From positions 1 through 50,364 of the IMG/VR virus record IMGVR_UViG_2563366831_000011: DNA of 50,364 nucleotides. The stretch is one strand, 5' to 3'. The notes under the pieces are model-generated. The model ran no database searches. It saw only the letters and a program-made list of their open reading frames with translations, and had not been told where the DNA came from. The position numbers and the translations under genes are program-made. Positions 1 through 50,364 of the stretch are shown here, piece after piece. Within the stretch, counting starts at the first letter, position 1, and each line of letters begins with the position of its first letter. This stretch comes from a virus (lineage: Duplodnaviria; Heunggongvirae; Uroviricota; Caudoviricetes).

Positions 1-933
1 ATGGACAACGACAAAATTGATCAACACAGCGACGAAATTGAAGTTGAGAGCGAAGAAAAAGAGCGCGGCAAAAAAATAGAAATAGATGAAGATCGACTCC
101 CCTCCCGGGCGATGGCAATTCATGAGCATATCCGCCAGGATGGTGAAAAAGAGCTGGAACGCGACGCAATGGCGCTACTGTGGTCAGCCATTGCGGCGGG
201 TCTGTCGATGGGCGCTTCGCTACTGGCAAAAGGGATATTTCATGTCGAACTGGAAGGAGTGCCAGGCAGCTTCTTACTGGAGAATCTCGGTTATACCTTT
301 GGTTTTATTATCGTCATTATGGCCCGCCAGCAATTATTTACCGAAAACACCGTGACTGCGGTACTACCCGTCATGCAAAAACCGACAATGAGCAACGTCG
401 GCTTACTTATGCGATTATGGGGCGTCGTGCTGCTGGGTAATATTCTCGGGACAGGTATTGCTGCATGGGCATTTGAATATATGCCTATCTTCAATGAAGA
501 AACTCGCGATGCATTTGTCAAAATCGGCATGGATGTGATGAAGAACACCCCCAGCGAGATGTTTGCCAACGCGATCATTTCCGGCTGGCTGATCGCCACT
601 ATGGTTTGGATGTTTCCTGCTGCGGGTGCGGCAAAGATTGTGGTGATTATATTGATGACCTGGCTTATTGCACTGGGTGACACCACCCACATCGTTGTCG
701 GTTCTGTTGAAATCCTCTATCTGGTGTTTAACGGCACGCTGCACTGGAGCGATTTCATCTGGCCCTTCGCACTACCTACTTTAGCGGGGAACATCTGCGG
801 CGGCACCTTTATCTTCGCGTTAATGAGTCATGCACAGATTCGTAACGACATGAGCAACAAGCGTAAAGCAGAAGCACGCCAAAAAGCAGAACGTGCGGAA
901 AACATTAAGAAAAATGATAAAAACCCAGCATAA
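1..933 (+). CDS. yfdC: FNT-family (formate/nitrite transporter-like) inner membrane protein YfdC
   Basis: 310-aa ORF with a polytopic hydrophobic core, an acidic N-terminus and a basic C-tail. Recognised from memory as E. coli YfdC, the gene preceding argW. Confidence 0.85.
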   Translation: MDNDKIDQHSDEIEVESEEKERGKKIEIDEDRLPSRAMAIHEHIRQDGEKELERDAMALLWSAIAAGLSMGASLLAKGIFHVELEGVPGSFLLENLGYTFGFIIVIMARQQLFTENTVTAVLPVMQKPTMSNVGLLMRLWGVVLLGNILGTGIAAWAFEYMPIFNEETRDAFVKIGMDVMKNTPSEMFANAIISGWLIATMVWMFPAAGAAKIVVIILMTWLIALGDTTHIVVGSVEILYLVFNGTLHWSDFIWPFALPTLAGNICGGTFIFALMSHAQIRNDMSNKRKAEARQKAERAENIKKNDKNPA

Positions 934-1008
934 ATGGCGAGGGTTTAAGCAATCGAGCGGCAGCGTACTTACCCCGCAGTCCATTAGCGGGTATACTCAT
1001 GCCGCATT

Positions 1009-1083
1009 GTCCTCTTAGTTAAATGGATATAACGAGCCCCTCCTAAGGGCTAATTGCAGGTTCGATTCCTGCAGGGGACACCA
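1009..1083 (+). tRNA. argW: tRNA-Arg (anticodon CCU), intact, CCA encoded
   Basis: 75 nt. Acceptor stem GTCCTCT/AGGGGAC (one G-U pair). Anticodon arm AGCCC-CTCCTAA-GGGCT gives anticodon CCT. T-arm is GCAGG-TTCGATT-CCTGC. Ends ACCA. Confidence 0.95.
1069..1083. repeat. attL core (CTGCAGGGGACACCA), identical to the 3' end of argW
   Basis: Exact 15-nt copy recurs at 48661-48675. Flanking bases differ on both sides. Confidence 0.85.
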
Positions 1084-1199
1084 TTTATCAGTTCGCTCCC
1101 ATCCGTACCAGTCCGTAAAATCCCCTGAATATCAAGCCTTCCGTAGATTTACAGTTCGTCATGGTTCGCGTCAGATCGTTGACAGCCGCACTACATGAC

Positions 1200-1244
1200 G
1201 GGTAAAAAGTGGATAAAATAATTTTACCCACCGGATTTTTACCC
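1200..1244. promoter_or_regulatory. attL arm / intS upstream region with three GGGTAAAA octamers (candidate arm-type recombinase sites)
   Basis: GGGTAAAA at 1200-1207. Its complement TTTTACCC at 1222-1229 and 1237-1244, abutting the intS ATG. Two more copies lie at the attR side (48582-48589, 48594-48601). Confidence 0.45.
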
Positions 1245-2405
1245 ATGCTCACCGTTAAGCAGATTGAAGCAGCAAAGCCGAAAGAAAAACCATACCGCCT
1301 TCTCGATGGTAATGGACTGTACCTTTATGTCCCTGTATCCGGGAAAAAGGTATGGCAGCTTCGCTACAAGATTGACGGTAAGGAGAAAGTCCTAACCGTA
1401 GGAAAATATCCGCTAATGACTTTGCAGGAGGCAAGGGATAAGGCATGGACTGCGAGGAAAGACATCTCGGTTGGCATCGATCCGGTAAAGGCGAAAAAGG
1501 CTTCGTCTAACAACAATTCATTTAGTGCGATTTACAAGGAATGGTACGAGCACAAGAAGCAAGTCTGGTCAGTAGGCTATGCAAATGAACTTGCAAAAAT
1601 GTTTGATGACGACATTTTACCTATCATCGGCGGCCTTGAAATTCAGGATATTGAGCCGATGCAACTACTGGAAGTAATCCGCAGATTTGAAGATCGCGGT
1701 GCAATGGAGCGAGCCAACAAAGCCCGCAGAAGATGCGGCGAGGTTTTCCGTTACGCTATTGTCACCGGCAGGGCTAAATATAACCCGGCACCTGACCTTG
1801 CTGACGCCATGAAAGGATACCGCAAGAAGAACTTCCCGTTTCTTCCTGCAGACCAGATCCCGGCATTCAACAAAGCACTGGCAACATTTTCAGGAAGTAT
1901 CGTATCGCTCATTGCGACCAAAGTTTTACGCTACACAGCCCTAAGAACGAAAGAGCTTCGTTCCATGCTATGGAAGAACGTCGATTTTGAAAACAGGATT
2001 ATCACCATCGACGCCAGCGTGATGAAGGGACGCAAGATTCATGTGGTCCCGATGTCGGACCAGGTGGTTGAACTTCTCACTACGCTAAGCTCCATCACTA
2101 AACCAGTATCAGAGTTTGTTTTTGCCGGACGCAACGATAAGAAGAAGCCAATCTGCGAGAACGCGGTATTGCTTGTGATCAAACAAATCGGCTATGAGGG
2201 TCTGGAAAGCGGTCACGGATTCAGGCATGAATTCAGCACGATTATGAACGAGCACGAATGGCCTGCTGATGCTATTGAAGTGCAACTTGCACATGCCAAC
2301 GGCGGATCTGTGCGCGGAATTTACAACCATGCTCAGTATCTCGATAAGCGCAGAGAAATGATGCAGTGGTGGGCTGATTACATCGATGGTCGTGCAGGAG
2401 TGTAA
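1245..2405 (+). CDS. intS: Tyrosine integrase IntS (KplE1/CPS-53, Sf6/HK620 type)
   Basis: ORF-track product from MLTVKQIEAAKPKEKPYRLLDGNGLYLYV... matches my recollection of E. coli IntS. The C-terminal catalytic region contains HGFRHEF and a later Y (GIYNHAQY). I chose the start at the ATG at 1245 rather than the GTG at 1209. Confidence 0.9.
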   Translation: MLTVKQIEAAKPKEKPYRLLDGNGLYLYVPVSGKKVWQLRYKIDGKEKVLTVGKYPLMTLQEARDKAWTARKDISVGIDPVKAKKASSNNNSFSAIYKEWYEHKKQVWSVGYANELAKMFDDDILPIIGGLEIQDIEPMQLLEVIRRFEDRGAMERANKARRRCGEVFRYAIVTGRAKYNPAPDLADAMKGYRKKNFPFLPADQIPAFNKALATFSGSIVSLIATKVLRYTALRTKELRSMLWKNVDFENRIITIDASVMKGRKIHVVPMSDQVVELLTTLSSITKPVSEFVFAGRNDKKKPICENAVLLVIKQIGYEGLESGHGFRHEFSTIMNEHEWPADAIEVQLAHANGGSVRGIYNHAQYLDKRREMMQWWADYIDGRAGV

Positions 2406-2409
2406 GCCA

Positions 2410-3441
2410 TTACGCGAATTCTTCCACGATCGCCATGCCAGTAGCACCATCACCACCGGTAAATGCCGCACCGGTAAACCCAAGGTCATACGCGCCACCA
2501 CCACCGGATCCGGGAGCTGCGCCAGCAATACCGGCCTGAGAACCCGCCCGGCCACCGCCGCCAAAATACGACGCCCCGCCGTTGCCCGTCAGAAGGCTTG
2601 AGCCTGTCTGTCCATCTGAGCCGGTACCACCGTTGATCCTGATATCTCCGGTCGCCGCCGTACCTCCGGCGCCGCCGGCGGTATTGGACACGCCTGACTT
2701 CACGCCGCCTTTCCCGCCAGGAGCTGAGAACAGGCTGGCAAACGAGGTGGCCCCACCATCTGCACCACTTACTGCGCCAACTCCGCCCTTACCACCCTTG
2801 CCGACAGTAATCGCATAAGAACTGGCAGCAGACAGGTCAACCCATACGATAATGGTCGCGCCCGCGCCGCCGCCAGCACCGGAGAAGGTTTCTGTATTGT
2901 TGTAGGCCTGGCAGCCGCCACCGCCGCCACCGGCACCTGTCAACGTTACTTTTGCATAACGGGCCAGAGGAGATCGCGTATAGGTTCCGTTTGCATAGAA
3001 AGCTTTTGGAGCGCCAAGTGAACGCCCGACAAAACCAGAGGAATCAGATATTCCGAGGTTATAACGGGCTTCATTTACCGCATCCTCACCGGCATCTTTA
3101 ATTTCTGACAGGTTATTGCTGATCTGCAGGAACGATAACAATGATCCGGCTGTCATTAAATTCGCGACAATGTCATTCGTTGACCATACGCGTGCCGTTG
3201 TTCCTTCCTGACCACGAATTACTGTCATCACGTCACCGGATACAGACGTTACGTGCATAATTTCAGAAATTGTTTTCGTGGCCGCGTCGGTTATCGTTAA
3301 TTTGAAATAACTCTGCCCAGATACAGGAGAAGGGAATAAAGCCCCCGCTCCAGTTCCCACGGTAATAACGGTAGCGGACGCACTAATACCCGCAGCGAGA
3401 ACACTCTTTGCGTTATTATTGGCTAATAGCTTCAGCGCCAT
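2410..3441 (-). CDS. Tail fibre protein 2 with glycine-rich C-terminal module
   Basis: 343 aa. The N-terminal domain (ITVGTGAGALFPSP...YFKLTITD...VTSVSGDVMTVIRGQEGT) is typical of short fibre N-termini. The C-terminal roughly 190 aa is Gly-rich and paralogous to the C-terminus of the 431-aa fibre at 6914-8209. Confidence 0.7.
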   Translation of the reverse strand: MALKLLANNNAKSVLAAGISASATVITVGTGAGALFPSPVSGQSYFKLTITDAATKTISEIMHVTSVSGDVMTVIRGQEGTTARVWSTNDIVANLMTAGSLLSFLQISNNLSEIKDAGEDAVNEARYNLGISDSSGFVGRSLGAPKAFYANGTYTRSPLARYAKVTLTGAGGGGGGCQAYNNTETFSGAGGGAGATIIVWVDLSAASSYAITVGKGGKGGVGAVSGADGGATSFASLFSAPGGKGGVKSGVSNTAGGAGGTAATGDIRINGGTGSDGQTGSSLLTGNGGASYFGGGGRAGSQAGIAGAAPGSGGGGAYDLGFTGAAFTGGDGATGMAIVEEFA

Positions 3442-3452
3442 ATATACCCCAG

Positions 3453-3770
3453 TTAAATAATAGAATTATCAGAACGAACATCGCAGATAGTAAATGTCAC
3501 GACGCCGATGACAGTAACATCGTCCAGGGCTTCACCCTCGATCACTTCGCCATCTTCGGTAATAAGTGATCTTCCTCTCAGCTTGGCAAGCTCCGTCCCG
3601 CCGCCATGCTGTATAAGCAGTTGGCTACCCTGCTTTGGCTTCAGGGAGATATCTAGTACAACGTAACCACCAGATCGCTCGAAAACTAGCGTGTTTGGGC
3701 CGACATTGCAGATCGAGTTAACAGACAACCTTTGCTCGACGTAGTCCGTCGCTGGTGAAGGGAATCCCAT
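3453..3770 (-). CDS. UmuD'-like (peptidase S24 fold) protein, encoded already 'processed'
   Basis: Starts MGFPSPATDYVEQR, equivalent to UmuD just after its Cys24/Gly25 cleavage site (GFPSPAADYVEQR). The C-terminus VTVIGVVTFTI resembles UmuD DVFGVVIHVV. The start is coupled to the upstream stop through TAATG, with GGGAGGG as the SD. Confidence 0.65.
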   Translation of the reverse strand: MGFPSPATDYVEQRLSVNSICNVGPNTLVFERSGGYVVLDISLKPKQGSQLLIQHGGGTELAKLRGRSLITEDGEVIEGEALDDVTVIGVVTFTICDVRSDNSII

Positions 3771-4009
3771 TAGATCACCCTCCCCATGTTGGCCATCATC
3801 CACAGGCGGTTTTCACTATGCTCTGCCGTTTTATCGATGAAGTAAGACTGCTCGCGAGCGATCCAGGCGTTAGCCTCCACCTCGGAAAAGTGAATGCTAC
3901 GCCGGCGCAGCGCGGTAATGAAGTCGCGGGTGTGAAGGTACTGGAACCCCTTAGAACTGCGCAATACCGACTCGCGGAATGCCTGATTGATGTCTGACTG
4001 TCGATGCAT
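3770..4009 (-). CDS. 79-aa hypothetical protein, first gene of the SOS-box operon
   Basis: ATG at 4009 is preceded by GGAGGG (5-nt spacer). The product starts MHRQSDINQAFRESVLRSSKGF. I did not recognise a family. Confidence 0.6.
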   Translation of the reverse strand: MHRQSDINQAFRESVLRSSKGFQYLHTRDFITALRRRSIHFSEVEANAWIAREQSYFIDKTAEHSENRLWMMANMGRVI

Positions 4010-4026
4010 GTCTTCCCTCCGATAAA

Positions 4027-4080
4027 TACTGTTTTTATATACAGTAGTTTTATTAGAAGGGAAGCTCAAGTGGTTGACAA
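4027..4080 (-). promoter_or_regulatory. Sigma70-like promoter with overlapping LexA (SOS) box
   Basis: Minus strand reads TTGTCA (4080-4075), a 17-nt spacer, TCTAAT (4057-4052), 5 nt, then TACTGTATATAAAAACAGTA (4046-4027). The box has CTG-N10-CAG with an AT-rich centre, close to the consensus TACTG(TA)5CAGTA. Confidence 0.75.
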
Positions 4081-4758
4081 TCAGTTGCCGTACTGGTCTC
4101 TATAGTATGATTTTATTTGTGAAATTTCTGATGTTGTCTTCGAAGTTGAAAAGATAAGAACTTCCGCATAGTTAACGTTATTCGCGGCAGTCGCCGCCAG
4201 CGTTAGCGGAGCATTCTGGTAGGTAATAGACGATGCCGCGGCTACGGTTATGGTCGCGTCGTTGACATACACCGTCTCGGTGTCAGTTATCGGGTCGTAG
4301 TTCACGATCACAAGATCAATGCCTGTGGATAAGGTCACCCCTCCCTGCTGGGTTGATGACCCTGTTTTGTAATAGTAGAGCTTGTTATCTGTCTGTGCCT
4401 GTAGCCGCAGATGGGGCCCCGCGATTAAAAAGGTAGCTTGTGTGGTGTTATCTCGCTTGAAAGCGAAGGCGTAGCAATAGCCGTTTTCCGCTGTAGCAGG
4501 GTAGACATTCTCAGATGTGACGCCGCCATTTGCGGTTAGCGCACTTTTCATCGTCTTGATTCCGTTCAGCGTCGACGCTGAGATTGCAGAACCTAATGCA
4601 ATATTCATATCGCCAGCGCGGTCTGCAAGAGTTGATACTCGCCAGTCAAAATAGTGCGAAGGGTTCCACCTGGCTGTTTTATCATCGCGCTCGGTATAGG
4701 TGGACTGAATACCGCTATTAACGGCGTTTGGAACCTGTAAAAAAGTACAAATTGCCAT
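4081..4758 (-). CDS. LamG/concanavalin-A-like lectin-fold protein (accessory receptor-binding candidate)
   Basis: 225 aa, beta-rich. The C-terminal signature NYAEVLIFSTSKTTSEISQIKSYY resembles the LamG-domain ending (..v.iy.raLs..Ei..l). It sits between fibre and spike genes. Confidence 0.5.
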   Translation of the reverse strand: MAICTFLQVPNAVNSGIQSTYTERDDKTARWNPSHYFDWRVSTLADRAGDMNIALGSAISASTLNGIKTMKSALTANGGVTSENVYPATAENGYCYAFAFKRDNTTQATFLIAGPHLRLQAQTDNKLYYYKTGSSTQQGGVTLSTGIDLVIVNYDPITDTETVYVNDATITVAAASSITYQNAPLTLAATAANNVNYAEVLIFSTSKTTSEISQIKSYYRDQYGN

Positions 4759-4769
4759 GGGTGTATTCC

Positions 4770-6899
4770 TTATTTTCTTAGGGATTGTACGGCGTAGTTC
4801 AGCAGTACTCGTTTTGCCTGATACGCGCCGATAATTCTGGCACCTCTGGCGTTAGGATGTGGGTCTGCGGGATTTGTTGTCGAATATGCATAGCCGTTCT
4901 GAAATGCAAAATTAGAATTCTTTATGAGGTCTCTTACATTGAATCCCAGCATTTTATAGGTTGACTGGATATTATCAAAAACGCTCTCACGCTTAATGTG
5001 ATTGTCGCTATACCAGCGCTCAAGGAAAATAGGCAATTTAGGAATCGCTGATTGAACACGTTCAACTATTGCACTATATCCGTTGAGAAAATCTGTGTCA
5101 GAAAGAGCATAATCATTTTCCCCAAGATTAATAAACGCGACATCCGGCTGAAAATATTGTATCCAGTATTGCTGATAAGACGCTGTTTGATTCAGGTAAT
5201 ACTGAAATGTTGCACCTCCTCTTGCGTAACGAATGACTCTGACGCCGCCAGCAGAGTTGATGCAATTGAAGCTGATCAGGGCAGGATAGCCTGCCTGACC
5301 AGATGCGGGAGGTTCAATTTCCAGGGCGAATCGACCTGAGTTCGGCCCCAGACCCTCCACCCTAACGATTGTTATCGTTTCGCTACCCTCAGGGTTATTC
5401 GGTATTGTGGCTGTTTGCCATTCCCCTGAACCCGCCGGGCCGGTGGAACCATCGTCATTCCTGTCGGTTGCACGGAACCGGAACTGACTAGATGTTCCGG
5501 CGTCTCCGGTACCAGTAAAACCGACCTCGACAACGTCGTGCTGATAAATGGGGTTGCTGCGGGCCGAATCTTTTACGCGAAAAAACAGGTTAGTTCGTCC
5601 AGCCCACGGTACTAGAGCAAAACTCAATGGTGCACATTTTTTCCCATAGGTCTGGTTATCGACCCAGCCAGTATAAACTAACTCCATATTCAGCAGATCT
5701 CTTGACGCTGTGTTATCGTTTGACGGTGCAAAATAACCGATACCCCCATGCCCAAGATTTGCTGCAAAAAGGCTGTACATAGCGTCAATGGCACCCAATC
5801 CCCCTGTGCCTGCAGTGAGAGAGTCACCCTGACAAAAAATAGTTAGATATCCTCCTGTGTATGCCCTTTCCTGCATCGCGATCATGTAATCAAGAAGACC
5901 AGTCTCTGGCAAGCTTGATGCAGCCTGAGAACCTCCTGACCCCGGCAATAGCAATTGGTCGTCGCTTCCGAGAATAGCGAATGGCGAAGATGAGTAGCCC
6001 TTTAAAATAGAACATCCGGCATCTTCTAAAGAATCAGTAGTTAAAAAAGATGCCATCTGGTTATCGCTTCCCATTACAGATAATGGCTTGCCTGGGATAC
6101 CGTAACCATATTTGATATCTGCCCCAGCATCGCGCATTCTGTCGCTATCATTGCCGTATTCAAGGACCTGATAATCAGTGCCTATGATTACGAATTTTTC
6201 ATCTCCGTATCCACTAAGAAATCTTACCCCTGCAAATATCCACGTTGAGGGCATCTGACGTCCGGTAGGCTGCAGCGTTCCGTCAACGTTTACTACCTCA
6301 ATAGCGAGCGTGTCGTCATTGTCAGTGCGATAATAAGCATTTGACCCAACAGGAATATTTCCAGCGTCTGCATCTGCCTGCGCCGCAGCCAGCGTCGGAA
6401 ACTCGCGGATTGTCCCTGTTATGGCCGCTGTACCCGGCTGCTTTGCCTGCAATACGGCCACGCCTGCTTTGTTTTGATACTGCCATGCAGCAGAAAGCGC
6501 ATCTGGACCTTGGGCTACCCAGAATGACTGCCCTTCAGTCGTTGCGGCCAGCCCGGCAATAGTGCCATCAGGATCGCTTGAGGTTTTATAGAATGTGAAC
6601 TTATTCCGTGCATATTCAGAGGCATCATTCTTGTACTCTTCAGCCTGCGCAGCTGAACCTGCGGCTGCCGTTGCCGATTCGGATGAGGCAGCGGCCGAAG
6701 TAGCAGCACTTTGTTCGGCCGTTTCTGCTGAGTTCTTGGCAGCTTCAGCCGCAGTTGCAGCATTAATCGCTTCCTGAGTGGTGGCGCTAATATCCTGATA
6801 GCCCTGCTGGACCTCGATCAGGTACTGCTTTGCCTCTGCGGCACTCACGGACGCCTCTGCCGCGAACTGTGCCGTTTGCTGTGTGTCGGTAGTCGCCAT
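4770..6899 (-). CDS. Tail spike/fibre with C-terminal SGNH (GDSL) esterase domain
   Basis: The N-terminus is an Ala-rich coiled-coil fibre shaft. The C-terminal half carries block I CQGDSLTAG, block III INLGENDY and block V DPHPNARG, all SGNH hydrolase hallmarks. ATG at 6899 follows AGGA; a GTG at 6920 is an alternative start. Confidence 0.7.
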   Translation of the reverse strand: MATTDTQQTAQFAAEASVSAAEAKQYLIEVQQGYQDISATTQEAINAATAAEAAKNSAETAEQSAATSAAASSESATAAAGSAAQAEEYKNDASEYARNKFTFYKTSSDPDGTIAGLAATTEGQSFWVAQGPDALSAAWQYQNKAGVAVLQAKQPGTAAITGTIREFPTLAAAQADADAGNIPVGSNAYYRTDNDDTLAIEVVNVDGTLQPTGRQMPSTWIFAGVRFLSGYGDEKFVIIGTDYQVLEYGNDSDRMRDAGADIKYGYGIPGKPLSVMGSDNQMASFLTTDSLEDAGCSILKGYSSSPFAILGSDDQLLLPGSGGSQAASSLPETGLLDYMIAMQERAYTGGYLTIFCQGDSLTAGTGGLGAIDAMYSLFAANLGHGGIGYFAPSNDNTASRDLLNMELVYTGWVDNQTYGKKCAPLSFALVPWAGRTNLFFRVKDSARSNPIYQHDVVEVGFTGTGDAGTSSQFRFRATDRNDDGSTGPAGSGEWQTATIPNNPEGSETITIVRVEGLGPNSGRFALEIEPPASGQAGYPALISFNCINSAGGVRVIRYARGGATFQYYLNQTASYQQYWIQYFQPDVAFINLGENDYALSDTDFLNGYSAIVERVQSAIPKLPIFLERWYSDNHIKRESVFDNIQSTYKMLGFNVRDLIKNSNFAFQNGYAYSTTNPADPHPNARGARIIGAYQAKRVLLNYAVQSLRK

Positions 6900-6913
6900 A
6901 ATTTTTCCTGTTA

Positions 6914-8209
6914 TTACCACTCGATATGCACAATGCCATCGGCGCCATCGCCGGACGGGTAAGCTATTCCGCTGAAATCAATATCGTAAGCACCACCACC
7001 GCCAGAGCCTGCTGCTTTCCCTTTCACACCGCCGGTTGCGCCGCTGCGTCCTCCGCCACCCCAGAACGAAGCCCCGCCAGAACCGGTAAGCATGTTGGTC
7101 GCAGCCTGGCCGTCATGACCAGTGCCACCCTGAATGTTGATATCGCCACCTGACGCAACACCGCCATCACCACCGGCGCTGTTCACGATGCTGGCCTTGT
7201 TGGATTTTTTTCCACCGCGGCCGAAGATGATCCCACCCAAAGAAGAGTCACCGCCGTCATTGCCCGATACGGCACCTAAAACCGCTGCACCGCCTTTGCC
7301 GACGACAACGGATAAGGTCGTTCCCGGGACAACGTCCAGCCAGCCTAAAGCTGTACCGCCAGCCCCGCCACCGCCACCGCTATAGGACTCACTTGAGGAG
7401 GACGCCTGACAACCGCTTCCGGATCCGCCTGCACCCGTCACGGTGTAACGAATGCGCGTCACCCCTGCAGGCACGACGAACGAATACGTCCCGTTGACTG
7501 CGTAAGCGATGTTTCCGTGAGGCTTCGAAAGGGAGGTTACGTTGGTTCCATCGGAGTGGATTTGCGTAACCGTTCCTGGCTTGCTGACAACTGTTGCGCC
7601 CGCCGCCCTGGTACTTAACTGAACGTAGTAAGCGCTGCCGGTGCAGTTATTTTCGATGGTCCAGTCTTTCACCCATGGAGGGAGATATAGGATCCGGTTA
7701 CCAGTTAGCGCGCCGGTGAGAATTAGCCGTGGGTTAGCAGCCTGCAGATCGGTGGCGTTAACGTTAGCCGTCGATATTGAAATGCTGGCCGCTCCGCATC
7801 CCCATGAAGGCATCCAGCCAGATGCCGTTGCATCGGTTTTTTCCGGTGCGGTGTTATTGGAGTCAATGGTGTTGAGCCACGACACCGAGTAATCGCTGGA
7901 AGGGATCACCGCACCTTTAGGGTAGCCTGAAATTGCTGTTCTGAAATCTGCGTTAAAGGGGTACCCCATCCCGGCATCCGACCATTGCAGGCGAGTGTAA
8001 AGATCATTAAAAATGCCGTTAAAGTCCTGACCCTTTGGCGGCTTACCGCCGGCAGAAAGTGCGATACGGGTCAGCGGCGGGAAACCGGAATCCATAGCCG
8101 CCAGGCCGTCGGCCAGCGTTTCAGAGGTGGAATTGACCGGGATCGTGTTTTTGTCGCCGCTCGCAGAAAATACAACCGTCAGACGTGACGGTATGGCTGA
8201 ATTATTCAA
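6914..8209 (-). CDS. Tail fibre protein 1 with glycine-rich C-terminal module
   Basis: 431 aa. The N-terminus (GFPPLTRIALSAGGKPPKGQDFNGIFNDL...GYPKGA) resembles the baseplate-attachment region of myovirus fibres. The C-terminal roughly 195 aa is Gly-rich and paralogous to 2410-3441. Confidence 0.75.
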   Translation of the reverse strand: MNNSAIPSRLTVVFSASGDKNTIPVNSTSETLADGLAAMDSGFPPLTRIALSAGGKPPKGQDFNGIFNDLYTRLQWSDAGMGYPFNADFRTAISGYPKGAVIPSSDYSVSWLNTIDSNNTAPEKTDATASGWMPSWGCGAASISISTANVNATDLQAANPRLILTGALTGNRILYLPPWVKDWTIENNCTGSAYYVQLSTRAAGATVVSKPGTVTQIHSDGTNVTSLSKPHGNIAYAVNGTYSFVVPAGVTRIRYTVTGAGGSGSGCQASSSSESYSGGGGGAGGTALGWLDVVPGTTLSVVVGKGGAAVLGAVSGNDGGDSSLGGIIFGRGGKKSNKASIVNSAGGDGGVASGGDINIQGGTGHDGQAATNMLTGSGGASFWGGGGRSGATGGVKGKAAGSGGGGAYDIDFSGIAYPSGDGADGIVHIEW

Positions 8210-8210
8210 T

Positions 8211-8798
8211 TCAGACCTCCTGAACGATGTTAACTTTTACCCCGGGAGGGGAAGGAAGCGCGCCGGAGCTTTGCACTATGGCCAGCTCAGATTCGGAAAG
8301 CTGGAACTCGAATACGTAGCTCATGACATGGTTTCCATCGTCACGCACGTAAGCTCGCCCACTGGCTCCGAACATGTACATCAGCATGCGATTCATGACC
8401 GGCACGGTGCAGTCGCTGATTTTCGCCATCGCTTTGCACATGATCAGCTTGCGGTATGCCTCATTGGTCAGGACGACAGTATTCGTGTCCTGTACGCCGG
8501 TATAGAAAGGTGCCTGGTTAAAGGGTTGCGGGTCGGTGAGTTCTGCCGGGGTACTGGTCGCTTCGCCAAACCCCAGAAACTGCTGGGATGGCGTCACAGT
8601 CAGCAAGCGCTCTACATCAACGATTTTACCCCAGCACATCAGCCCGTAATCACCACAGGTCTCGATGTTGAATACGAGGTCATAGAACGTGTCTATCCAG
8701 TCCTCTGGCGCTACAGAAGCGTTAAATGTGTCAATCAGTGACCGCAGGCTGGTTGAGTTCACGTACTGCGCGTAGATCGTCCAGTCGACATTATTCAC
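8211..8798 (-). CDS. Baseplate/tail protein (DUF2612-like by recollection)
   Basis: 195-aa ORF immediately downstream of the baseplate-J-like gene, with an overlapping start. The call rests on position and size. Confidence 0.5.
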   Translation of the reverse strand: MNNVDWTIYAQYVNSTSLRSLIDTFNASVAPEDWIDTFYDLVFNIETCGDYGLMCWGKIVDVERLLTVTPSQQFLGFGEATSTPAELTDPQPFNQAPFYTGVQDTNTVVLTNEAYRKLIMCKAMAKISDCTVPVMNRMLMYMFGASGRAYVRDDGNHVMSYVFEFQLSESELAIVQSSGALPSPPGVKVNIVQEV

Positions 8799-10023
8799 TT
8801 ACCGCCTCCGTTATGATGTTTGTCGCATCGAGGGTCGGTTCCTGATCTATCCCCATAGTCAGCGCACTAGACCAGGTGGTTCCGTCCAGAGAGATCTGGA
8901 CAGAAAGAACGTTCATGTTCTGTGCATCGAGCGCCTGAATGGGTCCGATATAGCGGCTGCCATAAATTCGCGCGCCGGCACGCGCCCGGGTACCTCCATC
9001 TGCGCCGGTAAAGGCATTCAGGACGACCGTTCTGATCTGCGCGTTGATATCTGACGGAAGGCCATCATTTTCCTCATATTCCACCTTGATATGAACACTC
9101 ACCGCGTCCAGCGTTTTCCACCTGTAGGTGTACTCCGGATAAGGGGCGTCATAATTTTCGGTATCCTGCACGGTCCCGGTGGTGTCACCGTTCATAACGG
9201 TGCCCGGGGGGAGTTTTTTATTGATGGCCGCTGCAATCTCAGCTACTGCCCCGCCATAAACCCCGATATAAATCGAGCTGGCCAGCAGTGTGTAATTCGT
9301 GGAACCTTTTTCGACGGAAGTCGGCTCTTTGTTGTCGATCACATAAACATCAAGCACCCCGTCGACTTCCAGGACAGCAGCCCGCACAGCCGCCGCCGTG
9401 TTGAAGGCGTTACGTGCCACTGACTGGCGACGGCGATACTCAAATGCAGATCGCCCTTCAACATTCGAGCCCGGTACACCCGCGGTCTCGTTGGTGATAC
9501 TCGACCAGCCACTTACCGCGACATAGATGTTTGTCAGCGTACCGATGGGGCAAGCTATCGGACCGGTAGTCAGGTTCTGGAACTCAATTTTTACCGTCCC
9601 GTCTGCGCCAATCGTTCCGGCCGCCAGGGACACGTACATATAACCGTTATCGTCTGTTGCATAGGACTGTGCCGGAATAACCGTTCCCGGTACGCCGGAG
9701 CATGTGGCCGTTACAACCGTACCCGCAGCAGCAATACGATCGAGGAAGTAAATCCTGCCAATGCCATCCTGAAATCTTCCGGAGGAAAAGTCCGGGTTCA
9801 TGTTGTTGACGATAGCCAGAAGCTGATCGTTCTTGTCTGCGATGATTGCAGTATCAGTGACAGCCAGTTGCCCCTGTGGCGTCTTGAGGTTCGTGCTCAT
9901 CGCCGTCCCGAATGCAGAACCAATATCTGCTATACGCCCGGCAAGAATGTCTCCCTCATCCGGAACATCAAGGCCAGTGGTGGAAAAGGTCACGGCCGGT
10001 ACCGCCGTAGAGATTGTCGTCAT
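8791..10023 (-). CDS. Baseplate J-like wedge protein
   Basis: 410 aa counted from the ATG at 10023 (SD GAGGAAAAA). Size and position (after a small W/gp25-sized protein, before the fibres) fit a baseplate J family member. Confidence 0.55.
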   Translation of the reverse strand: MTTISTAVPAVTFSTTGLDVPDEGDILAGRIADIGSAFGTAMSTNLKTPQGQLAVTDTAIIADKNDQLLAIVNNMNPDFSSGRFQDGIGRIYFLDRIAAAGTVVTATCSGVPGTVIPAQSYATDDNGYMYVSLAAGTIGADGTVKIEFQNLTTGPIACPIGTLTNIYVAVSGWSSITNETAGVPGSNVEGRSAFEYRRRQSVARNAFNTAAAVRAAVLEVDGVLDVYVIDNKEPTSVEKGSTNYTLLASSIYIGVYGGAVAEIAAAINKKLPPGTVMNGDTTGTVQDTENYDAPYPEYTYRWKTLDAVSVHIKVEYEENDGLPSDINAQIRTVVLNAFTGADGGTRARAGARIYGSRYIGPIQALDAQNMNVLSVQISLDGTTWSSALTMGIDQEPTLDATNIITEAVSE

Positions 10024-10030
10024 TTTTTCC

Positions 10031-10387
10031 TCACAGGGTGACGCTGGAATCCAGGCCGTTGGTATCCACGATCGCAATAACGCCGGTAGTGCGGCGCGTA
10101 TCGCGGTTGTTAATCAGCGTCGGCTCAGCTCGCGCGATATAGCTCATCCGCAACGCTTCAACCTGAAGCGCGGCCGCCATGGCGCCAGTGCTGGCCTTAA
10201 CGTTAAGCAGCTCTTTGTAATTAACGCCGGTGTCTTTTTCGTAAATGCACTCGCCGCGTATAGCCAGGCATGCCGTCGCTACGTCCTGAGCGCAGGCGTA
10301 GGGGTTTTCAACCGTGGCGATATTACCCAGCTCATCAAGGACAAGATCCCAGGTGTCGGGATCGAGTTTGAGAGAGATTGTTTTCAT
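10031..10387 (-). CDS. Small baseplate protein (GPW/gp25-sized)
   Basis: 118-aa ORF directly upstream of the J-like gene. Confidence 0.5.
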   Translation of the reverse strand: MKTISLKLDPDTWDLVLDELGNIATVENPYACAQDVATACLAIRGECIYEKDTGVNYKELLNVKASTGAMAAALQVEALRMSYIARAEPTLINNRDTRRTTGVIAIVDTNGLDSSVTL

Positions 10388-10400
10388 GGATTTCGCCCAT

Positions 10401-10423
10401 AAAAAAACCCAGCCGAAGCTGGG
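10401..10423 (-). terminator. Rho-independent terminator after ant
   Basis: Minus strand reads CCCAGC-TTCG-GCTGGG followed by T7. Confidence 0.75.
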
Positions 10424-10442
10424 TTTGTTAAGTTGTCAATTG

Positions 10443-11447
10443 TCAGTAGCGATGCAGTGAAGGCGGCAACTCTTTGTTCTTAAGTCTTACCCATGCGGAA
10501 AGATTCGTTGGTCCGTCTGGCTCATTGATATCAACATCTCGTGTGTGGTTGATTAAAACGTCTCTCGCCATTCCGATAACATACGAAAACTCATGACCGT
10601 AGTCGTAGCATCTTCCGGAATAGTTCGATTGAATTTGTTTTAATGCCGGATACAGTTCGCGGAATAATGCCTGTGATCGGTTAGCATAATCCCACAACCA
10701 TACAAGGCTGTTTGCTTCTTTTGCAGAAAGCTCGTTGGTGCTCTTCTCTTGTTTGCCAATGAACTCACCTTCAAGTGGAACTCGAGCTGCAAGTGACAGT
10801 GCTTCGGTAAACTGCTCCTCACTGATTTCTTTGTACGAACAGCCAAAATGAGATTTCAGTGACGACCACATAGTGATCATCGCCTTCGCCTGTTTTTCTT
10901 TTGGCAGAGACTGACCGCGACTCATGACGAGTTGTTTAATAGCTTCCTGCTGTTCAGTGGTGATTTTACCCGGCAACACCTTTTTAGCTTTGCGCGGGTT
11001 AACCACATGGCCTTTAGTCCAGTACTCGTAGAGCACATCGTCACACTCTTCCTGATACTGGATTACCTTGTCGCGGATTTCAGGGCGGACTTTGTTTGGT
11101 TGAATGCTTGAAAGCCAAGCCGCAAATTTACGAAAGGCAAGACATGTCATTAACTGTTTACCGCCAGCAGAAGGTATTTCGATTTCCGAAATACCTTTGG
11201 CAAACCTCTGTTTTAACTTAACAAATTGAGCAGCCCAAACCATCCCCATACCTTCAACAACAGGCTTCATAGGAACATAAGGCTCATTGTTAATTCCAAC
11301 CAAAAAGAGATTTGTTCCGTGGAATGGAACATTGATTGTGCGATCTGCAATTGCTAAACTAGTCATATCAGTTTTCTCGTGGTTAACTGGTAATTTAGAA
11401 GCCTCAATGGTTGCAGCCATTGAGGCTTCGCTGTTTTTAGCGACCAT
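10443..11447 (-). CDS. ant: Antirepressor Ant (P22 Ant-type N- and C-domains)
   Basis: 334 aa from [13 protein letters not shown]. The segment [29 protein letters not shown]...LKQRFAKG resembles the P22 antirepressor N-domain. The start overlaps the arc stop (ATGGTCGCTAA). Confidence 0.75.
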
Positions 11448-11610
11448 TCGCCACCTCTTCCCTAACACCTTTTGCCAGCAAACGAACAATTGCAGAGTTC
11501 AGAGATATACAGTCCATTTCCGCCAGGCGGCGAAGGTCTTCATTCAGCCGTGATGGAAGGCGAAGGTTGAGTTTGATATTTTTGCGCTCAGTGAAAAGTG
11601 TATCTTGCAT
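11437..11610 (-). CDS. arc: Arc-like ribbon-helix-helix repressor (57 aa; below the ORF-track cutoff)
   Basis: My own translation: [57 protein letters not shown]. It has the RHH pattern (beta-strand KLNLRLP plus two helices), an AGGAG SD, and sits immediately upstream of ant as in P22 immI. Confidence 0.7.
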
Positions 11611-11717
11611 TATCTAATCTCCTTTATTTGGTGCCAAAGTGACACCATGAAGGCCATGATGCCACCATTGAAATCGTATGGCAATATGGCACCATGATTT
11701 TTTTTGAGAGATTTGCA
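11611..11717. promoter_or_regulatory. Divergent promoter/operator region of the immI-like module
   Basis: Near-palindrome TGGTGCCAAAGTGACACCA (11629-11647). Repeated TG(G/A/C)CACCA motifs at 11640-11647, 11660-11667 and 11687-11694. The region lies between the divergent arc and mnt-like genes. Confidence 0.5.
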
Positions 11718-12038
11718 ATGGCCGAAAAACAAGTAAAAGACTACGACAAGTTCAACCTCCGTTTTCCTGACGGAATGCGAGATGCTATAGCTGAACGAGC
11801 CAAACGAAACGGGCGCTCTATGAACTCAGAGATTGTTCAGATACTGGAAGATGCCTTGAATGCAGAAAATACACTCGGGGAAATAGCAGATAAAATTAAC
11901 AGCGTCTCGGTTCCGCTAAATGTTGATGCGCTAGTTCAACTTCAAGCCCAGGTTATCGCCATGCAAAAAGAAATACAGGAAAAGTTCAGAGAGCAGAACG
12001 AAAAGTTGAGAGAACTGCTAAACAAAAAACCCACCTGA
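11718..12038 (+). CDS. Mnt-like repressor with Arc-type RHH N-terminal domain
   Basis: 106 aa from MAEKQVKDYDKFNLRFPDGMRDAIAERAKRNGRSMNSEIVQILEDAL, an Arc-domain pattern, with a coiled-coil C-terminus. It is divergent from arc-ant as mnt is in P22. Confidence 0.65.
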   Translation: MAEKQVKDYDKFNLRFPDGMRDAIAERAKRNGRSMNSEIVQILEDALNAENTLGEIADKINSVSVPLNVDALVQLQAQVIAMQKEIQEKFREQNEKLRELLNKKPT

Positions 12039-12049
12039 CGGTGGGTTTT
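12024..12049. terminator. Bidirectional rho-independent terminator shared by the convergent mnt-like and lipoprotein genes
   Basis: A6-CCCACC-TGAC-GGTGGG-T4. There are U-tracts on both strands. Confidence 0.75.
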
Positions 12050-12051
12050 GG

Positions 12052-12705
12052 CTAGTACATCGACTTGATCTGCGTGGTACCGTCCGGAACGCCGTACTTG
12101 CTCATTTTCCAACAGGCCTCAGCAACCTGGATTATTTGGTATCTCATTTCAGGGCCAATTCCTTCTGTTAAGCTAATGTGCTGTTTCATAAACTCAAGGG
12201 TCACGCCTTCCCTTTGGGCTGCCCCCGCCACCCGGCACATATGCCTTACCCCGGCGTCAGAATCAGCCTGCTGGTATGGGTATCGGGCCATTAGAGAATA
12301 GTAGACATTATTTAAAGTGTAAGACGCAGCATCAATCTCACGCTTGGCCATACACTCCTTACTAGCCTGACACTCAGCTTCTTTCTGTGCTGCAAATGCT
12401 TCGTTTTCTTTTCTTTCTTTTTCTCTTTTTTTATCCATCATGGAATCGAAGACATTGGCATATTTATTGTAGTAGCAGACGTTATCTTTAAGGCATTCGC
12501 TTGTGTTTTGCTCAGGAAGGTTTAATCCAGTAACGTTTTTATATATCTCTCTTAGATCGTCTACAGACTGAGTACCACCTGAATTTGTTTTGAATTTTTG
12601 CTTATCAAAGCCATGCTCTTTTTGGTATTGGATAGCCTCAGTAGGAGATAAAGCACAGCTTGATAATAAAAATACCAAGGGGATAAAATATATTTTACTT
12701 ACCAT
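12052..12705 (-). CDS. Lipoprotein of unknown function (moron; at the sieA-equivalent position next to immI)
   Basis: 217 aa. The signal peptide and lipobox are MVSKIYFIPLVFLLSSC. The gene is visibly AT-richer than its neighbours and ends at the bidirectional terminator. Confidence 0.75.
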   Translation of the reverse strand: MVSKIYFIPLVFLLSSCALSPTEAIQYQKEHGFDKQKFKTNSGGTQSVDDLREIYKNVTGLNLPEQNTSECLKDNVCYYNKYANVFDSMMDKKREKERKENEAFAAQKEAECQASKECMAKREIDAASYTLNNVYYSLMARYPYQQADSDAGVRHMCRVAGAAQREGVTLEFMKQHISLTEGIGPEMRYQIIQVAEACWKMSKYGVPDGTTQIKSMY

Positions 12706-12706
12706 T

Positions 12707-13294
12707 TCACGGCTCCAGGGGTTCAGTTCGGCTTCCTCCTGATACTACCCCACCATGAGTATGCCCATCAACGATAGAACCGTCGACAAGCTCAAGCTGC
12801 CCGTTTGGATGGACTTTCAGGCCGTTGATGTTAACCACTCCAGGGCTCTGTATGTTTATTCCGCTTCCTGTAAACTCAGCGAACTCCGTGGGTTCATCGT
12901 TCAAACTAGCGATAGCAGTGATGTAAACAGCATCCGAGTATGAATGGCGCCGCTGAGTTGGCGGTGGTCCACTTTGCCTTGACGCTCTGACATTGGTTGT
13001 GTCTTTGTCACAGGCGATTACCAGTCCAATATCGCCAATGCGGGGAGTCATTTTTACAGCGCTGTTCCCAGCCTGATACCGAATGAAGGGGATGTCATAT
13101 ACCTCCTGACATTTAATCTCCCCCCCGGAAACGTTCGCGCCGCTCACAAGAGGTAGCACAGTCATAACGCCATCACCAACATCTTTAACCAGAACAATAT
13201 CTGCAAAAACATTGCCCTTTGATGCCGTGGCTATAAGGGACAAGATCGCGTTACCCTGACAGGAGATATCAGAAGCTTTTTGGTTAGTTGCCAT
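12707..13294 (-). CDS. Baseplate central spike / assembly protein V-like (Mu gp45 / P2 gpV type)
   Basis: 195 aa from MATNQKASD. It has an OB-fold-like N-half, and the C-terminus GSIVDGHTHGG is reminiscent of spike tips. The start was chosen at 13294, overlapping the upstream stop. Confidence 0.55.
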   Translation of the reverse strand: MATNQKASDISCQGNAILSLIATASKGNVFADIVLVKDVGDGVMTVLPLVSGANVSGGEIKCQEVYDIPFIRYQAGNSAVKMTPRIGDIGLVIACDKDTTNVRASRQSGPPPTQRRHSYSDAVYITAIASLNDEPTEFAEFTGSGINIQSPGVVNINGLKVHPNGQLELVDGSIVDGHTHGGVVSGGSRTEPLEP

Positions 13295-14153
13295 TGCTTT
13301 CCCCTCCGATGACAGATGCCGGAGATGCCACAACAAACGTCTCCCAAAGCCCACCAGGCACTTTACAGGACAGATAGTGGGTAGTCCCCGCCTGCACCAC
13401 CCACTCGCCGCTAGCGTGTGGCAAGTCTGTTTTCAGGATGATCTTCGTATTCAATTTTAGCGCCGGTGAATAAATGCACCTAAAGTTAATCCCCATCTCA
13501 TAAAATATTGGATACCCAATAAGTCCATGCTCTGGCGAAATTAACGGAACAACTGAATCCGACGGTGTTTTGCCTGTATAAATTGTGACAGTGCCAAAAT
13601 CTATATCAACAGATATGTCATGCGCTGCCGCAATTTTTAATATTTGGATTATTGCGTTGTCATCGAAATACGGATTCCGATGCGTCGCTTTGACGTCGAC
13701 ATTGATGAATTTCAGGCCAACTTTAAAGGCAAGAGCACGAATCATATCAGCAACATCAGCATCGCCGCGAATGGACGTAGGCTCGCAGGGGATCAGGCGC
13801 TCCCTGCCGGCGGCCGCCGCGGTTATCTCAATCGGTGCGTCCGGCATCTGGTTCAGGTTAATCCTGGCAGATGTTATTGACCCGGAAAAAACACGGGTGT
13901 CGCCGGCGTAAACGACAATTGAGTTCTGTGCATACGCGATTATCTTTTGCGCGTTGGTCGTCAACTTTGACATGTTTTCCAGGGAAAGTCCCCAGAGGCT
14001 AAGTTCAAGAATCGTTCCGGTAGCGCCGCCAAATGCTGATATAGCCGCCTCACACTTGAAACCTTTAACCGTCAAGGTGTCGCCAATGTCGCCGTCAAAC
14101 GTACCGTTGGCCAGCGTGAACGATACGGTAAGCTCTCTCTCCTTGTAACTCAT
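13284..14153 (-). CDS. Tail/baseplate hub-like structural protein
   Basis: 289-aa ORF in the post-tape-measure block. The call rests on position only. Confidence 0.45.
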   Translation of the reverse strand: MSYKERELTVSFTLANGTFDGDIGDTLTVKGFKCEAAISAFGGATGTILELSLWGLSLENMSKLTTNAQKIIAYAQNSIVVYAGDTRVFSGSITSARINLNQMPDAPIEITAAAAGRERLIPCEPTSIRGDADVADMIRALAFKVGLKFINVDVKATHRNPYFDDNAIIQILKIAAAHDISVDIDFGTVTIYTGKTPSDSVVPLISPEHGLIGYPIFYEMGINFRCIYSPALKLNTKIILKTDLPHASGEWVVQAGTTHYLSCKVPGGLWETFVVASPASVIGGESNGN

Positions 14154-14455
14154 CTGCCGACCTCACTGCTCGTCGCATAATACAGCTTGAATCTGGTGCC
14201 GATTTCGTCGTAATAGGGATCGGCTGTACCTTTTGAATCAACGAAAACCAGATCGCCACTGAACCCCAGATATTTATACCGAACCAGGTAAACGCAGTTC
14301 AGGCAGAGAACACCCTGAAATATCGGCTTGTCATCGACATACAGATCGGCGTAAAACCCGGTTGAACGCTGATGTAACTTGATCGCGCAGTTCTGGCCGT
14401 CAAGCGTGACATAGACCTTTTGGGATAGTGACGGTGATAAGCTAATTTCCTGCAT
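14150..14455 (-). CDS. Small tail structural protein
   Basis: 101-aa ORF with coupled start and stop codons inside the tail operon. Confidence 0.45.
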   Translation of the reverse strand: MQEISLSPSLSQKVYVTLDGQNCAIKLHQRSTGFYADLYVDDKPIFQGVLCLNCVYLVRYKYLGFSGDLVFVDSKGTADPYYDEIGTRFKLYYATSSEVGR

Positions 14456-14456
14456 G

Positions 14457-15296
14457 TCACATCACCTTTTCCAGAAAGTCGGAGACGGTGCTTTTTATCT
14501 GCTTAGAAACTGCAGTTGAAGAGCTGTCCCACGACTTAGAGACCGACTCGGCTGCCGAGTTAACGTTAGACACAATCGCCGCCCCAGTCGTCTGGAGAGC
14601 GTCTGATAAGGTTGTATCTGCACTTGACCAGGCATTCTTAACATCGCTCAATGTCACCTCTTTCGTCGCCCCGGTGATCACCTGCGTTGATGCTGCGGCG
14701 CCATTGTTGGTTTTCGCATTGCTGGTCGGCGGCCCTTCAATAACAGCATTTGAAAGCATGACTTCCCCGCCGTCCATGATCTCCTCGAAAGTGCAGTTAG
14801 CCATCAACAACGTCTGCCCGCGATACGAACCCACAAAGTAATCGAAGTGGGTCAGATCGTAGCTGTAATACACCGTGTCCGGCGTCTCGATGTTGTAGGT
14901 GCTGGCCGTGTTTTTCATCTCATCCAGTTTCTGAATGAAATTATTCCTGCTCAGCAGAGAGAAGTTGGTCAGGTTAGGCAGTGACCCGGAAAAAGCCGTC
15001 CACCCCTCAAGGGCAAAAATGATCCTGAGTTCAGACGGCTGTTTCACTTTGTTGTAGGACGTGTACCGGCCCTTTTCTACCGGCCCCTTAGTCACTGCCG
15101 CATCACCGTAGCGATCAACGCTAACCCAGCCGGAAGGAGAGAAAACCTCCTGCCCGGCTGCAGCCGTCAAAAGCGACTCGTCAACGGTGTTATAGGTGAT
15201 CCGGTAAGTTGGCGACAGGGCGCTGTTAAGGACGGATAACAGGCTTCCTCCCTGAATGGCGGATAGCACTGTCGAGACATTCAGAGAAAACGACAT
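14457..15296 (-). CDS. Tail structural protein downstream of the tape measure
   Basis: 279-aa ORF that follows the tape-measure gene. Confidence 0.45.
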   Translation of the reverse strand: MSFSLNVSTVLSAIQGGSLLSVLNSALSPTYRITYNTVDESLLTAAAGQEVFSPSGWVSVDRYGDAAVTKGPVEKGRYTSYNKVKQPSELRIIFALEGWTAFSGSLPNLTNFSLLSRNNFIQKLDEMKNTASTYNIETPDTVYYSYDLTHFDYFVGSYRGQTLLMANCTFEEIMDGGEVMLSNAVIEGPPTSNAKTNNGAAASTQVITGATKEVTLSDVKNAWSSADTTLSDALQTTGAAIVSNVNSAAESVSKSWDSSSTAVSKQIKSTVSDFLEKVM

Positions 15297-15299
15297 GAG

Positions 15300-17204
15300 T
15301 TATTGTCCTGAGTAGCCAGCCAAAAGCATGACACGGTTGTCGCCGTGCTTTTTGATGTCGCTGGTAAGCTGTTCCACGTTCTGGGCCTGGGTGGTGATTT
15401 TGGTGCCATAAAAGTTATAAACACCGCCAGCCTGACCCGGCATCGCGCGGTCTACGGCCATCCCGGCCCCGGGGCGCATTCCGGCCATGACTTTAGGGAC
15501 GTAATTTCGAGTTTCCGACGGCAGGTTATCCATGCCTTTCTTCTGGACGTTTCCGAGCCCCCAGTTATAGGAAGCAAGAGTTTTTTCCAGATCTCCGCCA
15601 GTGGCATCCATTAACCATCTTAGATATTTCGCTGCTGCCTCTGCAGACTTGTGGGGATCGTAAACATCACGACCTTTGAGCCCCATATCCTTTGCCGTGC
15701 CAGGCATGAACTGGAACAGGCCTTTGGCTCCGGCCTTCGACTCCGCAAACGGATCACCACCTGATTCAGTAGCAGCTACCGAAGACAGCAGCCCGGCAGG
15801 TAGGTCATATTTACCCTCCAGCGCACCGAACTCACCCGCCATTGCCTGCAAGAATGATTTTCCTTTAATACCCAATTTTGCTGCTTTGGCATTTAATGGG
15901 ATGTTAGGCTGGTATTGGCCTACATCCAATTTCATTGCCGTAGACAAATCCATTTGGGTATCCATCATTGCCTGCTGGTAGGCATTAGGAACAGTCCTCT
16001 GTGAGCCATTAGGAACAGCGCCGGAGTCAATTTGCCGCTGCCTTTCCTCTGCGTCTTTCTTGTTAAGGAAAAACTCTCCATTAGAGGTCCAGAAAATACC
16101 GTGATTTTGCATCCACTCCTTATTTTCCTTGCTCACTATCTTCGACAGGAGCCCGTCAATTATTGGATAGAGCGCAGTTATGGCAAAAATGAGACCACCC
16201 GGACCACTTAGCGCAAACGCAATCCCTCTAAACCATGATGCAACCTTTAAAGCAAGCAACGCGACAATAACATTCTTCCACCCTCCCACTGCGTCGGCTG
16301 CATCATTGGCTGCAGCCGCCACGTCTTTGATGGCGCCGAAAAACGCATCAATACCGGCTTTCATCTCTTTAGGGTGAGATTTCATCCAGTCAGATAAGTC
16401 ACGAAGTACGCCATTGAACTCGCGCACATACGGGATCAGGAAGGTATAAAACTGGTTTTTTGTGGTATCAAGGTTCTGGTTTAATTCAGCCCATGCGGCT
16501 GTAAATTCCTTTGCGCCTTTGGTTGAGGCGTCTGTAATGCCGGAGCTTTTAGTCAGGCGATCAACGTCAGGCAGGAATTGCCCTTCCTGGTTGCGCTGGT
16601 TGATAGCATCATCAATACCTACCAACTGAAGAATCTGACGGCGGATATCTGGATCGGTAACCTTCCTTGCCGAATCCAGTATTTTCCTGAACGTGGTTTG
16701 TGCTGAGTCGTCCCTGATATTGAAAGAATCATGGGTCAGTGAATTAAGCCGGATTGCAGCTTCCTGCACTGGCGTATCGTACACCCCGACCTTAGCCAGT
16801 TGCTTTGCGTTCTGAAACCCCTGCAATGCTGCACTTATTTTCTCGACAGAACTACCGGCCGCCTCTGCCGCCTTGCCCACGCCGTCAAGCTCTTTGGCTG
16901 TCATCCCCAAAGATTTAGCCTGAATGGACAACTCCATTAGCCCTGAGGTAGTGCTTTTCACAAAGCTCATCAGGCCGCCGGCAGTGACGGTAACGCCAGT
17001 CAGTGCCAGCAATTCCGTCTTTATGCTGCCGAAGAATGCTGCTGCCTTTTTCCCCTGCTCCGCCATTTCCTTGGCAGTTTTTTTGGCATCTTCGCGCTGC
17101 TTTTTCAGGTCATCACTGACTTCCTGCTGGCCTTTGCGGAACTGAGAAGTATCAAGGCCCAGCGTAACCAGGAGGGCGTCAATTACCGTTGCTGCCATGA
17201 TCAC
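15300..17204 (-). CDS. Tape measure protein with C-terminal lytic transglycosylase (SLT) domain
   Basis: 634 aa. It has a helical N-part with hydrophobic segments. The C-terminus contains AATESGGDPFAESKAGAKGLFQFMPGTA, an SLT catalytic-Glu motif. It begins at a GTG start. Confidence 0.8.
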   Translation of the reverse strand: MIMAATVIDALLVTLGLDTSQFRKGQQEVSDDLKKQREDAKKTAKEMAEQGKKAAAFFGSIKTELLALTGVTVTAGGLMSFVKSTTSGLMELSIQAKSLGMTAKELDGVGKAAEAAGSSVEKISAALQGFQNAKQLAKVGVYDTPVQEAAIRLNSLTHDSFNIRDDSAQTTFRKILDSARKVTDPDIRRQILQLVGIDDAINQRNQEGQFLPDVDRLTKSSGITDASTKGAKEFTAAWAELNQNLDTTKNQFYTFLIPYVREFNGVLRDLSDWMKSHPKEMKAGIDAFFGAIKDVAAAANDAADAVGGWKNVIVALLALKVASWFRGIAFALSGPGGLIFAITALYPIIDGLLSKIVSKENKEWMQNHGIFWTSNGEFFLNKKDAEERQRQIDSGAVPNGSQRTVPNAYQQAMMDTQMDLSTAMKLDVGQYQPNIPLNAKAAKLGIKGKSFLQAMAGEFGALEGKYDLPAGLLSSVAATESGGDPFAESKAGAKGLFQFMPGTAKDMGLKGRDVYDPHKSAEAAAKYLRWLMDATGGDLEKTLASYNWGLGNVQKKGMDNLPSETRNYVPKVMAGMRPGAGMAVDRAMPGQAGGVYNFYGTKITTQAQNVEQLTSDIKKHGDNRVMLLAGYSGQ

Positions 17205-17402
17205 TCTCCGCTGCTATGGCTCTGTTGGTGTTATCCACGGTCATTATTTCTATCAGCCACCACATATCCTGAACGCTGTATACCGTGTCCAGTTCGTGGA
17301 GTGTCGCCATTTTCCCGGAGATCACCGCGGCGATGGTGCGCGGTACATTCGCATACTGTATGAAGCCGCGATCTGAATCTTCCGGGACGGATAGGGGAAT
17401 TT

Positions 17403-17879
17403 CTAACTTGCGGTGGCTGCTACAAAAGCGATATGGAGTTTGAAGGCTTCGATTTTCAGGCGCGACCAGGTGCTGATTTCTTCGATCTGACCTTCGTCAA
17501 CAAGCGCTGTTTCGATACCATTACCGCCGAGGAATTTCACGCAGCCAAGCAACTCATCAAGCAGAGGCTTTGACTGTGCGAACGGAACTTTAGCCAGTGA
17601 AGTGATACCCCACTGAGCGAGTCCGGCCATACCGCTGGCCATCACGCTTTCGTACAGCTCGCGAGCTTCTGCGTTATCCTCGGCTGGGGCCGGCGCCACC
17701 GCAGCACCGATGGCCATCATCATATTGTCGGGAACGGTAACGCCGGCGCCAATCACGGCACACGCCAGGCGGATCGCCCACTCTTCGGCCTTTCTCGCCG
17801 GCATTTCGGTGATTTTGAACTGCTTACCCTTGTCACGGTTATCTGCTTCAACCGTGAATACGATGCTTTTACGAGCCAT
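17403..17879 (-). CDS. Tail assembly chaperone
   Basis: 158-aa acidic protein between the tube gene and the tape measure. A -1 frame stays open for roughly 70 further codons down to 17179 (see findings). Confidence 0.55.
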   Translation of the reverse strand: MARKSIVFTVEADNRDKGKQFKITEMPARKAEEWAIRLACAVIGAGVTVPDNMMMAIGAAVAPAPAEDNAEARELYESVMASGMAGLAQWGITSLAKVPFAQSKPLLDELLGCVKFLGGNGIETALVDEGQIEEISTWSRLKIEAFKLHIAFVAATAS

Positions 17880-17906
17880 TTTTGTTTCCTGAATGAGTTA
17901 TCTGGC

Positions 17907-17957
17907 AATAAATAAGCCCACCGTAGTGGGCCATTCAAAAACCACGAATTTGTGGTT
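17907..17957 (-). terminator. Two tandem rho-independent terminators after rha copy A
   Basis: Minus strand reads AACCAC-AAATTC-GTGGTT-TTTG, then GCCCAC-TACG-GTGGGC-TTATTTATT. Confidence 0.65.
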
Positions 17958-17958
17958 T

Positions 17959-18516
17959 TCATGATTCGGTAAGCGCACCAGGAAAACCGGGCAATGCCAA
18001 CTGACCTTGCTTGTCCAGTTGCTCAATGCGTGAAAGTAGCTGTGGCTTCTTCTCTTTCCCCCACCGGCGCAACAGACGACCAGACATACTGGCAACATCC
18101 TTCTCTTTAAGGAACTCCAGCATGACGGCGTTACGCTCTTCTTCAAACTGGCGCCGCCCAACCTGAAGCATCGCGTACATCCAGTTGAAGGCGTTGATGT
18201 AGGCGATCTTGATACGCATCGCCTCTTTTTTGGTGTAGGACATAACCAGAAGCATCAATCCATCTTTGCGGAGGCGATAGAACTTCTGCGGCTTTCCGTT
18301 CTGCAACTCATTGTTTTTATAGCAAACCTCAAAATTGAGTTTTGTATCGAACTCTTCCGGGCATGCCTTAATAGTCTTTTCGATATCACGAATGACGTTG
18401 TCAGGACGTTTCCCAAATGCCTTCGCCACCATAAACGAGTCAGTTACCGGGTCGTTGTCAGCAACAAAAATGAGGTCACGGAAATCAAGTCCGTTAATAA
18501 CTGTTGGGTATGACAT
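17959..18516 (-). CDS. rha: Rha-family phage regulatory protein (copy A), inserted in the tail operon
   Basis: 185 aa. VTDSFMVAKAFGKRPDNVIRDIEK...KFYRLRKDGLMLLVMSYTKKEAMRIKIAYINAFNWM is the pRha-domain pattern. It is a paralogue of 31312-31836. Confidence 0.75.
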   Translation of the reverse strand: MSYPTVINGLDFRDLIFVADNDPVTDSFMVAKAFGKRPDNVIRDIEKTIKACPEEFDTKLNFEVCYKNNELQNGKPQKFYRLRKDGLMLLVMSYTKKEAMRIKIAYINAFNWMYAMLQVGRRQFEEERNAVMLEFLKEKDVASMSGRLLRRWGKEKKPQLLSRIEQLDKQGQLALPGFPGALTES

Positions 18517-18665
18517 TGCGGTATTTCCTTTAGAAAGATGAGCCTGTTCGCACAGAAATGCCGCCCCGAGAAGGTCCGCACCTATACGGCATTTCTCAGG
18601 CTCAGCTTTCTGAAAGACTCGGGAGTTAAATGCGCTGCGACGCGCAGGAGGTTTATTTCTGGTAT
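18517..18665 (-). promoter_or_regulatory. Conserved structured 5' leader of rha (copy A); candidate cis-regulatory or c4/IsrK-like RNA
   Basis: Aligns along its length by eye with 31837-31978. It contains the long hairpin GAGCCUG-AGAAAUGCCG...CGGCAUUUCU-...-CAGGCUC, ending next to the rha SD. Confidence 0.45.
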
Positions 18666-18690
18666 AAAAAAGCCCGGACTTGGCCGGGCT
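18666..18690 (-). terminator. Rho-independent terminator after the tail tube gene
   Basis: Minus strand reads AGCCCGG-CCAAGT-CCGGGCT-TTTTT. Confidence 0.75.
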
Positions 18691-18696
18691 GATTGT

Positions 18697-19140
18697 TTAC
18701 GCTGAGTAGTCTGCCGGGGTGACAGTTTCCCACTGGATAAGTCCAGTTACCGGCTGAAGAACACGGCCGGCAGACGGCATGCGGCGTGCGCGCTGCAGGA
18801 TACCGTTAGTCATGATGTACTTTTTACCCAGCGACGGCAGGATCACAGTCCCATTGACACGCAGCACAGACCGCGTGGTCATCTGCGTGGTTTGCCAGTT
18901 GTCGATGTACTTAATCGACGGGGATGATGCCGCCAGATGGAAAGTCCACGGCAGATCACCATAAACAAAACCACCCAGCAGTTTACCGTCAGCAGTACGC
19001 TGGTACTCTGCCATGTCGGTATCACCCATTTCGAAGATGTTTTGTGCTTCGAACTGTTCCAGGTTAAACCCTGACGGGTAGAGCTCAGCGATTACCAGCT
19101 CAATGATGGCGTCAGCCGCCGTAATATTTTGACCGGCCAT
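18697..19140 (-). CDS. Tail tube protein
   Basis: 147-aa ORF directly after the sheath gene (ATGA-type overlap). The call rests on order and size. Confidence 0.6.
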   Translation of the reverse strand: MAGQNITAADAIIELVIAELYPSGFNLEQFEAQNIFEMGDTDMAEYQRTADGKLLGGFVYGDLPWTFHLAASSPSIKYIDNWQTTQMTTRSVLRVNGTVILPSLGKKYIMTNGILQRARRMPSAGRVLQPVTGLIQWETVTPADYSA

Positions 19141-20621
19141 TACTGCACCTCCGTGCTGTTAACGGTGATACCCTGGATGATCCCGCCGTCGGTGTACCAG
19201 AAGTAAACCGTTGGCTTGGTACGCGCGGCGCGCATTGCCGGGGTGAACGGGCCGATGTAGACGTAATACCCTTCAGCCATAAGCGAATCCGTAACATCGA
19301 CGCCAGCGATGGCGTTAATCTGGTCGATCTGCGACTGGTCAAGATCGGTGCCCGCCGTCATGCCACCCCACGCCCTGAATTGCTCAATGGTCGGCTTCAT
19401 GCACGACTCAATGCGAGCTTTTCCGGCTGCTGCGTAGGGCAGATTGCTCGCCTGCTGGAACAGCGCAACGAGAGCCGCCTGCAACTGAGCATTTACCCAT
19501 ACCTGACCAGCCCATGCGTCAAGCCAGGCATAATCACCGGTAATAGAGCCGGGTGCCCACTGGTTGGTTTCGACGGCATTCGAGGCATAGTTGCCGTAGA
19601 AGTTATAACCGTTGGCCTTGGCCGCCTCGTAATCAGTATCGTTACTGATCATCGGCAACAGGCCGGACACCTGACGACCATTCAGCGAACAGCGCCCATT
19701 GGCCTGCGTGAAGTTCAGCGCGGCCACAAACCCCATCGCATTTGCTGCGTGGTTCGGGTAACCATACACCGGGCAGGTATCGTTATAGGCGTAGGTGTTG
19801 ATGATGTCGTACACCAGTGCATTCGAGCTGCCCGCCACGATTGCCGTTCCTGATGCGTCCCATGGGACATAGGCAAAGCGGTGGTTCTGGCTGTTTGTCC
19901 AGAGCGCAAACGCATTAGCCTGGTCTTTGGTGACAGCGAACGTCGTGGAGAATGTTACCCAGTCCTGCTCTTTGGCCAGAATGGCAGTAAAGATATCGTC
20001 AACCACTGCCGGCGCCGCACCCTGAGAGATCACCGCGCCGGTCGCTTCGGTCAGTTTCAGACCCGTAGCAAGCGTACCTTCATCGGCAAAGGTAATGGTG
20101 CTATCCACGCCCGTGGTGGCAGAGGTGATGATGAATTTCTTCAGCACGCTATCCCAGGTCACTACAACCGAGGAGCCAATGCCGGTTTCAATCAGCTCTG
20201 CCGCGTTATCAAAACTGGTGGCGCCGCTGAGGTTGATAGCCGCAGAAGTCTCCTCCGTGCCGTCAACTGTCAGAGTCAACGTACCAGAAAGCAACTTGAG
20301 CTGTGCCAGCGTGGTCGCTGCGTGCGATCCGGAACGAAGGAATGCCGCCACTGCTGCGGTATTGAATCGGCTAAAATACAGCTTGCCAGGCATCTGTGTT
20401 TTACCGGTGAATGCGGCGAAATACAGCACCGCGGCGGTGTACTCAATCGACGCGCTGCCGAAGTACGCCTTTACCTCATCCGCACTGGAAAATGAGGGTA
20501 CTGCACCAACCGGCGCATATGCGCTGTCGGTCAGGAACAGGCCATTGAGATCAATAGCTGTCCCTGTCGCCTTCAGTACGCCGGGAAGCATCTGGGCGAT
20601 TTTTGATAGCGAAATTGCCAT
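19140..20621 (-). CDS. Contractile tail sheath protein (DUF3383-like by recollection)
   Basis: 493 aa, positioned between the neck proteins and the tube gene. Confidence 0.65.
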   Translation of the reverse strand: MAISLSKIAQMLPGVLKATGTAIDLNGLFLTDSAYAPVGAVPSFSSADEVKAYFGSASIEYTAAVLYFAAFTGKTQMPGKLYFSRFNTAAVAAFLRSGSHAATTLAQLKLLSGTLTLTVDGTEETSAAINLSGATSFDNAAELIETGIGSSVVVTWDSVLKKFIITSATTGVDSTITFADEGTLATGLKLTEATGAVISQGAAPAVVDDIFTAILAKEQDWVTFSTTFAVTKDQANAFALWTNSQNHRFAYVPWDASGTAIVAGSSNALVYDIINTYAYNDTCPVYGYPNHAANAMGFVAALNFTQANGRCSLNGRQVSGLLPMISNDTDYEAAKANGYNFYGNYASNAVETNQWAPGSITGDYAWLDAWAGQVWVNAQLQAALVALFQQASNLPYAAAGKARIESCMKPTIEQFRAWGGMTAGTDLDQSQIDQINAIAGVDVTDSLMAEGYYVYIGPFTPAMRAARTKPTVYFWYTDGGIIQGITVNSTEVQ

Positions 20622-20624
20622 TTA

Positions 20625-21176
20625 TTATTTCTCCGGAGGAAATCTCACGTCGACTGGCTGCGATATCACATCTGCGCCTGTCATAAACTGCTGAGGAACG
20701 CTGACGACAATCAGCGGGTTTGCGTGGAATTCAAGCGTCCAGCGGGATTCCCACTGCTTCTCGCCGTTGATCATCGATGTTTGCCGCGGGGGGCCGGAAT
20801 AAAGCGGTACCAGGACATTCGCGTTTTCCCTGAACCAGGTACATGCGAATTCTGAGCGGGCGATGCGCGAAAAGATGGTGGCATTGTTTTGCGCCTGATC
20901 TCCGTAGAAATCGAGCTGACATTGCCATTCATCAACGCGGCGAAGTTCTGCCCGCCCGTAATCGCTAACGCCGTCATACTCGTAATTGACAGCACTGGTT
21001 GAGAGGTCCGTCAGAAAAAGCGGCGTCATAGTAATGAAACCGCCTTTCGGCATGGGGGTCTGATTTTGCTGAGTCTGCGTGATCTCTGAATCCGGGAAGA
21101 GGACAGAAAGGAAATCGCCAGTCGCCTTAAACAGATCGCTTTCAGTGACCTGCAGGCCTACGTCAATTGTTGACAT
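20625..21176 (-). CDS. Neck/tail-terminator-like protein
   Basis: 183-aa ORF preceding the sheath gene. Confidence 0.45.
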   Translation of the reverse strand: MSTIDVGLQVTESDLFKATGDFLSVLFPDSEITQTQQNQTPMPKGGFITMTPLFLTDLSTSAVNYEYDGVSDYGRAELRRVDEWQCQLDFYGDQAQNNATIFSRIARSEFACTWFRENANVLVPLYSGPPRQTSMINGEKQWESRWTLEFHANPLIVVSVPQQFMTGADVISQPVDVRFPPEK

Positions 21177-21526
21177 GCGATAACCCTCGTCCAGTCCGGC
21201 CAGATTTCAGGCACATCCACGACCAGCCACGTTTCATTGCCGATAACGAACTTATCGCCGCCCTGCTGCCGATCCCTGTTAACCCCGCACCAGTTGCCAT
21301 CCGTCCAGATACTGACCAGCACACCCTGGATATTCATGTTATCCATGTGCCTGATATCAGCCTGACTCAGCGCCTGCTTTTGCACCATCATCGTTACCGG
21401 CGGCGCGAAGCCCGGAGAAGTCGAGTAATCCGGGTTTTTGATTGGTCCGATCGAGCGGTAAATCTGCGCCTCGACGCGAGGATTAACCGCGCTAATGGCG
21501 CTTCGCACTATGGAATGAAGATTCAC
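21158..21526 (-). CDS. Head-tail joining protein
   Basis: 122-aa ORF with overlapping starts and stops in the connector block. Confidence 0.45.
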   Translation of the reverse strand: MNLHSIVRSAISAVNPRVEAQIYRSIGPIKNPDYSTSPGFAPPVTMMVQKQALSQADIRHMDNMNIQGVLVSIWTDGNWCGVNRDRQQGGDKFVIGNETWLVVDVPEIWPDWTRVIACQQLT

Positions 21527-22086
21527 TCTTTCACCTCGTAGTCGACCGAGTTCAGCATGTGGGCCGAGTCGATTAACGGGTCATTAAACCCTTTTTTGTC
21601 GACCGTGCTTTTTGCGTTCGGCGGCTCAGAAAAGGCGATGATTGACGACTGAATCTGCCCCTTGATCCGCTCCCCCATCAGCGCCAGGCTTTTGCGGGCG
21701 TCAAAATCGTTTGCCTTCATGAGTTTCCCGAGCTCTCCGACCCACTCCGGACCATGTTCAGAAATGGTCTTCCTGAAGTACGGCCGGGATGGGATCGTAA
21801 CGATATGCTCGGGTATCATTACTGACTGCGCGAAATTGGCCTTTGATGGCTTTGCGAAGCGCGAAACACCGTCACGGCGAACGTAAAAGTTCAAATCCCG
21901 GGTATGCGCCGGGATTTTTACAGTGCCGCCAAATTCGTTAGTGGCTGCCACAAGTGCTACCGGCGTCCCGTCCGGGTACTTATCCCCCTCAAGGAAGCCC
22001 ACCTTCAAATCATCGCCAGAGGACAGCCCCTTTGCGATCGACTGCAGGTGCTCCATCAGCTTATCGCCGCCTGACATTCCATCCAT
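21523..22086 (-). CDS. HK97 gp10-family head-tail completion protein
   Basis: 187 aa. The C-terminal NDPLIDSAHMLNSVDYEV resembles the gp10-family motif (PL.DTG.L..S). Confidence 0.55.
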   Translation of the reverse strand: MDGMSGGDKLMEHLQSIAKGLSSGDDLKVGFLEGDKYPDGTPVALVAATNEFGGTVKIPAHTRDLNFYVRRDGVSRFAKPSKANFAQSVMIPEHIVTIPSRPYFRKTISEHGPEWVGELGKLMKANDFDARKSLALMGERIKGQIQSSIIAFSEPPNAKSTVDKKGFNDPLIDSAHMLNSVDYEVKE

Positions 22087-22088
22087 AG

Positions 22089-22532
22089 CTACCTCCAGAT
22101 GAATGAACGACGGTTATAATGGCCCGGGTACATTGAAGGGGATGAGCCAGGGACATAAAAACCTGTCCTGTAAGGCTTCGTGGCTTCCCAGTAAGCTGAC
22201 CCGTAAGTAGTCTGCTTATACCACCAGGAGCTTTCGCTTGAGGGCCCTGCGTCAGCTGATACTGACACTGACCCCTCAGATGCGCTTGCCACACGGCCAA
22301 CCAGACCAGAAGCCTTTTCGCCGTTTACGCCTGAATTCAGCGCCGCAATGTGCGCAACCAGCATGTTCAGGAAAAGAGCCCGGATAGAGATATCTTTTAC
22401 CGGGCTGCTGTCCGTGTTATTCAGGTAAATCGTTGCCTCCGTGAAGTACGCATTAAGTAGCGTATTACTTACGGCATCGAACTCCGGATAACGCTCACGA
22501 AATGCGGCAACATCAAAGACAACGATCGCCAT
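22089..22532 (-). CDS. Head-tail adaptor (DUF4054-like)
   Basis: 147 aa. The N-terminus [28 protein letters not shown] is typical of that family as I recall it. Confidence 0.55.
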
Positions 22533-22858
22533 TATTTTTTGTCCGCCTTCTCAACGCCCGGGGCCGGGTTGTTCTGATCCAGACCTTCCAGACCGGTTTT
22601 CTCCGAAGCGTTTTCATTCGCTTTCGCCTGGGCGCTGCTGGTTTTCGCTTGGGCAAACACCAGCTCTTTGCGAACATAGGGCTGATCAGCATGTACGGCC
22701 AGCCACGCCTCAAAGGCTTCCTTGTCCACGTTTTCGGTCAGGCCGTAGCCGCCGACAACGATAGAGGAGTTGGAGCCGTTAAGCTCCACTTTGTACTCGC
22801 CCTGCTCCAGGATCAGGCCGTTCGGCAGTTTGCATCCTACAGTTACTGTTTCGGCCAT
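22532..22858 (-). CDS. Small head-associated protein
   Basis: 108-aa ORF directly after the capsid gene. Confidence 0.45.
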
Positions 22859-22859
22859 G

Positions 22860-23897
22860 TTACACCCCGATCATGCTGGCGATGCCCAGCGGTTGACGAA
22901 TGATTGCACCCCAGGTGCCACCGGATTTTTTCTGCCGCCAGGAAGACTCTTCTACCACGACAGCGTGCGCGCGCATCTTCTCGGTGAATGCTGCGTAAGC
23001 GGTGTCCTGCTCACCCAGACGCTCAACAATCAGTTGCACCAGCTCGCCTGAGGCGGTGCTGTATTCAACAGCGGTTTCGATACGCATGTTCGGGAAGTTT
23101 TTCTTCAGCTGATCGGTGACGTTCACGTTGTACTGGTTCGTCTTGGTCAGGTTGACTTCCATTTCCGGCGACATGCCGAGCACCATGCGATCGGTACGCT
23201 CTACGAGGCCTTTGGTCTGAGATACCAGCTGCTTATAGAGGCGACCGGAAATGTCGTCATATACAGCCTGCCCGTCTTTCGTTGCCCAGGTAACGCCACC
23301 GCCGGAACCAGTCGCCGCCGGAGTAACCGAAGCGCTCAGAGACGGATCGTTGAGCAGACCGTAGTTTTCCAGCCCGGCGATGCCGTAGAAGTAGGACTTG
23401 TTCTGGAACTTGTTCAGCACAAGCGCAGAGGCCACGTTGAGTTCGGCGGCATAGCCGATACGCCCGGCGCCATACATGTCCAGCTCGCGCTCACCCCAGC
23501 GGGTGTGAGTCTGATAATGGAACGACTGGCGCGGTACCCAGTTGACGTTGGCAGACGTCATGCCGTTGTTGTTGAAGTCGCCGTAAGCGCTGGTTTCACC
23601 AGTCGACTCGACGATCGGGAACTGCGAGGTCAGCGTGGTCCAGTCGCCTTTTTTCACTTCACCGATAATCTCTGCGGCCTTCATCGGCGTTACGAGAACG
23701 CGGATAAGTTCCGGATCGACGTAGTTAGTGAAGTAGGCCGGGATGCCGGCGTTATTCGCAGTGACCATTTGCGGCTGGGCATCCATCGCCAGCGCGAAAT
23801 TCTCCGCAAACTCCGGCTTCAGGTAGTCCTTCGCGCCGGGCAGCACAATGCCATATTTCCCGCTGGCTGCGGCGTAGTGTCGCTGAAATTCGTTCAT
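22860..23897 (-). CDS. Major capsid protein
   Basis: 345 aa, positioned after the scaffold and a small head protein. Size and order fit an HK97-fold capsid protein. Confidence 0.7.
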
Positions 23898-24379
23898 TAC
23901 TTGCTCCAGGTGCTGATTTTGACCAGCTCGCCAGCGTCACAATCGCTTGCGGCATAGAATGCGGTCTCGATAAAACCGGCCACGGTCGCGCCGGCTGCGG
24001 CGACTTGCACCTCACCGGTGGTCAGGGATGCAAAAACCTTCTGCCCGCGGGTGGCAGCGGTTGACGTTTTGGCCCAGAAGTCACCGGCAACCATCAGGGT
24101 GATTTCGCGTCCGGGCTGGATAAGCATGGATGCCTGGCCCAGCCAGATGGTGATCGAGGCCTGACCGTCACGATGGACAAAGCCAGACGGAACACCGCTA
24201 CCGGCATTGGAAGCCACACCGTCAACGTCCCAGGCGAAGCGGCCGACAGTCAGGCCGTCCTCGCCAGCAACCAGAGCTCCCTCGCCGGCCTGATAGGTCG
24301 CGTGAGGGTTGGTGCCAGCAAAGGCCCCTTCGACGCCGGGGGCCGGATACTGGTTAATTCGTGTCTGAAAACCTGCCAT
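23897..24379 (-). CDS. Head structural/decoration-like protein
   Basis: 160-aa Gly/Ala-rich beta-type protein between the scaffold and capsid genes. Confidence 0.45.
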
Positions 24380-24380
24380 G

Positions 24381-25553
<1,173 letters not shown>

Positions 25554-26381
25554 TCAATCCTGTTTTAAAAGCCCTGGAATGACAGCCTCCCAGGTGCAAC
25601 GACAATTTGGTAATTCGCCTGGCATGATGTGCTCGCCATCAATGAGCATCCCTTCCGAGAGATCGAACAGCTTGCCATTGGCTTTCACATGGGACTGGCG
25701 AGGCTTTTTACCTGCATGGGAGTGCTTCCATATTCCCTGGGTAATGCCGAGCGCCTGCTGTCGCGCAGACTGAACGACTGAGGTAGCCTTGTTGTTCTGA
25801 TCTCGGGCAATGAACGCCGCACGGCGCCGGGTAATCCCGTATCGCTTCTGGAGTTCATCGGTGAGATAGGACAAGTCGCGCCCACGCGCTACCGACCGCA
25901 TAACCAGCCCTTCCACCTCGGTGAAATACTTCTCGGGGATGGATCTGATAAGGCCGACGTTCTCGGCGATGGTCGCCTGAAGAGCGTTATTCATCTGCGA
26001 GGTCATCTTGAACTCGACAGTAAACCCCGCATCTTTGAAGGCTGTGGCCAGTGACGCATCCGCGTTTTTCATGGCGTCGTTAGCGAATCTGTCGGCCAGC
26101 TTTTGCGCCATGTCATCAAACCGCCGCGTCCAGCGCTTAGCCAGTTTCTGCATGGCATTCCGCATCATCACTGCAGGCGATGCATCCATGGCGACAGCCG
26201 CGCCGCTGGCCCGATAGTTTGCCGACAGCCAGTAGACAACAGATGCCTGCATTTCCTGCACCTGCTTATCAAGCTGTCGGCGGTACCATGCTTCGACGCC
26301 AGCGTTAGGATGAACCGCCCTTATCGTCAGGGTCTGTTTCTTCCTCTTCGTCGTAGTCGTCTTCGATTTCGAGGTCATCAT
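25554..26381 (-). CDS. Head morphogenesis protein (Mu F / SPP1 gp7 family)
   Basis: 275 aa. The C-terminus PGELPNCRCTWEAV is typical of the Mu F family. It follows the portal gene, and its start overlaps the portal 3' end. Confidence 0.7.
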   Translation of the reverse strand: MMTSKSKTTTTKRKKQTLTIRAVHPNAGVEAWYRRQLDKQVQEMQASVVYWLSANYRASGAAVAMDASPAVMMRNAMQKLAKRWTRRFDDMAQKLADRFANDAMKNADASLATAFKDAGFTVEFKMTSQMNNALQATIAENVGLIRSIPEKYFTEVEGLVMRSVARGRDLSYLTDELQKRYGITRRRAAFIARDQNNKATSVVQSARQQALGITQGIWKHSHAGKKPRQSHVKANGKLFDLSEGMLIDGEHIMPGELPNCRCTWEAVIPGLLKQD

Positions 26382-27825
26382 TCAGGTCCAGAGAGTGATA
26401 GGGAGAGTCCGGGTCATCGGCGATTTTTTCGCGGACTTCGTTGCCAGAGAGCACGCTGGCGGCCACATAGACAGCGTCCGTGTCAGCGTCTACTTTGCGA
26501 ATTTCCGCCCGCTCTTTAGCGCTCATTTCGTACAGCGGCTCAAAGTCGAAGGTTATGCCATCGTCAATGTCGCCGAACTCAGAGAGCTGAATGATGTCCA
26601 TCACGCGCTTCAGGTTGTCTTTAAAAACAGACTGCTGCAGGGCGTGAATGTAGTCGTAGAAAACGCGAATTTCGCCGTCAGACGTTGCGTTAAGGCCATT
26701 TGGAGTAATGCCCAGTAGTTTGACGAGCGGGATGCTCGAAACCGCTGACATGTGCTCCTGCGACTGTGCCTGCAGGGCATCTAGGCCGTTAAGCGGGGCG
26801 TTAACGAACTCAACCGTTTCTGGCTGGGTAGGGTTGTTGTCTTTTGCGAATGCGCCACGGTTATCACGGCATCGGTTGAAGACATCAAGCCTTGCCAGAA
26901 GACTATCTGCCCCACCGCCCTGCAGAATCGTGCTCATATTTGTTCCGATTACCGGAACTGAGAACGAGTGGATCATGTCGCTGACGCTGTCGCGGGTGCG
27001 AAGCCAGTTATTGACGTATGGCTCGGCAATCTGCGAAAGAGACAGGCCGCGGAAGTTATACGATGCTTTCAGCAGATCAGGCACCTGCCGCGAGACGAAA
27101 TCAATCATCCGGCTTGCATGTACGGTCCGGCCCATGACAAACCACTGAGTCGGCTTGTAGAAATCCGGGCTCAGCGGGTTGTCGGAGTTATAAATCCCCG
27201 GATAGGTCCAGATGGGCTCAATAACCCTGAACCCCTGCAGGCTGCCTTTCGTGATTTTCTTGTCGCTCATGAAGAGCTTCGATTGCAGCTCGTTGTCGTC
27301 CATCCATGCGGAGATTCCCCGCGGCGAACGAACGTCGATGTAAATCTGGCCACCGCCAAAGTAACCATCGTGTTCTGCGGCTTCTTTAAAGCGCTCGCGC
27401 ACCTTAAACCGCTTCATGGCCTCTTCAAGTTTTCTTACCCGATCCGCCTTGTCTTCATCGCCGACAGTTTTGAGCTTTATCCATTTGCGGGTCATTTCCT
27501 CCGCGATGGTGCCGACCATCTTGCGATATTCAGGCTTCTGCGCCAGCGTGGCCAGATACGGGTATCCGGGGAAGCTATCAAAGTCGCCGTAGCCGTAGCC
27601 GCCATACGCAGCATTGAGAGCATCGTAAGGCGTGGAGTCCATTGCCAGAATGGCGCTTTTGATAGCCTCGGGGATCACCCCTTTCGGCGGCTCGTAGCGC
27701 TGAAACTCTCTTTTCGGTAATGCGCGGACTTCGGCCACGGCCTCTGGCCTGATCCCGACCTTCGGTGCTTCAGGTTCTTTTGCCGGCTCAGGCGCGGCGA
27801 CTTCTTTCTTTTTAAACCACCACAC
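26305..27825 (-). CDS. Portal protein
   Basis: 506 aa, immediately after the large terminase gene, with an acidic C-terminal tail. Confidence 0.75.
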   Translation of the reverse strand: MWWFKKKEVAAPEPAKEPEAPKVGIRPEAVAEVRALPKREFQRYEPPKGVIPEAIKSAILAMDSTPYDALNAAYGGYGYGDFDSFPGYPYLATLAQKPEYRKMVGTIAEEMTRKWIKLKTVGDEDKADRVRKLEEAMKRFKVRERFKEAAEHDGYFGGGQIYIDVRSPRGISAWMDDNELQSKLFMSDKKITKGSLQGFRVIEPIWTYPGIYNSDNPLSPDFYKPTQWFVMGRTVHASRMIDFVSRQVPDLLKASYNFRGLSLSQIAEPYVNNWLRTRDSVSDMIHSFSVPVIGTNMSTILQGGGADSLLARLDVFNRCRDNRGAFAKDNNPTQPETVEFVNAPLNGLDALQAQSQEHMSAVSSIPLVKLLGITPNGLNATSDGEIRVFYDYIHALQQSVFKDNLKRVMDIIQLSEFGDIDDGITFDFEPLYEMSAKERAEIRKVDADTDAVYVAASVLSGNEVREKIADDPDSPYHSLDLNDDLEIEDDYDEEEETDPDDKGGSS

Positions 27826-29502
27826 TTAAATTCTCCTGAGTTGATTCGGGTCGATAACCATCGGCTGCGGGCCGGAAATCAGGTTGTCGTCGATTGCGTC
27901 CATCCAGGTATCGAGGATGTCGTCGTTATCGTGACTGTCATCAGCGGAGAAAGCAGCGCATTCCGTCATCGCCGTCAGCACCCACTCCGTTGAGCCTGCG
28001 ATCGTGCCATCCTCGTAGAAGATGCTGGAAAGCTTCTGTCCGTCTTCGGTGTGCGTCGCGGGGACAAACACTTTCCCGGTTTTGATTTGGGGGATGACGT
28101 TAAGGCAGCGAACGAGCTTGTTCTGTCCGGTTCCGCGCGGGATTTCCCTCACCGGGATGGCGAGTTGCCCTGGGGTCTGACTACGTTTTTTCAGCGTGGT
28201 GATGAGGCCCTGTCCGGCTTGCTTCTCTTCAATGGCCATGTGGCGGAGCGGCATAACCCGCATGGAGCCAGACAGGCGCCATTTTTCCCAAACCTCTTCC
28301 GCTTTCTTCAGGAGGTCTTCCGGGTCCCACCGGCCGCGAACGACGTCGATGATGTACAGATTCCCGTCCACGCCCATGCCAGCCAGCGTAAACACGGTGT
28401 AATCCAGCCAGTCCTCTACCTTCCCGCTGTTCGTATCGACATACACGGCACGGTGCGTAAGCTTCGGCAGCGTGGTGTACGTTCTGAACCAGCTGGTGTC
28501 GATAATCCCGCCAGTCAGCGCCATCGGGTTTTGCTGGTATTGCGACAGGAAGGTGTAGCGGTCCTTTTCCCACAGCTGCAGGAGGTCGTTAACGTCTTCC
28601 ATCTGCGGCCAGTAGGACCAGTAGCGAACGCCGCCAACGACCACAGAATCGGTATCTTTTACCGTTTCCCAGCAAAGCGAACGCCATGGCTCATCGAGCG
28701 ACTGGATGTACTTCTCGTCGATCATGGCCGGTATGGCGACATGGTGAAACGGCACGCCCATTCCGCCGGCAAGCATGAAGCCCGTTGCGTCGTCGGTGTG
28801 CAGGCGCTGCTGGATGCTCACAAACGGAGTCGGGTGCTCTTTCGACTTATCGCCGCGGCGTGATCGAATGGTGTTTACCAGCAGCGTATTCGCGCTTTTG
28901 CGTCGGGACTCGCTGAGCATGTCCACCGGCTTGTTGTAGTCGTCCAGCATCACCATGCCGGAGAACTCAGGTCCGTAGTATCCACCACGACCACCGGTGA
29001 TTTGCCCGTTGCTTGAGCGCGATACCGTCTGGCCTATAGAGCGCCCTCGCTCGTCCTTTATCTCCCACTCTTCTGCCTGGTTGACACCAAACGAGCAGGG
29101 CCAGAACTCCTGATATTCACGGCTGGCGATAATGTCGCGGGTGCGCCGGCTGTTACGCTTTACCAGCGTGTCAGCAAAAGAGATATTCAGGTTGCGAAAG
29201 CGTTTGAGCCGCTTCTCCTGCACCAGGGCGTTGACATACGCCGGGAAGTGAATGGAGAAGAACTCTGTTTTCGTACCGCCAGGGGGGATGTTGATAATCA
29301 GGTTTCGCGGGACAAGGCGCCCGGCAAGCAGATCATCAATTTTCGAAGCCATCAGGCGGTGATGCCAGTTAACCAGCAGCCGATCGCCCTGAATCAGCTC
29401 GAACCATATCCGGGTGAAGTTCAGGAATGACTTCGTGGACTTTGAACGGATGATCACGCGCTCCGGGAATGACAGGTCATCCCATTCGATAATTCCGCTC
29501 AT
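27826..29502 (-). CDS. Terminase large subunit
   Basis: 558 aa. It has a Walker-A-like segment (INIPPGGTKTEF) and a C-terminal nuclease-type region. It follows the small terminase gene. Confidence 0.8.
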   Translation of the reverse strand: MSGIIEWDDLSFPERVIIRSKSTKSFLNFTRIWFELIQGDRLLVNWHHRLMASKIDDLLAGRLVPRNLIINIPPGGTKTEFFSIHFPAYVNALVQEKRLKRFRNLNISFADTLVKRNSRRTRDIIASREYQEFWPCSFGVNQAEEWEIKDERGRSIGQTVSRSSNGQITGGRGGYYGPEFSGMVMLDDYNKPVDMLSESRRKSANTLLVNTIRSRRGDKSKEHPTPFVSIQQRLHTDDATGFMLAGGMGVPFHHVAIPAMIDEKYIQSLDEPWRSLCWETVKDTDSVVVGGVRYWSYWPQMEDVNDLLQLWEKDRYTFLSQYQQNPMALTGGIIDTSWFRTYTTLPKLTHRAVYVDTNSGKVEDWLDYTVFTLAGMGVDGNLYIIDVVRGRWDPEDLLKKAEEVWEKWRLSGSMRVMPLRHMAIEEKQAGQGLITTLKKRSQTPGQLAIPVREIPRGTGQNKLVRCLNVIPQIKTGKVFVPATHTEDGQKLSSIFYEDGTIAGSTEWVLTAMTECAAFSADDSHDNDDILDTWMDAIDDNLISGPQPMVIDPNQLRRI

Positions 29503-29503
29503 A

Positions 29504-29989
29504 TCAGTCCAGCCCTTCTAACCTTCCCTCCAGCTTCTGCTGGGCCTTCGCATAGTCTTCAGCGGTGTACGTCACCTGATTCAGTGGGCCGCCGTCTTTA
29601 CCGGTCAGCTCGACCTTTTGCTTGTTGCTGTAGGCGTCGCCAACCTCTTTTGCAGCCTGCTCCAGTAACTGAGCTGTCATGCCGAGGTTTTTCATACCTT
29701 CGGCAGTCGTAGACATTCGCTGAAGGACGCGCAGGCGGTAGGCTTTATTGGCGATCGGAATGTCGGAGATTTCGTTGAGGAAGCGGTCGCGGGTAAGGTT
29801 GAAAAGTTCGACCCATTTTTGAGCCAGACCTTTCCCTGCCACCTTTGTCGGGTCATGCGATGCCACCTGCTGGCGCGTTACCTGAACCTTGAATTCTTTT
29901 TGTACGGACTCGACGATTTGGGATGGCGTATCAAAGCATGCAAGCTCTTGAATGATAAAGGCTCTCACTTCTGGTTTTAGTGCAGCCAT
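29504..29989 (-). CDS. Terminase small subunit (DUF2280-like)
   Basis: 161 aa, immediately upstream of TerL, with a helix-turn-helix-like N-terminus. Confidence 0.6.
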   Translation of the reverse strand: MAALKPEVRAFIIQELACFDTPSQIVESVQKEFKVQVTRQQVASHDPTKVAGKGLAQKWVELFNLTRDRFLNEISDIPIANKAYRLRVLQRMSTTAEGMKNLGMTAQLLEQAAKEVGDAYSNKQKVELTGKDGGPLNQVTYTAEDYAKAQQKLEGRLEGLD

Positions 29990-30019
29990 AACTCACCATC
30001 CGTATAAAGCAGTATAAAA

Positions 30020-30688
30020 TCACGCCAGCTTAAGCATGCACGTCCCGCACGCTCTGGCAACATCGATATGAGCAACCTCCGCCGGCCTGTTCGCAGCATC
30101 CACCATTTCCTGCACGTCTTTGCTGGCGCCGTAACGCCGGACAACTCCGACGAATTCCTCGACGTCGTGGCCGCGAAGTTTGAGCACCGGCATACCGGTC
30201 TCTTTGTTGAATTTCGGCGCGCCATAGTCATCGGTAGCCTGGGCGATGTGGTAAAGCTCATGCTCTACCAGTGCGCAGAACTCCAGATCGTTGCATTGCT
30301 CGCAGTAGTCAGCAGCCAGGGTGATGATGAACTTCGGTATGCGTCCGAACCATTCATGCATCTGCTGCTCCATTCTGGCTTTCTGCCAGCCACCGGCGCG
30401 CATCATTACCTGCTCACACTGGCCCAGCACAATGCGGCCGCTTTTGGCGAATGAGCCAGAGGCCCACATGAACGCGACATCAGCATCGAGCAAGTGCGCA
30501 TGGTCAGGGTTATGGATTCGGCCATCTTCGGAGAGGATGTTCTGATTTACCCATTCGCCGATTTCGGCAGCAGGGATCAGCCGGGTATAAGGCAGCCAGT
30601 TTTCGCCAGTGAAGTTGACGGGAGGGTATGGTCTGCGATTGTCATTTCCAGCCATACAGAATAATCCTCTGGGTTGCTTTGATGCCAT
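30020..30688 (-). CDS. Putative phage metallopeptidase (HExxH)
   Basis: 222 aa with an HELYH motif. This is the first ORF of the late packaging block. The alternative start at 30655 (MAGNDN...) has the better SD (AGAGGA). Confidence 0.6.
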   Translation of the reverse strand: MASKQPRGLFCMAGNDNRRPYPPVNFTGENWLPYTRLIPAAEIGEWVNQNILSEDGRIHNPDHAHLLDADVAFMWASGSFAKSGRIVLGQCEQVMMRAGGWQKARMEQQMHEWFGRIPKFIITLAADYCEQCNDLEFCALVEHELYHIAQATDDYGAPKFNKETGMPVLKLRGHDVEEFVGVVRRYGASKDVQEMVDAANRPAEVAHIDVARACGTCMLKLA

Positions 30689-30828
30689 TTCGGTAATTTC
30701 GACACCGCAGTACCCGTAAACTCACATAAAACTCTGTCAATGATACAAAAAGGCATCATTTGCAGAACTTTATAAAATTATTGAACGCCTCTTTCGGTAC
30801 CTACCTTTGTCTGCCGGCATGGATGTGC

Positions 30829-30848
30829 TTGTCTCTTATAAGAGACAA
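30829..30848. repeat. 20-bp perfect palindrome TTGTCTCTTATAAGAGACAA
   Basis: I checked the base pairing position by position. It lies in a 550-bp non-coding gap. Confidence 0.9.
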
Positions 30849-30890
30849 AGACTGCTCAGAAGCTATTAAGACTCACTATTAGGAAGGGCT

Positions 30891-30908
30891 TGTCCAACAC
30901 GTTGGACA
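30891..30908. repeat. Inverted repeat TGTCCAAC-ac-GTTGGACA, sharing its 8-mer with the ori iterons
   Basis: The arms equal the GTTGGACA core of the six iterons at 39214-39308. Confidence 0.85.
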
Positions 30909-31041
30909 CTCAATAGTGGCGAGTATAGAACGAAAAATAACCGTTCAAGGCCTTTAATGTTACACGAGTAGGAACAGCCACAGGAGGAATAAGTTACACA
31001 ATAGAAATCAGACTTCGCCCAATAATCAAAAAGGAGAATAA

Positions 31042-31158
31042 ATGTTGAAAATCAGTTTGTTTAGAACAATCGTCAATCACAAAATAACCTTCGCTGTCAT
31101 CTGCTTCCTTTTGAGCCTGATTCACTTCTACTTAACCGGCTCGCCTCTATCTTTCTAA
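31042..31158 (+). CDS. 38-aa hydrophobic mini-protein, antisense to the late transcript (below the ORF-track cutoff)
   Basis: AAGGAG SD lies 6 nt before the ATG. The product is MLKISLFRTIVNHKITFAVICFLLSLIHFYLTGSPLSF, with one predicted TM helix. Confidence 0.4.
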   Translation: MLKISLFRTIVNHKITFAVICFLLSLIHFYLTGSPLSF

Positions 31159-31311
31159 TCCTCGATTAATCCAAATTTCACTGCCATAATGCCGACATTC
31201 TCTGCCATTGTTGGCTCCGTTTATCCGTTAAAAGGGATATCAGTTAAGTTATCCCGTGCAGGGTATAAGCCATTATCAAGCCCCCCGTAGATAGGCTTTG
31301 TAATGACATCT

Positions 31312-31836
31312 TCAATTAATCAGCAGTTCAGGCTGTGTCACCTGCAAGATGTATTCATGCTCGACAGCCAGGACACGCTTCTCTTTCTTCCGTTCGTTCA
31401 TTAACCGACTGCCGATCGTACCTTTCAGCTTTGAGCGTGTTTCTTTGATGGCGTAGCGGTGCTGCATTTCTTCGCCAATTGCCATGCGGCGGCTCAGTTG
31501 CTCTGCCATCCAGTTGAATGCTGCGATATAGCTCTCCTTGATTGCCGCAGCAGCTTTCCCGGTGAACCCCATCACAACCATGATCCAGCCATCTTTCGTC
31601 AGGCTGTACATCGGGCGAACCTTGCCCTGCTCATCGATATAATCAGCCGACGCAAAATTGCGTTGGCTAAACTCACGCGAGCAATCAGCCTTAACCTGCT
31701 CGATTTTCCTGAGAACATCACCGTGTCGCTTGCCGAAGTACTTGGCAATTTTTCTGGATGTGGTAACGACCTCTCCGTTTTTGGCTTGCACCATTTCTCG
31801 GAAGTCGAAGGCTGGAATAACTGAATGATTATTCAT
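31312..31836 (-). CDS. rha: Rha-family phage regulatory protein (copy B)
   Basis: 174 aa from MNNHSVIPAFDF. VTTSRKIAKYFGKRHGDVLRKIEQ...MYSLTKDGWIMVVMGFTGKAAAAIKESYIAAFNWM is the pRha pattern. Confidence 0.75.
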   Translation of the reverse strand: MNNHSVIPAFDFREMVQAKNGEVVTTSRKIAKYFGKRHGDVLRKIEQVKADCSREFSQRNFASADYIDEQGKVRPMYSLTKDGWIMVVMGFTGKAAAAIKESYIAAFNWMAEQLSRRMAIGEEMQHRYAIKETRSKLKGTIGSRLMNERKKEKRVLAVEHEYILQVTQPELLIN

Positions 31837-31978
31837 AGCGTCTTTACCTTTTAGAAAGTGAGCCTGTCTCACAGAAAAGCCGCCCGAGAGAGGTCGCCAC
31901 CTATAACGGCATTTCTCAGGCTCGCTTACTGAAAGGCTCTCGTGAATATGCGCGTGAGATGCGCATTTACTGCGGACA
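31837..31978 (-). promoter_or_regulatory. Conserved structured 5' leader of rha (copy B)
   Basis: Homologous to 18517-18665. It has hairpins ATGCGC-atctcac-GCGCAT and GAGCCUGAGAAAUGCCG...CGGCUUUUCUGUGAGACAGGCUC. CCUUU...AAAGG pairing reaches the SD region. Confidence 0.45.
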
Positions 31979-32002
31979 TAAAAAAGCCCCGCATCGCGAG
32001 GC
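31979..32002 (-). terminator. Rho-independent terminator after Rz/Rz1
   Basis: Minus strand reads GCCTCGC-GAT-GCGGGGC-TTTTTT. Confidence 0.75.
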
Positions 32003-32034
32003 TCATTAAATGGACTTTGTGATTTGCAAAAAAA

Positions 32035-32472
32035 TTATTTCAGGCATTGCGCCCTGATGTATTCCTGCAGGTAGTTGACCTGTGCGGTTATCTTGTCGAT
32101 TCCACTTCGGAGACGGTAATAATTGAGTTCAGCATCTGCTGTAAGTCTTGGGCTTTCTCCATCGCCCATGCTGCTGGCTCTGGTCGTTGATTTTGCACAG
32201 GTGGCGGCGACTTGCAGGCGCTTACGCCCAGAAGAAACATCAGCACGGAGACTTTCGATAGTCGCGTTAGCATCAGCAAGCTCCTTTGTATATCTGGCGT
32301 CGAGTTCTGCTACGTCACGTTGACGCTTCTGCATGTCAGCGATGATGGATGTGGCTTTGTCGCGCTGGGCTTTGTAGGCGATGGCGTTATCACGGTAATG
32401 ATTAACAGCCCATAACAGGCAGACGATGATGCAGATAACCAGAGCGGAGATAATCGCGGTGACTCTGCTCAT
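32035..32472 (-). CDS. Rz: i-spanin Rz
   Basis: 145 aa with an N-terminal TM segment and a coiled coil. It follows the endolysin gene and resembles P22 gp15 / lambda Rz. Confidence 0.85.
32088..32279 (-). CDS. Rz1: o-spanin Rz1 (embedded, +1 frame within Rz)
   Basis: It has a lipobox (LLGVSAC) followed by a Pro-rich segment [16 protein letters not shown]. The precise start is uncertain. Confidence 0.7.
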
Positions 32473-32945
32473 GCCTCAATCTCTCTGACCGTTCCGCCTG
32501 CTTCTTTGAATTTTGAAATCAGACTGTCAGCCTTATGCTCGAACTGACCATAACCAGCGCCCGGCAATGAAGCCCAGATATTGCTGCAACGGTCGATTGC
32601 CTGACGAATATCACCGCGGTCAATCATCGGTAAAGCGCCACGCTCTTTAATCTGTTGCAGTGCCACAGCGTCCTGGCTTTTCGGAGAGAAGTCTTTCAGG
32701 CCAAGCTGCTTGCGGTAGGCATCCCACCAACGGGAAAGAAGCTGGTAGCGTCCGGCGGCTGTTGATTTGAGTTTGGGGTTTAGCGTGACAAGTTTGCGAG
32801 GGTGATCGGAGTAATCAGTGAATAGCTCTCCGCCAACAATGACGTCATAACCATGATTTCTGGTTTTCTGACGTCCGTTATCAGTTCCCTCTGACCACGC
32901 CAGCATATCGAGGAACGCCTTACGTTGATTATTGATTTCCACCAT
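32469..32945 (-). CDS. R: Endolysin, lambda R-type lytic transglycosylase
   Basis: 158 aa. [39 protein letters not shown] matches lambda R as I recall it. Confidence 0.9.
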
Positions 32946-33252
32946 CTTCTACTCCGGCTTTTTTAGCAGCGAAGCGTTTGATAAGCGAACCAATCGAGTC
33001 AGTACCGATGTAGCCGATGAACACGCTCGTTATATAAGCGAGATTGCTACTTAGTCCGGCGAAGTCGAGAAGGTCACGAATGAACCAGGCGATAATGGCG
33101 CACATCGTTGCGTCGATTACTGTTTTTGTAAACGCACCGCCATTATATCTGCCGCGAAGGTACGCCATTGCAAACGCAAGGATTGCCCCGATGCCTTGTT
33201 CCTTTGCCGCGAGAATGGCGGCTAACAGGTCATGTTTTTCTGGCATCTTCAT
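32929..33252 (-). CDS. S: Holin, lambda S (dual-start MKM motif)
   Basis: 107 aa. [39 protein letters not shown] matches lambda S107/S105. Confidence 0.9.
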
Positions 33253-33494
33253 GTCTTAGCCCCAATAAGGGGATTTGCTCTATTTATTTAGGAATAAGGT
33301 CGATTACTGATAGAACAAATCCAGGCTACTGTGTTTAGTAATCAGATTTGTTCGTGACCGATATGCACGGGCAAAACGGCAGGAGGCTGTTAGCGCGACC
33401 TCCTGCCACCCGCTTTCACGAAGATCATGTGTAGAAGGCCGCAGCGTAACTATCACTGATGAATTCAGGATAGCCAGTGGCTACGGCTCAGTTA

Positions 33495-33570
33495 TGGTGC
33501 TGTTTAACGGACTTGAACCGCTACCCATTCGCTTACAAGGCGACCGCTCTACCATTGGAGCTAAAACAGC
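33495..33570 (-). tRNA. Phage tRNA-Thr (anticodon UGU)
   Basis: The reverse complement is GCTGTTTTAGCTCCAATGGTAGAGCGGTCGCCTTGTAAGCGAATGGGTAGCGGTTCAAGTCCGTTAAACAGCACCA. It has a 7-bp acceptor stem, the anticodon loop CTTGTAA, and a T-loop TTCAAGT. There is one mismatch at the base of the anticodon stem. Confidence 0.75.
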
Positions 33571-33575
33571 ATGTT

Positions 33576-33650
33576 TGGCGGGACAGCGTGGACTCGAACC
33601 ACGATAAGAAGGTTAACAGCCTTCCGTAATGACCTTTATACGACTGACCC
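33576..33650 (-). tRNA. Phage tRNA-Asn (anticodon GUU)
   Basis: The reverse complement is GGGTCAGTCGTATAAAGGTCATTACGGAAGGCTGTTAACCTTCTTATCGTGGTTCGAGTCCACGCTGTCCCGCCA. It has a perfect anticodon stem GAAGG/CCTTC with loop CTGTTAA and a T-arm CGTGG-TTCGAGT-CCACG. There is one acceptor mismatch and a weak D-stem. Confidence 0.7.
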
Positions 33651-33653
33651 AAA

Positions 33654-33696
33654 TAAAAAAAGCCACCGTTGCAACTTAAGAGTCACTAATGGCAGC
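33654..33696 (-). terminator. Hairpin plus U-tract just downstream of Q (candidate tR'-like terminator)
   Basis: Minus strand reads GCUGCCAUU...AACGGUGGC (a stem with G-U pairs and one mismatch) followed by T7. Confidence 0.4.
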
Positions 33697-33713
33697 TTAC
33701 CTTCTAATTATGG

Positions 33714-34232
33714 CTAAATGGATAATTGCATGTCAAGGCTTTTAACAGCAACATGCTTAACTTTCTCAACACGTTTACGCATTTTAAAAGCATTTTGCAT
33801 TGGCTGGTATAAAACAAATAATGACGCTTTCAGGATGTCGTCAATTTCGTTTCTACAGGTTGCCAGTGAAGGTTTTCTCCATCCCTCGCCACCACGTCCA
33901 CACATCTTGCGTGGCTTTGCAGTCGCGTGATAGTAGGATGCAATTGCTCGCTTAGATGAACCATGAGCGTAGTAGCTTAGGAGGATGCCAAAGGCTTTCT
34001 TGTCAATGTACATGACGGAATCGACGACCTGAGAAATCAACATTCCATCGTCATCATTACACATTGGCCTTGTCATAACTCTTCCCGGCTCTACGCTCTC
34101 CATGAACTTCGCTATTACGCTGCTCATGCGCTTTTCCAGACGACCTGAATAAACCCATGCGCCCCACAGTTCAAGCCAGCCATTCAGCCACTCATGCTGT
34201 TCTTTGGTGAGGTTTAGTTCTCTTATGCCCAC
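33714..34232 (-). CDS. Late-gene antiterminator Q (non-lambda Q family)
   Basis: 172 aa. The position (after the nin genes, before lysis) and the motif [14 protein letters not shown] are typical of Q proteins of the phage 21/82 type. It has a GTG start that overlaps the ninI stop. Confidence 0.7.
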
Positions 34233-34894
34233 GCGCCTTCTCCCTGTACCTGAATCAATGTGAGGTTTCCGCAGAACACTGCGCCGGTATCGATATACAT
34301 CTGGTTGGCAAATTTGAGTGGTTTCACTGCTGGCGTATGACCAAAGATGAACGTGTCCACGCCTTTGATTTCTTTCACGATCCCGTCTTGTGAGTTGCCG
34401 ATTCGTTCGCGGTTCCAGATTACCTGCTGAGGATCAACTGGCTTTCCAAATTCGTATTCGTTACAAGGATAATCGGCGTGGCAGATGACATATTTTTTAC
34501 CTTTGCTCACCAGTTCGATGATTAACGGAAGTTCTTCTGCTTTATGGGCAAGAGCTTTAGCCAGAATCTCTTTGTCGTAATCGAGATTGAAGAACCAGCC
34601 ACCGCCATTAAGCAGCCAGTGATTAACGTTTCCACGCTCTGATAAGCCATCAATCATCATTTGCTCATGGTTTCCACGTACAGCTCTGAACCAGGGGAAT
34701 GTGATTAATTCCAGGCATTCAACGTTCTCTGCACCACGATCAACCAAATCGCCCACCGAGATAAGCAGGTCTTTTTTGTTGTCGAATCCAATCGTATCCA
34801 GTTTGTTCATCAGGTTCGTGTAGCATCCGTGCAGATCGCCAACTACCCAAATATTTCGGTATTTGCTGCCATCAATTCTTTCGTAGATATTCAT
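34223..34894 (-). CDS. ninI: Ser/Thr protein phosphatase (lambda PP, orf221/NinI)
   Basis: 223 aa containing GDLHGC, GDLVDRG and GNHE metallophosphatase motifs. It is close to lambda PP as I recall it. Confidence 0.9.
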
Positions 34895-35502
34895 GCAGCC
34901 TCACTTCTGCTGTTTCGCAGTTTTTTAAGTTTCTGTTGATACTCCGCCTTGATGGTCCTGCACTCTTCGACAGTCCAGCGATGGCGGTTATGGTTTGATT
35001 CGATTTCGTCTACTGCTTCCTGCCCGATGCGGTTAATCAGTTCGACGCGATACGGAACGAGATTTCCGCTTTTGTGCTGGTTGCACACCACGCATTGCTT
35101 GTGAATATTGCGTTCATCAAATCGGAGTTGAGGCGCCGCAGCAGTTGTCCGGTAATGCCCGGCATCCCACTGAGCAGACGTGAGCGTTCCGCACGAGATA
35201 CATGGTAAGTCGCGGTCTCTTTCTCTGATGAAGGCGTTTACGGCTTGTTGGGCTTGTTTAATCCAGTAACTGCGGGGCTTTAAGGCGAGTTTTCGAATCT
35301 TAAGTTTATCTTTCTGTTTCTGATCCTCTCGTCGTCGTTTCTTCTCTGCTGCTTTTTCCGCTTTTTCGCGTTCTTTACTTCGTCGTTCGAGTGCTATCTT
35401 GGTTCCACACTCTGGAGAGCACCACCACTGATTAGCGAATGCAGGGTGAAACCATTCCCGACATTCATCGTTTTTACATCGTCTTCGCGCTGGTTTAGCC
35501 AT
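34891..35502 (-). CDS. ninG: NinG (Rap) recombination endonuclease
   Basis: 203 aa. [33 protein letters not shown] matches lambda NinG. Confidence 0.85.
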
Positions 35503-35671
35503 CGTCTTCTTCCTCGTACATTGAGCTATTCGGATCGCTCATCAGTTCTGCGCAGCAGTGCTCACACACGTGAACTTCCAGCACATGCAGCTTCTGACCG
35601 CAGTTAGCGCACGTTAAAGCCCGCTCGACGCTTTCTTTCTGGTATTGGAGGGATTGGGATGGGCTAAGCAT
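35495..35671 (-). CDS. ninF: NinF (58 aa; below the ORF-track cutoff)
   Basis: My own translation: [58 protein letters not shown]. The stop overlaps the ninG ATG. Confidence 0.7.
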
Positions 35672-36035
35672 TATTGGCGTCCTGCATCATGAGAAAGACA
35701 ATCATGGCGGCGCGGAGGGAATTTTCATGTATAGCTCGCTTAGATTTACAGTAGGCCACACCGCGTGCACCCCACTCGTCTTCATCGAGATTGATAATGC
35801 TAATCCTGTATTTTTCAATAATCGGCCATGCGTCTGCTGGGTTTGCGCATGGGTTAAAGGATCCGCGCTCAACTTCTACTTCAACTGCGTCTCCGTTTAC
35901 AATGTCTCCCTCAAATGAGACAAACACCATATCGCCATTCTCACCTTCTTTGTAATCCGGTGATCCGTTATGAATGGCTTCGAATACCGCCACGTTAATT
36001 TCAAAATCACTTAACTGTGAATAATCCATTGTCAT
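35664..36035 (-). CDS. NinX-like protein (DUF2591-like)
   Basis: 123 aa from [17 protein letters not shown]. The start is coupled to the ninE stop (ATGA). Confidence 0.55.
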
Positions 36036-36208
36036 TTCCTCGCACGATTTCTTAGCCACCGGATATCCCACAGGTGAGCAGTGTAATTGAATGTTTTCAC
36101 ATCAGATTCTTTTGGGATTGGCTTGGGTTTATTTCTGGAGCGCTTCGTTGGAAGGTATTTGCAGTTTTCGCAGATGATGTCGGTGATACTTCGTCGCTGT
36201 CGTCTCAT
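36032..36208 (-). CDS. ninE: NinE
   Basis: 58 aa. [58 protein letters not shown] matches lambda NinE as I recall it. AGGAGG SD. Confidence 0.8.
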
Positions 36209-36615
36209 TCGTACCTCCTGTCGGTAAATCTGACACCCTGACCAATAGCCCATGCTGTCGTGTACTCAATCAGACTTGCCATACGCTTCACGCTCATCTG
36301 CGCGCTGCTTTCGCGAATGTTGACGTATTCGCCTTCAAGGCCTGGCAAAACATCAGCTTCCTGTTTTGTTGCCACTGCATGACCGCTGATCAACAAAACC
36401 TTCCATTGTTCCGGTTTTAACCATTTGCCGCACCATTGAACCTGACGTGCGATATCCGCCAGCATCGCGTGAAATTTTGCGTTCTGATCAAGGTTGCGCT
36501 TGTAGTCAATAATGCGGATGGTGACTGGCTTGTCTTTATCGAGTGGTGTTGCGAGGATGGCGTTGATTGCGGCTTGCTGTTGTTGCTTAGTTCGGAGGAA
36601 TATTGTTTGCTTCAC
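36205..36615 (-). CDS. ninB: NinB (Orf-family recombination mediator)
   Basis: 136 aa. [33 protein letters not shown] parallels lambda NinB RSLDQNRKLWACLGDVSRQVEWHGRWL. Confidence 0.8.
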
Positions 36616-36626
36616 TGAACACTCCT

Positions 36627-36818
36627 TTATTTTTTATGCCTGTAACCCCATTCTTCCAGCAACCTTGCGGCGTACCACCCAAGAAACAAAGGAAAGAACA
36701 TTACAATGAGATATTCCCCGCCACGGTCAATGTTCGAAATTGACCAGATTACGATGTAACCAGTGCAGAACAGGAATATTACAAACCCCAAAAAGCTACT
36801 TCGTCGACTCATGCTCAC
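36627..36818 (-). CDS. Small membrane protein (nin region)
   Basis: 63 aa with two hydrophobic helices. The start overlaps the upstream stop. Confidence 0.5.
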   Translation of the reverse strand: MSMSRRSSFLGFVIFLFCTGYIVIWSISNIDRGGEYLIVMFFPLFLGWYAARLLEEWGYRHKK

Positions 36819-37078
36819 TCCTTCACTTTGATTCCAGCGGCGCGGATAGCCTCTACATCGCTTTCGTATTGCGATTCTGCACCTGAGTCATAGCCAATGT
36901 GATAATCACCGGGAAGTGGGCCTTTCTTTGGCTTTTGCAGCTCAATCTCGATAGCTGCTCGCGATGCCTGCCACGCTTGCCAATACATCTCAACCATATT
37001 GGCGTATATTTTATTTTTAGGATCACATCCGGTGTAATTTTCAAACCATTCTTCAAACTGCTTTCTTGATTCGTCCAT
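36815..37078 (-). CDS. Hypothetical early protein
   Basis: 87-aa ORF, MDESRKQFEEWFENYTG.... I did not recognise a family. Confidence 0.5.
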   Translation of the reverse strand: MDESRKQFEEWFENYTGCDPKNKIYANMVEMYWQAWQASRAAIEIELQKPKKGPLPGDYHIGYDSGAESQYESDVEAIRAAGIKVKE

Positions 37079-37095
37079 CGATACTTACCCTCAGT

Positions 37096-37302
37096 TCAAC
37101 TCACAAAACGCCACGCCATTTTTGCTACAGCGACAGGCGCAACACCGATAATCACCCAGACAAATGCAGCGCCAAACAACGTATACCATGGGTCTTTACC
37201 GTCATTCACAAGACGAATGTAGCTATGCAGAACAATAAAAAACGTCAGAAGAATCCATCCAACGCCAACGAATTTGAGTGCGACGAGCATAAACTCAACC
37301 AC
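37096..37302 (-). CDS. Small membrane protein
   Basis: 68 aa with two TM helices. GTG start follows GGGGGAGAG. Confidence 0.45.
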   Translation of the reverse strand: MVEFMLVALKFVGVGWILLTFFIVLHSYIRLVNDGKDPWYTLFGAAFVWVIIGVAPVAVAKMAWRFVS

Positions 37303-37317
37303 GATTTACTCTCCCCC

Positions 37318-37349
37318 AAATAAAAAGGCCTGCGATTACCAGCAGGCCT
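37318..37349 (-). terminator. Rho-independent terminator after the helicase gene
   Basis: Minus strand reads AGGCCTGC-TGGTAATC-GCAGGCCT-TTTTATTT. Confidence 0.7.
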
Positions 37350-37377
37350 GTTATTAGCTCAGTGATGTAGATGGTCA

Positions 37378-38814
37378 TCAGAATCCTCCTTTCTTCTTGG
37401 ACTGCGGTTCCTCGCGTTCACGGCGGCGCATTTCAGCAGACTGTTGGTCTGTGTCATAAATAGCGCCATTTGCCTGAATGCAATACACCGTGCCGGTATT
37501 GCCATGACGATTGAGACGAAGGATTAGTTCGGTTTCACCAGGTGGAACACTGTCATCAAAAGCACCTTCACGATGGATCCCCACCCAATAATCGCAATCC
37601 TGTTCAATCTGCCCTGTATCTCGTGAGTCACTTGGTAGTGGGCGTTTATTGGTTCGGCTTTCCAGTGCGCGGTTAAGCTGCGTCAGAAGCACAACAACGC
37701 AATCAAGCTCTTTGGCAAGGTTCTTCAGTCCTTTGGTGATCATGCCGTAAGCAAGGTCGTTGCGATCGGCCTTCTCAGCGGTCATTAGTGTCAGGTAATC
37801 GACCAGAATCATGCCAACACATCCTTTTTCTCGCTTGATTCGACGGCTTTCGCTGACGATTTGAGCCAGAGATAATCCCGGCGTGTCGTCGATGTAAAGC
37901 ATGTCGATTTCACTCAAGCGATTGGCTGTTTCGATCGCCCTGTTGAAGTCACCATCGTAATCACCCTGATAGCCGTCATCAGCGTCATTTGTCGCCGGAA
38001 GGTAAAAAATATTCGGGTTAACACCTGACTTCTGTCCTACCAGTTTTTCCAGTATCTGATCACCTGGCATTTCAAGGCTGAACATCAAAGCGGGCTTTTT
38101 CTCATGCACTGCGCAATTGATTGCCATCTGGCTGTATAGCGTCGTTTTCCCCATCTTAGGGCGAGCGCCAATGACAAACAGAGAGCCTTTCACCAGACCT
38201 TTCGGTGACAGCATCCTGTCCAGCGATGGGATCCCTGTGCTCATTCCCCGTTGTTCGCCTGATGGGTCAAATCGCTTCTCAAGGTCGCTAACCCAGTCTT
38301 CCATGACCTCACCAAATGAGCGAAGGCCGCGACGCGATCCGGTTTTTGCATGGTCTGTCAGTTGCGTGAAAATCGCCTGAATAGCTTCGTACTTCTGCAT
38401 TGCAGTCATTCCGTTGCGGGAATAGAGCAATTCCGTCGCTTCAGTCATGCGGTTGATGGCGTAGCGTTCCATTGCGGTTTCACGAACCTGCATTGCATAG
38501 GCAACGATGTTTGCTGCGCTTGGCGTGTTCTTTGCGATCTCAGCGATATAAGCAAAACCGCCAACAGACGCCGTTAACGATTTACGCTCCAGTTCATCGA
38601 AAAGCGTCAGGCCATCTACTGGCTTTTGCTCACGGTGCATTCTGGTTATTTCTTCGAAAAGGATTTTGTGTGGTCGGCTGTAAAATGAATCAGGCTTCAG
38701 CATCGCCAGAACTTTCTGGACGCGCTCACTGCTGTCATCATCCAGAAGCAATCCACCAATCACCGCCTGCTCTGCCTCGATGCTATGGGGCGGCGCATAA
38801 AAATTATCGGTCAT
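37378..38814 (-). CDS. DnaB-type replicative helicase (P22 gp12-like)
   Basis: 478 aa from MTDNFYAPPHSIEAEQAVIGGLLLD, a DnaB N-terminal signature. Walker A is GARPKMGKTT. The start overlaps the initiator gene stop. Confidence 0.85.
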   Translation of the reverse strand: MTDNFYAPPHSIEAEQAVIGGLLLDDDSSERVQKVLAMLKPDSFYSRPHKILFEEITRMHREQKPVDGLTLFDELERKSLTASVGGFAYIAEIAKNTPSAANIVAYAMQVRETAMERYAINRMTEATELLYSRNGMTAMQKYEAIQAIFTQLTDHAKTGSRRGLRSFGEVMEDWVSDLEKRFDPSGEQRGMSTGIPSLDRMLSPKGLVKGSLFVIGARPKMGKTTLYSQMAINCAVHEKKPALMFSLEMPGDQILEKLVGQKSGVNPNIFYLPATNDADDGYQGDYDGDFNRAIETANRLSEIDMLYIDDTPGLSLAQIVSESRRIKREKGCVGMILVDYLTLMTAEKADRNDLAYGMITKGLKNLAKELDCVVVLLTQLNRALESRTNKRPLPSDSRDTGQIEQDCDYWVGIHREGAFDDSVPPGETELILRLNRHGNTGTVYCIQANGAIYDTDQQSAEMRRREREEPQSKKKGGF

Positions 38815-39631
38815 CGTGTTCACCCTCACGAACTTTCAGGTAGGTATTATCGTTAAGCAGGAAATCAAATCCCTTTTTGTGCCAGACGGTTCCGCGCTGA
38901 TGGTTTGGGCGCTCTTCGAACATCCATCGGCAATTTTCGCCTACGTAGCTCAAATAATTTCTCCAGTCCTGCATCGTGAAACCATGCCCGTCAAGCTGTC
39001 GGGTTATCACTCCGGCTTTGCGCCAGAACGTTCGGATCTGGTTTTTACGCTTGTCATTCAGTGCGCGGATTCTTGGCGCTTCAGGAAGGATTTCGTGGTA
39101 AGCATCGACAACATCCTGACAGCTGACGGAAGGTTTTTTCTTGTCAGACTTTTTGTCTGCTGTGGCACTCTCTAATACGTCAGTATTAGAGATATTATTT
39201 ATATTATTGTTTATGGACAACCGTTGGACAACCGTTGGACAATCTCCGCTGAGAGGCGCGCCATTACTGGTGTTTGCGTTGGACAACCGTTGGACAACCG
39301 TTGGACAATTTTTTGCCTGAAAATCGTCATATTTAACGATTGTAAACAGGCTAAATTTCTTCCCCATCGAGCAAATATTAAGCATCCCTTTCGACTCAAA
39401 AGTCCGTAATAAGCTCCGAACTTTGTTGTCGGGGATGAATGTTTCTCTGACCAGCGACGGGCGTCCAGTTATCATCTGACCGCGATCAACAGTTATCGGC
39501 CCGATATCCGTATTGACGACAGTAGATTCGTGATTAGCCTTGAGGATTAAGTGAAGCCAAAGATGTACTGCCTGAGAGTCCTTATAGAGCCTGCTGTCCA
39601 TAAACTGGCGGTGTATAGAGACATACCCCAT
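38804..39631 (-). CDS. Replication initiator (O / P22 gp18-like) containing the origin iterons
   Basis: 275 aa from MGYVSIHRQF (AGGAGG SD). The internal duplicated peptide CPTVVQRLS is encoded by the iterons. Confidence 0.7.
   Translation of the reverse strand: MGYVSIHRQFMDSRLYKDSQAVHLWLHLILKANHESTVVNTDIGPITVDRGQMITGRPSLVRETFIPDNKVRSLLRTFESKGMLNICSMGKKFSLFTIVKYDDFQAKNCPTVVQRLSNANTSNGAPLSGDCPTVVQRLSINNNINNISNTDVLESATADKKSDKKKPSVSCQDVVDAYHEILPEAPRIRALNDKRKNQIRTFWRKAGVITRQLDGHGFTMQDWRNYLSYVGENCRWMFEERPNHQRGTVWHKKGFDFLLNDNTYLKVREGEHDDR
39214..39308. repeat. Origin of replication: two clusters of three 11-bp iterons (TTGGACAACCG) flanked by AT-rich DNA
   Basis: Cluster 1 is at 39214-39242 and cluster 2 at 39278-39308. 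AT-rich tracts lie at about 39185-39212 and about 39309-39345. All of this is inside the initiator gene, as in lambda and P22. Confidence 0.8.
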
Positions 39632-39680
39632 ACTGGATGCCTCCTGATGTTGTACAGGGTTATGCCTGTAATCAGCTAAC

Positions 39681-39842
39681 TTAACGACGCCCATGTTTCA
39701 CTCCTGCTTTGGCTAGTCTGTAAACACCAACAAGGCGCTCTGCGAACGCCCTGTTATTTGCTGCGGCTACCACTAATCCCTCAGGTGAATCAGGGTGTCG
39801 AATCTCTTCTTTTTCCTGGTATTTCTTACGACGTTTTGTCAT
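39681..39842 (-). CDS. Small basic protein between cII and the initiator
   Basis: 53 aa, MTKRRKKYQEKEEIRHPDSPEG.... Confidence 0.4.
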   Translation of the reverse strand: MTKRRKKYQEKEEIRHPDSPEGLVVAAANNRAFAERLVGVYRLAKAGVKHGRR

Positions 39843-39876
39843 AATTACCCCTGTGGATTGATCCAGTCTTTCTACA

Positions 39877-40155
39877 TCAGGCCTCAAAACTGTTGCAGCA
39901 GTCTTGAGGCTTTTCTTTTGTCAGCACCATGGCTACTTTCTTTGCCAGCTCTGCTAATTCCTCGTCTTCAACCCCCCACTCCAGCACAGCCAGAAGCATG
40001 GCCATCTTTGGGATAAAGCTGTCTTTCCATCGCGAAATTTGCGATTCATTAATCCCTAATGCATCAGCAACCTTTCGCTGACCACGTACAGCAATTCGAT
40101 TCAGGATGTTGCTTGTAATTGCATTCGCTTTCTTGCGAGTACTTGTAAGTTGCAT
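39877..40155 (-). CDS. cII: CII transcriptional activator
   Basis: 92 aa. ...SQISRWKDSFIPKMAMLLAVLEWGVEDEELAELAKKV parallels lambda CII SQISRWKRDWIPKFSMLLAVLEWGV. Confidence 0.85.
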   Translation of the reverse strand: MQLTSTRKKANAITSNILNRIAVRGQRKVADALGINESQISRWKDSFIPKMAMLLAVLEWGVEDEELAELAKKVAMVLTKEKPQDCCNSFEA

Positions 40156-40234
40156 ATGTAAGTATTTCCTTAGATAACAATTGATTGAATGTATGCAAAT
40201 AAATGCATACACCATAGGTGTGGTTTAATTTGAT

Positions 40235-40266
40235 GCCCTTTTTCAGGGCGGGGATGGGTAAGAGCG
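40235..40266 (-). promoter_or_regulatory. nutR (boxA CGCTCTTAC, boxB GCCCTGAAAAAGGGC)
   Basis: Read on the minus strand between cro and cII. It matches lambda nutR as I recall it. Confidence 0.8.
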
Positions 40267-40273
40267 GGGTTAT

Positions 40274-40483
<210 letters not shown>

Positions 40484-40500
40484 TTAGTACATGCAACTAT

Positions 40501-40564
40501 TATCACCGCCAGAGGTAAAATAGTCAACACGCACGGTGTTAGATATTTATCCCTTGCGGTGATA
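40501..40564. promoter_or_regulatory. Lambda right operator OR1-OR2-OR3 with pR/pRM
   Basis: OR1 is TATCACCGCCAGAGGTA (40501-40517). OR2 is CAACACGCACGGTGTTA (40525-40541). OR3 is TATCCCTTGCGGTGATA (40548-40564). Confidence 0.9.
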
Positions 40565-40571
40565 GATTTAA

Positions 40572-41288
<717 letters not shown>

Positions 41289-41306
41289 TAGGAAGTAAGT
41301 TTTATG

Positions 41307-41335
41307 TTGACGGCACAGTCAACTTGGCATAGATT
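41307..41335 (+). promoter_or_regulatory. Promoter-like element TTGACG-17 nt-TAGATT downstream of cI
   Basis: The -35 is at 41307-41312 and the -10 at 41330-41335. The -35 lies within the inverted repeat GTTGAC-ggcaca-GTCAAC. Confidence 0.4.
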
Positions 41336-41345
41336 AATTAAACCA

Positions 41346-41406
41346 AGCCCAGCCCCGTTCGCAGACAATTGTTAATATCTGCATAACGGCTCTGGGCTAT
41401 TTTTTT
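41346..41406 (+). terminator. Long imperfect hairpin followed by a T-tract, 10 nt before the NYN-gene ATG (terminator/attenuator-like leader)
   Basis: Paired blocks are GCCCAG/CTGGGC, CCGTT/AACGG and GCAGA/TCTGC, with loop CAATTGTTAATA. These are followed by ATTTTTTT (41399-41406). Confidence 0.5.
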
Positions 41407-41415
41407 GGGACTCTT

Positions 41416-42273
41416 ATGAAGAAAGCAGCAATTTTAATTGATGCGGGTTTTTTCATGCAGCGTGTTCATGCTACGCATCGTAAACACTTCGCCGAGCATG
41501 AACTGACTGCGCAATGCATAATGAAAGTAATATGGTCAATGGTTCTTTCCCATCTTAATGGAAAACGTCAATCACAAGAACGTAGGGAACCGCTTGAGCT
41601 TTATAGAATTTACTTCTATGACTGTCCACCACTCGACATTCAAACACGCCTTCCACTTCCTGAGCATGGCAATAAGACGCCTGGTCGCAAGAATTTCAAA
41701 CTCGAAAAATCATATATTCTGAGAACGGAGCTGCATGAAGAGTTAAGAAAAACTCGAAAAACAGCCTTAAGATTAGGGAATCTTGTTGATAATAAGCGAT
41801 GGCAACTAACTACATTCTCCCTTGATGCTCTGATGAAAGGAACGAAAAAATGGGATGAACTGACAAATGATGATTTTTACTATGACATCAAACAAAAACA
41901 AGTTGATATCAAGCTAGGGATGGATATCACGACTTTAGCTTATGAAAAACTTGTTGATGTAATTGTCCTTGTTGCTGGGGACTCAGACTTTGTGCCTGCC
42001 GCCAAACACGCCAGAATTAAAGGTATTGATTTTATTCTTGATCCACTAAGACAGAATGTTACCCCATCACTGTCAGAGCACATTGATGGAGTTCAGTCAT
42101 ACAGCTTGATATCAGGACTTGCCGATGCTTTACATGTTGAGCCAGACCCGGCACCTGACTGGTGGGAAGATCGAAAAAAAGGCAAGCCTAGAGGAAAAAA
42201 CAATAGCGGTAAACGCAGGTATGGAAACACTCAAGCTGAGTCTGCAAAGAAACATCAAAGAAATAAACGATAA
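41416..42273 (+). CDS. NYN/LabA-like (PIN-like) predicted ribonuclease with a Lys/Arg-rich C-terminal tail, in the rexAB position
   Basis: 285 aa. NYN-type motifs are KAAILIDAGFF (N-terminal Asp), DIKLGMDI and VIVLVAGDSDFVPAAKHARIKGIDFIL. The C-terminus is KKGKPRGKNNSGKRRYGNTQAESAKKHQRNKR. It is AT-rich relative to the lambda flanks. Confidence 0.6.
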   Translation: MKKAAILIDAGFFMQRVHATHRKHFAEHELTAQCIMKVIWSMVLSHLNGKRQSQERREPLELYRIYFYDCPPLDIQTRLPLPEHGNKTPGRKNFKLEKSYILRTELHEELRKTRKTALRLGNLVDNKRWQLTTFSLDALMKGTKKWDELTNDDFYYDIKQKQVDIKLGMDITTLAYEKLVDVIVLVAGDSDFVPAAKHARIKGIDFILDPLRQNVTPSLSEHIDGVQSYSLISGLADALHVEPDPAPDWWEDRKKGKPRGKNNSGKRRYGNTQAESAKKHQRNKR

Positions 42274-42282
42274 TCCCATCAA

Positions 42283-42309
42283 CCCGGCCACCGAGCCGGG
42301 TTTTCTTTG
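42283..42309 (+). terminator. Rho-independent terminator after the NYN gene (tImm position)
   Basis: CCCGGC-CACCGA-GCCGGG-TTTTCTTTG. Confidence 0.8.
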
Positions 42310-42463
42310 CCTCACGATCGCCCCACCTAAAAACACATAACCAATTGTATTTATTTTAAAATTAATAGGTGCAACTCACTAAACAACGCAATTCTGATCT
42401 CTCGATCACCTCCCAAGCCACACAACCCTGCAAAAAATAAATCTATATAAAAAACATACAGAT

Positions 42464-42526
42464 AACCATCTGCGGTGATAAATTATCTCTGGCGGTGTTG
42501 ACACAAATACCACTAGCGGTGATACT
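42464..42526 (+). promoter_or_regulatory. Lambda left operator OL3-OL2-OL1 with pL
   Basis: OL3 is AACCATCTGCGGTGATA (42464-42480). OL2 is TATCTCTGGCGGTGTTG (42484-42500). The -35 TTGACA is at 42498-42503. OL1 is TACCACTAGCGGTGATA (42508-42524). The -10 GATACT is at 42521-42526. Confidence 0.9.
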
Positions 42527-42565
42527 AAACACATCAGCAGGACGTACTAACCACCATGAAGGTGA

Positions 42566-42596
42566 CGCTCTTAAAAATTAAGCCCTGAAGAAGGGC
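42566..42596 (+). promoter_or_regulatory. nutL (boxA CGCTCTTAA, boxB GCCCTGAAGAAGGGC)
   Basis: Matches lambda nutL as I recall it. Confidence 0.85.
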
Positions 42597-42767
42597 AGCA
42601 TTCAAAGCAGAAGGCTTTGGGGTGTGGTGAAGGGTTCATGGATGGGAATATGTCGCACGTAAAGCGGCGAGGCCTGCGGAACTATTGCCGAATTGAAGTC
42701 GGCCGAAGCAGGTCGAAATGGGTCTCCCACCTACCACACCACCAAAGCTAACTGACAGGAGATGAAC

Positions 42768-42896
42768 ATGAAACATAACGAACACTTTATGGCTTGGTTG
42801 AAGTCAATGCGTGATGAAGCAAAGCGTCCTGAAACAACAATGACGCGAATCGTGGAAATCTTCTCCTGCATCAGCAAGTACGCAACCTGCCAATAA
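42768..42896 (+). CDS. 42-aa ORF inserted between the N leader/RBS and N (below the ORF-track cutoff)
   Basis: It uses the ACAGGAG SD that serves N in lambda. The product is MKHNEHFMAWLKSMRDEAKRPETTMTRIVEIFSCISKYATCQ. It is followed by the hairpin GGCCCC-gctga-GGGGCC. Confidence 0.45.
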   Translation: MKHNEHFMAWLKSMRDEAKRPETTMTRIVEIFSCISKYATCQ

Positions 42897-42937
42897 CTGT
42901 CGGCCCCGCTGAGGGGCCATTTATCTAAGGATGATAT

Positions 42938-43270
42938 ATGGACTCTCAAACACGCCGCCGCGAACGTCGCGCAGAGAAACAGGCTCAATGGAAAGCAGCA
43001 AATCCCCTGTTGGTTGGGGTAAGCGCAAAACCAGTTAACCGCCCTATTCTCTCGCTGAATCGCAAACCGAAATCACGAGTAGAAAGCGCACTGAATCCGA
43101 TAGACCTTACGGTGCTGGCTGAATACCACGAACAGATTGAAAGCAACCTGCAGCGTATTGAGCGCAAGAATCAGCGCACATGGTACAGCAAGCCACGCAG
43201 TGAAATGGGGGTGACTTGCTCAGGCCGCCAGAAGCAACGCGGAAAATCAATTCCAGCTTATTACGATTGA
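42938..43270 (+). CDS. N: Antiterminator N (lambda-like, divergent C-terminus)
   Basis: 110 aa. MDSQTRRRERRAEKQAQWKAANPLLVGVSAKPVNRPILSLNRKPKSRVESALNPIDLTVLAEYH matches lambda N, including the Arg-rich motif. Confidence 0.9.
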   Translation: MDSQTRRRERRAEKQAQWKAANPLLVGVSAKPVNRPILSLNRKPKSRVESALNPIDLTVLAEYHEQIESNLQRIERKNQRTWYSKPRSEMGVTCSGRQKQRGKSIPAYYD

Positions 43271-43278
43271 GGTGAGCC

Positions 43279-43416
43279 ATGCTCAAGAAAGTCAAACGCC
43301 GACTTTACAAGGAAGGTAGATATTCATGCCAGTTGCCAAAATGCGACACAACAAAATGGAGTGTCGATGATTGGTGTAACTGGATAGATAGATACGGAAC
43401 TTGGTGGGATAAATAA
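43279..43416 (+). CDS. 45-aa Cys/Trp-rich small protein
   Basis: GAGGTGAG SD. The product is MLKKVKRRLYKEGRYSCQLPKCDTTKWSVDDWCNWIDRYGTWWDK. Confidence 0.4.
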   Translation: MLKKVKRRLYKEGRYSCQLPKCDTTKWSVDDWCNWIDRYGTWWDK

Positions 43417-43470
43417 CAGGTAACTTAAGCGTATTTACTTTCGCGGCAAACCACATATTTGAGGTGAGAT

Positions 43471-43551
43471 ATGGAAGAAGAATTTGAAGAGTTCGAAGAG
43501 CATCCTCAGGATGTGATGGAACAATACCAGGACTATCCGTATGACTATTGA
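43471..43551 (+). CDS. 26-aa highly acidic peptide
   Basis: GAGGTGAG SD. The product is MEEEFEEFEEHPQDVMEQYQDYPYDY. Confidence 0.35.
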   Translation: MEEEFEEFEEHPQDVMEQYQDYPYDY

Positions 43552-43766
43552 TACAAATCAATGGTGTGGACAATACGAACGACGGCAATGATTGCCAGAG
43601 AACTTGGTAAACAGAATAACAAGGCTGCCTGATGGTGGCCTTTATTTTTGGCATAAACAACAGAATAAACACTGCACTGTGTATTCATTCCAACGAGTGA
43701 ATACACGGAGCAATGTCGCTCGTAACTAAACAGGAGCCGACTTGTTCTGATTATTGGAAATCTTCT

Positions 43767-43795
43767 TTGCCCTCCAGTGTGAGGGCAATTTTTTT
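43767..43795 (+). terminator. Strong rho-independent terminator in the pL operon (tL-like)
   Basis: TTGCCCTC-CAGTGT-GAGGGCAA-TTTTTTT. A weaker terminator-like hairpin lies at about 43622-43650. Confidence 0.8.
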
Positions 43796-43807
43796 GACGG
43801 AGGATAT

Positions 43808-44776
43808 ATGAGTGAAGTAACAGATTTAGTTGTTATTGAAAAAGCAAATGCAATGACTGTATTTCAGTCTGCCGACCAGATTGAAGAAATCCTTCAAAAG
43901 GTTGAACGTGAAGTTATGTCCTTTGTGCCTGATATCACAACGGCAAAGGGCAGAAAGGAGATCGCTTCTCTGGCGTATAAAGTTGCGCAGACGAAAACAT
44001 ATCTCGATGGTCTTGGCAAAGACCTTGTTGCTGAACTGAAGGAAATTCCAAAGCTAATTGATGCTAACCGCAAGACAGTGCGCGATCGCCTTGATGAACT
44101 GAAAGCCAAGGCGCGCCAGCCTCTTACTGATTATGAGGAAGAACAGGCGCGGATTAAAGCCGAAGAAGAAGCTAAGGCAGCAGCTGAAGCTCTCGCAAAG
44201 CAAATTGAGTCTGACCATGAAATAGCTATTTTGATGGATCGCGAATTTGACCGCCAAAGAGAAGAGGCAAGACTCAAAGCGGAGCAGGAAAAGCGAGAGC
44301 ATGAAGAACGCTTAAAAAGAGAAGCTGAAGAGAAAGCCAGAGCAGAAGCCGAAGCAAAGGCAAAAGCCGAAATTGAAGCAGCAGCAAGGCGAGAAGCAGA
44401 AGCTAAGGCCGCAGCGGAACGTGCAGAGCGTGAACGCATTGAAGCCGAGCAGCGAGCACAGCGCGAAGCAAAAGAGGCAGCAGAACGAGCTGAAAGAGAA
44501 AAGCAGGCAGCAATTGAAGCAGAACGCAGAAAAGCACAGGAGGAGGCTGAACGAATCCGTCGCGATGCTGAAGCAAAAGAGCAAGCCAGAATAGCAGAAG
44601 AAAAAAGAATCAAGGAAGAAGAAGAGCGTAGAGCAAAGGATAAAGCTCACCGGAAAGAAGTAAATAACAAAATACTTGCTGACCTTATCAAGGTTGGTGC
44701 ATCAGAAGATGTTGCTAAAAATATCATAACAGCCATCGTAAAAGGCGAAGTATTCGCAACAAAAATAACCTACTAA
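43808..44776 (+). CDS. 322-aa protein with a long Glu/Ala/Lys/Arg coiled coil (TolA-like composition)
   Basis: GGAGGA SD. The N-terminal roughly 120 aa are globular (MSEVTDLVVIEKANAMTVFQSADQIEEILQK...). The centre is a low-complexity charged helix. Confidence 0.6.
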   Translation: MSEVTDLVVIEKANAMTVFQSADQIEEILQKVEREVMSFVPDITTAKGRKEIASLAYKVAQTKTYLDGLGKDLVAELKEIPKLIDANRKTVRDRLDELKAKARQPLTDYEEEQARIKAEEEAKAAAEALAKQIESDHEIAILMDREFDRQREEARLKAEQEKREHEERLKREAEEKARAEAEAKAKAEIEAAARREAEAKAAAERAERERIEAEQRAQREAKEAAERAEREKQAAIEAERRKAQEEAERIRRDAEAKEQARIAEEKRIKEEEERRAKDKAHRKEVNNKILADLIKVGASEDVAKNIITAIVKGEVFATKITY

Positions 44777-44800
44777 TAAAACCAACATAAGGAACCACCC

Positions 44801-44932
44801 ATGATTTACGCAATCGCGGGAGGCGCTCGCATGGGTGCCTTCCAACTAAATGAATCTTTACTTGAACGAATCACCCGTAAATTACGTGACGGATGGAAAA
44901 GAGTTGAGGTCTTATTATGCGCAATGAAATAG
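44801..44932 (+). CDS. cIII: CIII (FtsH inhibitor), short variant
   Basis: 43 aa. ...ESLLERITRKLRDGWKR matches the lambda CIII core. Confidence 0.75.
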   Translation: MIYAIAGGARMGAFQLNESLLERITRKLRDGWKRVEVLLCAMK

Positions 44933-45069
44933 CCATAAATCATCAGATGCTTCGTGCTGCACAAAACAAAGCAGTAATAGCCAGATTTATTGGTGATTCC
45001 AAAATGTGGTTTGAAGCAAATAAAGCGATGAAATCAGCTATCAACCTTCCGTGGTATCGCAGGAAATGA
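44917..45069 (+). CDS. kil: Kil-like host division inhibitor
   Basis: 50 aa. KAVIARFIGDSKMWFEANKAMKSA parallels lambda Kil TIATFIGDEKMFREAVDAYKKW. Confidence 0.55.
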   Translation: MRNEIAINHQMLRAAQNKAVIARFIGDSKMWFEANKAMKSAINLPWYRRK

Positions 45070-45144
45070 GTTTTACAGATAACTGGTCAGACGAAGAATT
45101 CATTCGTCAGATGAAAGATTTAATCGGTAACGAAGGAGATATTC

Positions 45145-45315
45145 ATGTCACTTGCAACCACAGTGAAGGAGAGCAAGTTACAGAGACGCATGTACACGCA
45201 GAAAGCTCTCTGGTATCGCCATAATGGTGACCGCGAAGGAATGCGGGTATGCCTTAATTTGTCCCGAGTCGAAGTATTAAATCAGCGTTATTTCCTTGGG
45301 CCGTGTCCATTCTGA
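45145..45315 (+). CDS. 56-aa hypothetical protein (arf position between kil and erf)
   Basis: AAGGAG SD. The product starts MSLATTVKESKLQRRMYTQKALWYRHNGDREGMRVCLNL.... It competes with an overlapping 52-aa ORF at 45066-45224. Confidence 0.35.
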   Translation: MSLATTVKESKLQRRMYTQKALWYRHNGDREGMRVCLNLSRVEVLNQRYFLGPCPF

Positions 45316-45325
45316 GATCAAACAT

Positions 45326-45931
45326 ATGAGCAAAGAATTTTATGCAAGGCTGGCAGCCATTCAGGAGAATCTGAACGCGCCAAAGAATCAGTACAACTCA
45401 TTCGGTAAATATAAATACAGAAGCTGCGAAGACATTCTTGAAGGCGTTAAGCCGTTACTGAATGGTCTGTTTTTATCAATCAGCGATGAAGTTGTGTTGA
45501 TTGGTGATCGGTATTACGTGAAAGCCACGGCAACTATTACCGATGGCGAAAACAGTCATACGGCAACCGCTCTTGCACGAGAGGAAGAAAGCAAGAAAGG
45601 AATGGATTCTGCACAAGTTACGGGAGCTACAAGCTCTTATGCACGCAAGTATTGCCTCAATGGTTTGTTCGGCATTGATGATGCGAAAGATGCAGATACC
45701 GACGAGCATAAACATCAGCAGAACGCAGCAGCAAAGCAATCAAAACCATCACCTACACCTGAACAGGTTCTAAAAGCATTCACTGACGCAGCAATGCAGA
45801 AAAACACCGTAGAAGAGCTTAAACAGGCGTTCGCCAAAGCGTGGAAGATGCTCGAAGGCACACCGGAGCAGCACAAAGCGCAGGACGTTTACAACATCAG
45901 ACGAGACGAATTAGAAGGAGCGGCTGCTTAA
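45326..45931 (+). CDS. erf: ERF-family single-strand annealing protein
   Basis: 201 aa from MSKEFYARLAAIQENLNAPKNQYNSFGKYKYRSCEDILEGVKPLL. ...GATSSYARKYCLNGLFGIDD is the ERF signature as I recall it. Confidence 0.75.
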   Translation: MSKEFYARLAAIQENLNAPKNQYNSFGKYKYRSCEDILEGVKPLLNGLFLSISDEVVLIGDRYYVKATATITDGENSHTATALAREEESKKGMDSAQVTGATSSYARKYCLNGLFGIDDAKDADTDEHKHQQNAAAKQSKPSPTPEQVLKAFTDAAMQKNTVEELKQAFAKAWKMLEGTPEQHKAQDVYNIRRDELEGAAA

Positions 45932-46314
45932 TGGCACATTCGATTACTGTAAGACTAAACAAGCCCGCAAGAGAGTTTCAGACCGGGGAAAATATCGGAT
46001 TCAACATCCGTGCTGGCGTTCAGTATTACGATCGCCAGACAAAAAAGAAAGAATGGACAAACTACAGCGCCGTTGTATTTGCCAAGCCGGGAGCGCAAGC
46101 GGATTACTATCGTAGCGTTCTGGTTGAAGGAGGCATTGTAGAAATTACCGGAGAAAACATCAGGGTTGATGTTTATCAGGGGCAAAATGGTCAATCAATC
46201 ACTCTTGAATTACTGAATGCAAAGATTGGATTTGCAACTTCAGGAAACAGCCAACAGCAGCAAAGTAGCAATCATCAAAATCATCCTGAATACGACGATT
46301 CAATTCCCTTCTAG
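45931..46314 (+). CDS. ssb: Phage single-stranded DNA-binding protein
   Basis: 127 aa with an OB-fold-like N-part, a Gln-rich linker and an acidic C-terminal tip DDSIPF (compare SSB DDDIPF). The start overlaps the erf stop (TAATG). Confidence 0.7.
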   Translation: MAHSITVRLNKPAREFQTGENIGFNIRAGVQYYDRQTKKKEWTNYSAVVFAKPGAQADYYRSVLVEGGIVEITGENIRVDVYQGQNGQSITLELLNAKIGFATSGNSQQQQSSNHQNHPEYDDSIPF

Positions 46315-46337
46315 ATTAGCAAAATAAGGATTCCATT

Positions 46338-46631
46338 ATGCCAGCGCCTCTGTATGGTGCGGATGACCCGCGCCGCTGTTCCGGCAATTCCGTATCGGAG
46401 GTGCTGGATAAATTCAGAAAAAACTACGATCGGATAATGTCGCTACCGCAGGAAACGAAAGAGGAAAAGGAATTTCGTCACTGTATATGGCTTGCAGAGA
46501 AAGAAGAACGCGAGCGAATTTACCAGACATCAATCCGACCATTCCGCAAAGCCACATATACCCACTTCCCTGAAATTGACCCGCGCCTGCGTAATTACCG
46601 CTCACGCTATGGCGCTATCAGTAATGACTGA
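46338..46631 (+). CDS. abc2: Anti-RecBCD protein Abc2 (P22-type)
   Basis: 97 aa. MPAPLYGADDPRRCSGNSVSEVLDKFRKNYD... matches my recollection of P22 Abc2. It lies next to erf. Confidence 0.6.
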   Translation: MPAPLYGADDPRRCSGNSVSEVLDKFRKNYDRIMSLPQETKEEKEFRHCIWLAEKEERERIYQTSIRPFRKATYTHFPEIDPRLRNYRSRYGAISND

Positions 46632-46641
46632 GGAATTAACA

Positions 46642-46932
46642 ATGAAAACAATGAAGCTGAACATCGACCTCGGAAAATACGTTATTACCGGAACCAAACA
46701 CGACCTGATTCTTAGCGAAAGAGGAATTATCAAAGAAGGTGAGAATGCAGGGAAAGAAACACTAAGCCGTATCGGTTATTACAGCAAGTTTGAGCATCTG
46801 GTTAAAGAGTTATGTAACCGTGAAATCCTGTTATCTCAGGCGCAGACGCTACAGGATATTCAGCAGCATATCGAAACTTTAGGTATGTCACTTAGCATGG
46901 CTATTGACCAGTTCGTGGAGAGTAAATCATGA
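46642..46932 (+). CDS. 96-aa hypothetical early protein
   Basis: GAGGAA SD. The product starts [28 protein letters not shown].... Confidence 0.5.
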
Positions 46933-47096
46933 GAGGACTTGCATACAATCCCGGCATTCTTCCGGCAGAAATGATTATTCGCCAACGCGTAAAGCCAATG
47001 CCATCGAGAGAGGAATTGCTTAAGAGAAAGAGTTTCGGTTCTGTTAATGACAACAAATATCTGAATGCGATGTTGCGCAAAGGAGGCAACCGGTGA
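46929..47096 (+). CDS. 55-aa hypothetical protein
   Basis: The start is coupled to the upstream stop through an ATGA overlap. The product starts [37 protein letters not shown].... Confidence 0.4.
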
Positions 47097-47176
47097 CTGG
47101 ACATGCAGCGATCCTCGACATGTGCTGTGGCAGCCGCATGTTCTGGTTAGATAAGAATGACGAACGGGCGAGATAA
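47093..47176 (+). pseudogene. N-terminal 27-codon remnant of a phage DNA methyltransferase
   Basis: [27 protein letters not shown]-stop. LDMCCGSRMFW resembles the SAM-binding start of prophage methyltransferases (YfdM-like). It is truncated where the low-GC cargo begins. Confidence 0.5.
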
Positions 47177-47226
47177 GCGATCGGTTAAGTGCTATAGTAA
47201 TGCGCTTTTGTATTTATGGAGTGAAT

Positions 47227-47925
47227 ATGAAAAATATCCTACTGGCATCATTGTTAGTGGCATCGCCGGGTGCATTTGCAGCCAGCTTTGACTGCCAAAA
47301 GGCTTCGACAGCAATCGAACATAAAATCTGCGATAACGAACGTCTGTCAAAATTAGACGAACAGCTTAGCTCTGCCTATTCTAGTGCCCTCAAAGAAAAC
47401 CCAGAGAACGCAGACACCCTAAAAATGGTTCAACGTCAGTGGGTAAATATGCGTGGAAAACTCACTGATAATAAGGCTCTGGAGCTGGCTTATCTTATCC
47501 AAATTAATGGCCTCAAAGGTTTGGGGAGTTCAGTCAGCGTAACAGCGGCCAATGAGATACCCACGTCGACGCAGAAACATTCTGAAGAGCAGGAAGAAAC
47601 AAGTAAGGCAGAAGTTAAGTCGGTCAAGAACGGCAATAAGCTAACCTTAGAGTCATTCCGAGCTAAATATGTAGAAGTAGATGGTGAGTATTACAGCACG
47701 ACATCCATTCCTAGAGGCAGTTCGTTCTTGTTCACTTGCGCCAGTCGTATTGCTGATGACCAAGTGAATGTTTGGAAGAAACATGCAGCCAAAGAGGGCA
47801 AAATCGACCTATTCTTTGAGGTTGAGAATCACTTACACACTGCTATGTTGAACGCCAATTTCCAGAAGTTGAATTCAGACCCTGCCAAAAGAGGTATTTG
47901 TAATCTGATTAACGCAGTGCCGTAA
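47227..47925 (+). CDS. Secreted protein with an N-terminal DUF1311 (LprI-like) segment; moron
   Basis: 232 aa with the signal peptide MKNILLASLLVASPGAFA. FDCQKASTAIEHKICDNERLSKLDEQLSSAYSSAL...QRQWVNMR is the DUF1311 pattern. It is AT-rich and has its own terminator. Confidence 0.65.
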   Translation: MKNILLASLLVASPGAFAASFDCQKASTAIEHKICDNERLSKLDEQLSSAYSSALKENPENADTLKMVQRQWVNMRGKLTDNKALELAYLIQINGLKGLGSSVSVTAANEIPTSTQKHSEEQEETSKAEVKSVKNGNKLTLESFRAKYVEVDGEYYSTTSIPRGSSFLFTCASRIADDQVNVWKKHAAKEGKIDLFFEVENHLHTAMLNANFQKLNSDPAKRGICNLINAVP

Positions 47926-47932
47926 GTAAATT

Positions 47933-47964
47933 TAGGGCCACAGTTGTGGCCTTAAATATTTTTT
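47933..47964 (+). terminator. Rho-independent terminator after the DUF1311 gene
   Basis: GGCCAC-AGTT-GTGGCC followed by TTAAATATTTTTT. Confidence 0.7.
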
Positions 47965-48161
47965 CAGCCTTTTCTTATTTGTAATAAGCAGTACTTAGTA
48001 GTGCTTATAAAACAGAATAAAAAACATATGACTTTGGCGATTACCCAGTAAAGATATTCGAAATAAATGTAAATATCGGCAATGAATAACAATCCTCGCA
48101 TTCGCGGGGATTTCTTTTATCTGAACTCGCTACGGCGGGTTTTGTTTTATGGAGATGATAA

Positions 48162-48329
48162 ATGCACTTCCGAGTCACAGGTGAATGGAATGGAGAGCCA
48201 TTCGACAGGGTTATCGAAGCAGAGGACATCAACGACTGCTATAACCACTGGATGATATGGGCGCAGATAGCGCATGCAGACGTAACCAATATTCGAATTG
48301 AAGAACTGAAAGAACACCAAGCCGCCTGA
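48162..48329 (+). CDS. 55-aa hypothetical protein upstream of torI (below the ORF-track cutoff)
   Basis: GGAG SD. The product is MHFRVTGEWNGEPFDRVIEAEDINDCYNHWMIWAQIAHADVTNIRIEELKEHQAA. It resembles my vague recollection of the K-12 KplE1 gene next to torI, so I do not assert a symbol. Confidence 0.5.
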   Translation: MHFRVTGEWNGEPFDRVIEAEDINDCYNHWMIWAQIAHADVTNIRIEELKEHQAA

Positions 48330-48342
48330 TGGCGGTTTTTTA
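48321..48342 (+). terminator. Rho-independent terminator
   Basis: CCGCC-TGAT-GGCGG-TTTTTTATT. Confidence 0.75.
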
Positions 48343-48351
48343 TTGCCTGAT

Positions 48352-48367
48352 TTGCAGGTTCGATTCC
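48352..48367. repeat. 16-nt fragment identical to argW positions 1054-1069 (T-arm region)
   Basis: TTGCAGGTTCGATTCC is an exact match. Together with 48661-48675 it reconstitutes 30 contiguous nt of the tRNA 3' half. Confidence 0.85.
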
Positions 48368-48386
48368 CTATTCGGAGATAGCACTC

Positions 48387-48587
48387 ATGCAACACGAACT
48401 ACAGCCTGATTCACTGGTTGATTTGAAATTCATCATGGCCGATACTGGCTTCGGTAAAACCTTCATCTACGACCGGATTAAGTCCGGCGACCTGCCAAAA
48501 GCCAAAGTTATCCACGGACGAGCAAGATGGTTATATCGTGACCATTGTGAATTCAAAAATAAGCTCTTAAGCCGCGCTAATGGGTAA
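48387..48587 (+). CDS. torI: TorI: KplE1-type excisionase (recombination directionality factor) and Tor response-regulator inhibitor
   Basis: 66 aa. MQHELQPDSLVDLKFIMADTGFGKTFIYDRIKSGDLPKAKVIHGRARWLYRDHCEFKNKLLSRANG matches E. coli TorI as I recall it (AlpA/Xis-type winged helix). Confidence 0.85.
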   Translation: MQHELQPDSLVDLKFIMADTGFGKTFIYDRIKSGDLPKAKVIHGRARWLYRDHCEFKNKLLSRANG

Positions 48588-48601
48588 AATAGCGGGTAAA
48601 A
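48582..48601. promoter_or_regulatory. Two direct GGGTAAAA octamers at the attR arm
   Basis: Copies at 48582-48589 and 48594-48601. The first overlaps the torI stop codon. The same octamer occurs three times at attL. Confidence 0.45.
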
Positions 48602-48660
48602 TATTTCTCACATCTAAAAAATATCATTCCAATCAACCCCCTGCCGCGCCAAGTAGATGT

Positions 48661-48675
48661 CTGCAGGGGACACCA
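48661..48675. repeat. attR core (CTGCAGGGGACACCA)
   Basis: Exact copy of 1069-1083. This is the displaced original 3' end of argW. Confidence 0.85.
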
Positions 48676-49116
48676 GATACCCTTCAAACGAAATCTACCT
48701 TCACCCCGTAAAAGATGGGTTTGGCAGCACACTTGCCTTATATCTACTCATTTTTACTGCAACAGGTTGAAATCTCAGCACTGTCAGAAAGCGCTGATGA
48801 CTAAACAGCCCTGGGCCGGGCGATGTAACCATCACACAGAATCCTGATAGCGAAATATGGCGTGACTCGATACTTCACTCCGCAATGCATTCCTTGATGA
48901 ATTCGCAGGACCGTGATACACGGGACAGGTCACTGAATGACGACAATGTCCTGGAAATCAGCGAACCGCGCATCTGAAGTACATTTGAGCGACTGTACCA
49001 GAACATGAATGAGGCGTTTGGATTAGGCGATTATTAGCAGGGCTAAGCATTTTACTATTATTATTTTCCGGTTGAGGGATATAGAGCTATCGACAACAAC
49101 CGGAAAAAGTTTACGT

Positions 49117-50364
49117 CTATATTGCTGAAGGTACAGGCGTTTCCATAACTATTTGCTCGCGTTTTTTACTCAAGAAGAAAATGCCAAATAGCAACATCAG
49201 GCAGACAATACCCGAAATTGCGAAGAAAACTGTCTGGTAGCCTGCGTGGTCAAAGAGTATCCCAGTCGGCGTTGAAAGCAGCACAATCCCAAGCGAACTG
49301 GCAATTTGAAAACCAATCAGAAAGATCGTCGACGACAGGCGCTTATCAAAGTTTGCCACGCTGTATTTGAAGACGGATATGACACAAAGTGGAACCTCAA
49401 TGGCATGTAACAACTTCACTAATGAAATAATCCAGGGGTTAACGAACAGCGCGCAGGAAAGGATACGCAACGCCATAATCACAACTCCGATAAGTAATGC
49501 ATTTTTTGGCCCTACCCGATTCACAAAGAAAGGAATAATCGCCATGCACAGCGCTTCGAGTACCACCTGGAATGAGTTGAGATAACCATACAGGCGCGTT
49601 CCTACATCGTGTGATTCGAATAAACCTGCATAAAAGACAGGAAAAAGTTGTTGATCAAAAATGTTATAGAAAGACCACGTCCCCACAATAAATATGACGA
49701 AAACCCAGAAGTTTCGATCCTTGAAAACTGCGATAAAATCCTCTTTTTTTACCCCTCCCGCATCTGCCGCTACGCACTGGTGATCCTTATCTTTAAAACG
49801 CATGTTGATCATCATAAATACAGCGCCAAATAGCGAGACCAACCAGAAGTTGATATGGGGACTGATACTAAAAAATATGCCGGCAAAGAACGCGCCAATA
49901 GCATAGCCAAAAGATCCCCAGGCGCGCGCTGTTCCATATTCGAAATGAAAATTTCGCGCCATTTTTTCGGTGAAGCTATCAAGCAAACCGCATCCCGCCA
50001 GATACCCCAAGCCAAAAAATAGCGCCCCCAGAATTAGACCTACAGAAAAATTGCTTTGCAGTAACGGTTCATAAACGTAAATCATAAACGGTCCGGTCAA
50101 GACCAGGATGAAACTCATACACCAGATGAGCGGTTTCTTCAGACCGAGTTTATCCTGAACGATGCCGTAGAACATCATAAATAGAATGCTGGTAAACTGG
50201 TTGACCGAATAAAGTGTACCTAATTCCGTCCCTGTCAACCCTAGATGTCCTTTCAGCCAAATAGCGTATAACGACCACCACAGCGACCAGGAAATAAAAA
50301 AGAGAAATGAGTAACTGGATGCAAAACGATAGTACGCATTTCTGAATGGAATATTCAGTGCCAT
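49117..50364 (-). CDS. cscB: Sucrose:H+ symporter CscB (LacY/oligosaccharide:H+ symporter family)
   Basis: 415 aa and complete, with its ATG at the window edge. MALNIPFRNAYYRFASSYSFLFFISWSLWWSLYAIWLKGHLGL... matches E. coli CscB as I recall it. The csc locus is known to lie next to argW. Confidence 0.9.
   Translation of the reverse strand: MALNIPFRNAYYRFASSYSFLFFISWSLWWSLYAIWLKGHLGLTGTELGTLYSVNQFTSILFMMFYGIVQDKLGLKKPLIWCMSFILVLTGPFMIYVYEPLLQSNFSVGLILGALFFGLGYLAGCGLLDSFTEKMARNFHFEYGTARAWGSFGYAIGAFFAGIFFSISPHINFWLVSLFGAVFMMINMRFKDKDHQCVAADAGGVKKEDFIAVFKDRNFWVFVIFIVGTWSFYNIFDQQLFPVFYAGLFESHDVGTRLYGYLNSFQVVLEALCMAIIPFFVNRVGPKNALLIGVVIMALRILSCALFVNPWIISLVKLLHAIEVPLCVISVFKYSVANFDKRLSSTIFLIGFQIASSLGIVLLSTPTGILFDHAGYQTVFFAISGIVCLMLLFGIFFLSKKREQIVMETPVPSAI

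What the first reader, a model, noticed from the sequence alone, without database searches (positions are those of the whole stretch)
2410..8209. Two tail-fibre proteins with unrelated N-termini share a diverged glycine-rich C-terminal module with a single conserved Cys
Seen in the sequence: the C-terminal roughly 190 aa of the 343-aa protein (2410-3441) and of the 431-aa protein (6914-8209) align by eye.
- YAKVTLTGAGGGGGGCQAYNNTETFSGAGGGAGATIIVWVDL aligns with IRYTVTGAGGSGSGCQASSSSESYSGGGGGAGGTALGWLDV.
- VGKGGKGGVGAVSGADGGATSF aligns with VGKGGAAVLGAVSGNDGGDSSL.
- GDIRINGGTGSDGQ aligns with GDINIQGGTGHDGQ.
- GSGGGGAYDLGFTGAAFTGGDGATGMAIVEEF aligns with GSGGGGAYDIDFSGIAYPSGDGADGIVHIEW.

Their N-terminal anchoring domains are different. 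The two genes are separated by an esterase spike, a LamG-like protein and the SOS bicistron.

Inference: this is a modular receptor-binding or tip domain of uncharacterised fold, duplicated on two different anchors. That would give a branched or dual-specificity adsorption apparatus. It is not an RTX GGXGXD repeat pattern.
Basis: seen in the sequence. Interest (0 to 1): 0.5.

Follow-up and report, generated by a model that had tools for sequence, protein, structure and literature searches.

The report
Two phage fibres sharing glycine-rich tips
A Klebsiella-type prophage encodes two tail-fibre proteins with different attachment ends and the same kind of receptor-binding tip, a known fold (Pfam PF21722, solved in cyanophage Pam3), so this is an ordinary case of phage fibre module shuffling.

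Summary
The last ~200 aa of the 343-aa and 431-aa proteins align at 49% identity (BLASTP E=1e-22 with composition adjustment, z=36 against shuffles). Their N-termini are unrelated.

The shared Cys is not conserved in the family (24/45 and 18/50 homologues). The two tips are not in-genome duplicates, because each has closer relatives on other anchors.

The 431-aa protein is the baseplate fibre of a Pam3-like minimal baseplate. The 343-aa protein has a Ralstonia phage GP4-type fibre N-domain. It is the last gene of a portable cassette: LexA box, 79-aa gene, UmuD'-like 105-aa gene, short fibre. That cassette occurs in sipho- and myovirus prophages, with the short-fibre tip swapped among Gly_rich_2, gp53-like_C and Collar.

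That the 343-aa protein is carried on the virion is inferred, not shown. Verdict: new member of a known kind, modest interest.

The parts
6914..8209 (-). 431-aa baseplate tail fibre (whole gene)
   Evidence: ORF. Full-length match to PHROG 12796 'tail fiber protein', E=1.9e-178. Lies directly after the wedge genes. The identical protein is called in the same context in L010.
7535..8209 (-). N-terminal anchor half of the 431-aa fibre (residues 1-225)
6917..7534 (-). TNF-like + glycine-rich (TG) receptor-binding domain of the 431-aa fibre (residues 226-431)
2410..3441 (-). 343-aa short fibre (whole gene), last gene before the integrase
   Evidence: ORF. PHROG tail-fibre families 863, 6202 and 454. 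dN/dS 0.13 against the L002 copy. The same gene sits at the end of other prophages.
3121..3441 (-). GP4-type fibre N-terminal docking domain of the short fibre (residues 1-107)
   Evidence: Profile hit to PDB 8JOV 'putative tail fiber protein' residues 6-107, E=2.8e-10. That chain is 100% identical to the Ralstonia podophage GP4 fibre. The domain is found in 143 phage records, including the Pantoea phage PdC23 fibre directly after DUF2612 at 63% identity. AF2 confidence is low here for the monomer.
3022..3120 (-). Helical neck and module junction of the short fibre (residues 108-140)
   Evidence: Predicted helices at residues 111-128. DNA homology to cassettes carrying other tips breaks at about window 3040-3090.
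2413..3021 (-). TG receptor-binding domain of the short fibre (residues 141-343)
   Evidence: PF21722 at 51.6 bits. Profile hit to 7YFW, E=4.4e-8. Foldseek top hits are 7YPX and Bxb1 gp33 (9D93). pLDDT above 90.
4770..6920 (-). 716-aa SGNH/GDSL esterase spike between the two fibres
   Evidence: Lipase_GDSL and Lipase_GDSL_2 hits at residues 556-697. PHROG 14987. The N-terminal 225 aa is shared with spikes of the same baseplate type, and the enzymatic part is swapped in relatives.
4081..4758 (-). 225-aa protein of unknown function downstream of the spike
   Evidence: PHROG 19416 only. No Pfam or PDB hit. Absent from PDP110P1, which has both fibres.
4027..4046 (-). LexA (SOS) box upstream of the 79-aa gene
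   Evidence: TACTGTATATAAAAACAGTA is the only CTGT-N8-ACAG in the 50-kb window, with 0 matches in 100 shuffles. Conserved at the same place in L001, L002, L003, L009 and L011.
3773..4009 (-). 79-aa gene, first of the SOS bicistron
   Evidence: PHROG 3893, unknown function. 75-89% identical in the other cassettes. Its stop codon overlaps the ATG of the next gene.
3453..3770 (-). 105-aa UmuD'-like gene. The short-fibre ATG follows 11 nt after its stop codon.
   Evidence: PHROG 3469 and 811 'UmuD-like'. PDB UmuD' 1I4V/1UMU, E about 1e-5, aligned from UmuD Gly25, with SGDSM replaced by SGGYV.
8211..10077 (-). Baseplate wedge genes (DUF2612/Phage_Wedge1 and Baseplate_J) that precede the 431-aa fibre
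   Evidence: PF11041 E=5e-50 and PF04865 E=4e-11. Pam3_gp18 plug and E217_GP41 hub lie further upstream.
1009..2405 (+). tRNA-Arg(CCT) attachment site and integrase, marking the prophage end
   Evidence: ARAGORN. The 398-aa ORF occupies the same position beside the formate/nitrite-transporter gene as the 386-aa Phage_integrase gene of L004-L008, which has Pfam Phage_integrase hits.

Best explanation
The window is a temperate Klebsiella-type myovirus prophage at tRNA-Arg, with a Pam3/E217-like minimal baseplate.

The shared about 200-aa module is the TNF-like beta-sandwich plus glycine-rich polyglycine-II/PPII lattice ('TG') receptor-binding domain. This is Pfam PF21722, and its structure is solved in cyanophage Pam3 fibre gp24.

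The 431-aa protein is the primary baseplate fibre. Its N-terminal 225 aa dock on the Baseplate_J/DUF2612 wedge, and its TG tip binds a surface glycan. That glycan is most likely LPS, as shown for the gp24 homologues of Klebsiella myophages SCNJ1-Y and MMNM.

The adjacent SGNH esterase spike probably de-acetylates or strips capsule or O-antigen first.

The 343-aa protein is an auxiliary short fibre made of three parts: a GP4/PdC23-type N-terminal docking domain, a short helical neck, and a second, divergent TG tip (about 50% identical). It probably adds a second glycan specificity.

Both anchors draw their tips from the same pool of modules (Gly_rich_2, gp53-like_C, Collar) by recombination at the neck. 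The pair therefore arose by module shuffling, not by duplication.

What is shown and what is inferred:
- Shown: homology, fold, modularity, genomic positions, purifying selection.
- Inferred: LPS as the ligand, trimeric state, presence of the 343-aa protein in the virion, its docking site, and dual specificity.
For: Fold and family:
- PF21722 hits on both proteins.
- Profile hits to 7YFW/7YPX, E=1.6e-14 and 4.4e-8.
- Confident AF2 models.
- 346 viral structure matches.
- 4857 cluster representatives, with the domain almost always at the extreme C-terminus.

Baseplate type:
- Pam3_gp18, E217_GP41, Phage_Wedge1 and Baseplate_J families.
- The 431-aa gene lies directly after the wedge genes.

Receptor role:
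- The TG domain recognises host receptors in Pam3 (PMC9608196).
- TFP_Y binds LPS and gates DNA ejection, and host-range mutations map to the glycine-rich domain (PMC12671077).
- MMNM_27 host-range mutations map to the loops (PMC11633184).

Short fibre:
- N-domain hit to the GP4 fibre in a solved virion, E=2.8e-10.
- The same domain heads the fibre after DUF2612 in PdC23 and a 1110-aa spike in L009.
- The C-terminal tip is swapped among three module types at a fixed breakpoint.
- dN/dS is 0.13.
- The short fibre is kept intact where its upstream neighbours have decayed.
- It co-occurs with the 431-aa fibre in phage PDP110P1.

Not a duplication.
Against: - No virion proteomics or adsorption data exist for either protein.
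- The 343-aa gene lies outside the contiguous tail module. It sits behind a LexA-box promoter and a UmuD'-like gene, in the usual moron position.
- Nearly the same short fibre occurs in lambda-like siphovirus prophages that lack this baseplate, so a wedge docking site cannot be general.
- The relative RCIP0114 lacks the short fibre altogether.
- The N-domain was modelled with low confidence as a monomer.
- No Pam3 gp25-like chaperone gene follows either fibre, and no neighbouring gene scanned matched a tail-fibre-assembly family.
- The ligand is extrapolated from homologues whose best-scoring profile alignments to the families of these two proteins are weak (E=1.6e-14 and 4.4e-8; about 22-26% structure-based identity to Pam3).
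Confidence: 0.65

Rival explanations
1. The 343-aa gene is not a virion component. It would be passenger cargo at the prophage end, for example an SOS-expressed moron with another role, or a spare receptor-binding cassette kept only as recombination material for host-range switching.
For: - It is the last gene before int, 11 nt after a UmuD'-like gene, behind a LexA box and a promoter-like TTGTCA-17-TCTAAT.
- It occurs in prophages with incompatible tail types: siphovirus L002, L004 and L006, and two myovirus baseplate types.
- It is absent from RCIP0114.
Against: - Its N-domain is a bona fide virion-docking fibre domain, seen in the GP4 cryo-EM entry 8JOV and in the PdC23 baseplate fibre position.
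- dN/dS of 0.05-0.15 shows selection on the protein.
- Tips are swapped exactly as in the baseplate fibre.
- There is no invertase, no DGR-like repeat and no long DNA identity with the 431-aa gene that would allow cassette exchange.
- It is kept intact, and 100% identical in four backbones, where the SOS genes have decayed.
Confidence: 0.25
2. The two tips are a recent in-genome duplication that gives redundant copies of one specificity.
For: Both modules share a domain family, a Cys at the same column and colinear motifs.
Against: - They are only 49-50% identical.
- No DNA repeat longer than 19 nt links the two genes.
- The 343-aa tip is 58-67% identical to tips on P2-type and other anchors, and the 431-aa tip ranks only 31st of its 124 hits. 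The 343-aa tip ranks 20th of 113 hits for the 431-aa tip.
- Differences are spread through the loop-forming segments. Host-range mutations map to such loops in homologues (PMC11633184).
Confidence: 0.05
3. The similarity is a glycine-composition artefact or a generic low-complexity repeat (RTX-like, collagen-like or PE_PGRS-like) with no specific fold.
For: About 30% Gly in both tips. One GGXGXD match in each protein. Some weak PDB hits to poly-Gly linkers.
Against: - The composition-adjusted E-value is 1e-22, z is 36.5 against shuffles and non-Gly columns are 40% identical.
- The curated Pfam threshold is passed twofold.
- There are no tandem RTX nonapeptides.
Confidence: 0.01
4. The TG domains are enzymes that modify or cleave LPS, rather than passive binders.
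For: The authors of the TFP_Y study leave open whether it hydrolyses LPS (PMC12671077).
Against: No catalytic family hit in Pfam or PHROGs. The structural neighbours (Pam3 gp24, Bxb1 gp33, ALK/LTK) are binding domains. Invariant columns are almost all Gly.
Confidence: 0.05

Closest known systems
Cyanophage Pam3 tail fibre gp24 (PDB 7YFW/7YPX)
   Different: - Pam3 gp24 has a simple alpha-helical N-terminal domain, disulfide-linked to the wedge, and a dedicated downstream chaperone gp25 (PMC9608196, PMC9942802).
- Here the anchors are a 225-aa mixed domain and a GP4-type domain.
- No chaperone gene follows either fibre.
- The phage carries two such fibres plus an esterase spike.
Klebsiella myophage fibres TFP_Y (SCNJ1-Y) and MMNM_27
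   Same: These are gp24-homologous small fibres of Klebsiella myoviruses that work alongside a capsule depolymerase spike. LPS is the receptor and host-range mutations fall in the glycine-rich loops (PMC12671077, PMC11633184). The window has the same logic: a spike plus TG fibres.
   Different: Those are virulent phages for which one TG fibre is described. Direct sequence comparison with them was not done here, because their sequences were not retrieved.
Mycobacteriophage Bxb1 gp33 'tail wing brush' and gp29 (PDB 9D93)
   Different: A siphovirus tail-tip accessory protein of an actinobacteriophage, in a different attachment context.
Salmonella phage S16 gp38 adhesin (PDB 6F45) and T2/T6 gp38
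   Same: A polyglycine-II lattice with variable distal loops as the receptor-binding tip (PMC9608196 and bioRxiv 10.1101/2023.11.25.568672).
   Different: - It is a separate adhesin capping gp37, with a beta-helix instead of a TNF-like domain and 10 glycine-rich motifs in 3 layers.
- It did not appear in the sequence searches or among the listed fold-search matches here. The relationship is an analogy or a very remote one.
ALK/LTK extracellular TNF-like plus glycine-rich (TG) domain
   Different: A metazoan receptor tyrosine kinase ligand-binding domain with a larger lattice and no role in phage biology.
Ralstonia podophage GP4 tail fibre (PDB 8JOV) and Pantoea phage PdC23 gp23
   Same: The N-terminal about 100-aa docking domain of the 343-aa protein is homologous: E=2.8e-10 to GP4 and 63% identity to PdC23.
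   Different: Their C-terminal parts differ. The docking partners (GP4 tail adaptor ring, PdC23 wedge) are not established for this prophage.
Branched multi-receptor-binding-protein systems (CBA120 TSP1-4, G7C gp63.1/gp66, Klebsiella KP32/KP34-type)
   Different: No gp10-like branching domain was demonstrated, and protein-protein contacts were not tested. The resemblance rests partly on general knowledge of those systems.

Membership tests
Pfam PF21722 Gly_rich_2 (glycine-rich domain) | Score above the curated gathering threshold over most of the model | tested here: met
   Both proteins score 51.6 bits against a cutoff of 24.3 and cover model positions 3-226.
Pam3 gp24-type TG tail fibre | C-terminal TNF-like beta-sandwich from which glycine-rich motifs form a polyglycine-II lattice | tested here: met
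Pam3 gp24-type TG tail fibre | Gene directly downstream of the wedge genes of a minimal (Pam3/XM1/E217-like) baseplate | tested here: met
   Met for the 431-aa gene. Not met for the 343-aa gene, which lies 3.5 kb further on, behind the SOS bicistron.
Pam3 gp24-type TG tail fibre | N-terminal alpha-helical bundle that docks to the wedge through disulfide bonds | tested here: not met
   The 431-aa N-half is a 225-aa mixed alpha/beta region. The 343-aa protein has a GP4-type N-domain plus a short helical neck and no Cys in its N-half. Disulfide bonding itself is not testable here.
Pam3 gp24-type TG tail fibre | Dedicated downstream fibre chaperone (gp25, TFA-like) | tested here: not met
   The genes downstream are the esterase spike and the convergent integrase. 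No neighbouring gene hit a tail-fibre-assembly family. A remote or unlinked chaperone is not excluded.
Pam3 gp24-type TG tail fibre | Binds a host surface receptor (LPS in the Klebsiella homologues) | not testable with these tools
   Literature only (PMC12671077, PMC11633184, PMC9608196).
RTX calcium-binding repeats (GGXGXDXUX) | Tandem nonapeptide repeats | tested here: not met
   One isolated GGXGXD in each protein and no GGXGXDXUX. No RTX family was reported in the Pfam scan.
S16/T2 gp38-type polyglycine-II adhesin | Separate tip adhesin with a beta-helix plus a 10-motif, three-layer lattice, detectable by sequence or structure similarity to 6F45 | tested here: not met
GP4-type fibre N-terminal docking domain (343-aa protein) | Sequence homology to the N-terminal about 100 aa of a fibre resolved in a virion structure | tested here: met
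   8JOV chain residues 6-107, E=2.8e-10. The chain was identified as the GP4 fibre by 100% tblastn identity.
GP4-type fibre N-terminal docking domain (343-aa protein) | A cognate docking partner encoded in the same phage | tested here: inconclusive
   A DUF2612/Baseplate_J wedge is present, and in PdC23 a fibre with this domain follows DUF2612. However, the same short fibre also occurs in siphovirus prophages without such a wedge.
Diversity-generating or invertible fibre cassettes (DGR; Mu Gin / P1 Cin) | Template/variable DNA repeats, or inverted repeats flanking alternative C-terminal exons | tested here: not met
   Only 18-19-nt chance-level repeats occur between the two genes, and both genes are on the same strand.

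The most novel reading that the evidence does not exclude
The unit [LexA box, 79-aa gene, UmuD'-like gene, short fibre] might be a portable auxiliary receptor-binding cassette that works independently of tail type. In that reading the short fibre is transcribed from an SOS-controlled promoter and attaches to virions of both siphovirus and myovirus prophages through a conserved GP4-type N-domain. Its docking site could be the spike or a common partner. Expression of an extra host-range determinant would then be coupled to the SOS signal that induces the prophage.
Probability: 0.12. Interest if true: 0.6.

Novelty: new member of a known kind. Interest (0 to 1): 0.3.

Why it matters
The result replaces NCBI's uninformative label 'glycine-rich domain-containing protein' for two Klebsiella prophage proteins. 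They can now be read as Pam3 gp24-type receptor-binding fibres, and the likely receptor class is LPS.

It also maps module boundaries that could be used to engineer the host range of Klebsiella phages or tailocins. The relevant boundaries are residues about 135-140 in the short fibre and about 225 in the baseplate fibre. Three interchangeable tip types are available: Gly_rich_2, gp53-like_C and Collar.

It does not reveal a new fold or mechanism. The only open biology is whether and where the auxiliary short fibre attaches, and whether its SOS-box context matters.

Tried and rejected
- Single-sequence phmmer of the 431-aa protein against PDB found only a poly-Gly linker artefact. The homology to Pam3 appeared only with family profiles.
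- tblastn of the TG domain against phage genomes found only 2 records, because the low-complexity filter masks it. It is useless for judging distribution, so the HMM search and BFVD were used instead.
- Literature searches for 'PF21722' and '8JOV' returned nothing. The 8JOV chain was identified by tblastn instead.
- The idea that the 79-aa and 105-aa proteins are adaptors or chaperones for the short fibre was rejected. RCIP0114 has them without the fibre, and L004-L008 keep the fibre with the pair decayed. The 105-aa protein is clearly UmuD'-like.
- DGR or invertible cassette: rejected.
- RTX: rejected.
- In-genome duplication: rejected.
- A functional role for the Cys: rejected as a family feature.
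- The sigma-70 scan missed the promoter-like hexamers upstream of the LexA box because of its position-2 rule.
- 'LamG-like' for the 225-aa protein could not be confirmed.
Full report
**1. Observation**

The two ORFs are real: 2410-3441 (-), 343 aa, and 6914-8209 (-), 431 aa with a TTG start.

- BLASTP with compositional adjustment aligns residues 141-340 with 226-430 at 49% identity over 205 columns, E=1e-22.
- A Smith-Waterman score of 527 compares with 112 +/- 11 for 1000 shuffles that preserve composition (z=36.5).
- In columns where neither residue is glycine, 53 of 132 are identical.
- The N-terminal parts score no better than shuffles.

Each tip has one Cys at the same column. Among homologues that column is Cys in only 24/45 and 18/50 sequences, and otherwise A, G, S, T or I. 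The Cys is not a defining residue.

Each protein has one GGXGXD match and no RTX nonapeptide.

**2. What the shared module is**

Sequence evidence:
- Both tips pass the curated threshold of Pfam PF21722 Gly_rich_2 (51.6 bits against 24.3).
- Both fall in several PHROG tail-fibre families.
- Single-sequence search of the PDB found nothing meaningful.
- Profiles built from 45 and 50 homologues hit the solved cyanophage Pam3 tail fibre (7YFW/7YPX) at E=4.4e-8 and 1.6e-14, and Bxb1 gp33 (9D93) at 7e-5.

Structure evidence:
- AlphaFold2 models have pLDDT above 90 throughout both tips.
- Foldseek ranks the Pam3 fibre and Bxb1 gp33 first, followed by the ALK/LTK extracellular domains.

The fold is thus the TNF-like beta-sandwich from which glycine-rich motifs run out and back to form a polyglycine-II/PPII lattice. 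It is described for Pam3 gp24 in PMC9608196 and PMC9942802, and discussed as a class in bioRxiv 10.1101/2023.11.25.568672 and PMC13243192.

The domain is common.
- An HMM of the two tips finds 4857 cluster representatives at E<=1e-3 and 669 at E<=1e-10. The domain sits almost always at the very C-terminus of proteins of 220-1400 aa.
- 346 predicted viral structures match, including fibres of phages Goslar, FoX6 and Mano.

**3. Function of that domain in relatives (literature)**

[quoted passage not shown] The distal loop tips are the variable part (PMC9608196).
- In Klebsiella myophage SCNJ1-Y the gp24 homologue TFP_Y recognises LPS after a depolymerase has removed capsule.
  - LPS triggers DNA ejection, and purified TFP_Y blocks it.
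  - Host-range mutations T169I and S209G lie in the glycine-rich domain (PMC12671077).
- In Klebsiella phage MMNM, evolved host-range mutations in the gp24 homologue MMNM_27 lie on the long loops (PMC11633184).

**4. The 431-aa protein**

The window is a prophage at tRNA-Arg(CCT) next to an integrase. It encodes a tail sheath and a minimal baseplate.
- Pam3_gp18 plug, E=2.8e-23, and E217_GP41 hub.
- Baseplate_J and DUF2612/Phage_Wedge1.

The 431-aa gene follows the wedge genes directly, in the position of Pam3 gp24. It matches PHROG 12796 'tail fiber protein' end to end.

**5. The 343-aa protein**

Its first about 107 residues match the N-terminus of the 'putative tail fiber protein' in PDB 8JOV (E=2.8e-10). 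By 100% tblastn identity that chain is a fibre of Ralstonia podophage GP4. GP4's fibres are resolved on the virion according to citing papers PMC11445570 and PMC12609058.

The same N-domain is found in 143 phage records of several morphotypes.
- In Pantoea phage PdC23 it heads the fibre encoded immediately after DUF2612 (63% identity).
- In locus L009 it heads an 1110-aa esterase spike.

It is therefore a genuine fibre-docking domain. A short predicted helical neck joins it to the TG tip.

**6. Genomic context of the short fibre**

The gene is always the last of a conserved unit. A 105-aa gene precedes it by 11-12 nt, usually with a 79-aa gene ahead of that, and a large spike lies upstream. 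This holds in prophages with three different tail architectures.
- Lambda-like siphoviruses (L002, L004, L006).
- The Baseplate_J plus DUF2612 myovirus type of the window (L007, L011).
- A second myovirus type (L005, L009, RothC).

The N-domain stays 74-99% identical, while the tip is Gly_rich_2, gp53-like_C or Collar. DNA homology breaks at about window 3040-3090, which is the neck.

Evidence that the gene is under selection and independent of its upstream neighbours:
- dN/dS between the window and L002 copies is 0.13.
- The short fibre is retained, 100% identical, in four backbones where the upstream pair has been half replaced by AT-rich DNA.
- RCIP0114 keeps the pair but has no short fibre.

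The short fibre and the pair are therefore independent neighbours. Phage PDP110P1 carries both TG fibres with a different spike between them.

**7. Not a duplication**

- The 343-aa tip is 58-67% identical to tips on other anchors, including P2-type fibres with PF12571 and PF03406.
- It is only about 50% identical to the 431-aa tip. Each ranks 20th-31st among the other's hits.
- No DNA repeat above 19 nt links the genes, and both are on the same strand. DGR, invertible-cassette and recent-duplication models are excluded.

**8. Best model**

The prophage builds a multi-receptor-binding-protein adsorption apparatus.
- An SGNH esterase spike that probably acts on capsule or O-antigen.
- A baseplate TG fibre (431 aa).
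- An auxiliary short TG fibre (343 aa) with a divergent tip.

The TG tips most likely bind LPS-type glycans and give two specificities.

The fold, homology, modularity and gene positions are shown. The ligand, trimeric state, virion incorporation of the 343-aa protein and its docking site are inferred.

The main rival (about 0.25) is that the 343-aa gene is non-virion cargo in the moron region. Points against a simple wedge-docking model are its presence in siphovirus prophages and its position behind an SOS promoter.

**9. Novelty**

The domain is curated in Pfam, solved structurally and functionally studied in Klebsiella phages. These are new members of a known kind. Two TG fibres on different anchors in one phage is a modest extension of known fibre mosaicism. 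The SOS-linked, tail-type-independent cassette is the only part that could turn out unusual.

Noticed in passing
window 4027-4046 (-), with promoter-like hexamers at about 4051-4079 (-): There is a near-consensus LexA box, TACTGTATATAAAAACAGTA. It is the only CTGT-N8-ACAG in 50 kb. It lies just downstream of TTGTCA-17-TCTAAT and just upstream of the RBS and ATG (4009) of the 79-aa gene. LexA boxes are conserved at the same place in L001, L002, L003, L009 and L011. The consensus promoter scan missed it.
   Followed up: partly
window 3453-3770 (-): The 105-aa protein is homologous to UmuD' (PDB 1I4V/1UMU, E about 1e-5). It starts exactly at the position of UmuD Gly25, which is the start of the already-cleaved form. 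SGDSM is replaced by SGGYV at the position that, from my own knowledge, holds the UmuD catalytic Ser60. It looks like a pre-activated UmuD' mimic without protease activity, under LexA control, reminiscent (from memory) of phage P1 HumD. Its stop codon lies 11 nt before the short-fibre ATG, with no terminator between them.
   Followed up: partly
window 3773-4009 (-): The 79-aa partner of the UmuD'-like gene (PHROG 3893) has no known function. Its stop codon overlaps the next ATG (TAATG), which suggests translational coupling. It is 75-89% identical across cassettes.
   Followed up: no
L004 7375-8001 (also L005-L008): In these Klebsiella prophages the 79-aa gene and the 5' half of the UmuD'-like gene are replaced by AT-rich DNA, following a strong terminator after the spike gene. 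The short fibre and its RBS remain intact and 100% identical in four different backbones.
   Followed up: partly
window 4770-6920 (-) and spikes in L001-L009, L011: Spike proteins are three-part mosaics. The N-terminal anchor tracks the tail type, a junction of about 38 aa (window spike residues 188-225) is common to all, and the enzymatic bodies are swapped (SGNH esterase or BNR_4). In L009 the spike N-terminus is the same GP4-type domain as the short fibre.
   Followed up: partly
window 4081-4758 (-): The 225-aa protein after the esterase spike (PHROG 19416) has no Pfam or PDB match. The gene is absent from PDP110P1.
   Followed up: partly
window 13284-14455 (-) and 8211-10387 (-): The baseplate is of the minimal Pam3/E217/XM1 type: Pam3_gp18 plug (E=2.8e-23), E217_GP41 hub, a baseplate-wedge-subunit PHROG hit for the 118-aa gene (its L007/L010 counterpart has a weak Sheath_initiator Pfam hit), Baseplate_J and DUF2612/Phage_Wedge1.
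   Followed up: partly
window 10443-11489 (-), 17959-18516 (-), 11694-12038 (+): Genes resembling regulators interrupt the tail and baseplate gene string. The 185-aa ORF at 17959-18516 matches Rha-like regulator and anti-repressor PHROGs. The 348-aa ORF at 10443-11489 lies where L010 has Bro-N/P22 antirepressor genes, and the small opposite-strand ORF at 11694-12038 lies where L010 has Arc-family genes. Neither of these two window ORFs was scanned here.
   Followed up: no
window 33495-33650 (-): Two prophage-borne tRNA genes, Thr(TGT) and Asn(GTT), lie adjacent to each other.
   Followed up: no
PHROG 863 annotation: PHROG 863 is labelled 'tail fiber assembly', yet it matches the fibres themselves over the TG domain (E=9e-65 and 2e-55). 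The label is likely misleading for annotation pipelines.
   Followed up: no

Follow-up and report, generated by a model that had tools for sequence, protein, structure and literature searches.

In phage P22, a "second immunity" cassette is formed by mnt, arc, the antisense RNA sar and the antirepressor gene ant, and the Mnt/Arc/sar apparatus keeps ant off in lysogens and allows its transient expression on infection. Genes 16 and 9 flank this immI cassette, which occupies a variable region of the late operon (PMC8022706). A passage in PMC3064807, citing Susskind & Botstein 1975, reports P22 Ant as effective against lambda CI. The Stx phage Phi24B encodes an Ant homologue that shares the P22-type C-terminal region and that affected induction efficiency with no effect on superinfection immunity (PMC3064807). 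In addition, multi-prophage induction in Salmonella is coordinated by the Gifsy antirepressors, whose trans action reaches several prophages (PMC3121763).

A complete immI-type cassette in a late operon

Within the window, which denotes the whole 50,364-nucleotide stretch analysed here, positions 10402-12045 are predicted from sequence to be a complete P22 immI-type cassette comprising Ant, an Arc-like protein, a sar-like RNA and a Mnt-like protein. We put at roughly 85% the probability that this is an intact immI-type secondary-immunity cassette, borne in its late (tail) operon by a lambdoid myovirus prophage that sits at argW of E. coli and has lambda immunity. The cassette is not new: it is an ordinary copy of the classic P22 type, already annotated, and its exact proteins are already deposited in public databases. 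The first-pass annotation had recognized a P22 immI-like module at 10401-12049, and all five features on which it relied were found where it had placed them. The resemblance to P22 immI goes further than that annotation had stated, since it extends to a sar-like antisense RNA. The features of the locus, with the basis of each assignment, are as follows.

10405-10426, minus strand: intrinsic terminator after ant and left boundary hairpin (terminator scan; 9 pairs plus T-run)
10443-11366, minus strand: ant, P22-type antirepressor, 307 aa (Pfam, PHROG, P22 Ant alignment)
11332-11360, plus strand: putative Psar, TTGATT-17-TAAACT with TG extension, inside the ant 5' end (our own hexamer scan)
11366-11436, plus strand: sar-like antisense RNA, two hairpins (Rfam RF00262, folding, compensatory pairs)
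11398-11429, plus strand: terminator hairpin of the sar-like RNA, followed by a T-run (terminator scan)
11437-11610, minus strand: arc-like gene, 57-aa ribbon-helix-helix (RHH) repressor (Pfam Arc, PHROG)
11611-11717, no strand: divergent control region, 107 bp (motif clustering, repeats, promoter scans)
11629-11647, no strand: near-palindrome TGGTGCCAAAGTGACACCA within the control region
11684-11656, minus strand: putative Pant, TTGCCA (11684-11679)-17-CATCAT (11661-11656) (consensus match)
11659-11687, plus strand: putative Pmnt, ATGCCA-17-CAATAT (consensus match)
11668-11695, plus strand: alternative putative Pmnt, TTGAAA-16-CACCAT (consensus match)
11718-12038, plus strand: mnt-like gene, 106 aa, N-terminal RHH domain and putative C-terminal helical region (Pfam Arc, PHROG)
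12026-12049, no strand: right boundary hairpin terminator holding the mnt-like stop codon (terminator scan)
12052-12705: lipoprotein gene, 217 aa, between the cassette and the spike gene
40274-40474: lambda-identical Cro ORF (ORF present)
40575-41288, plus strand: lambda-type cI, presumed target of Ant (identity to lambda CI)

The gene order (mnt, control region, arc, sar, ant) and the orientations are those of P22, as are the pair of P22_AR domains in Ant, the Arc-like and Mnt-like RHH proteins, and the sar-like RNA in a ~70-nt arc-ant spacer with its 5' end abutting the ant start codon. Homologous hairpins follow ant and end mnt in both phages, and in each the cassette has a further small cargo gene as its neighbour within the late operon. 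In contrast to P22, whose primary repressor is c2, the window phage is contractile-tailed and has the primary immunity of lambda.

The antirepressor and its start codon

Both Pfam domains of the P22 antirepressor, P22_AR_N (1.7e-39, 135 bits) and P22_AR_C (1.4e-29, 102 bits), were matched far over the cut-off in Ant, and phrog_245 ("anti-repressor Ant") was matched at 6e-109. BLASTP against P22 Ant gave 56% identity (E=6e-121), with about 93% in the last ~100 aa and only about 40% in the N-terminal half, suggesting that the target specificity may differ. A sequence search of the PDB with Ant found no relative of solved structure. The exact 307-aa sequence occurs on 99 public contigs, where it is named "phage antirepressor Ant".

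The ant frame is open upstream to ATG 11447 (334 aa) and TTG 11489 (348 aa), and the first-pass annotation, like some gene callers, took the 334-aa version, whose start overlaps arc. The conserved start is instead ATG 11366, which gives 307 aa. The alignment with P22 Ant starts at Met28 of the 334-aa ORF, which is this ATG, and PGAP annotates 307 aa for the 98% identical copy in O157. Moreover, the N-termini of a Klebsiella phage homologue (MTSIAIL), of P22 Ant (MNSIAIL) and of the window protein (MTSLAIA) all begin at the equivalent of ATG 11366, so that an MxS(I/L)AI start is conserved in three lineages. On these grounds, and because the sar element fills the spacer, ATG 11366 is preferred and the 334-aa Ant is most likely a longest-ORF artefact. 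The 27-codon open frame upstream of ATG 11366 is not significant, having a chance of about 0.27 by our own estimate.

A predicted sar-like antisense RNA between arc and ant

The 70-nt arc-ant spacer encodes, on the opposite strand, a predicted sar-like RNA complementary to the ant ribosome-binding region, which the first-pass annotation had missed. The Rfam family sar (RF00262) is the best family at this position and aligns over the full-length model with 29.5 bits (E=0.0023); this is below its gathering score of 43 bits, and the RNA is therefore called sar-like and not a member of RF00262. The predicted fold has a minimum free energy of -32.3 kcal/mol (z=-7.57). Among the window, P22 and the Klebsiella phage, both partners are substituted with pairing retained in 8 of the 23 pairs, and the same holds for 6 of the 14 pairs of the terminator hairpin across four lineages. 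Three other lineages of the cassette match the sar model at the corresponding site, and scores of 34.8 and 27.1 bits were obtained for relatives. The remaining Rfam matches (STnc370, istR, rsmX, sroH and ctRNA) were all sub-threshold, fell on terminator hairpins and were rejected.

The putative Psar reaches a hexamer score of 8/12 plus the extended TG, as a consensus match only, and its placement with respect to the 5' end of the RNA fits that of the annotated P22 Psar. This candidate promoter would drive the sar-like RNA.

Two ribbon-helix-helix repressors

The 57-aa Arc-like gene proposed by the first-pass annotation does exist as an ORF, directly upstream of ant in the position and orientation of P22 arc. 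Its protein passes the Pfam Arc cut-off marginally (22.1 bits against 20.4), belongs with phrog_228/582 ("Arc-like repressor") and shares only 30% identity with P22 Arc in a 40-aa alignment; the exact sequence is present on at least 1000 contigs. The divergent 106-aa protein, for which an Arc-type RHH N-domain had likewise been proposed, matches Pfam Arc at 73.3 bits and phrog_1287 at 5e-51, shows 50% identity to P22 Mnt in the RHH domain, and retrieved Mnt (1mnt) and Arc from the PDB. Compared with the 83-aa P22 Mnt, it is longer by about 23 residues, which lie ahead of the predicted C-terminal helix. Its C-terminus (LRELLNKKPT) aligns with that of P22 Mnt (LKDLYKKTT), the alignment there covering only the last ~10 residues, and a single-sequence AF2 model of low confidence (pLDDT 64.5) places a helix at residues 69-102.

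A toxin-antitoxin or partition system could also be read into these genes: weak Pfam HicB matches (18.7 and 17.3 bits, both under the cut-off) were obtained, and PHROG labels and source names include "HicB family antitoxin", "partition protein ATPase" and "plasmid stability protein". However, the HicB matches cover the RHH fold only, the cassette holds no toxin or ParA-type gene, and the partner gene encodes a genuine Ant of the P22 type. Even the entry for P22 mnt bears the same PHROG-derived "partition protein ATPase" label. Searches of the cassette proteins with NCBIfam and PADLOC gave nothing informative and nothing significant, respectively. This reading was therefore rejected as hardly credible.

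The divergent control region

The near-palindrome of 19 bp and the repeated TG(N)CACCA motifs described by the first-pass annotation between the two RHH genes are both present, and the half-sites are significantly clustered. Four of the 12 TGGTGNCA matches in the window fall in 11629-11694; shuffled sequence gives an expectation of 6.2 matches for the whole 50 kb, or 0.008 per 66 bp, so that P(>=4) is about 1e-10 by our own Poisson estimate. In addition, three operator-like 16-nt direct repeats, GCCAnnnTGnCACCAT, lie at 11633-11648, 11653-11668 and 11680-11695.

The candidate Pant and Pmnt (11659-11687) overlap, offset from each other by 3 bp in an arrangement similar to that of P22, although both are weak consensus matches only. 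The palindrome sits just downstream of the -10 hexamer of the putative Pant, like Omnt in P22. Which promoter and operator is which, and which repressor binds where, is assigned putatively. The best-scoring minus-strand promoter, TTGGCA-17-GATAAT (11637-11609), was rejected as Pant; it cannot serve arc because its -10 hexamer GATAAT (11614-11609) overlaps the arc start codon.

The window sites are unrelated to Oarc and Omnt of P22, and all three share the TGnCACCA half-site. At the beta-strand positions, both window RHH proteins carry K-N-R, whereas P22 Arc has Q-N-R and P22 Mnt has H-N-R. Since one DNA-contact triad is shared by the two repressors and one half-site by all three sites, the Arc-like and Mnt-like repressors may bind competitively at one set of operators in place of the separate Oarc and Omnt of P22, which would represent a simplified variant of the P22 circuit. 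We offer this tentatively, jointly with the idea of an exchange site in the tail operon considered below.

Boundaries and location in the tail operon

The first-pass annotation had placed terminators on both sides of the module, and terminator-like hairpins indeed lie at 10405-10426 and 12026-12049. The left hairpin is common to P22, where it is the ant terminator, to Stx phage 2851 and to backbone relatives without ant. At this edge the backbone homology stops at 10426-10428 and the cassette homology begins at 10402-10403. At the right edge the homology with the Stx-phage cassettes stops at 12045, within the hairpin, and the same hairpin ends P22 mnt.

As had been described, the module separates the spike gene (12707-13294) from the W/J-like genes, but the lipoprotein gene also intervenes; a DNA search of this gene in the phage collection found no match. 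The minus strand carries all of the Q, lysis, terminase, sheath, hub, spike, W, J and fibre genes, as well as arc and ant. The mnt-like gene on the plus strand opposes this Q-dependent late operon, and arc-ant is co-oriented with it. The location within the baseplate block, which the first-pass annotation had implied to be unusual, is the usual one for such cassettes: P22 immI lies within the late operon, and the Stx-phage copies lie within the tail operon.

The Stx phages 2851, 1717, YYZ-2008 and JLK-2012 and O157:H7 prophages carry the same three genes, 96.9-98.1% identical over 10402-12045, and cassette copies with 97-98% identity occur in 267 complete E. coli genomes, annotated as "Ant" plus "Arc family". 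The Stx-phage copies are likewise co-oriented with the operon around them. Their carriers are siphoviruses, in which they are flanked by the lambda-type tail genes L and K, whereas the window copy lies between the baseplate spike gene and W of a myovirus. The control regions differ by two substitutions, at 11644 (A/G) and 11658 (G/A).

Other cargo, some of it other antirepressor cassettes, occupies the W-spike slot in related myoviruses. In ST899-OXA48phi17.1, KP12 and E. coli AMR2684 (plus NCBI assemblies), Klebsiella/E. coli myoviruses with the same backbone, this slot holds cassettes with an mnt-like gene divergent from arc-antirepressor genes and sar-like matches at the arc-antirepressor junction. 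These cassettes differ from that of the window in having an Ant with P22_AR_N only, or a Rha/P22AR_C-type protein plus KilA. Further related myoviruses have no cassette in the slot. The W-spike slot of this lineage of E. coli/Klebsiella lambdoid myoviruses may be specialised for the exchange of antirepressor cassettes, a suggestion that we make, together with that of shared operators, as a doubtful one. In such a scheme, cassettes would be swapped among the late operons of podoviruses (P22), siphoviruses (the Stx L-K junction) and myoviruses by recombination at the two conserved hairpins. The underlying principle of mosaicism, with boundary sequences and variable late-operon slots, is already established.

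The slot is hypervariable, with some relatives empty or holding unrelated small genes, which would also suit an inert passenger, that is, mosaic DNA whose function has been lost. The conservation of the cassette argues against this. All three ORFs are intact, and ant differs from its O157 copy by 27 nt and only 4 aa (the Stx-phage and O157 copies show 4-7 aa changes in Ant). The mnt-like gene differs at two positions, both synonymous, leaving its protein unchanged; arc and the sar spacer show no differences. Conservation extends further, to the hairpins, the operator repeats and the sar structure. The changes in ant are overwhelmingly synonymous and the cassette is under purifying selection, so that loss of function seems very improbable.

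Lambda immunity and the target of Ant

The claim that the window belongs to a lambda-immunity phage was borne out. The window CI is identical to lambda CI at 233 of 237 positions (98%), the OR3-OR1/PRM/PR region at 110 of 111, the single change lying outside the operators, and the lambda-identical Cro ORF is present. The first-pass annotation proposed that Ant would act on the resident lambda-type CI or on neighbouring prophages, giving a bipartite immunity. Given the reported effect of P22 Ant on lambda CI, this is plausible, although the Phi24B homologue affected induction and not superinfection immunity. Like Phi24B Ant and the Gifsy/Fels antirepressors, Ant would then be a phage protein that inactivates CI-type repressors by binding. 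The Gifsy antirepressors differ in being small, unrelated and LexA-controlled, whereas the window cassette has two RHH repressors and an antisense RNA, and LexA-type control is not evident.

Because of the homology with P22, the following mechanism is proposed. In the lysogen, the Mnt-like repressor, transcribed against the late operon, would occupy the operator(s) overlapping Pant; arc-ant would be silent and the lambda-type CI would stay active. When the phage infects a cell that lacks Mnt, Pant would fire, producing a burst of Arc and Ant, after which Arc would shut the divergent promoters. The sar-like RNA, from a promoter inside the ant start, would pair with the ant ribosome-binding region and limit translation. 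Ant would bind CI-type repressors non-covalently and inactivate them, the candidate targets being its own lambda CI and possibly the heteroimmune repressors of co-resident prophages.

The cassette could also be active without bipartite immunity being its main role. Ant might chiefly boost the induction of its own prophage, speeding CI inactivation once the lytic programme has started, for example through late-operon read-through. Because arc-ant points the same way as the Q-dependent late operon, late transcripts that are antiterminated have to run through it. Moreover, an ant knockout of Phi24B had lower pR'-driven expression after induction, and superinfection was unaffected (PMC3064807). 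The full Mnt/Arc/sar control apparatus is nevertheless conserved in the window, and we consider a mainly boosting role possible but rather doubtful.

Alternatively, Ant may mainly target other prophages, inactivating resident heteroimmune lambdoid repressors on infection, with its own CI irrelevant. Trans-acting antirepressors do coordinate the induction of several prophages in Salmonella (PMC3121763), and copies of the cassette that are 97-98% identical occur alongside different repressors: the CI of phage 2851 shares the lambda C-terminal domain and has a different N-terminal, DNA-binding domain. At the DNA level, several cassette-bearing Stx1a/Stx2c-converting phages are absent among the 100 records, of 50,697 phage records, with a lambda-type CI C-terminal domain. 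This domain is found, however, in at least 7 of the 15 cassette-bearing phage records, which fits cognate pairing, although the positive records are close relatives of one another. A specific co-occurrence of the cassette with the CI C-domain was not accepted: with closely related positives and Stx1a/Stx2c records without a match, the link is only partial. That other prophages are the main target appears rather unlikely to us, and the preferred reading remains that of an intact secondary-immunity cassette alongside lambda immunity.

In summary, this locus is a further copy of the P22-type cassette, and beyond its correct annotation it matters little. In practice, the ant start should be set at ATG 11366 (307 aa), the missing sar-like antisense RNA should be added, and the labels HicB antitoxin and partition protein are wrong for the RHH genes. 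Its terminator-to-terminator edges clearly show one regulatory cassette moving among the tail operons of three virion types. Since a prophage with a lambda repressor here carries a P22-type antirepressor, its immunity, induction and prophage cross-talk are unlikely to be purely lambda-like, and cross-talk is possible with co-resident lambdoid prophages, including Stx phages that bear the same cassette.

Gene content and family assignment of the cassette

Four genes lie between the W-like baseplate gene and the spike gene in the ORF listing of the window, as follows.

10031-10387, - strand: W-like baseplate gene, one flank of the slot
Ending at 10443, - strand: antirepressor ORF, P22_AR_N and P22_AR_C domains
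11437-11610, - strand: Arc-like ORF of 57 aa, marginal Pfam Arc match
11718-12038, + strand: divergent mnt-like ORF, Arc-type RHH domain
12052-12705, - strand: 217-aa ORF, predicted lipoprotein
12707-13294, - strand: spike gene, other flank of the slot

The first-pass annotation had assigned three of these genes (antirepressor, Arc-like and mnt-like) to P22 families and proposed profile searches, which found both the P22 antirepressor N and C domains and the Arc-type domains. The antirepressor ORF matches P22_AR_N (1.7e-39) and P22_AR_C (1.4e-29) in Pfam and phrog_245 ('anti-repressor Ant', 6e-109), the mnt-like ORF matches an Arc-type RHH domain in Pfam (73.3 bits) and phrog_1287 (5e-51), and the 57-aa ORF matches Pfam Arc marginally (22.1 bits; cut-off 20.4). 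In direct comparison with the P22 locus, Ant shares 56% identity over 315 aa, reaching ~93% in the last ~100 aa, the Arc-like protein 30% over 40 aa, and the RHH domain of the Mnt-like protein 50%. The C-terminal extremity of the latter, LRELLNKKPT, aligns with LKDLYKKTT of P22 Mnt, and a low-confidence single-sequence AlphaFold model (pLDDT 64.5) places a long helix at 69-102. The family assignment is right, the original observation is real, and the feature is a P22 immI-type cassette.

The ant start codon and a sar-like antisense RNA

The 334-aa Ant overlapping arc described in the first pass is a long-ORF reading: alignment with P22 Ant begins only at Met28 (ATG 11366), where homologues place the start. 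P22 Ant begins MNSIAIL and a Klebsiella phage homologue begins MTSIAIL at the equivalent site, and in a 98%-identical O157:H7 copy PGAP calls a 307-aa Ant with a 70-nt gap after arc. In the E. coli AMR2684 cassette variant (L002, 5530-5614), the PGAP antirepressor start is an ATG overlapping arc, and a conserved-looking SD and ATG (MNIVARSDL...) lie downstream of the sar-like hairpin in a frame differing from that of the annotated CDS; this discrepancy may reflect a frameshift or mis-annotation.

The 70-nt arc-ant spacer is occupied. The Rfam sar model matches it at full length (11366-11432, + strand, antisense to arc-ant) with 29.5 bits (E=0.0023), under the 43-bit gathering score. The spacer RNA folds into two hairpins (-32.3 kcal/mol, z=-7.57), the second followed by a T-run and detected as a + strand terminator. 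Double changes that keep pairing affect 8 of the 23 consensus pairs among the window, P22 and the Klebsiella phage, and 6 of the 14 terminator pairs across four lineages. Three other cassette variants carry sar-like matches at the same position. Since the spacer also holds a sar-like RNA, the cassette has a counterpart, in part putative, of each of the five elements of P22 immI: mnt, the operator/promoter region, arc, sar and ant.

Control region, promoters and terminators

The scan for terminators and for promoter candidates, the latter being consensus matches only, gave the following features.

10405-10426: terminator-like hairpin after ant
12026-12049: terminator-like hairpin containing the mnt-like stop codon
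11684-11656, - strand: candidate Pant, TTGCCA-17-CATCAT with TG extension
11659-11687, + strand: candidate Pmnt, ATGCCA-17-CAATAT
11332-11360: candidate Psar, TTGATT-17-TAAACT with TG extension, inside the ant start

The flanking terminators and the near-palindrome noted in the first pass are both present, the latter at 11629-11647 in an intergenic control region of 107 bp. Three direct repeats of 16 nt, GCCAnnnTGnCACCAT, lie in this region. The motif TGGTGNCA has 12 matches across the 50-kb window, and 4 of them fall within 11629-11694 (shuffles gave a mean of 6.2 per entire window). The palindrome is directly downstream of the candidate Pant -10 hexamer, the place of Omnt in P22; candidate Pmnt and Pant overlap almost entirely, like their P22 counterparts, and candidate Psar precedes the 5' end of the RNA by 6-7 nt, an arrangement like that of P22 Psar.

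A higher-scoring sigma-70 match, TTGGCA-17-GATAAT (11637-11609, - strand; 10/12), was rejected as Pant because its -10 hexamer overlaps the arc ATG; if active, it would yield a transcript of ant from which arc could not be translated. The match is probably fortuitous, since the AMR2684 variant lacks it.

At the beta-strand positions, both the Arc-like and Mnt-like proteins carry K-N-R, whereas P22 Arc has Q-N-R and P22 Mnt H-N-R. Because the triad is the same in both and one half-site is common to all three operator-like sites, the two repressors may share operators.

Cassette boundaries and the adjoining lipoprotein gene

In E. coli and Klebsiella backbone relatives, homology to the window runs to 10426-10428 and resumes at 12707-12715; the Stx-phage cassette match spans 10402-12045. 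At the left end, the overlap of backbone and cassette homology is the ant terminator hairpin, which is common to P22, Stx phages and even ant-less backbone relatives; the window has the P22/Stx allele. At the right end, Stx-cassette homology ends within the hairpin bearing the mnt-like stop codon, found likewise at the end of P22 mnt. In relatives, the slot is nearly empty or holds a Zn-ribbon gene, a 262-aa gene that is unrelated, or a different mnt-like/arc/antirepressor cassette; among the effectors of these cassettes are an Ant that has P22_AR_N alone, and Rha/P22AR_C together with KilA. As judged from these alignments, the arrival of the cassette is a case of ordinary lambdoid mosaicism, with conserved hairpins as the boundaries.

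The gene for the 217-aa predicted lipoprotein, whose signal peptide ends in the lipobox LSSC, separates the cassette from the spike gene and is itself cargo outside the cassette. The protein matches phrog_26209 (unknown function), with no match in Pfam, NCBIfam or PADLOC, and the identical protein occurs on 183 public contigs (E. coli, Klebsiella), in this slot every time. As its placement beside the mnt-like gene recalls that of sieA beside mnt in P22, a role in superinfection exclusion might be guessed.

Distribution and conservation

The cassette (10402-12045) shows 96.9-98.1% identity to that of Stx phages 2851, 1717, YYZ-2008, JLK-2012 and others and of O157:H7 chromosomes, and at least 80% of it is present in 267 of 5,426 complete E. 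coli genomes, annotated as 'phage antirepressor Ant' and two 'Arc family DNA-binding protein' genes. In the Stx siphoviruses, its neighbours are tail genes L and K, and it is again within the tail operon and co-oriented with it. Exact copies of the 307-aa Ant occur on 99 public contigs, and those of the 57-aa Arc-like and 106-aa Mnt-like proteins on at least 1000 each; the exact order spike, lipoprotein, mnt-like, arc, ant, W, J also recurs in several NCBI assemblies. Ant homologues have been catalogued for 126 Stx phage genomes (PMC8136144). The cassette is known, widespread, already annotated and in its usual kind of location, and is not new.

Compared with the O157 copy, ant has 27 nucleotide differences but only 4 amino-acid differences, the mnt-like gene two changes, both synonymous, and arc and the sar spacer none, a pattern offered as sequence-level evidence of cassette maintenance. 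The sole differences in the arc-sar-control region are at 11644 (A in the window, G in O157), inside the CACCA that is conserved in the palindromic site, and at 11658, inside the putative Pant -10 hexamer (CATCAT in the window, CATTAT in O157). These changes may constitute an operator/promoter variant.

Prophage background and proposed function

The - strand carries every late gene.

33714-34232, - strand: Q
19140-20621, - strand: sheath
Other late genes, - strand: holin, endolysin, spanin, terminase, tape-measure/transglycosylase protein, hub, W, J, tail fibres

Around the slot the order is baseplate hub, spike, slot, W, J and tail fibres, and arc-ant has the orientation of the Q-antiterminated late operon, as in P22. 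Directly downstream of Q lie tRNA-Thr(UGU) and tRNA-Asn(GUU) (33495-33650, - strand), where Stx phages have tRNA genes and stx. The prophage adjoins tRNA-Arg(CCU) (argW; 1009-1083, + strand) and yfdC (1209-2405, + strand) of E. coli, with the integrase adjacent, and the first 1150 bp of the window match E. coli chromosomes at 100% identity.

CI (40575-41288) is identical to lambda CI at 233 of 237 residues, OR3-OR1 with PRM and PR at 110 of 111 positions, and Cro, CII and N are lambda-like. The immunity region is therefore that of lambda, and the earlier description as a lambda-immunity phage was correct. Downstream of cI, at the rexA/rexB position of lambda, a 285-aa protein (41416-42273, + strand; phrog_5783) shows weak NYN/LabA-like nuclease similarity (TIGR00288, 29.7 bits, below cut-off; weak PADLOC NYN, HEC-09) and may serve in defence or exclusion, with expression in the lysogen.

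The Stx2c phage 2851, which has the same cassette, encodes a CI (L019, 10372-11031) with a C-terminal domain nearly identical to that of lambda CI and a different DNA-binding domain. Only 100 of 50,697 phage records contain DNA of the lambda-type C-terminal domain. These comparisons suggest only a partial link between the cassette and repressors with this domain; records positive for both are close relatives of each other and so not independent.

By homology with P22, the Mnt-like protein would hold Pant off in a lysogen, and a cell infected in its absence would see a burst of Arc and Ant, curtailed by Arc and the sar-like RNA, in which Ant would bind and inactivate CI-type repressors. Alternatively, Ant may mainly boost induction, a role reported for the Phi24B homologue (PMC3064807), or chiefly target other prophages in trans (compare PMC3121763). 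Ant could plausibly act on the resident CI, 98% identical to that of lambda, since PMC3064807, citing Susskind & Botstein 1975, reports P22 Ant to be effective against lambda CI.

What the first reader, a model, noticed from the sequence alone, without database searches (positions are those of the whole stretch)
12052..12705. A low-GC lipoprotein gene occupies the sieA-equivalent position next to immI: candidate superinfection-exclusion or envelope-modifying moron
Seen in the sequence: a 217-aa ORF has a classical lipoprotein signal (MVSKIYFIPLVFLLSSC). It has several Cys residues and a charged KREKERKENEAFAAQKEAE helix. Its composition is clearly AT-richer than the flanking tail genes. It starts 2 nt after the spike gene ends and stops at a bidirectional terminator shared with the mnt-like gene. 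I recognise no family.

Established knowledge: prophage lipoproteins such as Llp (T5) and Cor block receptors, and P22 sieA lies beside immI.

Inference: this is a lysogenic-conversion or exclusion factor. I did not find a promoter that would express it in the lysogen.
Basis: partly seen in the sequence, partly recalled or inferred. Interest (0 to 1): 0.55.

Follow-up and report, generated by a model that had tools for sequence, protein, structure and literature searches.

The report
Orphan prophage lipoprotein after the spike gene
A dispensable prophage gene sitting directly after the tail-spike gene encodes an exported, lipid-anchored protein of an uncharacterised family with a highly variable front half; it is a good but untested candidate for a factor that blocks other phages at the cell envelope.

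Summary
The ORF is real: 12052-12705 (-), 217 aa, with a lipobox (LSSC, Cys17) and low GC (42%; N-terminal half 34%). It abuts the spike gene, and a terminator hairpin shared with the mnt-like gene starts 3 nt after its stop codon. It belongs to a small uncharacterised family (phrog_26209; about 47 clusters at 50% identity among 1.84 billion proteins). Fifty of 54 full-length members have a lipobox, and six Cys are conserved in three pairs. The AlphaFold model is confident (pLDDT 88) and all-alpha, with no PDB or Pfam relative. Only the signal peptide aligns with T5 Llp, and nothing aligns with P22 SieA.

The gene is dispensable cargo. Close relatives carry other exported or membrane proteins in the same slot. 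The constant neighbour is the spike gene (or another tail gene), on the late strand, with the RBS inside the spike's last codons. immI follows in only 12 of 33 related loci, and P22 sieA lies on the opposite strand with its own promoter.

The N-terminal domain falls into five allele classes (25-79% identity). These are shuffled independently of near-identical baseplate genes.

Best reading: a late-expressed envelope factor for exclusion or receptor masking. The function was not tested, and expression in the lysogen is unresolved.

The parts
12052..12705 (-). Lipoprotein gene (217 aa plus stop). Member of uncharacterised family phrog_26209.
   Evidence: ORF; phrog_26209 match at E = 7e-148; no Pfam, NCBIfam or PADLOC hit; homologues at 55-94% identity in Klebsiella and Raoultella.
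12655..12705 (-). Signal peptide with lipobox: residues 1-17, lipobox L14-S-S-C17 at 12655-12666, Ala at +2.
   Evidence: Rule-based lipobox test is met, and 50 of 54 full-length family members meet it. No member has Asp at +2. Cys17 is invariant in the 37-sequence alignment.
12385..12654 (-). Variable N-terminal domain (residues 18-107), 34% GC over the N-terminal half of the gene. Carries the C71/C77 pair and the start of the long charged helix.
   Evidence: Mean pairwise dN is 0.41, and dS is saturated in 373 of 528 pairs. Five allele classes are 25-79% identical. GC.
12055..12384 (-). Conserved C-terminal helical domain (residues 108-217), 49.5% GC over the C-terminal half of the gene. Carries the C112/C118 and C157/C198 pairs.
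   Evidence: Mean dN is 0.069. R154, C157, C198 and W199 are invariant across the family. This domain alone makes up the 157-aa lipoproteins of L071/L073.
12713..12716 (-). GGAG ribosome-binding site of the lipoprotein gene, inside the last codons (Leu-Glu-Pro) of the spike gene, 7 nt before the ATG.
   Evidence: Read from the sequence. GGAGCC is present at the corresponding place in all 19 distinct upstream sequences once the 2-6 nt register shifts between them are allowed for, including loci where a remnant of the spike 3' end has been duplicated.
12707..13294 (-). Baseplate central spike gene (195 aa in homologues; the ORF extends to a GTG at 13354). GpV-type N-domain and apex motif.
   Evidence: Weak Pfam hits to PF18352 and the Apex motif PF18946. 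Called as 195 aa in relatives. The stop codon lies 1 nt before the lipoprotein ATG.
12026..12049 (.). Terminator hairpin between the lipoprotein gene and the convergent mnt-like gene. Also the mosaic junction to Stx-phage-like immI DNA.
   Evidence: Window 11400-12045 is 99.4% identical to Stx phages and the identity stops here.
11694..12038 (+). Mnt-like Arc-family repressor gene (immI). A neighbour, not a conserved partner.
   Evidence: PF03869 at E = 1.8e-20. Present after the lipoprotein gene in 12 of 33 loci.
10443..11610 (-). arc-like gene (11437-11610) and ant antirepressor gene (10443-11489). A sub-threshold sar-like antisense RNA lies at 11366-11432 (+).
   Evidence: Pfam Arc, P22_AR_N and P22_AR_C. 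Rfam sar match at 29.5 bits, below the gathering score of 43.
10405..10426 (-). Conserved terminator that forms the right-hand border of the cargo slot, just upstream of the gp25-like gene.
   Evidence: A near-identical hairpin follows the lipoprotein gene in immI-less loci and follows the alternative cargo in ST15-VIM1phi2.1.
10031..10387 (-). gp25-like sheath-initiator / wedge gene, where the baseplate operon resumes.
   Evidence: phrog_120 at E = 5e-29. It is 84-100% identical across related loci (98-100% in all but the divergent L038-L042).

Best explanation
Shown:
- The gene is an accessory cassette lodged in a cargo slot of the baseplate operon of a Klebsiella-type temperate myovirus integrated at argW of an E. 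coli chromosome.
- It encodes a lipoprotein precursor. By the lipobox rule, Cys17 would be lipid-modified.

Inferred about the protein:
- Ala at +2 predicts Lol sorting to the outer membrane, with the protein facing the periplasm.
- The mature 200-aa protein is all-alpha.
- It is probably held by three disulfides: C71-C77, C112-C118 and C157-C198.
- It has a hypervariable membrane-proximal N-terminal domain and a conserved C-terminal domain.

Inferred about expression:
- Its ribosome-binding site lies in the last codons of the spike gene, and its start abuts the spike stop.
- It should therefore be made at least together with the late tail genes.
- Whether it is also made in the lysogen is unresolved.

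Most likely function (inference):
- It acts at the envelope against phage entry. It could mask or alter a receptor, or jam the periplasmic step of tail penetration.
- This would exclude related phages and/or stop progeny being wasted on lysing cells and debris.
- The variable N-domain would set specificity.
- This works like T5 Llp, Cor and the mEpimmI Lpp proteins, but the protein is not homologous to any of them.
For: Lipoprotein and periplasm:
- The lipobox is conserved in 50 of 54 full-length members, and none has Asp at +2.
- Cys pairs are lost together: P0020 lacks C71 and C77, and P0049 lacks C112 and C118.
- There is no other hydrophobic segment.

Dispensable cargo:
- Relatives with 93-100% identical baseplate genes lack the gene.
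- In the same slot they carry a TM/zinc-ribbon protein, a Sec-signal 262-aa protein or a Sec-signal protein of about 118 aa.

Coupling to tail genes:
- The start lies within -4 to +8 nt of the spike stop in 29 of 33 loci.
- The RBS lies in the spike coding sequence.
- In four other phage lineages the family again sits on the tail-gene strand: after a spike (L071/L073, L081), after the tape-measure-like gene (L080), or between the wedge and tail-fibre genes (Yersinia phage type).

Arms-race signature:
- N-domain dN is 0.41, against 0.015-0.065 for flanking genes.
- Five allele classes are combined freely with the spike, fibre and receptor-binding-protein types.
- GC is 34% in the variable half.

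Precedent:
- Lipoproteins encoded in structural gene clusters give receptor-type-specific exclusion in mEpimmI phages (PMC11893012).
- T5 llp lies next to the receptor-binding gene oad.
- Exclusion proteins protect progeny, the 'anti-Kronos' idea (bioRxiv 10.1101/2024.03.05.583538).
Against: - There are no functional data of any kind.
- No convincing sigma-70 promoter was found for lysogenic expression. The best candidates are 8-9 of 12 matches inside spike coding sequence, and their conservation can be explained by the apex motif.
- The N-domain class is not tightly linked to the phage's own fibre or receptor-binding type. N3 pairs with F2 in 6 of 7 loci, but N1, N4 and N5 are mixed, and relatedness confounds this. 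A strict block of the phage's own receptor would predict tighter linkage.
- The dN/dS ratio of the N-domain is about 0.24 in unsaturated pairs, so positive selection is not demonstrated.
Confidence: 0.5

Rival explanations
1. It is a lysogenic-conversion factor that benefits the host rather than acting on phages. Examples would be Bor/TraT-like serum resistance, envelope stress tolerance or adhesion. It would be expressed from a weak constitutive promoter inside the end of the spike gene.
For: - It is an exported lipoprotein with foreign GC followed by a terminator, which is the classical moron anatomy.
- A weak promoter-like element (TTGATG, 18 nt spacer, TAGTAT, about 40 nt upstream of the ATG) is retained even in loci where only a remnant of the spike 3' end precedes the gene.
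Against: - There is no similarity to Bor, TraT, Lom or any Pfam family.
- The promoter-like element scores only 8-9 of 12 and overlaps the conserved apex-motif codons.
- Five deeply diverged N-domain alleles reshuffled among near-identical prophages fit phage-phage conflict better than a housekeeping host benefit.
- The family was found only inside tail modules in the contexts examined.
Confidence: 0.15
2. It is a late lytic-cycle helper with no exclusion role. It would be a periplasmic or outer-membrane lipoprotein made with the tail genes that conditions the envelope for lysis or virion release.
For: - It is translationally coupled to a late structural gene and sits on the late strand in all five lineages examined.
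- No independent promoter was found.
Against: - The prophage has its own lysis cassette with a holin and an Rz spanin elsewhere (window 32035-33252).
- The gene is dispensable, since induced or isolated relatives lack it.
- Allele hypervariability is not expected for a helper acting on conserved host envelope components.
Confidence: 0.15
3. It is a structural or assembly component of the baseplate, for example a spike-associated protein.
For: It lies between the spike and the gp25-like genes, abutting the spike gene.
Against: - A conserved lipobox signal peptide and three probable disulfides place it outside the cytoplasm, where tails assemble.
- It is absent from closely related phages that form virions, such as RCIP0114 from sewage and ST15-VIM1phi2.1.
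- In other lineages it sits at different places in the tail module.
Confidence: 0.03

Closest known systems
T5 Llp and Cor (phi80, N15, HK022, T1): receptor-blocking outer-membrane lipoproteins
   Same: - It is a phage-encoded lipoprotein with a classical lipobox.
- It is encoded in or next to the tail / receptor-binding module. T5 llp is adjacent to oad.
- It is non-structural.
- It is expected to act from the periplasmic side of the outer membrane.
   Different: - The mature part shows no homology; hhalign aligns only the signal peptide.
- The mature protein is about 200 aa with two all-alpha domains and six Cys, whereas mature Llp is 61 aa.
- T5 llp has its own annotated promoter, divergent from oad. 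This gene is coupled to the spike gene on the late strand.
- No receptor is known.
Lpp exclusion lipoproteins of mEpimmI coliphages (PMC11893012)
   Same: - The lipoprotein genes lie inside the structural gene cluster.
- They come in several sequence types.
- Those types exclude phages according to the receptor used.
   Different: - mEpimmI phages are not related to this prophage.
- Their function was shown by experiment; this one's was not.
P22 SieA
   Same: In this window the gene occupies the place between the last tail or ejection gene and mnt-arc-ant, as sieA does in P22.
   Different: - SieA is not a lipoprotein and shows no BLASTP alignment.
- sieA is on the mnt strand with its own promoter. 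This gene is on the late strand and convergent with mnt.
- The immI neighbourhood is present in only 12 of 33 related loci.
Ltp of Streptococcus phage TP-J34 and T4 Spackle: exclusion proteins that act on the incoming tail device
   Same: - Both are exported helical proteins, and Ltp is a lipoprotein.
- They block entry after adsorption by binding the tape-measure protein (Ltp) or the spike lysozyme (Spackle).
- Here the gene travels with the spike gene or the tape-measure / transglycosylase gene.
   Different: - One of 37 family members has a chance-level Pfam T4_Spackle hit at E = 0.11.
- The genomic positions and expression timing of Ltp and Spackle differ.
HK97 gp15 and other tail-operon morons
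   Same: It is a dispensable envelope-protein gene inserted among tail genes, of foreign GC and followed by a terminator.
   Different: - From my own knowledge, gp15 is an inner-membrane protein with its own promoter.
- Here no own promoter was found, and the start is coupled to the upstream gene.

Membership tests
Bacterial lipoproteins (Lgt/LspA substrates) | N-terminal signal peptide with a positive n-region, a hydrophobic h-region and the lipobox [LVI][ASTVI][GAS]C at residues 15-35 | tested here: met
   MVSK-IYFIPLVFL-LSSC, with Cys17. The PS51257-type pattern is matched in the window protein and in 50 of 54 full-length relatives.
Bacterial lipoproteins (Lgt/LspA substrates) | Actual lipid modification and cleavage, and membrane localisation | not testable with these tools
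   This needs globomycin or palmitate labelling and fractionation. Ala at +2 and the absence of Asp at +2 in the family only predict outer-membrane sorting.
phrog_26209 / this uncharacterised lipoprotein family | Full-length profile match, with conserved Cys pairs and the R154/C157/C198/W199 core | tested here: met
   phrog_26209 matches at E = 7e-148 over residues 1-217. A profile search found 47 cluster representatives. Invariant columns are listed.
T5 Llp / Cor receptor-blocking lipoproteins | Homology of the mature polypeptide (about 60-80 aa) | tested here: not met
   hhalign of the family profile against T5 Llp aligns only residues 1-24, which is the signal peptide. No PHROG other than 26209 matched at E <= 0.01. 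The mature protein is 200 aa.
T5 Llp / Cor receptor-blocking lipoproteins | Binds and inactivates the phage's own outer-membrane receptor | not testable with these tools
   The receptor is unknown. The N-domain class is only loosely associated with fibre type.
P22 SieA | Sequence homology and an inner-membrane (TM) protein | tested here: not met
   BLASTP gives no alignment at E <= 100. There is no TM segment beyond the signal peptide.
P22 SieA | Own promoter, transcribed with or like mnt in the lysogen, beside immI | tested here: not met
   The gene is on the opposite strand to mnt. No promoter scoring 9 of 12 or better lies upstream. immI is present in 12 of 33 loci.
Moron (autonomous promoter-gene-terminator cassette in a late operon) | Foreign base composition, dispensability, and a terminator downstream | tested here: met
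   GC is 42% (34% in the N-terminal half) against 50-56% for flanking genes. The gene is absent from close relatives. Terminators are shown.
Moron (autonomous promoter-gene-terminator cassette in a late operon) | Own promoter active in the lysogen | tested here: inconclusive
   Only 8-9 of 12 sigma-70-like matches lie within the spike 3' coding sequence. RNA data are needed.
o-spanin (Rz1-type lysis lipoprotein) | Small, Pro-rich outer-membrane lipoprotein encoded with or within the i-spanin gene in the lysis cassette | tested here: not met
   It is 217 aa and lies in the tail module. The window has a separate holin and Rz at 32035-33252.
Ltp (TP-J34) / T4 Spackle entry blockers | Fold similarity to the solved structures | tested here: not met
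   [not shown]

The most novel reading that the evidence does not exclude
The family could be a new class of Gram-negative entry blocker. In this reading it is a periplasmic, outer-membrane-tethered two-domain lipoprotein. Its conserved C-terminal domain would dock onto a conserved part of the contractile-tail penetration device: the spike apex or the transglycosylase-bearing tape-measure protein. Its hypervariable N-domain would set which incoming phages are stopped. This would make it a functional analogue of Ltp or Spackle, co-inherited with the spike gene. Made late in infection, it would also protect progeny from futile ejection into lysing siblings.
Probability: 0.15. Interest if true: 0.65.

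Novelty: new variant of a known kind. Interest (0 to 1): 0.4.

Why it matters
- If the protein excludes phages, it would define a new and structurally orphan family of exclusion lipoproteins. It is widespread in Klebsiella, Raoultella and Yersinia prophages and occasional in E. coli. That is relevant to host-range prediction and to phage therapy against Klebsiella.
- The five recombining N-domain alleles on a constant C-domain offer a natural swap series for mapping specificity.
- The slot after the spike gene always carries an exported or membrane protein. It is therefore a useful place to mine for envelope-acting phage-defence or conversion genes.

Tried and rejected
Searches that found nothing informative:
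- Pfam, NCBIfam and PADLOC scans of the protein and two relatives found no family.
- A Pfam scan of 37 family members gave only the generic lipid-attachment motif (5 members) and chance-level hits, including one T4_Spackle hit at E = 0.11.
- PDB sequence profile searches found nothing.
- Rfam found nothing in or beside the gene apart from terminator-like fragments.
- No paper in the library mentions the family. The Yersinia phage paper (PMC9224151) has no proteomics or comment on the homologue.

Searches that failed or were limited:
- The species-representative genome scan found only two Raoultella loci.

Readings considered and rejected:
- Spanin: rejected, because a separate lysis cassette is present.
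- Structural protein: rejected, because the protein is exported and the gene is dispensable.
- Linkage of the lipoprotein gene and immI as a unit: rejected as a rule. Each occurs in the slot without the other. The pairing does recur in two Yersinia-type loci and near L081.

Tests with ambiguous results:
- Covariation of the N-domain class with spike, fibre and receptor-binding types gave no tight link.
- dN/dS gave no evidence of ratios above 1, because most pairs are saturated.

Full report
**1. The observation**

The ORF at 12052-12705 (-) encodes 217 aa starting MVSKIYFIPLVFLLSSC.

- The N-terminus meets the PROSITE-type lipoprotein rule: Lys4, an uncharged hydrophobic core, and the lipobox L-S-S-C with Cys17. 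Ala follows the Cys.
- No other hydrophobic segment exists.
- The gene is 42% GC, against 50% for the spike gene and 56% for the gp25-like gene.
- The drop is confined to the N-terminal half: 34% there against 49.5% in the C-terminal half.
- The spike stop codon (12709-12707) is separated by one base from the ATG (12705).
- A GGAG at 12716-12713, inside the last spike codons, sits 7 nt before the ATG.
- The hairpin at 12026-12049 starts 3 nt after the lipoprotein gene's stop codon (12052-12054) and overlaps the end of the convergent mnt-like gene (stop at 12036-12038). It folds far better than shuffled sequence on both strands.

The protein does belong to a described but uncharacterised family, phrog_26209 (E = 7e-148).

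**2. Setting**

- The window ends are E. coli chromosome. One end carries yfdC, tRNA-Arg and intS; the other carries torI and an MFS transporter. Both are 99.8-100% identical to E. coli genomes. The element is therefore a prophage at argW.
- Its tail and head genes are 91-95% identical to temperate Klebsiella myoviruses: ST899-OXA48phi17.1, ST15-VIM1phi2.1, RCIP0114 and others. The baseplate is E217-like.
- The lipoprotein gene is absent from all 5,426 complete E. coli genomes, even at low stringency.
- The identical protein is nevertheless on 183 public contigs, including E. coli, and is always named 'hypothetical'.
- The immI segment 11400-12045 is 99.4% identical to Stx phages. That identity ends at the shared terminator.

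**3. The protein family**

- A word-indexed search found 18 relatives (55-94% identity), all from Klebsiella or Raoultella.
- An exhaustive profile search of 1.84 billion cluster representatives found only 47, nearly all 200-245 aa.
- Fifty of 54 full-length members have a lipobox, and none has Asp at +2.
- Six further Cys form three local pairs. Where a Cys is missing, its partner is missing too: P0020 lacks C71 and C77, and P0049 lacks C112 and C118. This argues for disulfides and hence an oxidising, periplasmic location.
- AlphaFold2 with 16 sequences gives a confident all-alpha model (pLDDT 88, pTM 0.56). It includes a 40-residue helix (residues 75-114) that contains the charged stretch.
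- Pfam, NCBIfam, PADLOC and PDB sequence searches are empty.
- T5 Llp aligns only over the signal peptide. P22 SieA does not align at all.

**4. Comparative anatomy**

I compared 33 non-redundant loci of the same prophage type.

- The gene starts within -4 to +8 nt of the spike stop in 29 loci.
- In the other four, a 149-aa reverse-strand gene has been inserted. A duplicated remnant of the spike 3' end, including the GGAG, still precedes the lipoprotein gene.
- Downstream, 17 loci go straight, after 65-66 nt, to the gp25-like gene; in the loci read (L006, L010) this spacer holds a terminator. Twelve loci have mnt/ant. Four have other inserts.
- The same terminator bounds the slot in the window (10405-10426) and in relatives without the gene.

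Relatives lacking the lipoprotein carry other genes right after the spike:
- a TM plus zinc-ribbon protein in ST15-VIM1phi2.1 (unannotated there) and in the E. coli AMR2684 prophage;
- a 262-aa protein with a Sec signal in RCIP0114;
- a protein of about 118 aa with a Sec signal in ST899-OXA48phi17.1.

The slot is therefore a hotspot for envelope-directed cargo, and the lipoprotein is dispensable.

In more distant phages the family is again inside the tail module and on the tail-gene strand:
- after a spike with an apex motif (L071/L073, where a 157-aa form has only the C-terminal domain; also L081);
- after the tape-measure-like gene (L080);
- between the wedge and tail-fibre genes in Yersinia vB_YenM_29.18-type phages. 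In two of those loci an Arc plus Ant module follows it.

**5. Evolution**

- Flanking baseplate genes are 93-100% identical in most of these loci (lower only in the divergent L016, L029 and L038-L042), while the lipoprotein ranges from 55 to 100%.
- Mean pairwise dN is 0.41 in residues 18-107. It is 0.069 in residues 108-217 and 0.015-0.065 in the spike, hub, gp25-like and J genes.
- dS of the N-domain is saturated in 373 of 528 pairs, so these are old allele classes and not recent substitutions. The unsaturated ratio is about 0.24.
- Five N-domain classes (25-79% identical) are combined with one main C-domain class. They show no tight link to spike, fibre or receptor-binding-protein types. 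N3, the window's class, goes with the 431-aa glycine-rich fibre in 6 of 7 loci, but relatedness confounds this.

**6. Expression**

- No promoter scoring 9 of 12 or better lies upstream in the window.
- A weak element (TTGATG, 18 nt spacer, TAGTAT) lies about 40 nt upstream within the apex-motif codons. It is retained in the duplicated remnants. Its conservation can be explained by coding constraint.
- The embedded RBS and the abutting stop and start argue for co-expression with the late tail genes.
- Because terminators lie within the operon, late transcription presumably reads through them, as in P22. That last step is inference.

**7. Interpretation**

- Shown: it is an exported lipoprotein family. 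It is dispensable cargo, coupled to tail genes, with a hypervariable N-domain and an orphan fold.
- Inferred: outer-membrane anchoring, disulfides, late expression, and a role in blocking phage entry or masking a receptor.
- Precedents: lipoproteins in structural clusters exclude phages in a receptor-type-specific way in mEpimmI phages (PMC11893012). T5 llp lies beside the receptor-binding gene. Exclusion proteins protect progeny (bioRxiv 10.1101/2024.03.05.583538).
P22 sieA is on the mnt strand with its own promoter. immI is an independent, frequently absent co-tenant of the slot.

**8. Verdict**

This is a real, well-delimited accessory gene of an uncharacterised family. It is a reasonable candidate for a new, non-homologous kind of exclusion lipoprotein. 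The function and the lysogenic expression are untested. Interest is moderate.

Noticed in passing
window 1-2500 and 48500-50364: The window is an E. coli chromosome with a prophage at the argW site. yfdC, tRNA-Arg and intS lie on one side; torI and an MFS transporter lie on the other. The prophage's structural genes are of a Klebsiella myovirus type, so it is a cross-genus mosaic.
   Followed up: partly
L004 9165-9543 (-), L001 5598-5978 (-), L005 8232-9020 (-), L003 6184-6585 (-): In relatives without the lipoprotein, the slot after the spike gene holds other exported or membrane proteins. These are a TM plus zinc-ribbon protein (unannotated in ST15-VIM1phi2.1), a 262-aa Sec-signal protein and a Sec-signal protein of about 118 aa. 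The slot is a hotspot for envelope-directed cargo.
   Followed up: partly
window 11400-12045: The immI segment (mnt-like gene, arc, and the start of ant) is 99.4% identical to Stx1/Stx2-converting phages of E. coli O157. The identity stops exactly at the shared terminator, which marks a recent recombination junction.
   Followed up: partly
window 11366-11432 (+): A sub-threshold Rfam match to the P22 sar antisense RNA (29.5 bits, gathering score 43, E = 0.004) lies at the arc/ant junction. It coincides with a 14-bp-stem terminator-like hairpin at 11398-11429.
   Followed up: no
L006/L007/L008/L037 7319-8000: A 149-aa reverse-strand gene with no Pfam hit is inserted between the spike and lipoprotein genes. 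About 45-75 nt of the spike 3' end is duplicated upstream of the lipoprotein gene, which shows where cassette recombination occurs.
   Followed up: partly
window 17403-18516 (-); L006 1024-2565: Rha-family or KilA-N/P63C genes and a 158-aa ORF sit between the tail-tube gene and the tape-measure / transglycosylase gene in this phage group. This is a second variable cargo slot inside the tail operon.
   Followed up: no
L046 7510-8151 and L047 7455-8102 (Raoultella sp. BIGb0138): One genome carries two prophages of this type. Going by the IMG/VR loci L038 and L039, which appear to be the same two prophages, each has a different allele of the lipoprotein (67% and 62% identical to the window protein).
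   Followed up: no
window 12660-12689 (+): A promoter-like site scoring 10 of 12 (TTGATA, 18 nt spacer, TAAAAT) lies inside the AT-rich 5' end of the lipoprotein gene, pointing antisense into the spike gene. It is probably a chance match in AT-rich DNA.
   Followed up: no
L004 613-2100 (-): Klebsiella phage ST15-VIM1phi2.1 carries a retron-type reverse transcriptase just beyond its tail-fibre genes, where the window has different genes.
   Followed up: no
L070 8389-9874, L077 8383-9919, L081 10027-11312: Arc-like and Ant/KilA-like (immI-type) modules recur immediately downstream of the lipoprotein gene in unrelated tail-module positions of other phage lineages. Either immI modules favour the same insertion points, or they sometimes travel with the lipoprotein gene.
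   Followed up: partly

What the first reader, a model, noticed from the sequence alone, without database searches (positions are those of the whole stretch)
18517..18665. A structured leader of about 140 nt is conserved upstream of both rha paralogues (second copy 31837-31978): candidate riboregulator, possibly c4/IsrK-like
Seen in the sequence: the two rha genes are only moderately similar at the protein level, yet their 5' untranslated regions align along most of their length by eye.
- Copy A, plus strand: CCTTTAGAAAGATGAGCCTGTTCGCACAGAAATGCCGCCCCGAGAAGGTCCGCACCTATACGGCATTTCTCAGGCTCAGCTTTCTGAAAG...
- Copy B, plus strand: CTTTTAGAAAGTGAGCCTGTCTCACAGAAAAGCCGCCCGAGAGAGGTCGCCACCTATAACGGCATTTCTCAGGCTCGCTTACTGAAAG...
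- In the sense (minus) orientation each folds into a long hairpin, GAGCCUG-AGAAAUGCCG ... CGGC(A/U)UUUCU-...-CAGGCUC.
- The base of the hairpin (CCUUU...AAAGG in copy B) reaches the Shine-Dalgarno region.
- Each leader starts right after a terminator.

Established knowledge: antirepressor-type genes of P1/P7 and many enterobacterial prophages are controlled by c4/IsrK-family antisense RNAs that are co-transcribed upstream of their target.

Inference: these leaders are cis- or trans-acting RNA switches that control Rha translation. The two copies could cross-talk.
Basis: partly seen in the sequence, partly recalled or inferred. Interest (0 to 1): 0.6.

Follow-up and report, generated by a model that had tools for sequence, protein, structure and literature searches.

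The report
Double-pseudoknot RNA leader before phage antirepressor genes
Both rha genes in this Klebsiella prophage are preceded by the same ~135-nt RNA leader, an intricately folded element that buries the ribosome-binding site, is not in Rfam, and recurs in front of antirepressor-type genes in P22, Shiga-toxin phages and about 12% of complete E. coli genomes.

Summary
Two minus-strand leaders (18517-18670 and 31837-31983) each follow an intrinsic terminator and precede an rha gene. The core alignment shows 81% mean column identity, while the Rha proteins are 35% identical.

A covariance model finds exactly these two copies in the window, and 93 matches in 99 sources in all.

The fold has four parts:
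- a small hairpin, P0;
- a long interrupted hairpin, P1, whose basal helix contains the Shine-Dalgarno sequence;
- a long-range helix K, joining the P0 loop to a 6-7 nt bulge of P1;
- a long-range helix a:a', joining the 6-8 nt just 5' of P1 to P1's apical loop.

All of them covary strongly.

Rfam C4 and isrK do not match the window leaders, even at E<=10. They do sit upstream of distant rha homologues (Aeromonas, Laribacter, Marinobacterium). The leader is therefore a different RNA in the same niche.

It also precedes KilA-N and ANT genes. An 89-nt RNA from P22 ("P22F", 2026) is its homologue.

The most likely role is a cis-acting translational lock on antirepressor cassettes inside late operons. 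The trigger is unknown.

I rate it a new variant of a known kind, interest about 0.7.

The parts
18665..18690 (-). Copy A: intrinsic terminator (stem 18671-18690, T-run 18665-18670) just after the stop codon of the upstream virion structural (tube-position) gene
   Evidence: 7-bp stem, 6 GC pairs, T-run; upstream gene identified
18631..18646 (-). Copy A: hairpin P0 (UGCGC-GUCGCA-GCGCA). Loop bases 18636-18640 (UCGCA) form the 5' strand of long-range helix K
   Evidence: (P0 stem 85% paired, 4/5 pairs with double changes)
18618..18623 (-). Copy A: strand 'a' (CCCGAG) of pseudoknot a:a', directly 5' of the anti-SD
18526..18617 (-). Copy A: long hairpin P1. Anti-SD UCUUU 18613-18617; apical hairpin e 18572-18583; a' CUCGGG 18565-18570; 3' bulge GUGCGAA 18547-18553 (K strand UGCGA 18548-18552); SD AAGGA 18526-18530
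17959..18516 (-). rha A (185 aa; Phage_pRha + ORF11CD3), ATG 18514-18516
17915..17932 (-). Terminator after rha A; it closes the cassette inside the tail operon
   Evidence: neighbours
31984..32004 (-). Copy B: intrinsic terminator after the Rz-like spanin gene
31948..31966 (-). Copy B: hairpin P0 (AUGCGC-AUCUCAC-GCGCAU). Loop bases 31954-31959 (UCUCAC) form the K strand
31937..31942 (-). Copy B: strand 'a' (CGAGAG)
31846..31937 (-). Copy B: long hairpin P1. Anti-SD CCUUU 31932-31936; hairpin e 31891-31902; a' CUCUCG 31885-31890; bulge GUGAGA 31867-31872; SD AAAGG 31847-31851
31312..31836 (-). rha B (174 aa; Phage_pRha), ATG 31834-31836

Best explanation
The two segments are copies of a ~135-nt structured RNA domain, read on the rha-sense (minus) strand. 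It forms the 5' leader of antirepressor-class genes (Rha, KilA-N, ANT/KilAC) that are carried as terminator-preceded cassettes inside phage late operons.

**Shown here**
- The RNA forms a small hairpin P0 and a long interrupted hairpin P1.
- Two long-range helices tie them together. K joins the P0 loop to the 6-7 nt bulge on the 3' strand of P1. a:a' joins the 6-8 nt immediately 5' of P1 to the single-stranded 3' side of P1's apical loop.
- The Shine-Dalgarno sequence is the 3' strand of P1's basal helix.
- Its partner, the anti-SD, is contiguous with strand 'a'.

**Inferred**
- All helices can form together only if P1 bends at the bulge, giving a three-way-junction-like arrangement. The d + a:a' stack (about 17-19 bp) then lies alongside the lower stem (about 19-21 nt). 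This clamps the anti-SD onto the SD.
- The element acts in cis as a translational lock. Together with the upstream terminator, it keeps these potentially harmful regulators off or low on read-through late transcripts.
- Release needs processing that removes the 5' clamp, or a trans-acting RNA or protein. The trigger is not known.
For: **Structure**
- P1, P0 and hairpin e: 76.8% of cells paired, against <=57.6% when the partners are slid. 32 of 37 pairs show changes on both sides. 0 of 500 shuffles reach the observed value.
- Independent single-sequence MFE folds of 30 representatives (<88% identical) all give the same P1, with the SD in the basal helix and a 6-7 nt 3' bulge. The sense strand is more stable in 25 of 30 (mean -40.2 against -34.9 kcal/mol).

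**Helix K**
- On an alignment not fitted to it: 95.9% paired, 5/5 pairs with double changes, covariation 0.471 against 0.171+-0.015 for shuffles and <=0.096 when slid.
- All 26 distinct loop/bulge combinations show >=5 contiguous Watson-Crick pairs with their own partner, against 12% of non-cognate combinations.

**Helix a:a'**
- 80.9% paired, 6/6 pairs with double changes, covariation 0.509 against 0.235+-0.018 for shuffles and <=0.20 when slid.
- Cognate partners reach >=6 contiguous pairs in 82% of cases, non-cognate in 7.6%. At least 17 distinct sequence pairs occur.

**SD**
- Predicted unpaired probability is 0.001-0.12 in copy B and 0.09-0.51 in copy A. The AUG is largely open.

**Context**
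- Copy B sits between the holin-endolysin-Rz genes and the terminase. Copy A sits between the sheath/tube genes and the tail assembly chaperone.
- The same Rz-to-terminase slot is used in P22 and in an Stx phage.
- No sigma-70 promoter was found between terminator and P1.

**Gene association**
- One leader subtype precedes Rha, KilA-N and ANT genes.

**RNA evidence**
- P22F, 89 nt and abundant in P22 infection, maps onto P1 of the P22 homologue (PMC13397905; model hit of 108 bits).
- Its 5' end lies just 3' of the anti-SD strand.
Against: - No experiment shows that the leader affects translation.
- The basal SD helix is only 5-6 bp. In copy A it is only moderately closed in a pseudoknot-free model.
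- Two elaborate tertiary pairings are more than simple SD masking needs, which hints at another or an additional function.
- No trigger, alternative (mutually exclusive) pairing or conserved ligand-pocket-like nucleotides were found.
- The 3' end of P22F lies between the SD and the AUG. That fits a free small RNA or a decay remnant better than an activated mRNA.
- The compact three-dimensional arrangement is inferred from helix lengths only.
Confidence: 0.5

Rival explanations
1. **c4/CI-like riboregulator with programmable specificity.** The hairpin P1 is cut out of the transcript as a stable small RNA (P22F-like). Its exposed bulge (k') and apical strand (a') then pair in trans with the P0 loop and 'a' of cognate transcripts. 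This sets expression of the antirepressor and defines specificity (immunity-like) types.
For: - A stable processed fragment exists in P22.
- The scaffold is conserved while the two recognition helices come in many sequence variants that reassort: at least 15 K types and at least 17 a:a' types.
- Co-resident copies differ in K in the window and in loci L041, L044 and L049/L073.
- Distant rha homologues use the true isrK + C4 pair in the same position. In that pair a short upstream RNA acts in trans on its own read-through mRNA (PMC4825925).
Against: - No second (a2/b2-type) target near the RBS or anywhere else in the window.
- There is no terminator or promoter that would make a separate 5' decoy RNA.
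- The helices do not compete for the same bases, so a purely cis fold explains the covariation.
- The differences between co-resident copies are too few to be statistically meaningful.
Confidence: 0.2
2. **RNA processing or stability element.** The compact fold is an RNase III, RNase E or exonuclease barrier or processing site. It segments the long late transcript and stabilises the flanking mRNA. P22F is simply its nuclease-resistant remnant.
For: - The element lies inside polycistronic late operons.
- P22F has processed-looking ends within or next to P1.
- The long, interrupted dsRNA with an asymmetric bulge resembles phage RNase III sites (from my own knowledge of T7 R1.1 and the lambda N leader).
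Against: - The element travels with the antirepressor-type gene, not with a position in the operon.
- Its 3' boundary is fixed at the SD, with a constant distance to the ATG.
- A terminator hairpin already supplies a 3' barrier for the upstream mRNA.
Confidence: 0.15
3. **Sensor RNA (riboswitch-like or protein-binding operator).** The double-pseudoknot fold binds a metabolite, an ion or a host or phage protein. This couples antirepressor translation to cell state.
For: - The fold complexity (junction plus two pseudoknots, SD in the closing helix) is typical of translational riboswitches (from my own knowledge).
- The conserved CAG/CUA internal loop near the SD and the G-AG junction could be contact sites.
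Against: - Very few invariant unpaired nucleotides.
- The apical hairpin e can be lost altogether (L044 second copy).
- The downstream proteins belong to different families, so autoregulation by the product is unlikely.
Confidence: 0.1
4. **DNA-level element.** The inverted repeats act as an operator or promoter (the P0 palindrome), or as a folded single-strand recombination site that mobilises the gene cassettes.
For: - Cassette-like distribution in front of many different genes.
- P0 is a GC palindrome followed by an A/T-rich box that is a perfect TGTATAAT in L037 and L069.
Against: - The P0 loop, not its stem, covaries with a partner about 90 nt away, and 'a' covaries with a'. Pseudoknotted pairing is not expected of operators or attC-like sites.
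- Single substitutions in 'a' keep pairing as G.U only in the sense RNA (L031, L089, L091).
- Sense folds are more stable than antisense folds.
- The SD is built into the fold.
- An RNA species has been sequenced.
- The consensus promoter scan is negative.
Confidence: 0.04

Closest known systems
P22 sncRNA 'P22F' (Naaz et al. 2026, Noncoding RNA 12:21, PMC13397905)
   Same: It is the same element. The 89-nt P22F (NC_002371 39550-39638) covers most of P1 of the P22 homologue, ending 6 nt before the conserved rha ATG. My model scores the P22 leader at 108 bits. P22 has the same terminator, P0, K (CCGCA/UGCGG) and a:a' (CCACCGA/UCGGUGG).
   Different: The paper reports only a read-defined small RNA with 'no known function'. 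It does not describe the family, the pseudoknots, the SD pairing or the link to antirepressor genes. The window copies belong to a different sequence subtype.
C4 antisense RNA (Rfam RF01695; P1/P7 immI) with its upstream a1/b1 region / isrK (RF01394; Gifsy-1 IsrK-orf45-anrP)
   Same: - Same genomic niche: a structured RNA behind a terminator and directly upstream of antirepressor or rha-type genes. isrK + C4 are found at that place in Aeromonas, Marinobacterium and Laribacter rha loci.
- Same logic of upstream sequences pairing with single-stranded parts of a long closing stem. In L122, AUUGGUC in the isrK hairpin loop is complementary to GACCAAU in the C4 junction.
- In Gifsy-1, intramolecular pairing makes the read-through mRNA translationally silent (PMC4825925).
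   Different: - No covariance-model similarity (conversely, R1 does not hit the C4 loci).
- One inner hairpin instead of two.
- The closing stem is interrupted by a bulge that is itself a pairing partner.
- The pairings are nested (k<a<a'<k') rather than parallel.
- No downstream a2/b2 target. The SD is in the closing stem itself.
- No separate short sRNA with its own terminator.
P4 CI RNA with seqA/seqC (structural relative of IsrK, as stated in PMC4825925)
   Same: A leader-derived, processed RNA whose loops pair with complementary sequences in the same transcript to silence downstream phage genes.
   Different: CI acts on transcription termination and has both upstream and downstream targets. 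Neither feature is seen here.
SD-sequestering phage leaders governed by structure (lambda cIII alternative structures, lambda N leader/RNase III, T4 gene 32 pseudoknot) - from my own knowledge
   Same: Translation initiation regions embedded in conserved RNA structure, in some cases a pseudoknot.
   Different: Different folds and partners. None has the loop-bulge kissing helix combined with a 5'-flank pseudoknot.

Membership tests
C4 antisense RNA (Rfam RF01695, clan CL00128) | Match to the Rfam covariance model at or above the gathering score (45 bits) | tested here: not met
   No hit in the whole window at gathering score, and none at E<=10 on either leader. Positive controls L117, L119, L122 and L125 score 49-71 bits.
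C4 antisense RNA (Rfam RF01695, clan CL00128) | Fold: uninterrupted ~17-bp closing stem around two hairpins and an ~8-nt single-stranded junction, followed by a CACC-like tail | tested here: not met
   C4 consensus structure seen. The window RNA has one inner hairpin, a closing stem broken by a 6-7 nt bulge, and a 3' strand that carries the SD instead of CACC.
C4 antisense RNA (Rfam RF01695, clan CL00128) | Recognition sequences complementary both to an upstream site (a1/b1) and to a downstream site (a2/b2) at the RBS of the next ORF | tested here: not met
   Upstream complementarity is present (K and a:a'). No second site with the k...a arrangement occurs anywhere in the window apart from the cognate leaders.
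C4 antisense RNA (Rfam RF01695, clan CL00128) | Processing by RNase P to a ~77-nt trans-acting repressor | not testable with these tools
   Only the read-defined P22F fragment is available. The enzyme and any trans activity are unknown.
isrK (Rfam RF01394) | Match to the covariance model; two hairpins followed by the sRNA's own terminator, upstream of the target mRNA | tested here: not met
   No hit. The terminator in front of each leader follows the stop codon of the preceding structural or lysis gene, with no isrK-like hairpins.
P22F sncRNA locus (PMC13397905) | Homologous sequence and structure at the same position relative to an rha start codon | tested here: met
   R1 hits P22 L207:1205-1347 at 108 bits and the window copies at 122-123 bits. 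P22F lies within that hit.
SD-sequestering cis-regulatory leader | Shine-Dalgarno sequence base-paired in a conserved helix | tested here: met
   The SD is in the basal helix of the MFE fold in the representatives examined; in P22 the folded segment was cut short of the SD, so it is uncertain there. Basal pairs 41-157 and 42-156 are 84% paired with double changes.
SD-sequestering cis-regulatory leader | Expression of the downstream gene changes when the structure is opened or closed | not testable with these tools
   Needs reporter fusions or toeprinting.
Small self-cleaving ribozymes with a hairpin-loop/internal-loop pseudoknot (pistol, HDV-like; topological resemblance only) | Match to Rfam models; cleavage within the pseudoknotted core | tested here: not met
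   No Rfam match at E<=10. The sequenced P22F RNA runs uninterrupted through the c/d junction and both pseudoknot strands of P1.
Riboswitch aptamer | Invariant unpaired nucleotides that form a ligand pocket across divergent members | tested here: inconclusive
   Among 30 representatives, nearly all conserved positions lie in helices. Only short motifs (CAG/CUA near the SD, G-AG at the junction) are conserved unpaired.

The most novel reading that the evidence does not exclude
The element is a previously unrecognised class of doubly pseudoknotted phage RNA. Its two short recognition helices (K and a:a') act as programmable specificity determinants. The excised hairpin (P22F-like) would discriminate cognate from non-cognate antirepressor transcripts in trans. 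This would be an RNA-based specificity system, analogous in function to c4 heteroimmunity but built on a different fold. It would govern prophage induction or cross-induction in E. coli, Salmonella and Klebsiella polylysogens, Stx phages included.
Probability: 0.2. Interest if true: 0.85.

Novelty: new variant of a known kind. Interest (0 to 1): 0.7.

Why it matters
- **Biological stakes.** Antirepressor-class proteins (Rha, KilA-N, ANT) can trigger or disturb the lysis-lysogeny switch. How they are kept in check in most phages is unknown.
- **A testable RNA.** This work defines a widespread, strongly covarying RNA with exact helix assignments, so compensatory-mutation experiments can be designed at once.
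- **Where it occurs.**
  - the textbook phage P22;
  - Shiga-toxin phages, between the lysis genes and the terminase;
  - Klebsiella prophages;
  - 651 of 5426 complete E. coli genomes, for one subtype alone.
- **Meaning for an orphan RNA.** It gives a structural and genomic context to the 'P22F' small RNA.
- **Two solutions, one slot.** Two unrelated RNA folds (isrK + C4, and this one) occupy the same regulatory position in front of rha-type genes.
- **Annotation.** It flags a probable mis-annotated start codon of P22 rha.

Tried and rejected
1. **Rfam C4/isrK membership.** Searched at gathering score and at E<=10 with negative results.
2. **Promoter between terminator and P1.** The consensus scan was negative in the window and in L109 and L089. 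The A/T-rich box after P0 is a perfect TGTATAAT only in L037 and L069. A start there would delete strand 'a', which conflicts with the a:a' covariation.
3. **Leader peptide.** Copy A has a 20-codon ORF from an AUG in P1 to the UAA at the SD. Copy B stops after 3 codons and most homologues lack the AUG. Rejected.
4. **Plus-strand ORF 18538-18705 (55 aa).** Indels between the copies break the frame. Rejected.
5. **G.U against A.C counts as a strand test on alignment A4.** Uninformative (180 against 184), because indels misregister the lower stem. Replaced by per-sequence sense and antisense folding.
6. **a:a' counted in the register of window copy A.** Only 51% paired. Most sequences sit 2 columns away in that alignment, so I recounted in the majority register and added a register-free cognate/non-cognate test.
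7. **Second c4-like target (a2/b2) in the window.** None found.
8. **Literature.**
   - The Henthorn & Friedman 1995 rha paper is not held.
   - Sequence-string searches gave only noise.
   - The BTP1 transcriptome paper lists unnamed ncRNAs that I could not map to this locus.
9. **Self-cleaving ribozyme.** Considered because of the topology. Rejected because P22F spans the core, and there is no Rfam match.

Full report
**1. The observation**

The window is a Klebsiella myovirus-type prophage, 99% identical over the queried region to Klebsiella phage ST15-VIM1phi2.1.

Two rha genes lie on the minus strand: A at 17959-18516 and B at 31312-31836. Both have the Pfam Phage_pRha domain, and the proteins share 35% identity.

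The non-coding stretches upstream align with 81% mean column identity, and the hairpin arms are nearly identical. Each leader begins right after an intrinsic-terminator-like hairpin and T-run (A 18671-18690, B 31984-32004).

Each folds into a long hairpin whose base reaches the Shine-Dalgarno sequence (-51.7 and -48.1 kcal/mol, z -2.9 and -2.1).

**2. Gathering relatives**

BLAST showed the leader upstream of rha-like genes in many phages, including CUS-3, Sf101 and Stx1/Stx2 phages. I fetched four sets of loci:
- 80 loci around Rha-A relatives;
- 80 loci around Rha-B relatives;
- 44 loci from one-genome-per-species bacterial genomes;
- 120 loci from an exact 16-nt pattern of the leader itself.

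The leader is present across Enterobacterales (Klebsiella, Raoultella, Enterobacter, Escherichia, Citrobacter, Erwinia, Mixta, Rouxiella, Pectobacterium, Yersinia, Rosenbergiella). It also occurs in Gilliamella, Halomonas and Ventosimonas.

A covariance model (R1) built from 27 diverse seeds finds 93 instances in 99 sources. In the window it finds exactly two, both on the minus strand: 18514-18649 at 122 bits and 31834-31968 at 123 bits.

**3. The nested structure**

On the model-derived alignment (79 distinct rows), 76.8% of cells form standard pairs, against at most 57.6% when the partners are slid. 32 of 37 pairs show changes on both sides, and no shuffle out of 500 reaches the observed values.

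The upper stem d is 89% paired, with 9 of 10 pairs doubly changed. The lower stem scores worse (68%) only because one-base indels between subtypes misregister the columns.

Independent single-sequence folding of 30 representatives (<88% identical) recovers the same architecture every time:
- a basal helix containing the SD;
- a second helix;
- a GC-rich helix;
- a 6-7 nt bulge on the 3' strand;
- an upper helix;
- an apical region.

Sense folds beat antisense folds in 25 of 30 (mean -40.2 against -34.9 kcal/mol).

**4.

*(a) Helix a:a'.* The 6-8 nt immediately 5' of P1 ('a') are always complementary to the single-stranded 3' side of P1's apical loop (a'). At least 17 different sequence pairs occur. 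Examples:
- CCCGAG/CUCGGG in copy A
- CGAGAG/CUCUCG in copy B
- CACAGAA/UUCUGUG
- CGUCGA/UCGACG
- GCAUAGAG/CUCUAUGC
- CAAAGAG/CUCUUUG

In a register-free test, 82% of cognate combinations reach >=6 contiguous Watson-Crick pairs, against 7.6% of non-cognate ones. On the alignment, which was not fitted to this helix, the majority register gives:
- 80.9% paired;
- 6/6 pairs with double changes;
- covariation 0.509, against 0.235+-0.018 for shuffles and <=0.20 for other registers.

Copy A sits two columns away in that alignment.

*(b) Helix K.* The loop of a small GC hairpin upstream (P0) is complementary to the 6-7 nt bulge of P1. Examples:
- UCGCA/UGCGA in copy A
- UCUCAC/GUGAGA in copy B
- UCACAC/GUGUGA
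- CUCACC/GGUGAG
- UGCCC/GGGCA
- UUCGUA/UACGAA
- UUCUCG/CGAGAA

All 26 distinct combinations have >=5 contiguous pairs with their own partner, against 12% of non-cognate ones. On the alignment the result is:
- 95.9% paired;
- 5/5 pairs doubly changed;
- covariation 0.471, against 0.171+-0.015 for shuffles and <=0.096 when slid.

When the bulge is fixed by an exact-pattern search, every genuine leader recovered has the matching P0 loop.

Single substitutions in 'a' in L031, L089 and L091 keep pairing as G.U in the sense RNA only.

*Geometry (inference).* The segments of these helices do not overlap, so nothing in the sequence makes them mutually exclusive. Strand 'a' pairs near the apex of P1, yet it is joined by 0-2 nt to the anti-SD at the base. 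All helices can therefore coexist only if P1 folds back at the bulge. The upper stem plus a:a' (about 17-19 bp) would then lie beside the lower stem (about 19-21 nt). This is an inference from helix lengths.

**5. What it is attached to**

The SD is the 3' strand of the basal helix in all subtypes. Its predicted unpaired probability, ignoring pseudoknots, is 0.001-0.12 in copy B and 0.09-0.51 in copy A. The AUG is mostly open.

The leader is not specific to Rha. The same subtype precedes genes encoding the following domain combinations:
- Phage_pRha, with or without ORF11CD3 or ANT/KilAC;
- KilA-N, with or without ORF11CD3;
- ANT/KilAC.

The junction lies just after the SD. Some phages carry two cassettes in tandem (L041, L044, L049/L073).

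In the window:
- Copy B lies after holin-endolysin-Rz and upstream of the terminase.
- Copy A lies between the sheath/tube genes and the tail assembly chaperone, and is closed by a second terminator.

P22 and an Stx phage use the same Rz-to-terminase slot. No sigma-70 promoter-like site lies between terminator and P1. Expression therefore probably depends on read-through by late, antiterminated transcription; this is an inference.

One subtype (B) occurs in 651 of 5426 complete E. coli genomes.

**6. Comparison with known RNAs**

*Rfam.* Rfam 15 gives only three tRNAs in the window at gathering score. It gives nothing resembling C4 or isrK at E<=10 on either leader.

Distant rha homologues from Aeromonas, Marinobacterium and Laribacter do carry isrK (51-76 bits) followed by C4 (49-71 bits) in the same place. 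A Chromobacterium locus carries sRNA-Xcc1. R1 does not hit those loci.

The window element, however, is a different RNA family occupying the same niche.

*The analogy.* In L122 the isrK hairpin loop (AUUGGUC) pairs with the C4 single-stranded junction (GACCAAU). The same target sequence recurs 3' of C4. In Gifsy-1, intramolecular pairing between IsrK and the downstream region keeps the read-through mRNA translationally silent until short IsrK acts in trans (PMC4825925).

Here too, upstream sequences (the P0 loop and 'a') pair with single-stranded parts of a long stem-loop. There are three differences:
- The order of the pairings is nested.
- There is no downstream second target.
- The SD is built into the closing stem.

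*Literature.* The only description of this element that I found is the 2026 report of ten P22 small RNAs. 'P22F' (89 nt, 926 and 2054 reads) ends 6 nt before the rha start codon and has 'no known function' (PMC13397905). It maps to P1 of the P22 homologue. Its 5' end falls just 3' of the anti-SD strand.

**7. Mechanism**

*Best reading (confidence about 0.5).* The element is a cis-acting translational lock. The anti-SD:SD helix is held shut inside a compact, doubly pseudoknotted domain. Together with the upstream terminator, this keeps antirepressor-class genes off or low within late transcripts. Release would come by processing or by an unknown factor.

- Shown: the fold, its covariation, SD pairing, context and distribution.
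- Inferred: the effect on translation, the clamp geometry and the release step.

*Rivals.*
- A c4-like trans-acting specificity RNA (0.2). The conserved scaffold with many reassorting K and a:a' variants is suggestive. The lack of a second target argues against it.
- A processing or stability element (0.15).
- A ligand or protein sensor (0.1). Few conserved unpaired bases were found.
- A DNA-level site (0.04).

*Cross-talk between the two window copies.* It is conceivable through a:a', because B's a' region CUCUCGGG also contains CUCGGG. The K helices are incompatible, with only 3 nt of cross-pairing.

**8. Verdict**

I rate it a new variant of a known kind: a new, strongly supported RNA family in the c4/IsrK niche. 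Interest is 0.7, for three reasons:
- It is widespread, and is present in P22 and in Stx phages.
- It is structurally elaborate.
- It is immediately testable.

Noticed in passing
L117, L119, L122, L125 (about 60-250 nt upstream of the rha-like ATG at 1501); L120 1360-1451: Distant rha homologues (Laribacter, Marinobacterium, Aeromonas) carry Rfam isrK followed by C4 upstream of the gene. A Chromobacterium locus has sRNA-Xcc1 instead. L121, L123 and L124 have a C4-like stem ending in CACC that falls below threshold (seen by eye).
   Followed up: partly
L207 1276 versus 1346 (P22 NC_002371 39575 versus 39645): The RefSeq P22 rha CDS starts at a GTG inside the P1 hairpin (ORF201). The start conserved across homologues is the ATG 70 nt downstream, preceded by the SD at the hairpin base. 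The start codon is probably mis-annotated.
   Followed up: partly
L037 and L069, between P0 and strand 'a' (printed): A perfect extended -10 box, TGTATAAT, lies in the A/T-rich linker. In other leaders this box is only loosely -10-like. A start there would give a transcript without strand 'a'.
   Followed up: no
L041 731-872 and 1554-1693; L044 1362-1503 and 3134-3251; L049/L073 1-139 and 1365-1503: Tandem leader-gene cassettes occur (Rha then KilA-N; an antirepressor-like ORF then Rha). Each copy has different K and a:a' sequences. The second L044 copy lacks the apical hairpin but keeps both long-range pairings.
   Followed up: partly
window 30023-30688 (-) and 30829-30848: A transposase-like ORF (phrog_513) lies between rha B and the terminase genes. 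Next to it is a perfect 20-bp palindrome, TTGTCTCTTATAAGAGACAA. This looks like an IS insertion in the late region.
   Followed up: no
window 31042-31158 (+): A 38-codon ORF on the opposite strand encodes a hydrophobic peptide (MLKISLFRTIVNHKITFAVICFLLSLIHFYLTGSPLSF). It lies just downstream of rha B and could be a small membrane peptide or toxin moron.
   Followed up: no
window 1009-1080 (+), 33498-33570 (-), 33579-33650 (-): Three tRNA genes. Two sit in tandem just upstream of the holin gene of the lysis cassette.
   Followed up: no
window 18590-18530 (-), inside leader A: Copy A has a 20-codon ORF that runs from an AUG in the upper stem to the UAA overlapping the SD. Copy B has a stop after 3 codons and most homologues lack the AUG, so it is probably fortuitous.
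   Followed up: yes
E. coli genomes, hits H78, H81, H82: In some E. coli chromosomes the feature annotated under the leader match is a GIY-YIG nuclease family protein or an HNH endonuclease next to a KilA-N gene, rather than Rha.
   Followed up: no
L109 about 1290-1340: In Intestinirhabdus the leader is not preceded by a terminator. In its place is a palindrome, TGTAATCAAAAAATGATTACA, which looks like an operator. The scan found no sense-strand promoter there.
   Followed up: partly
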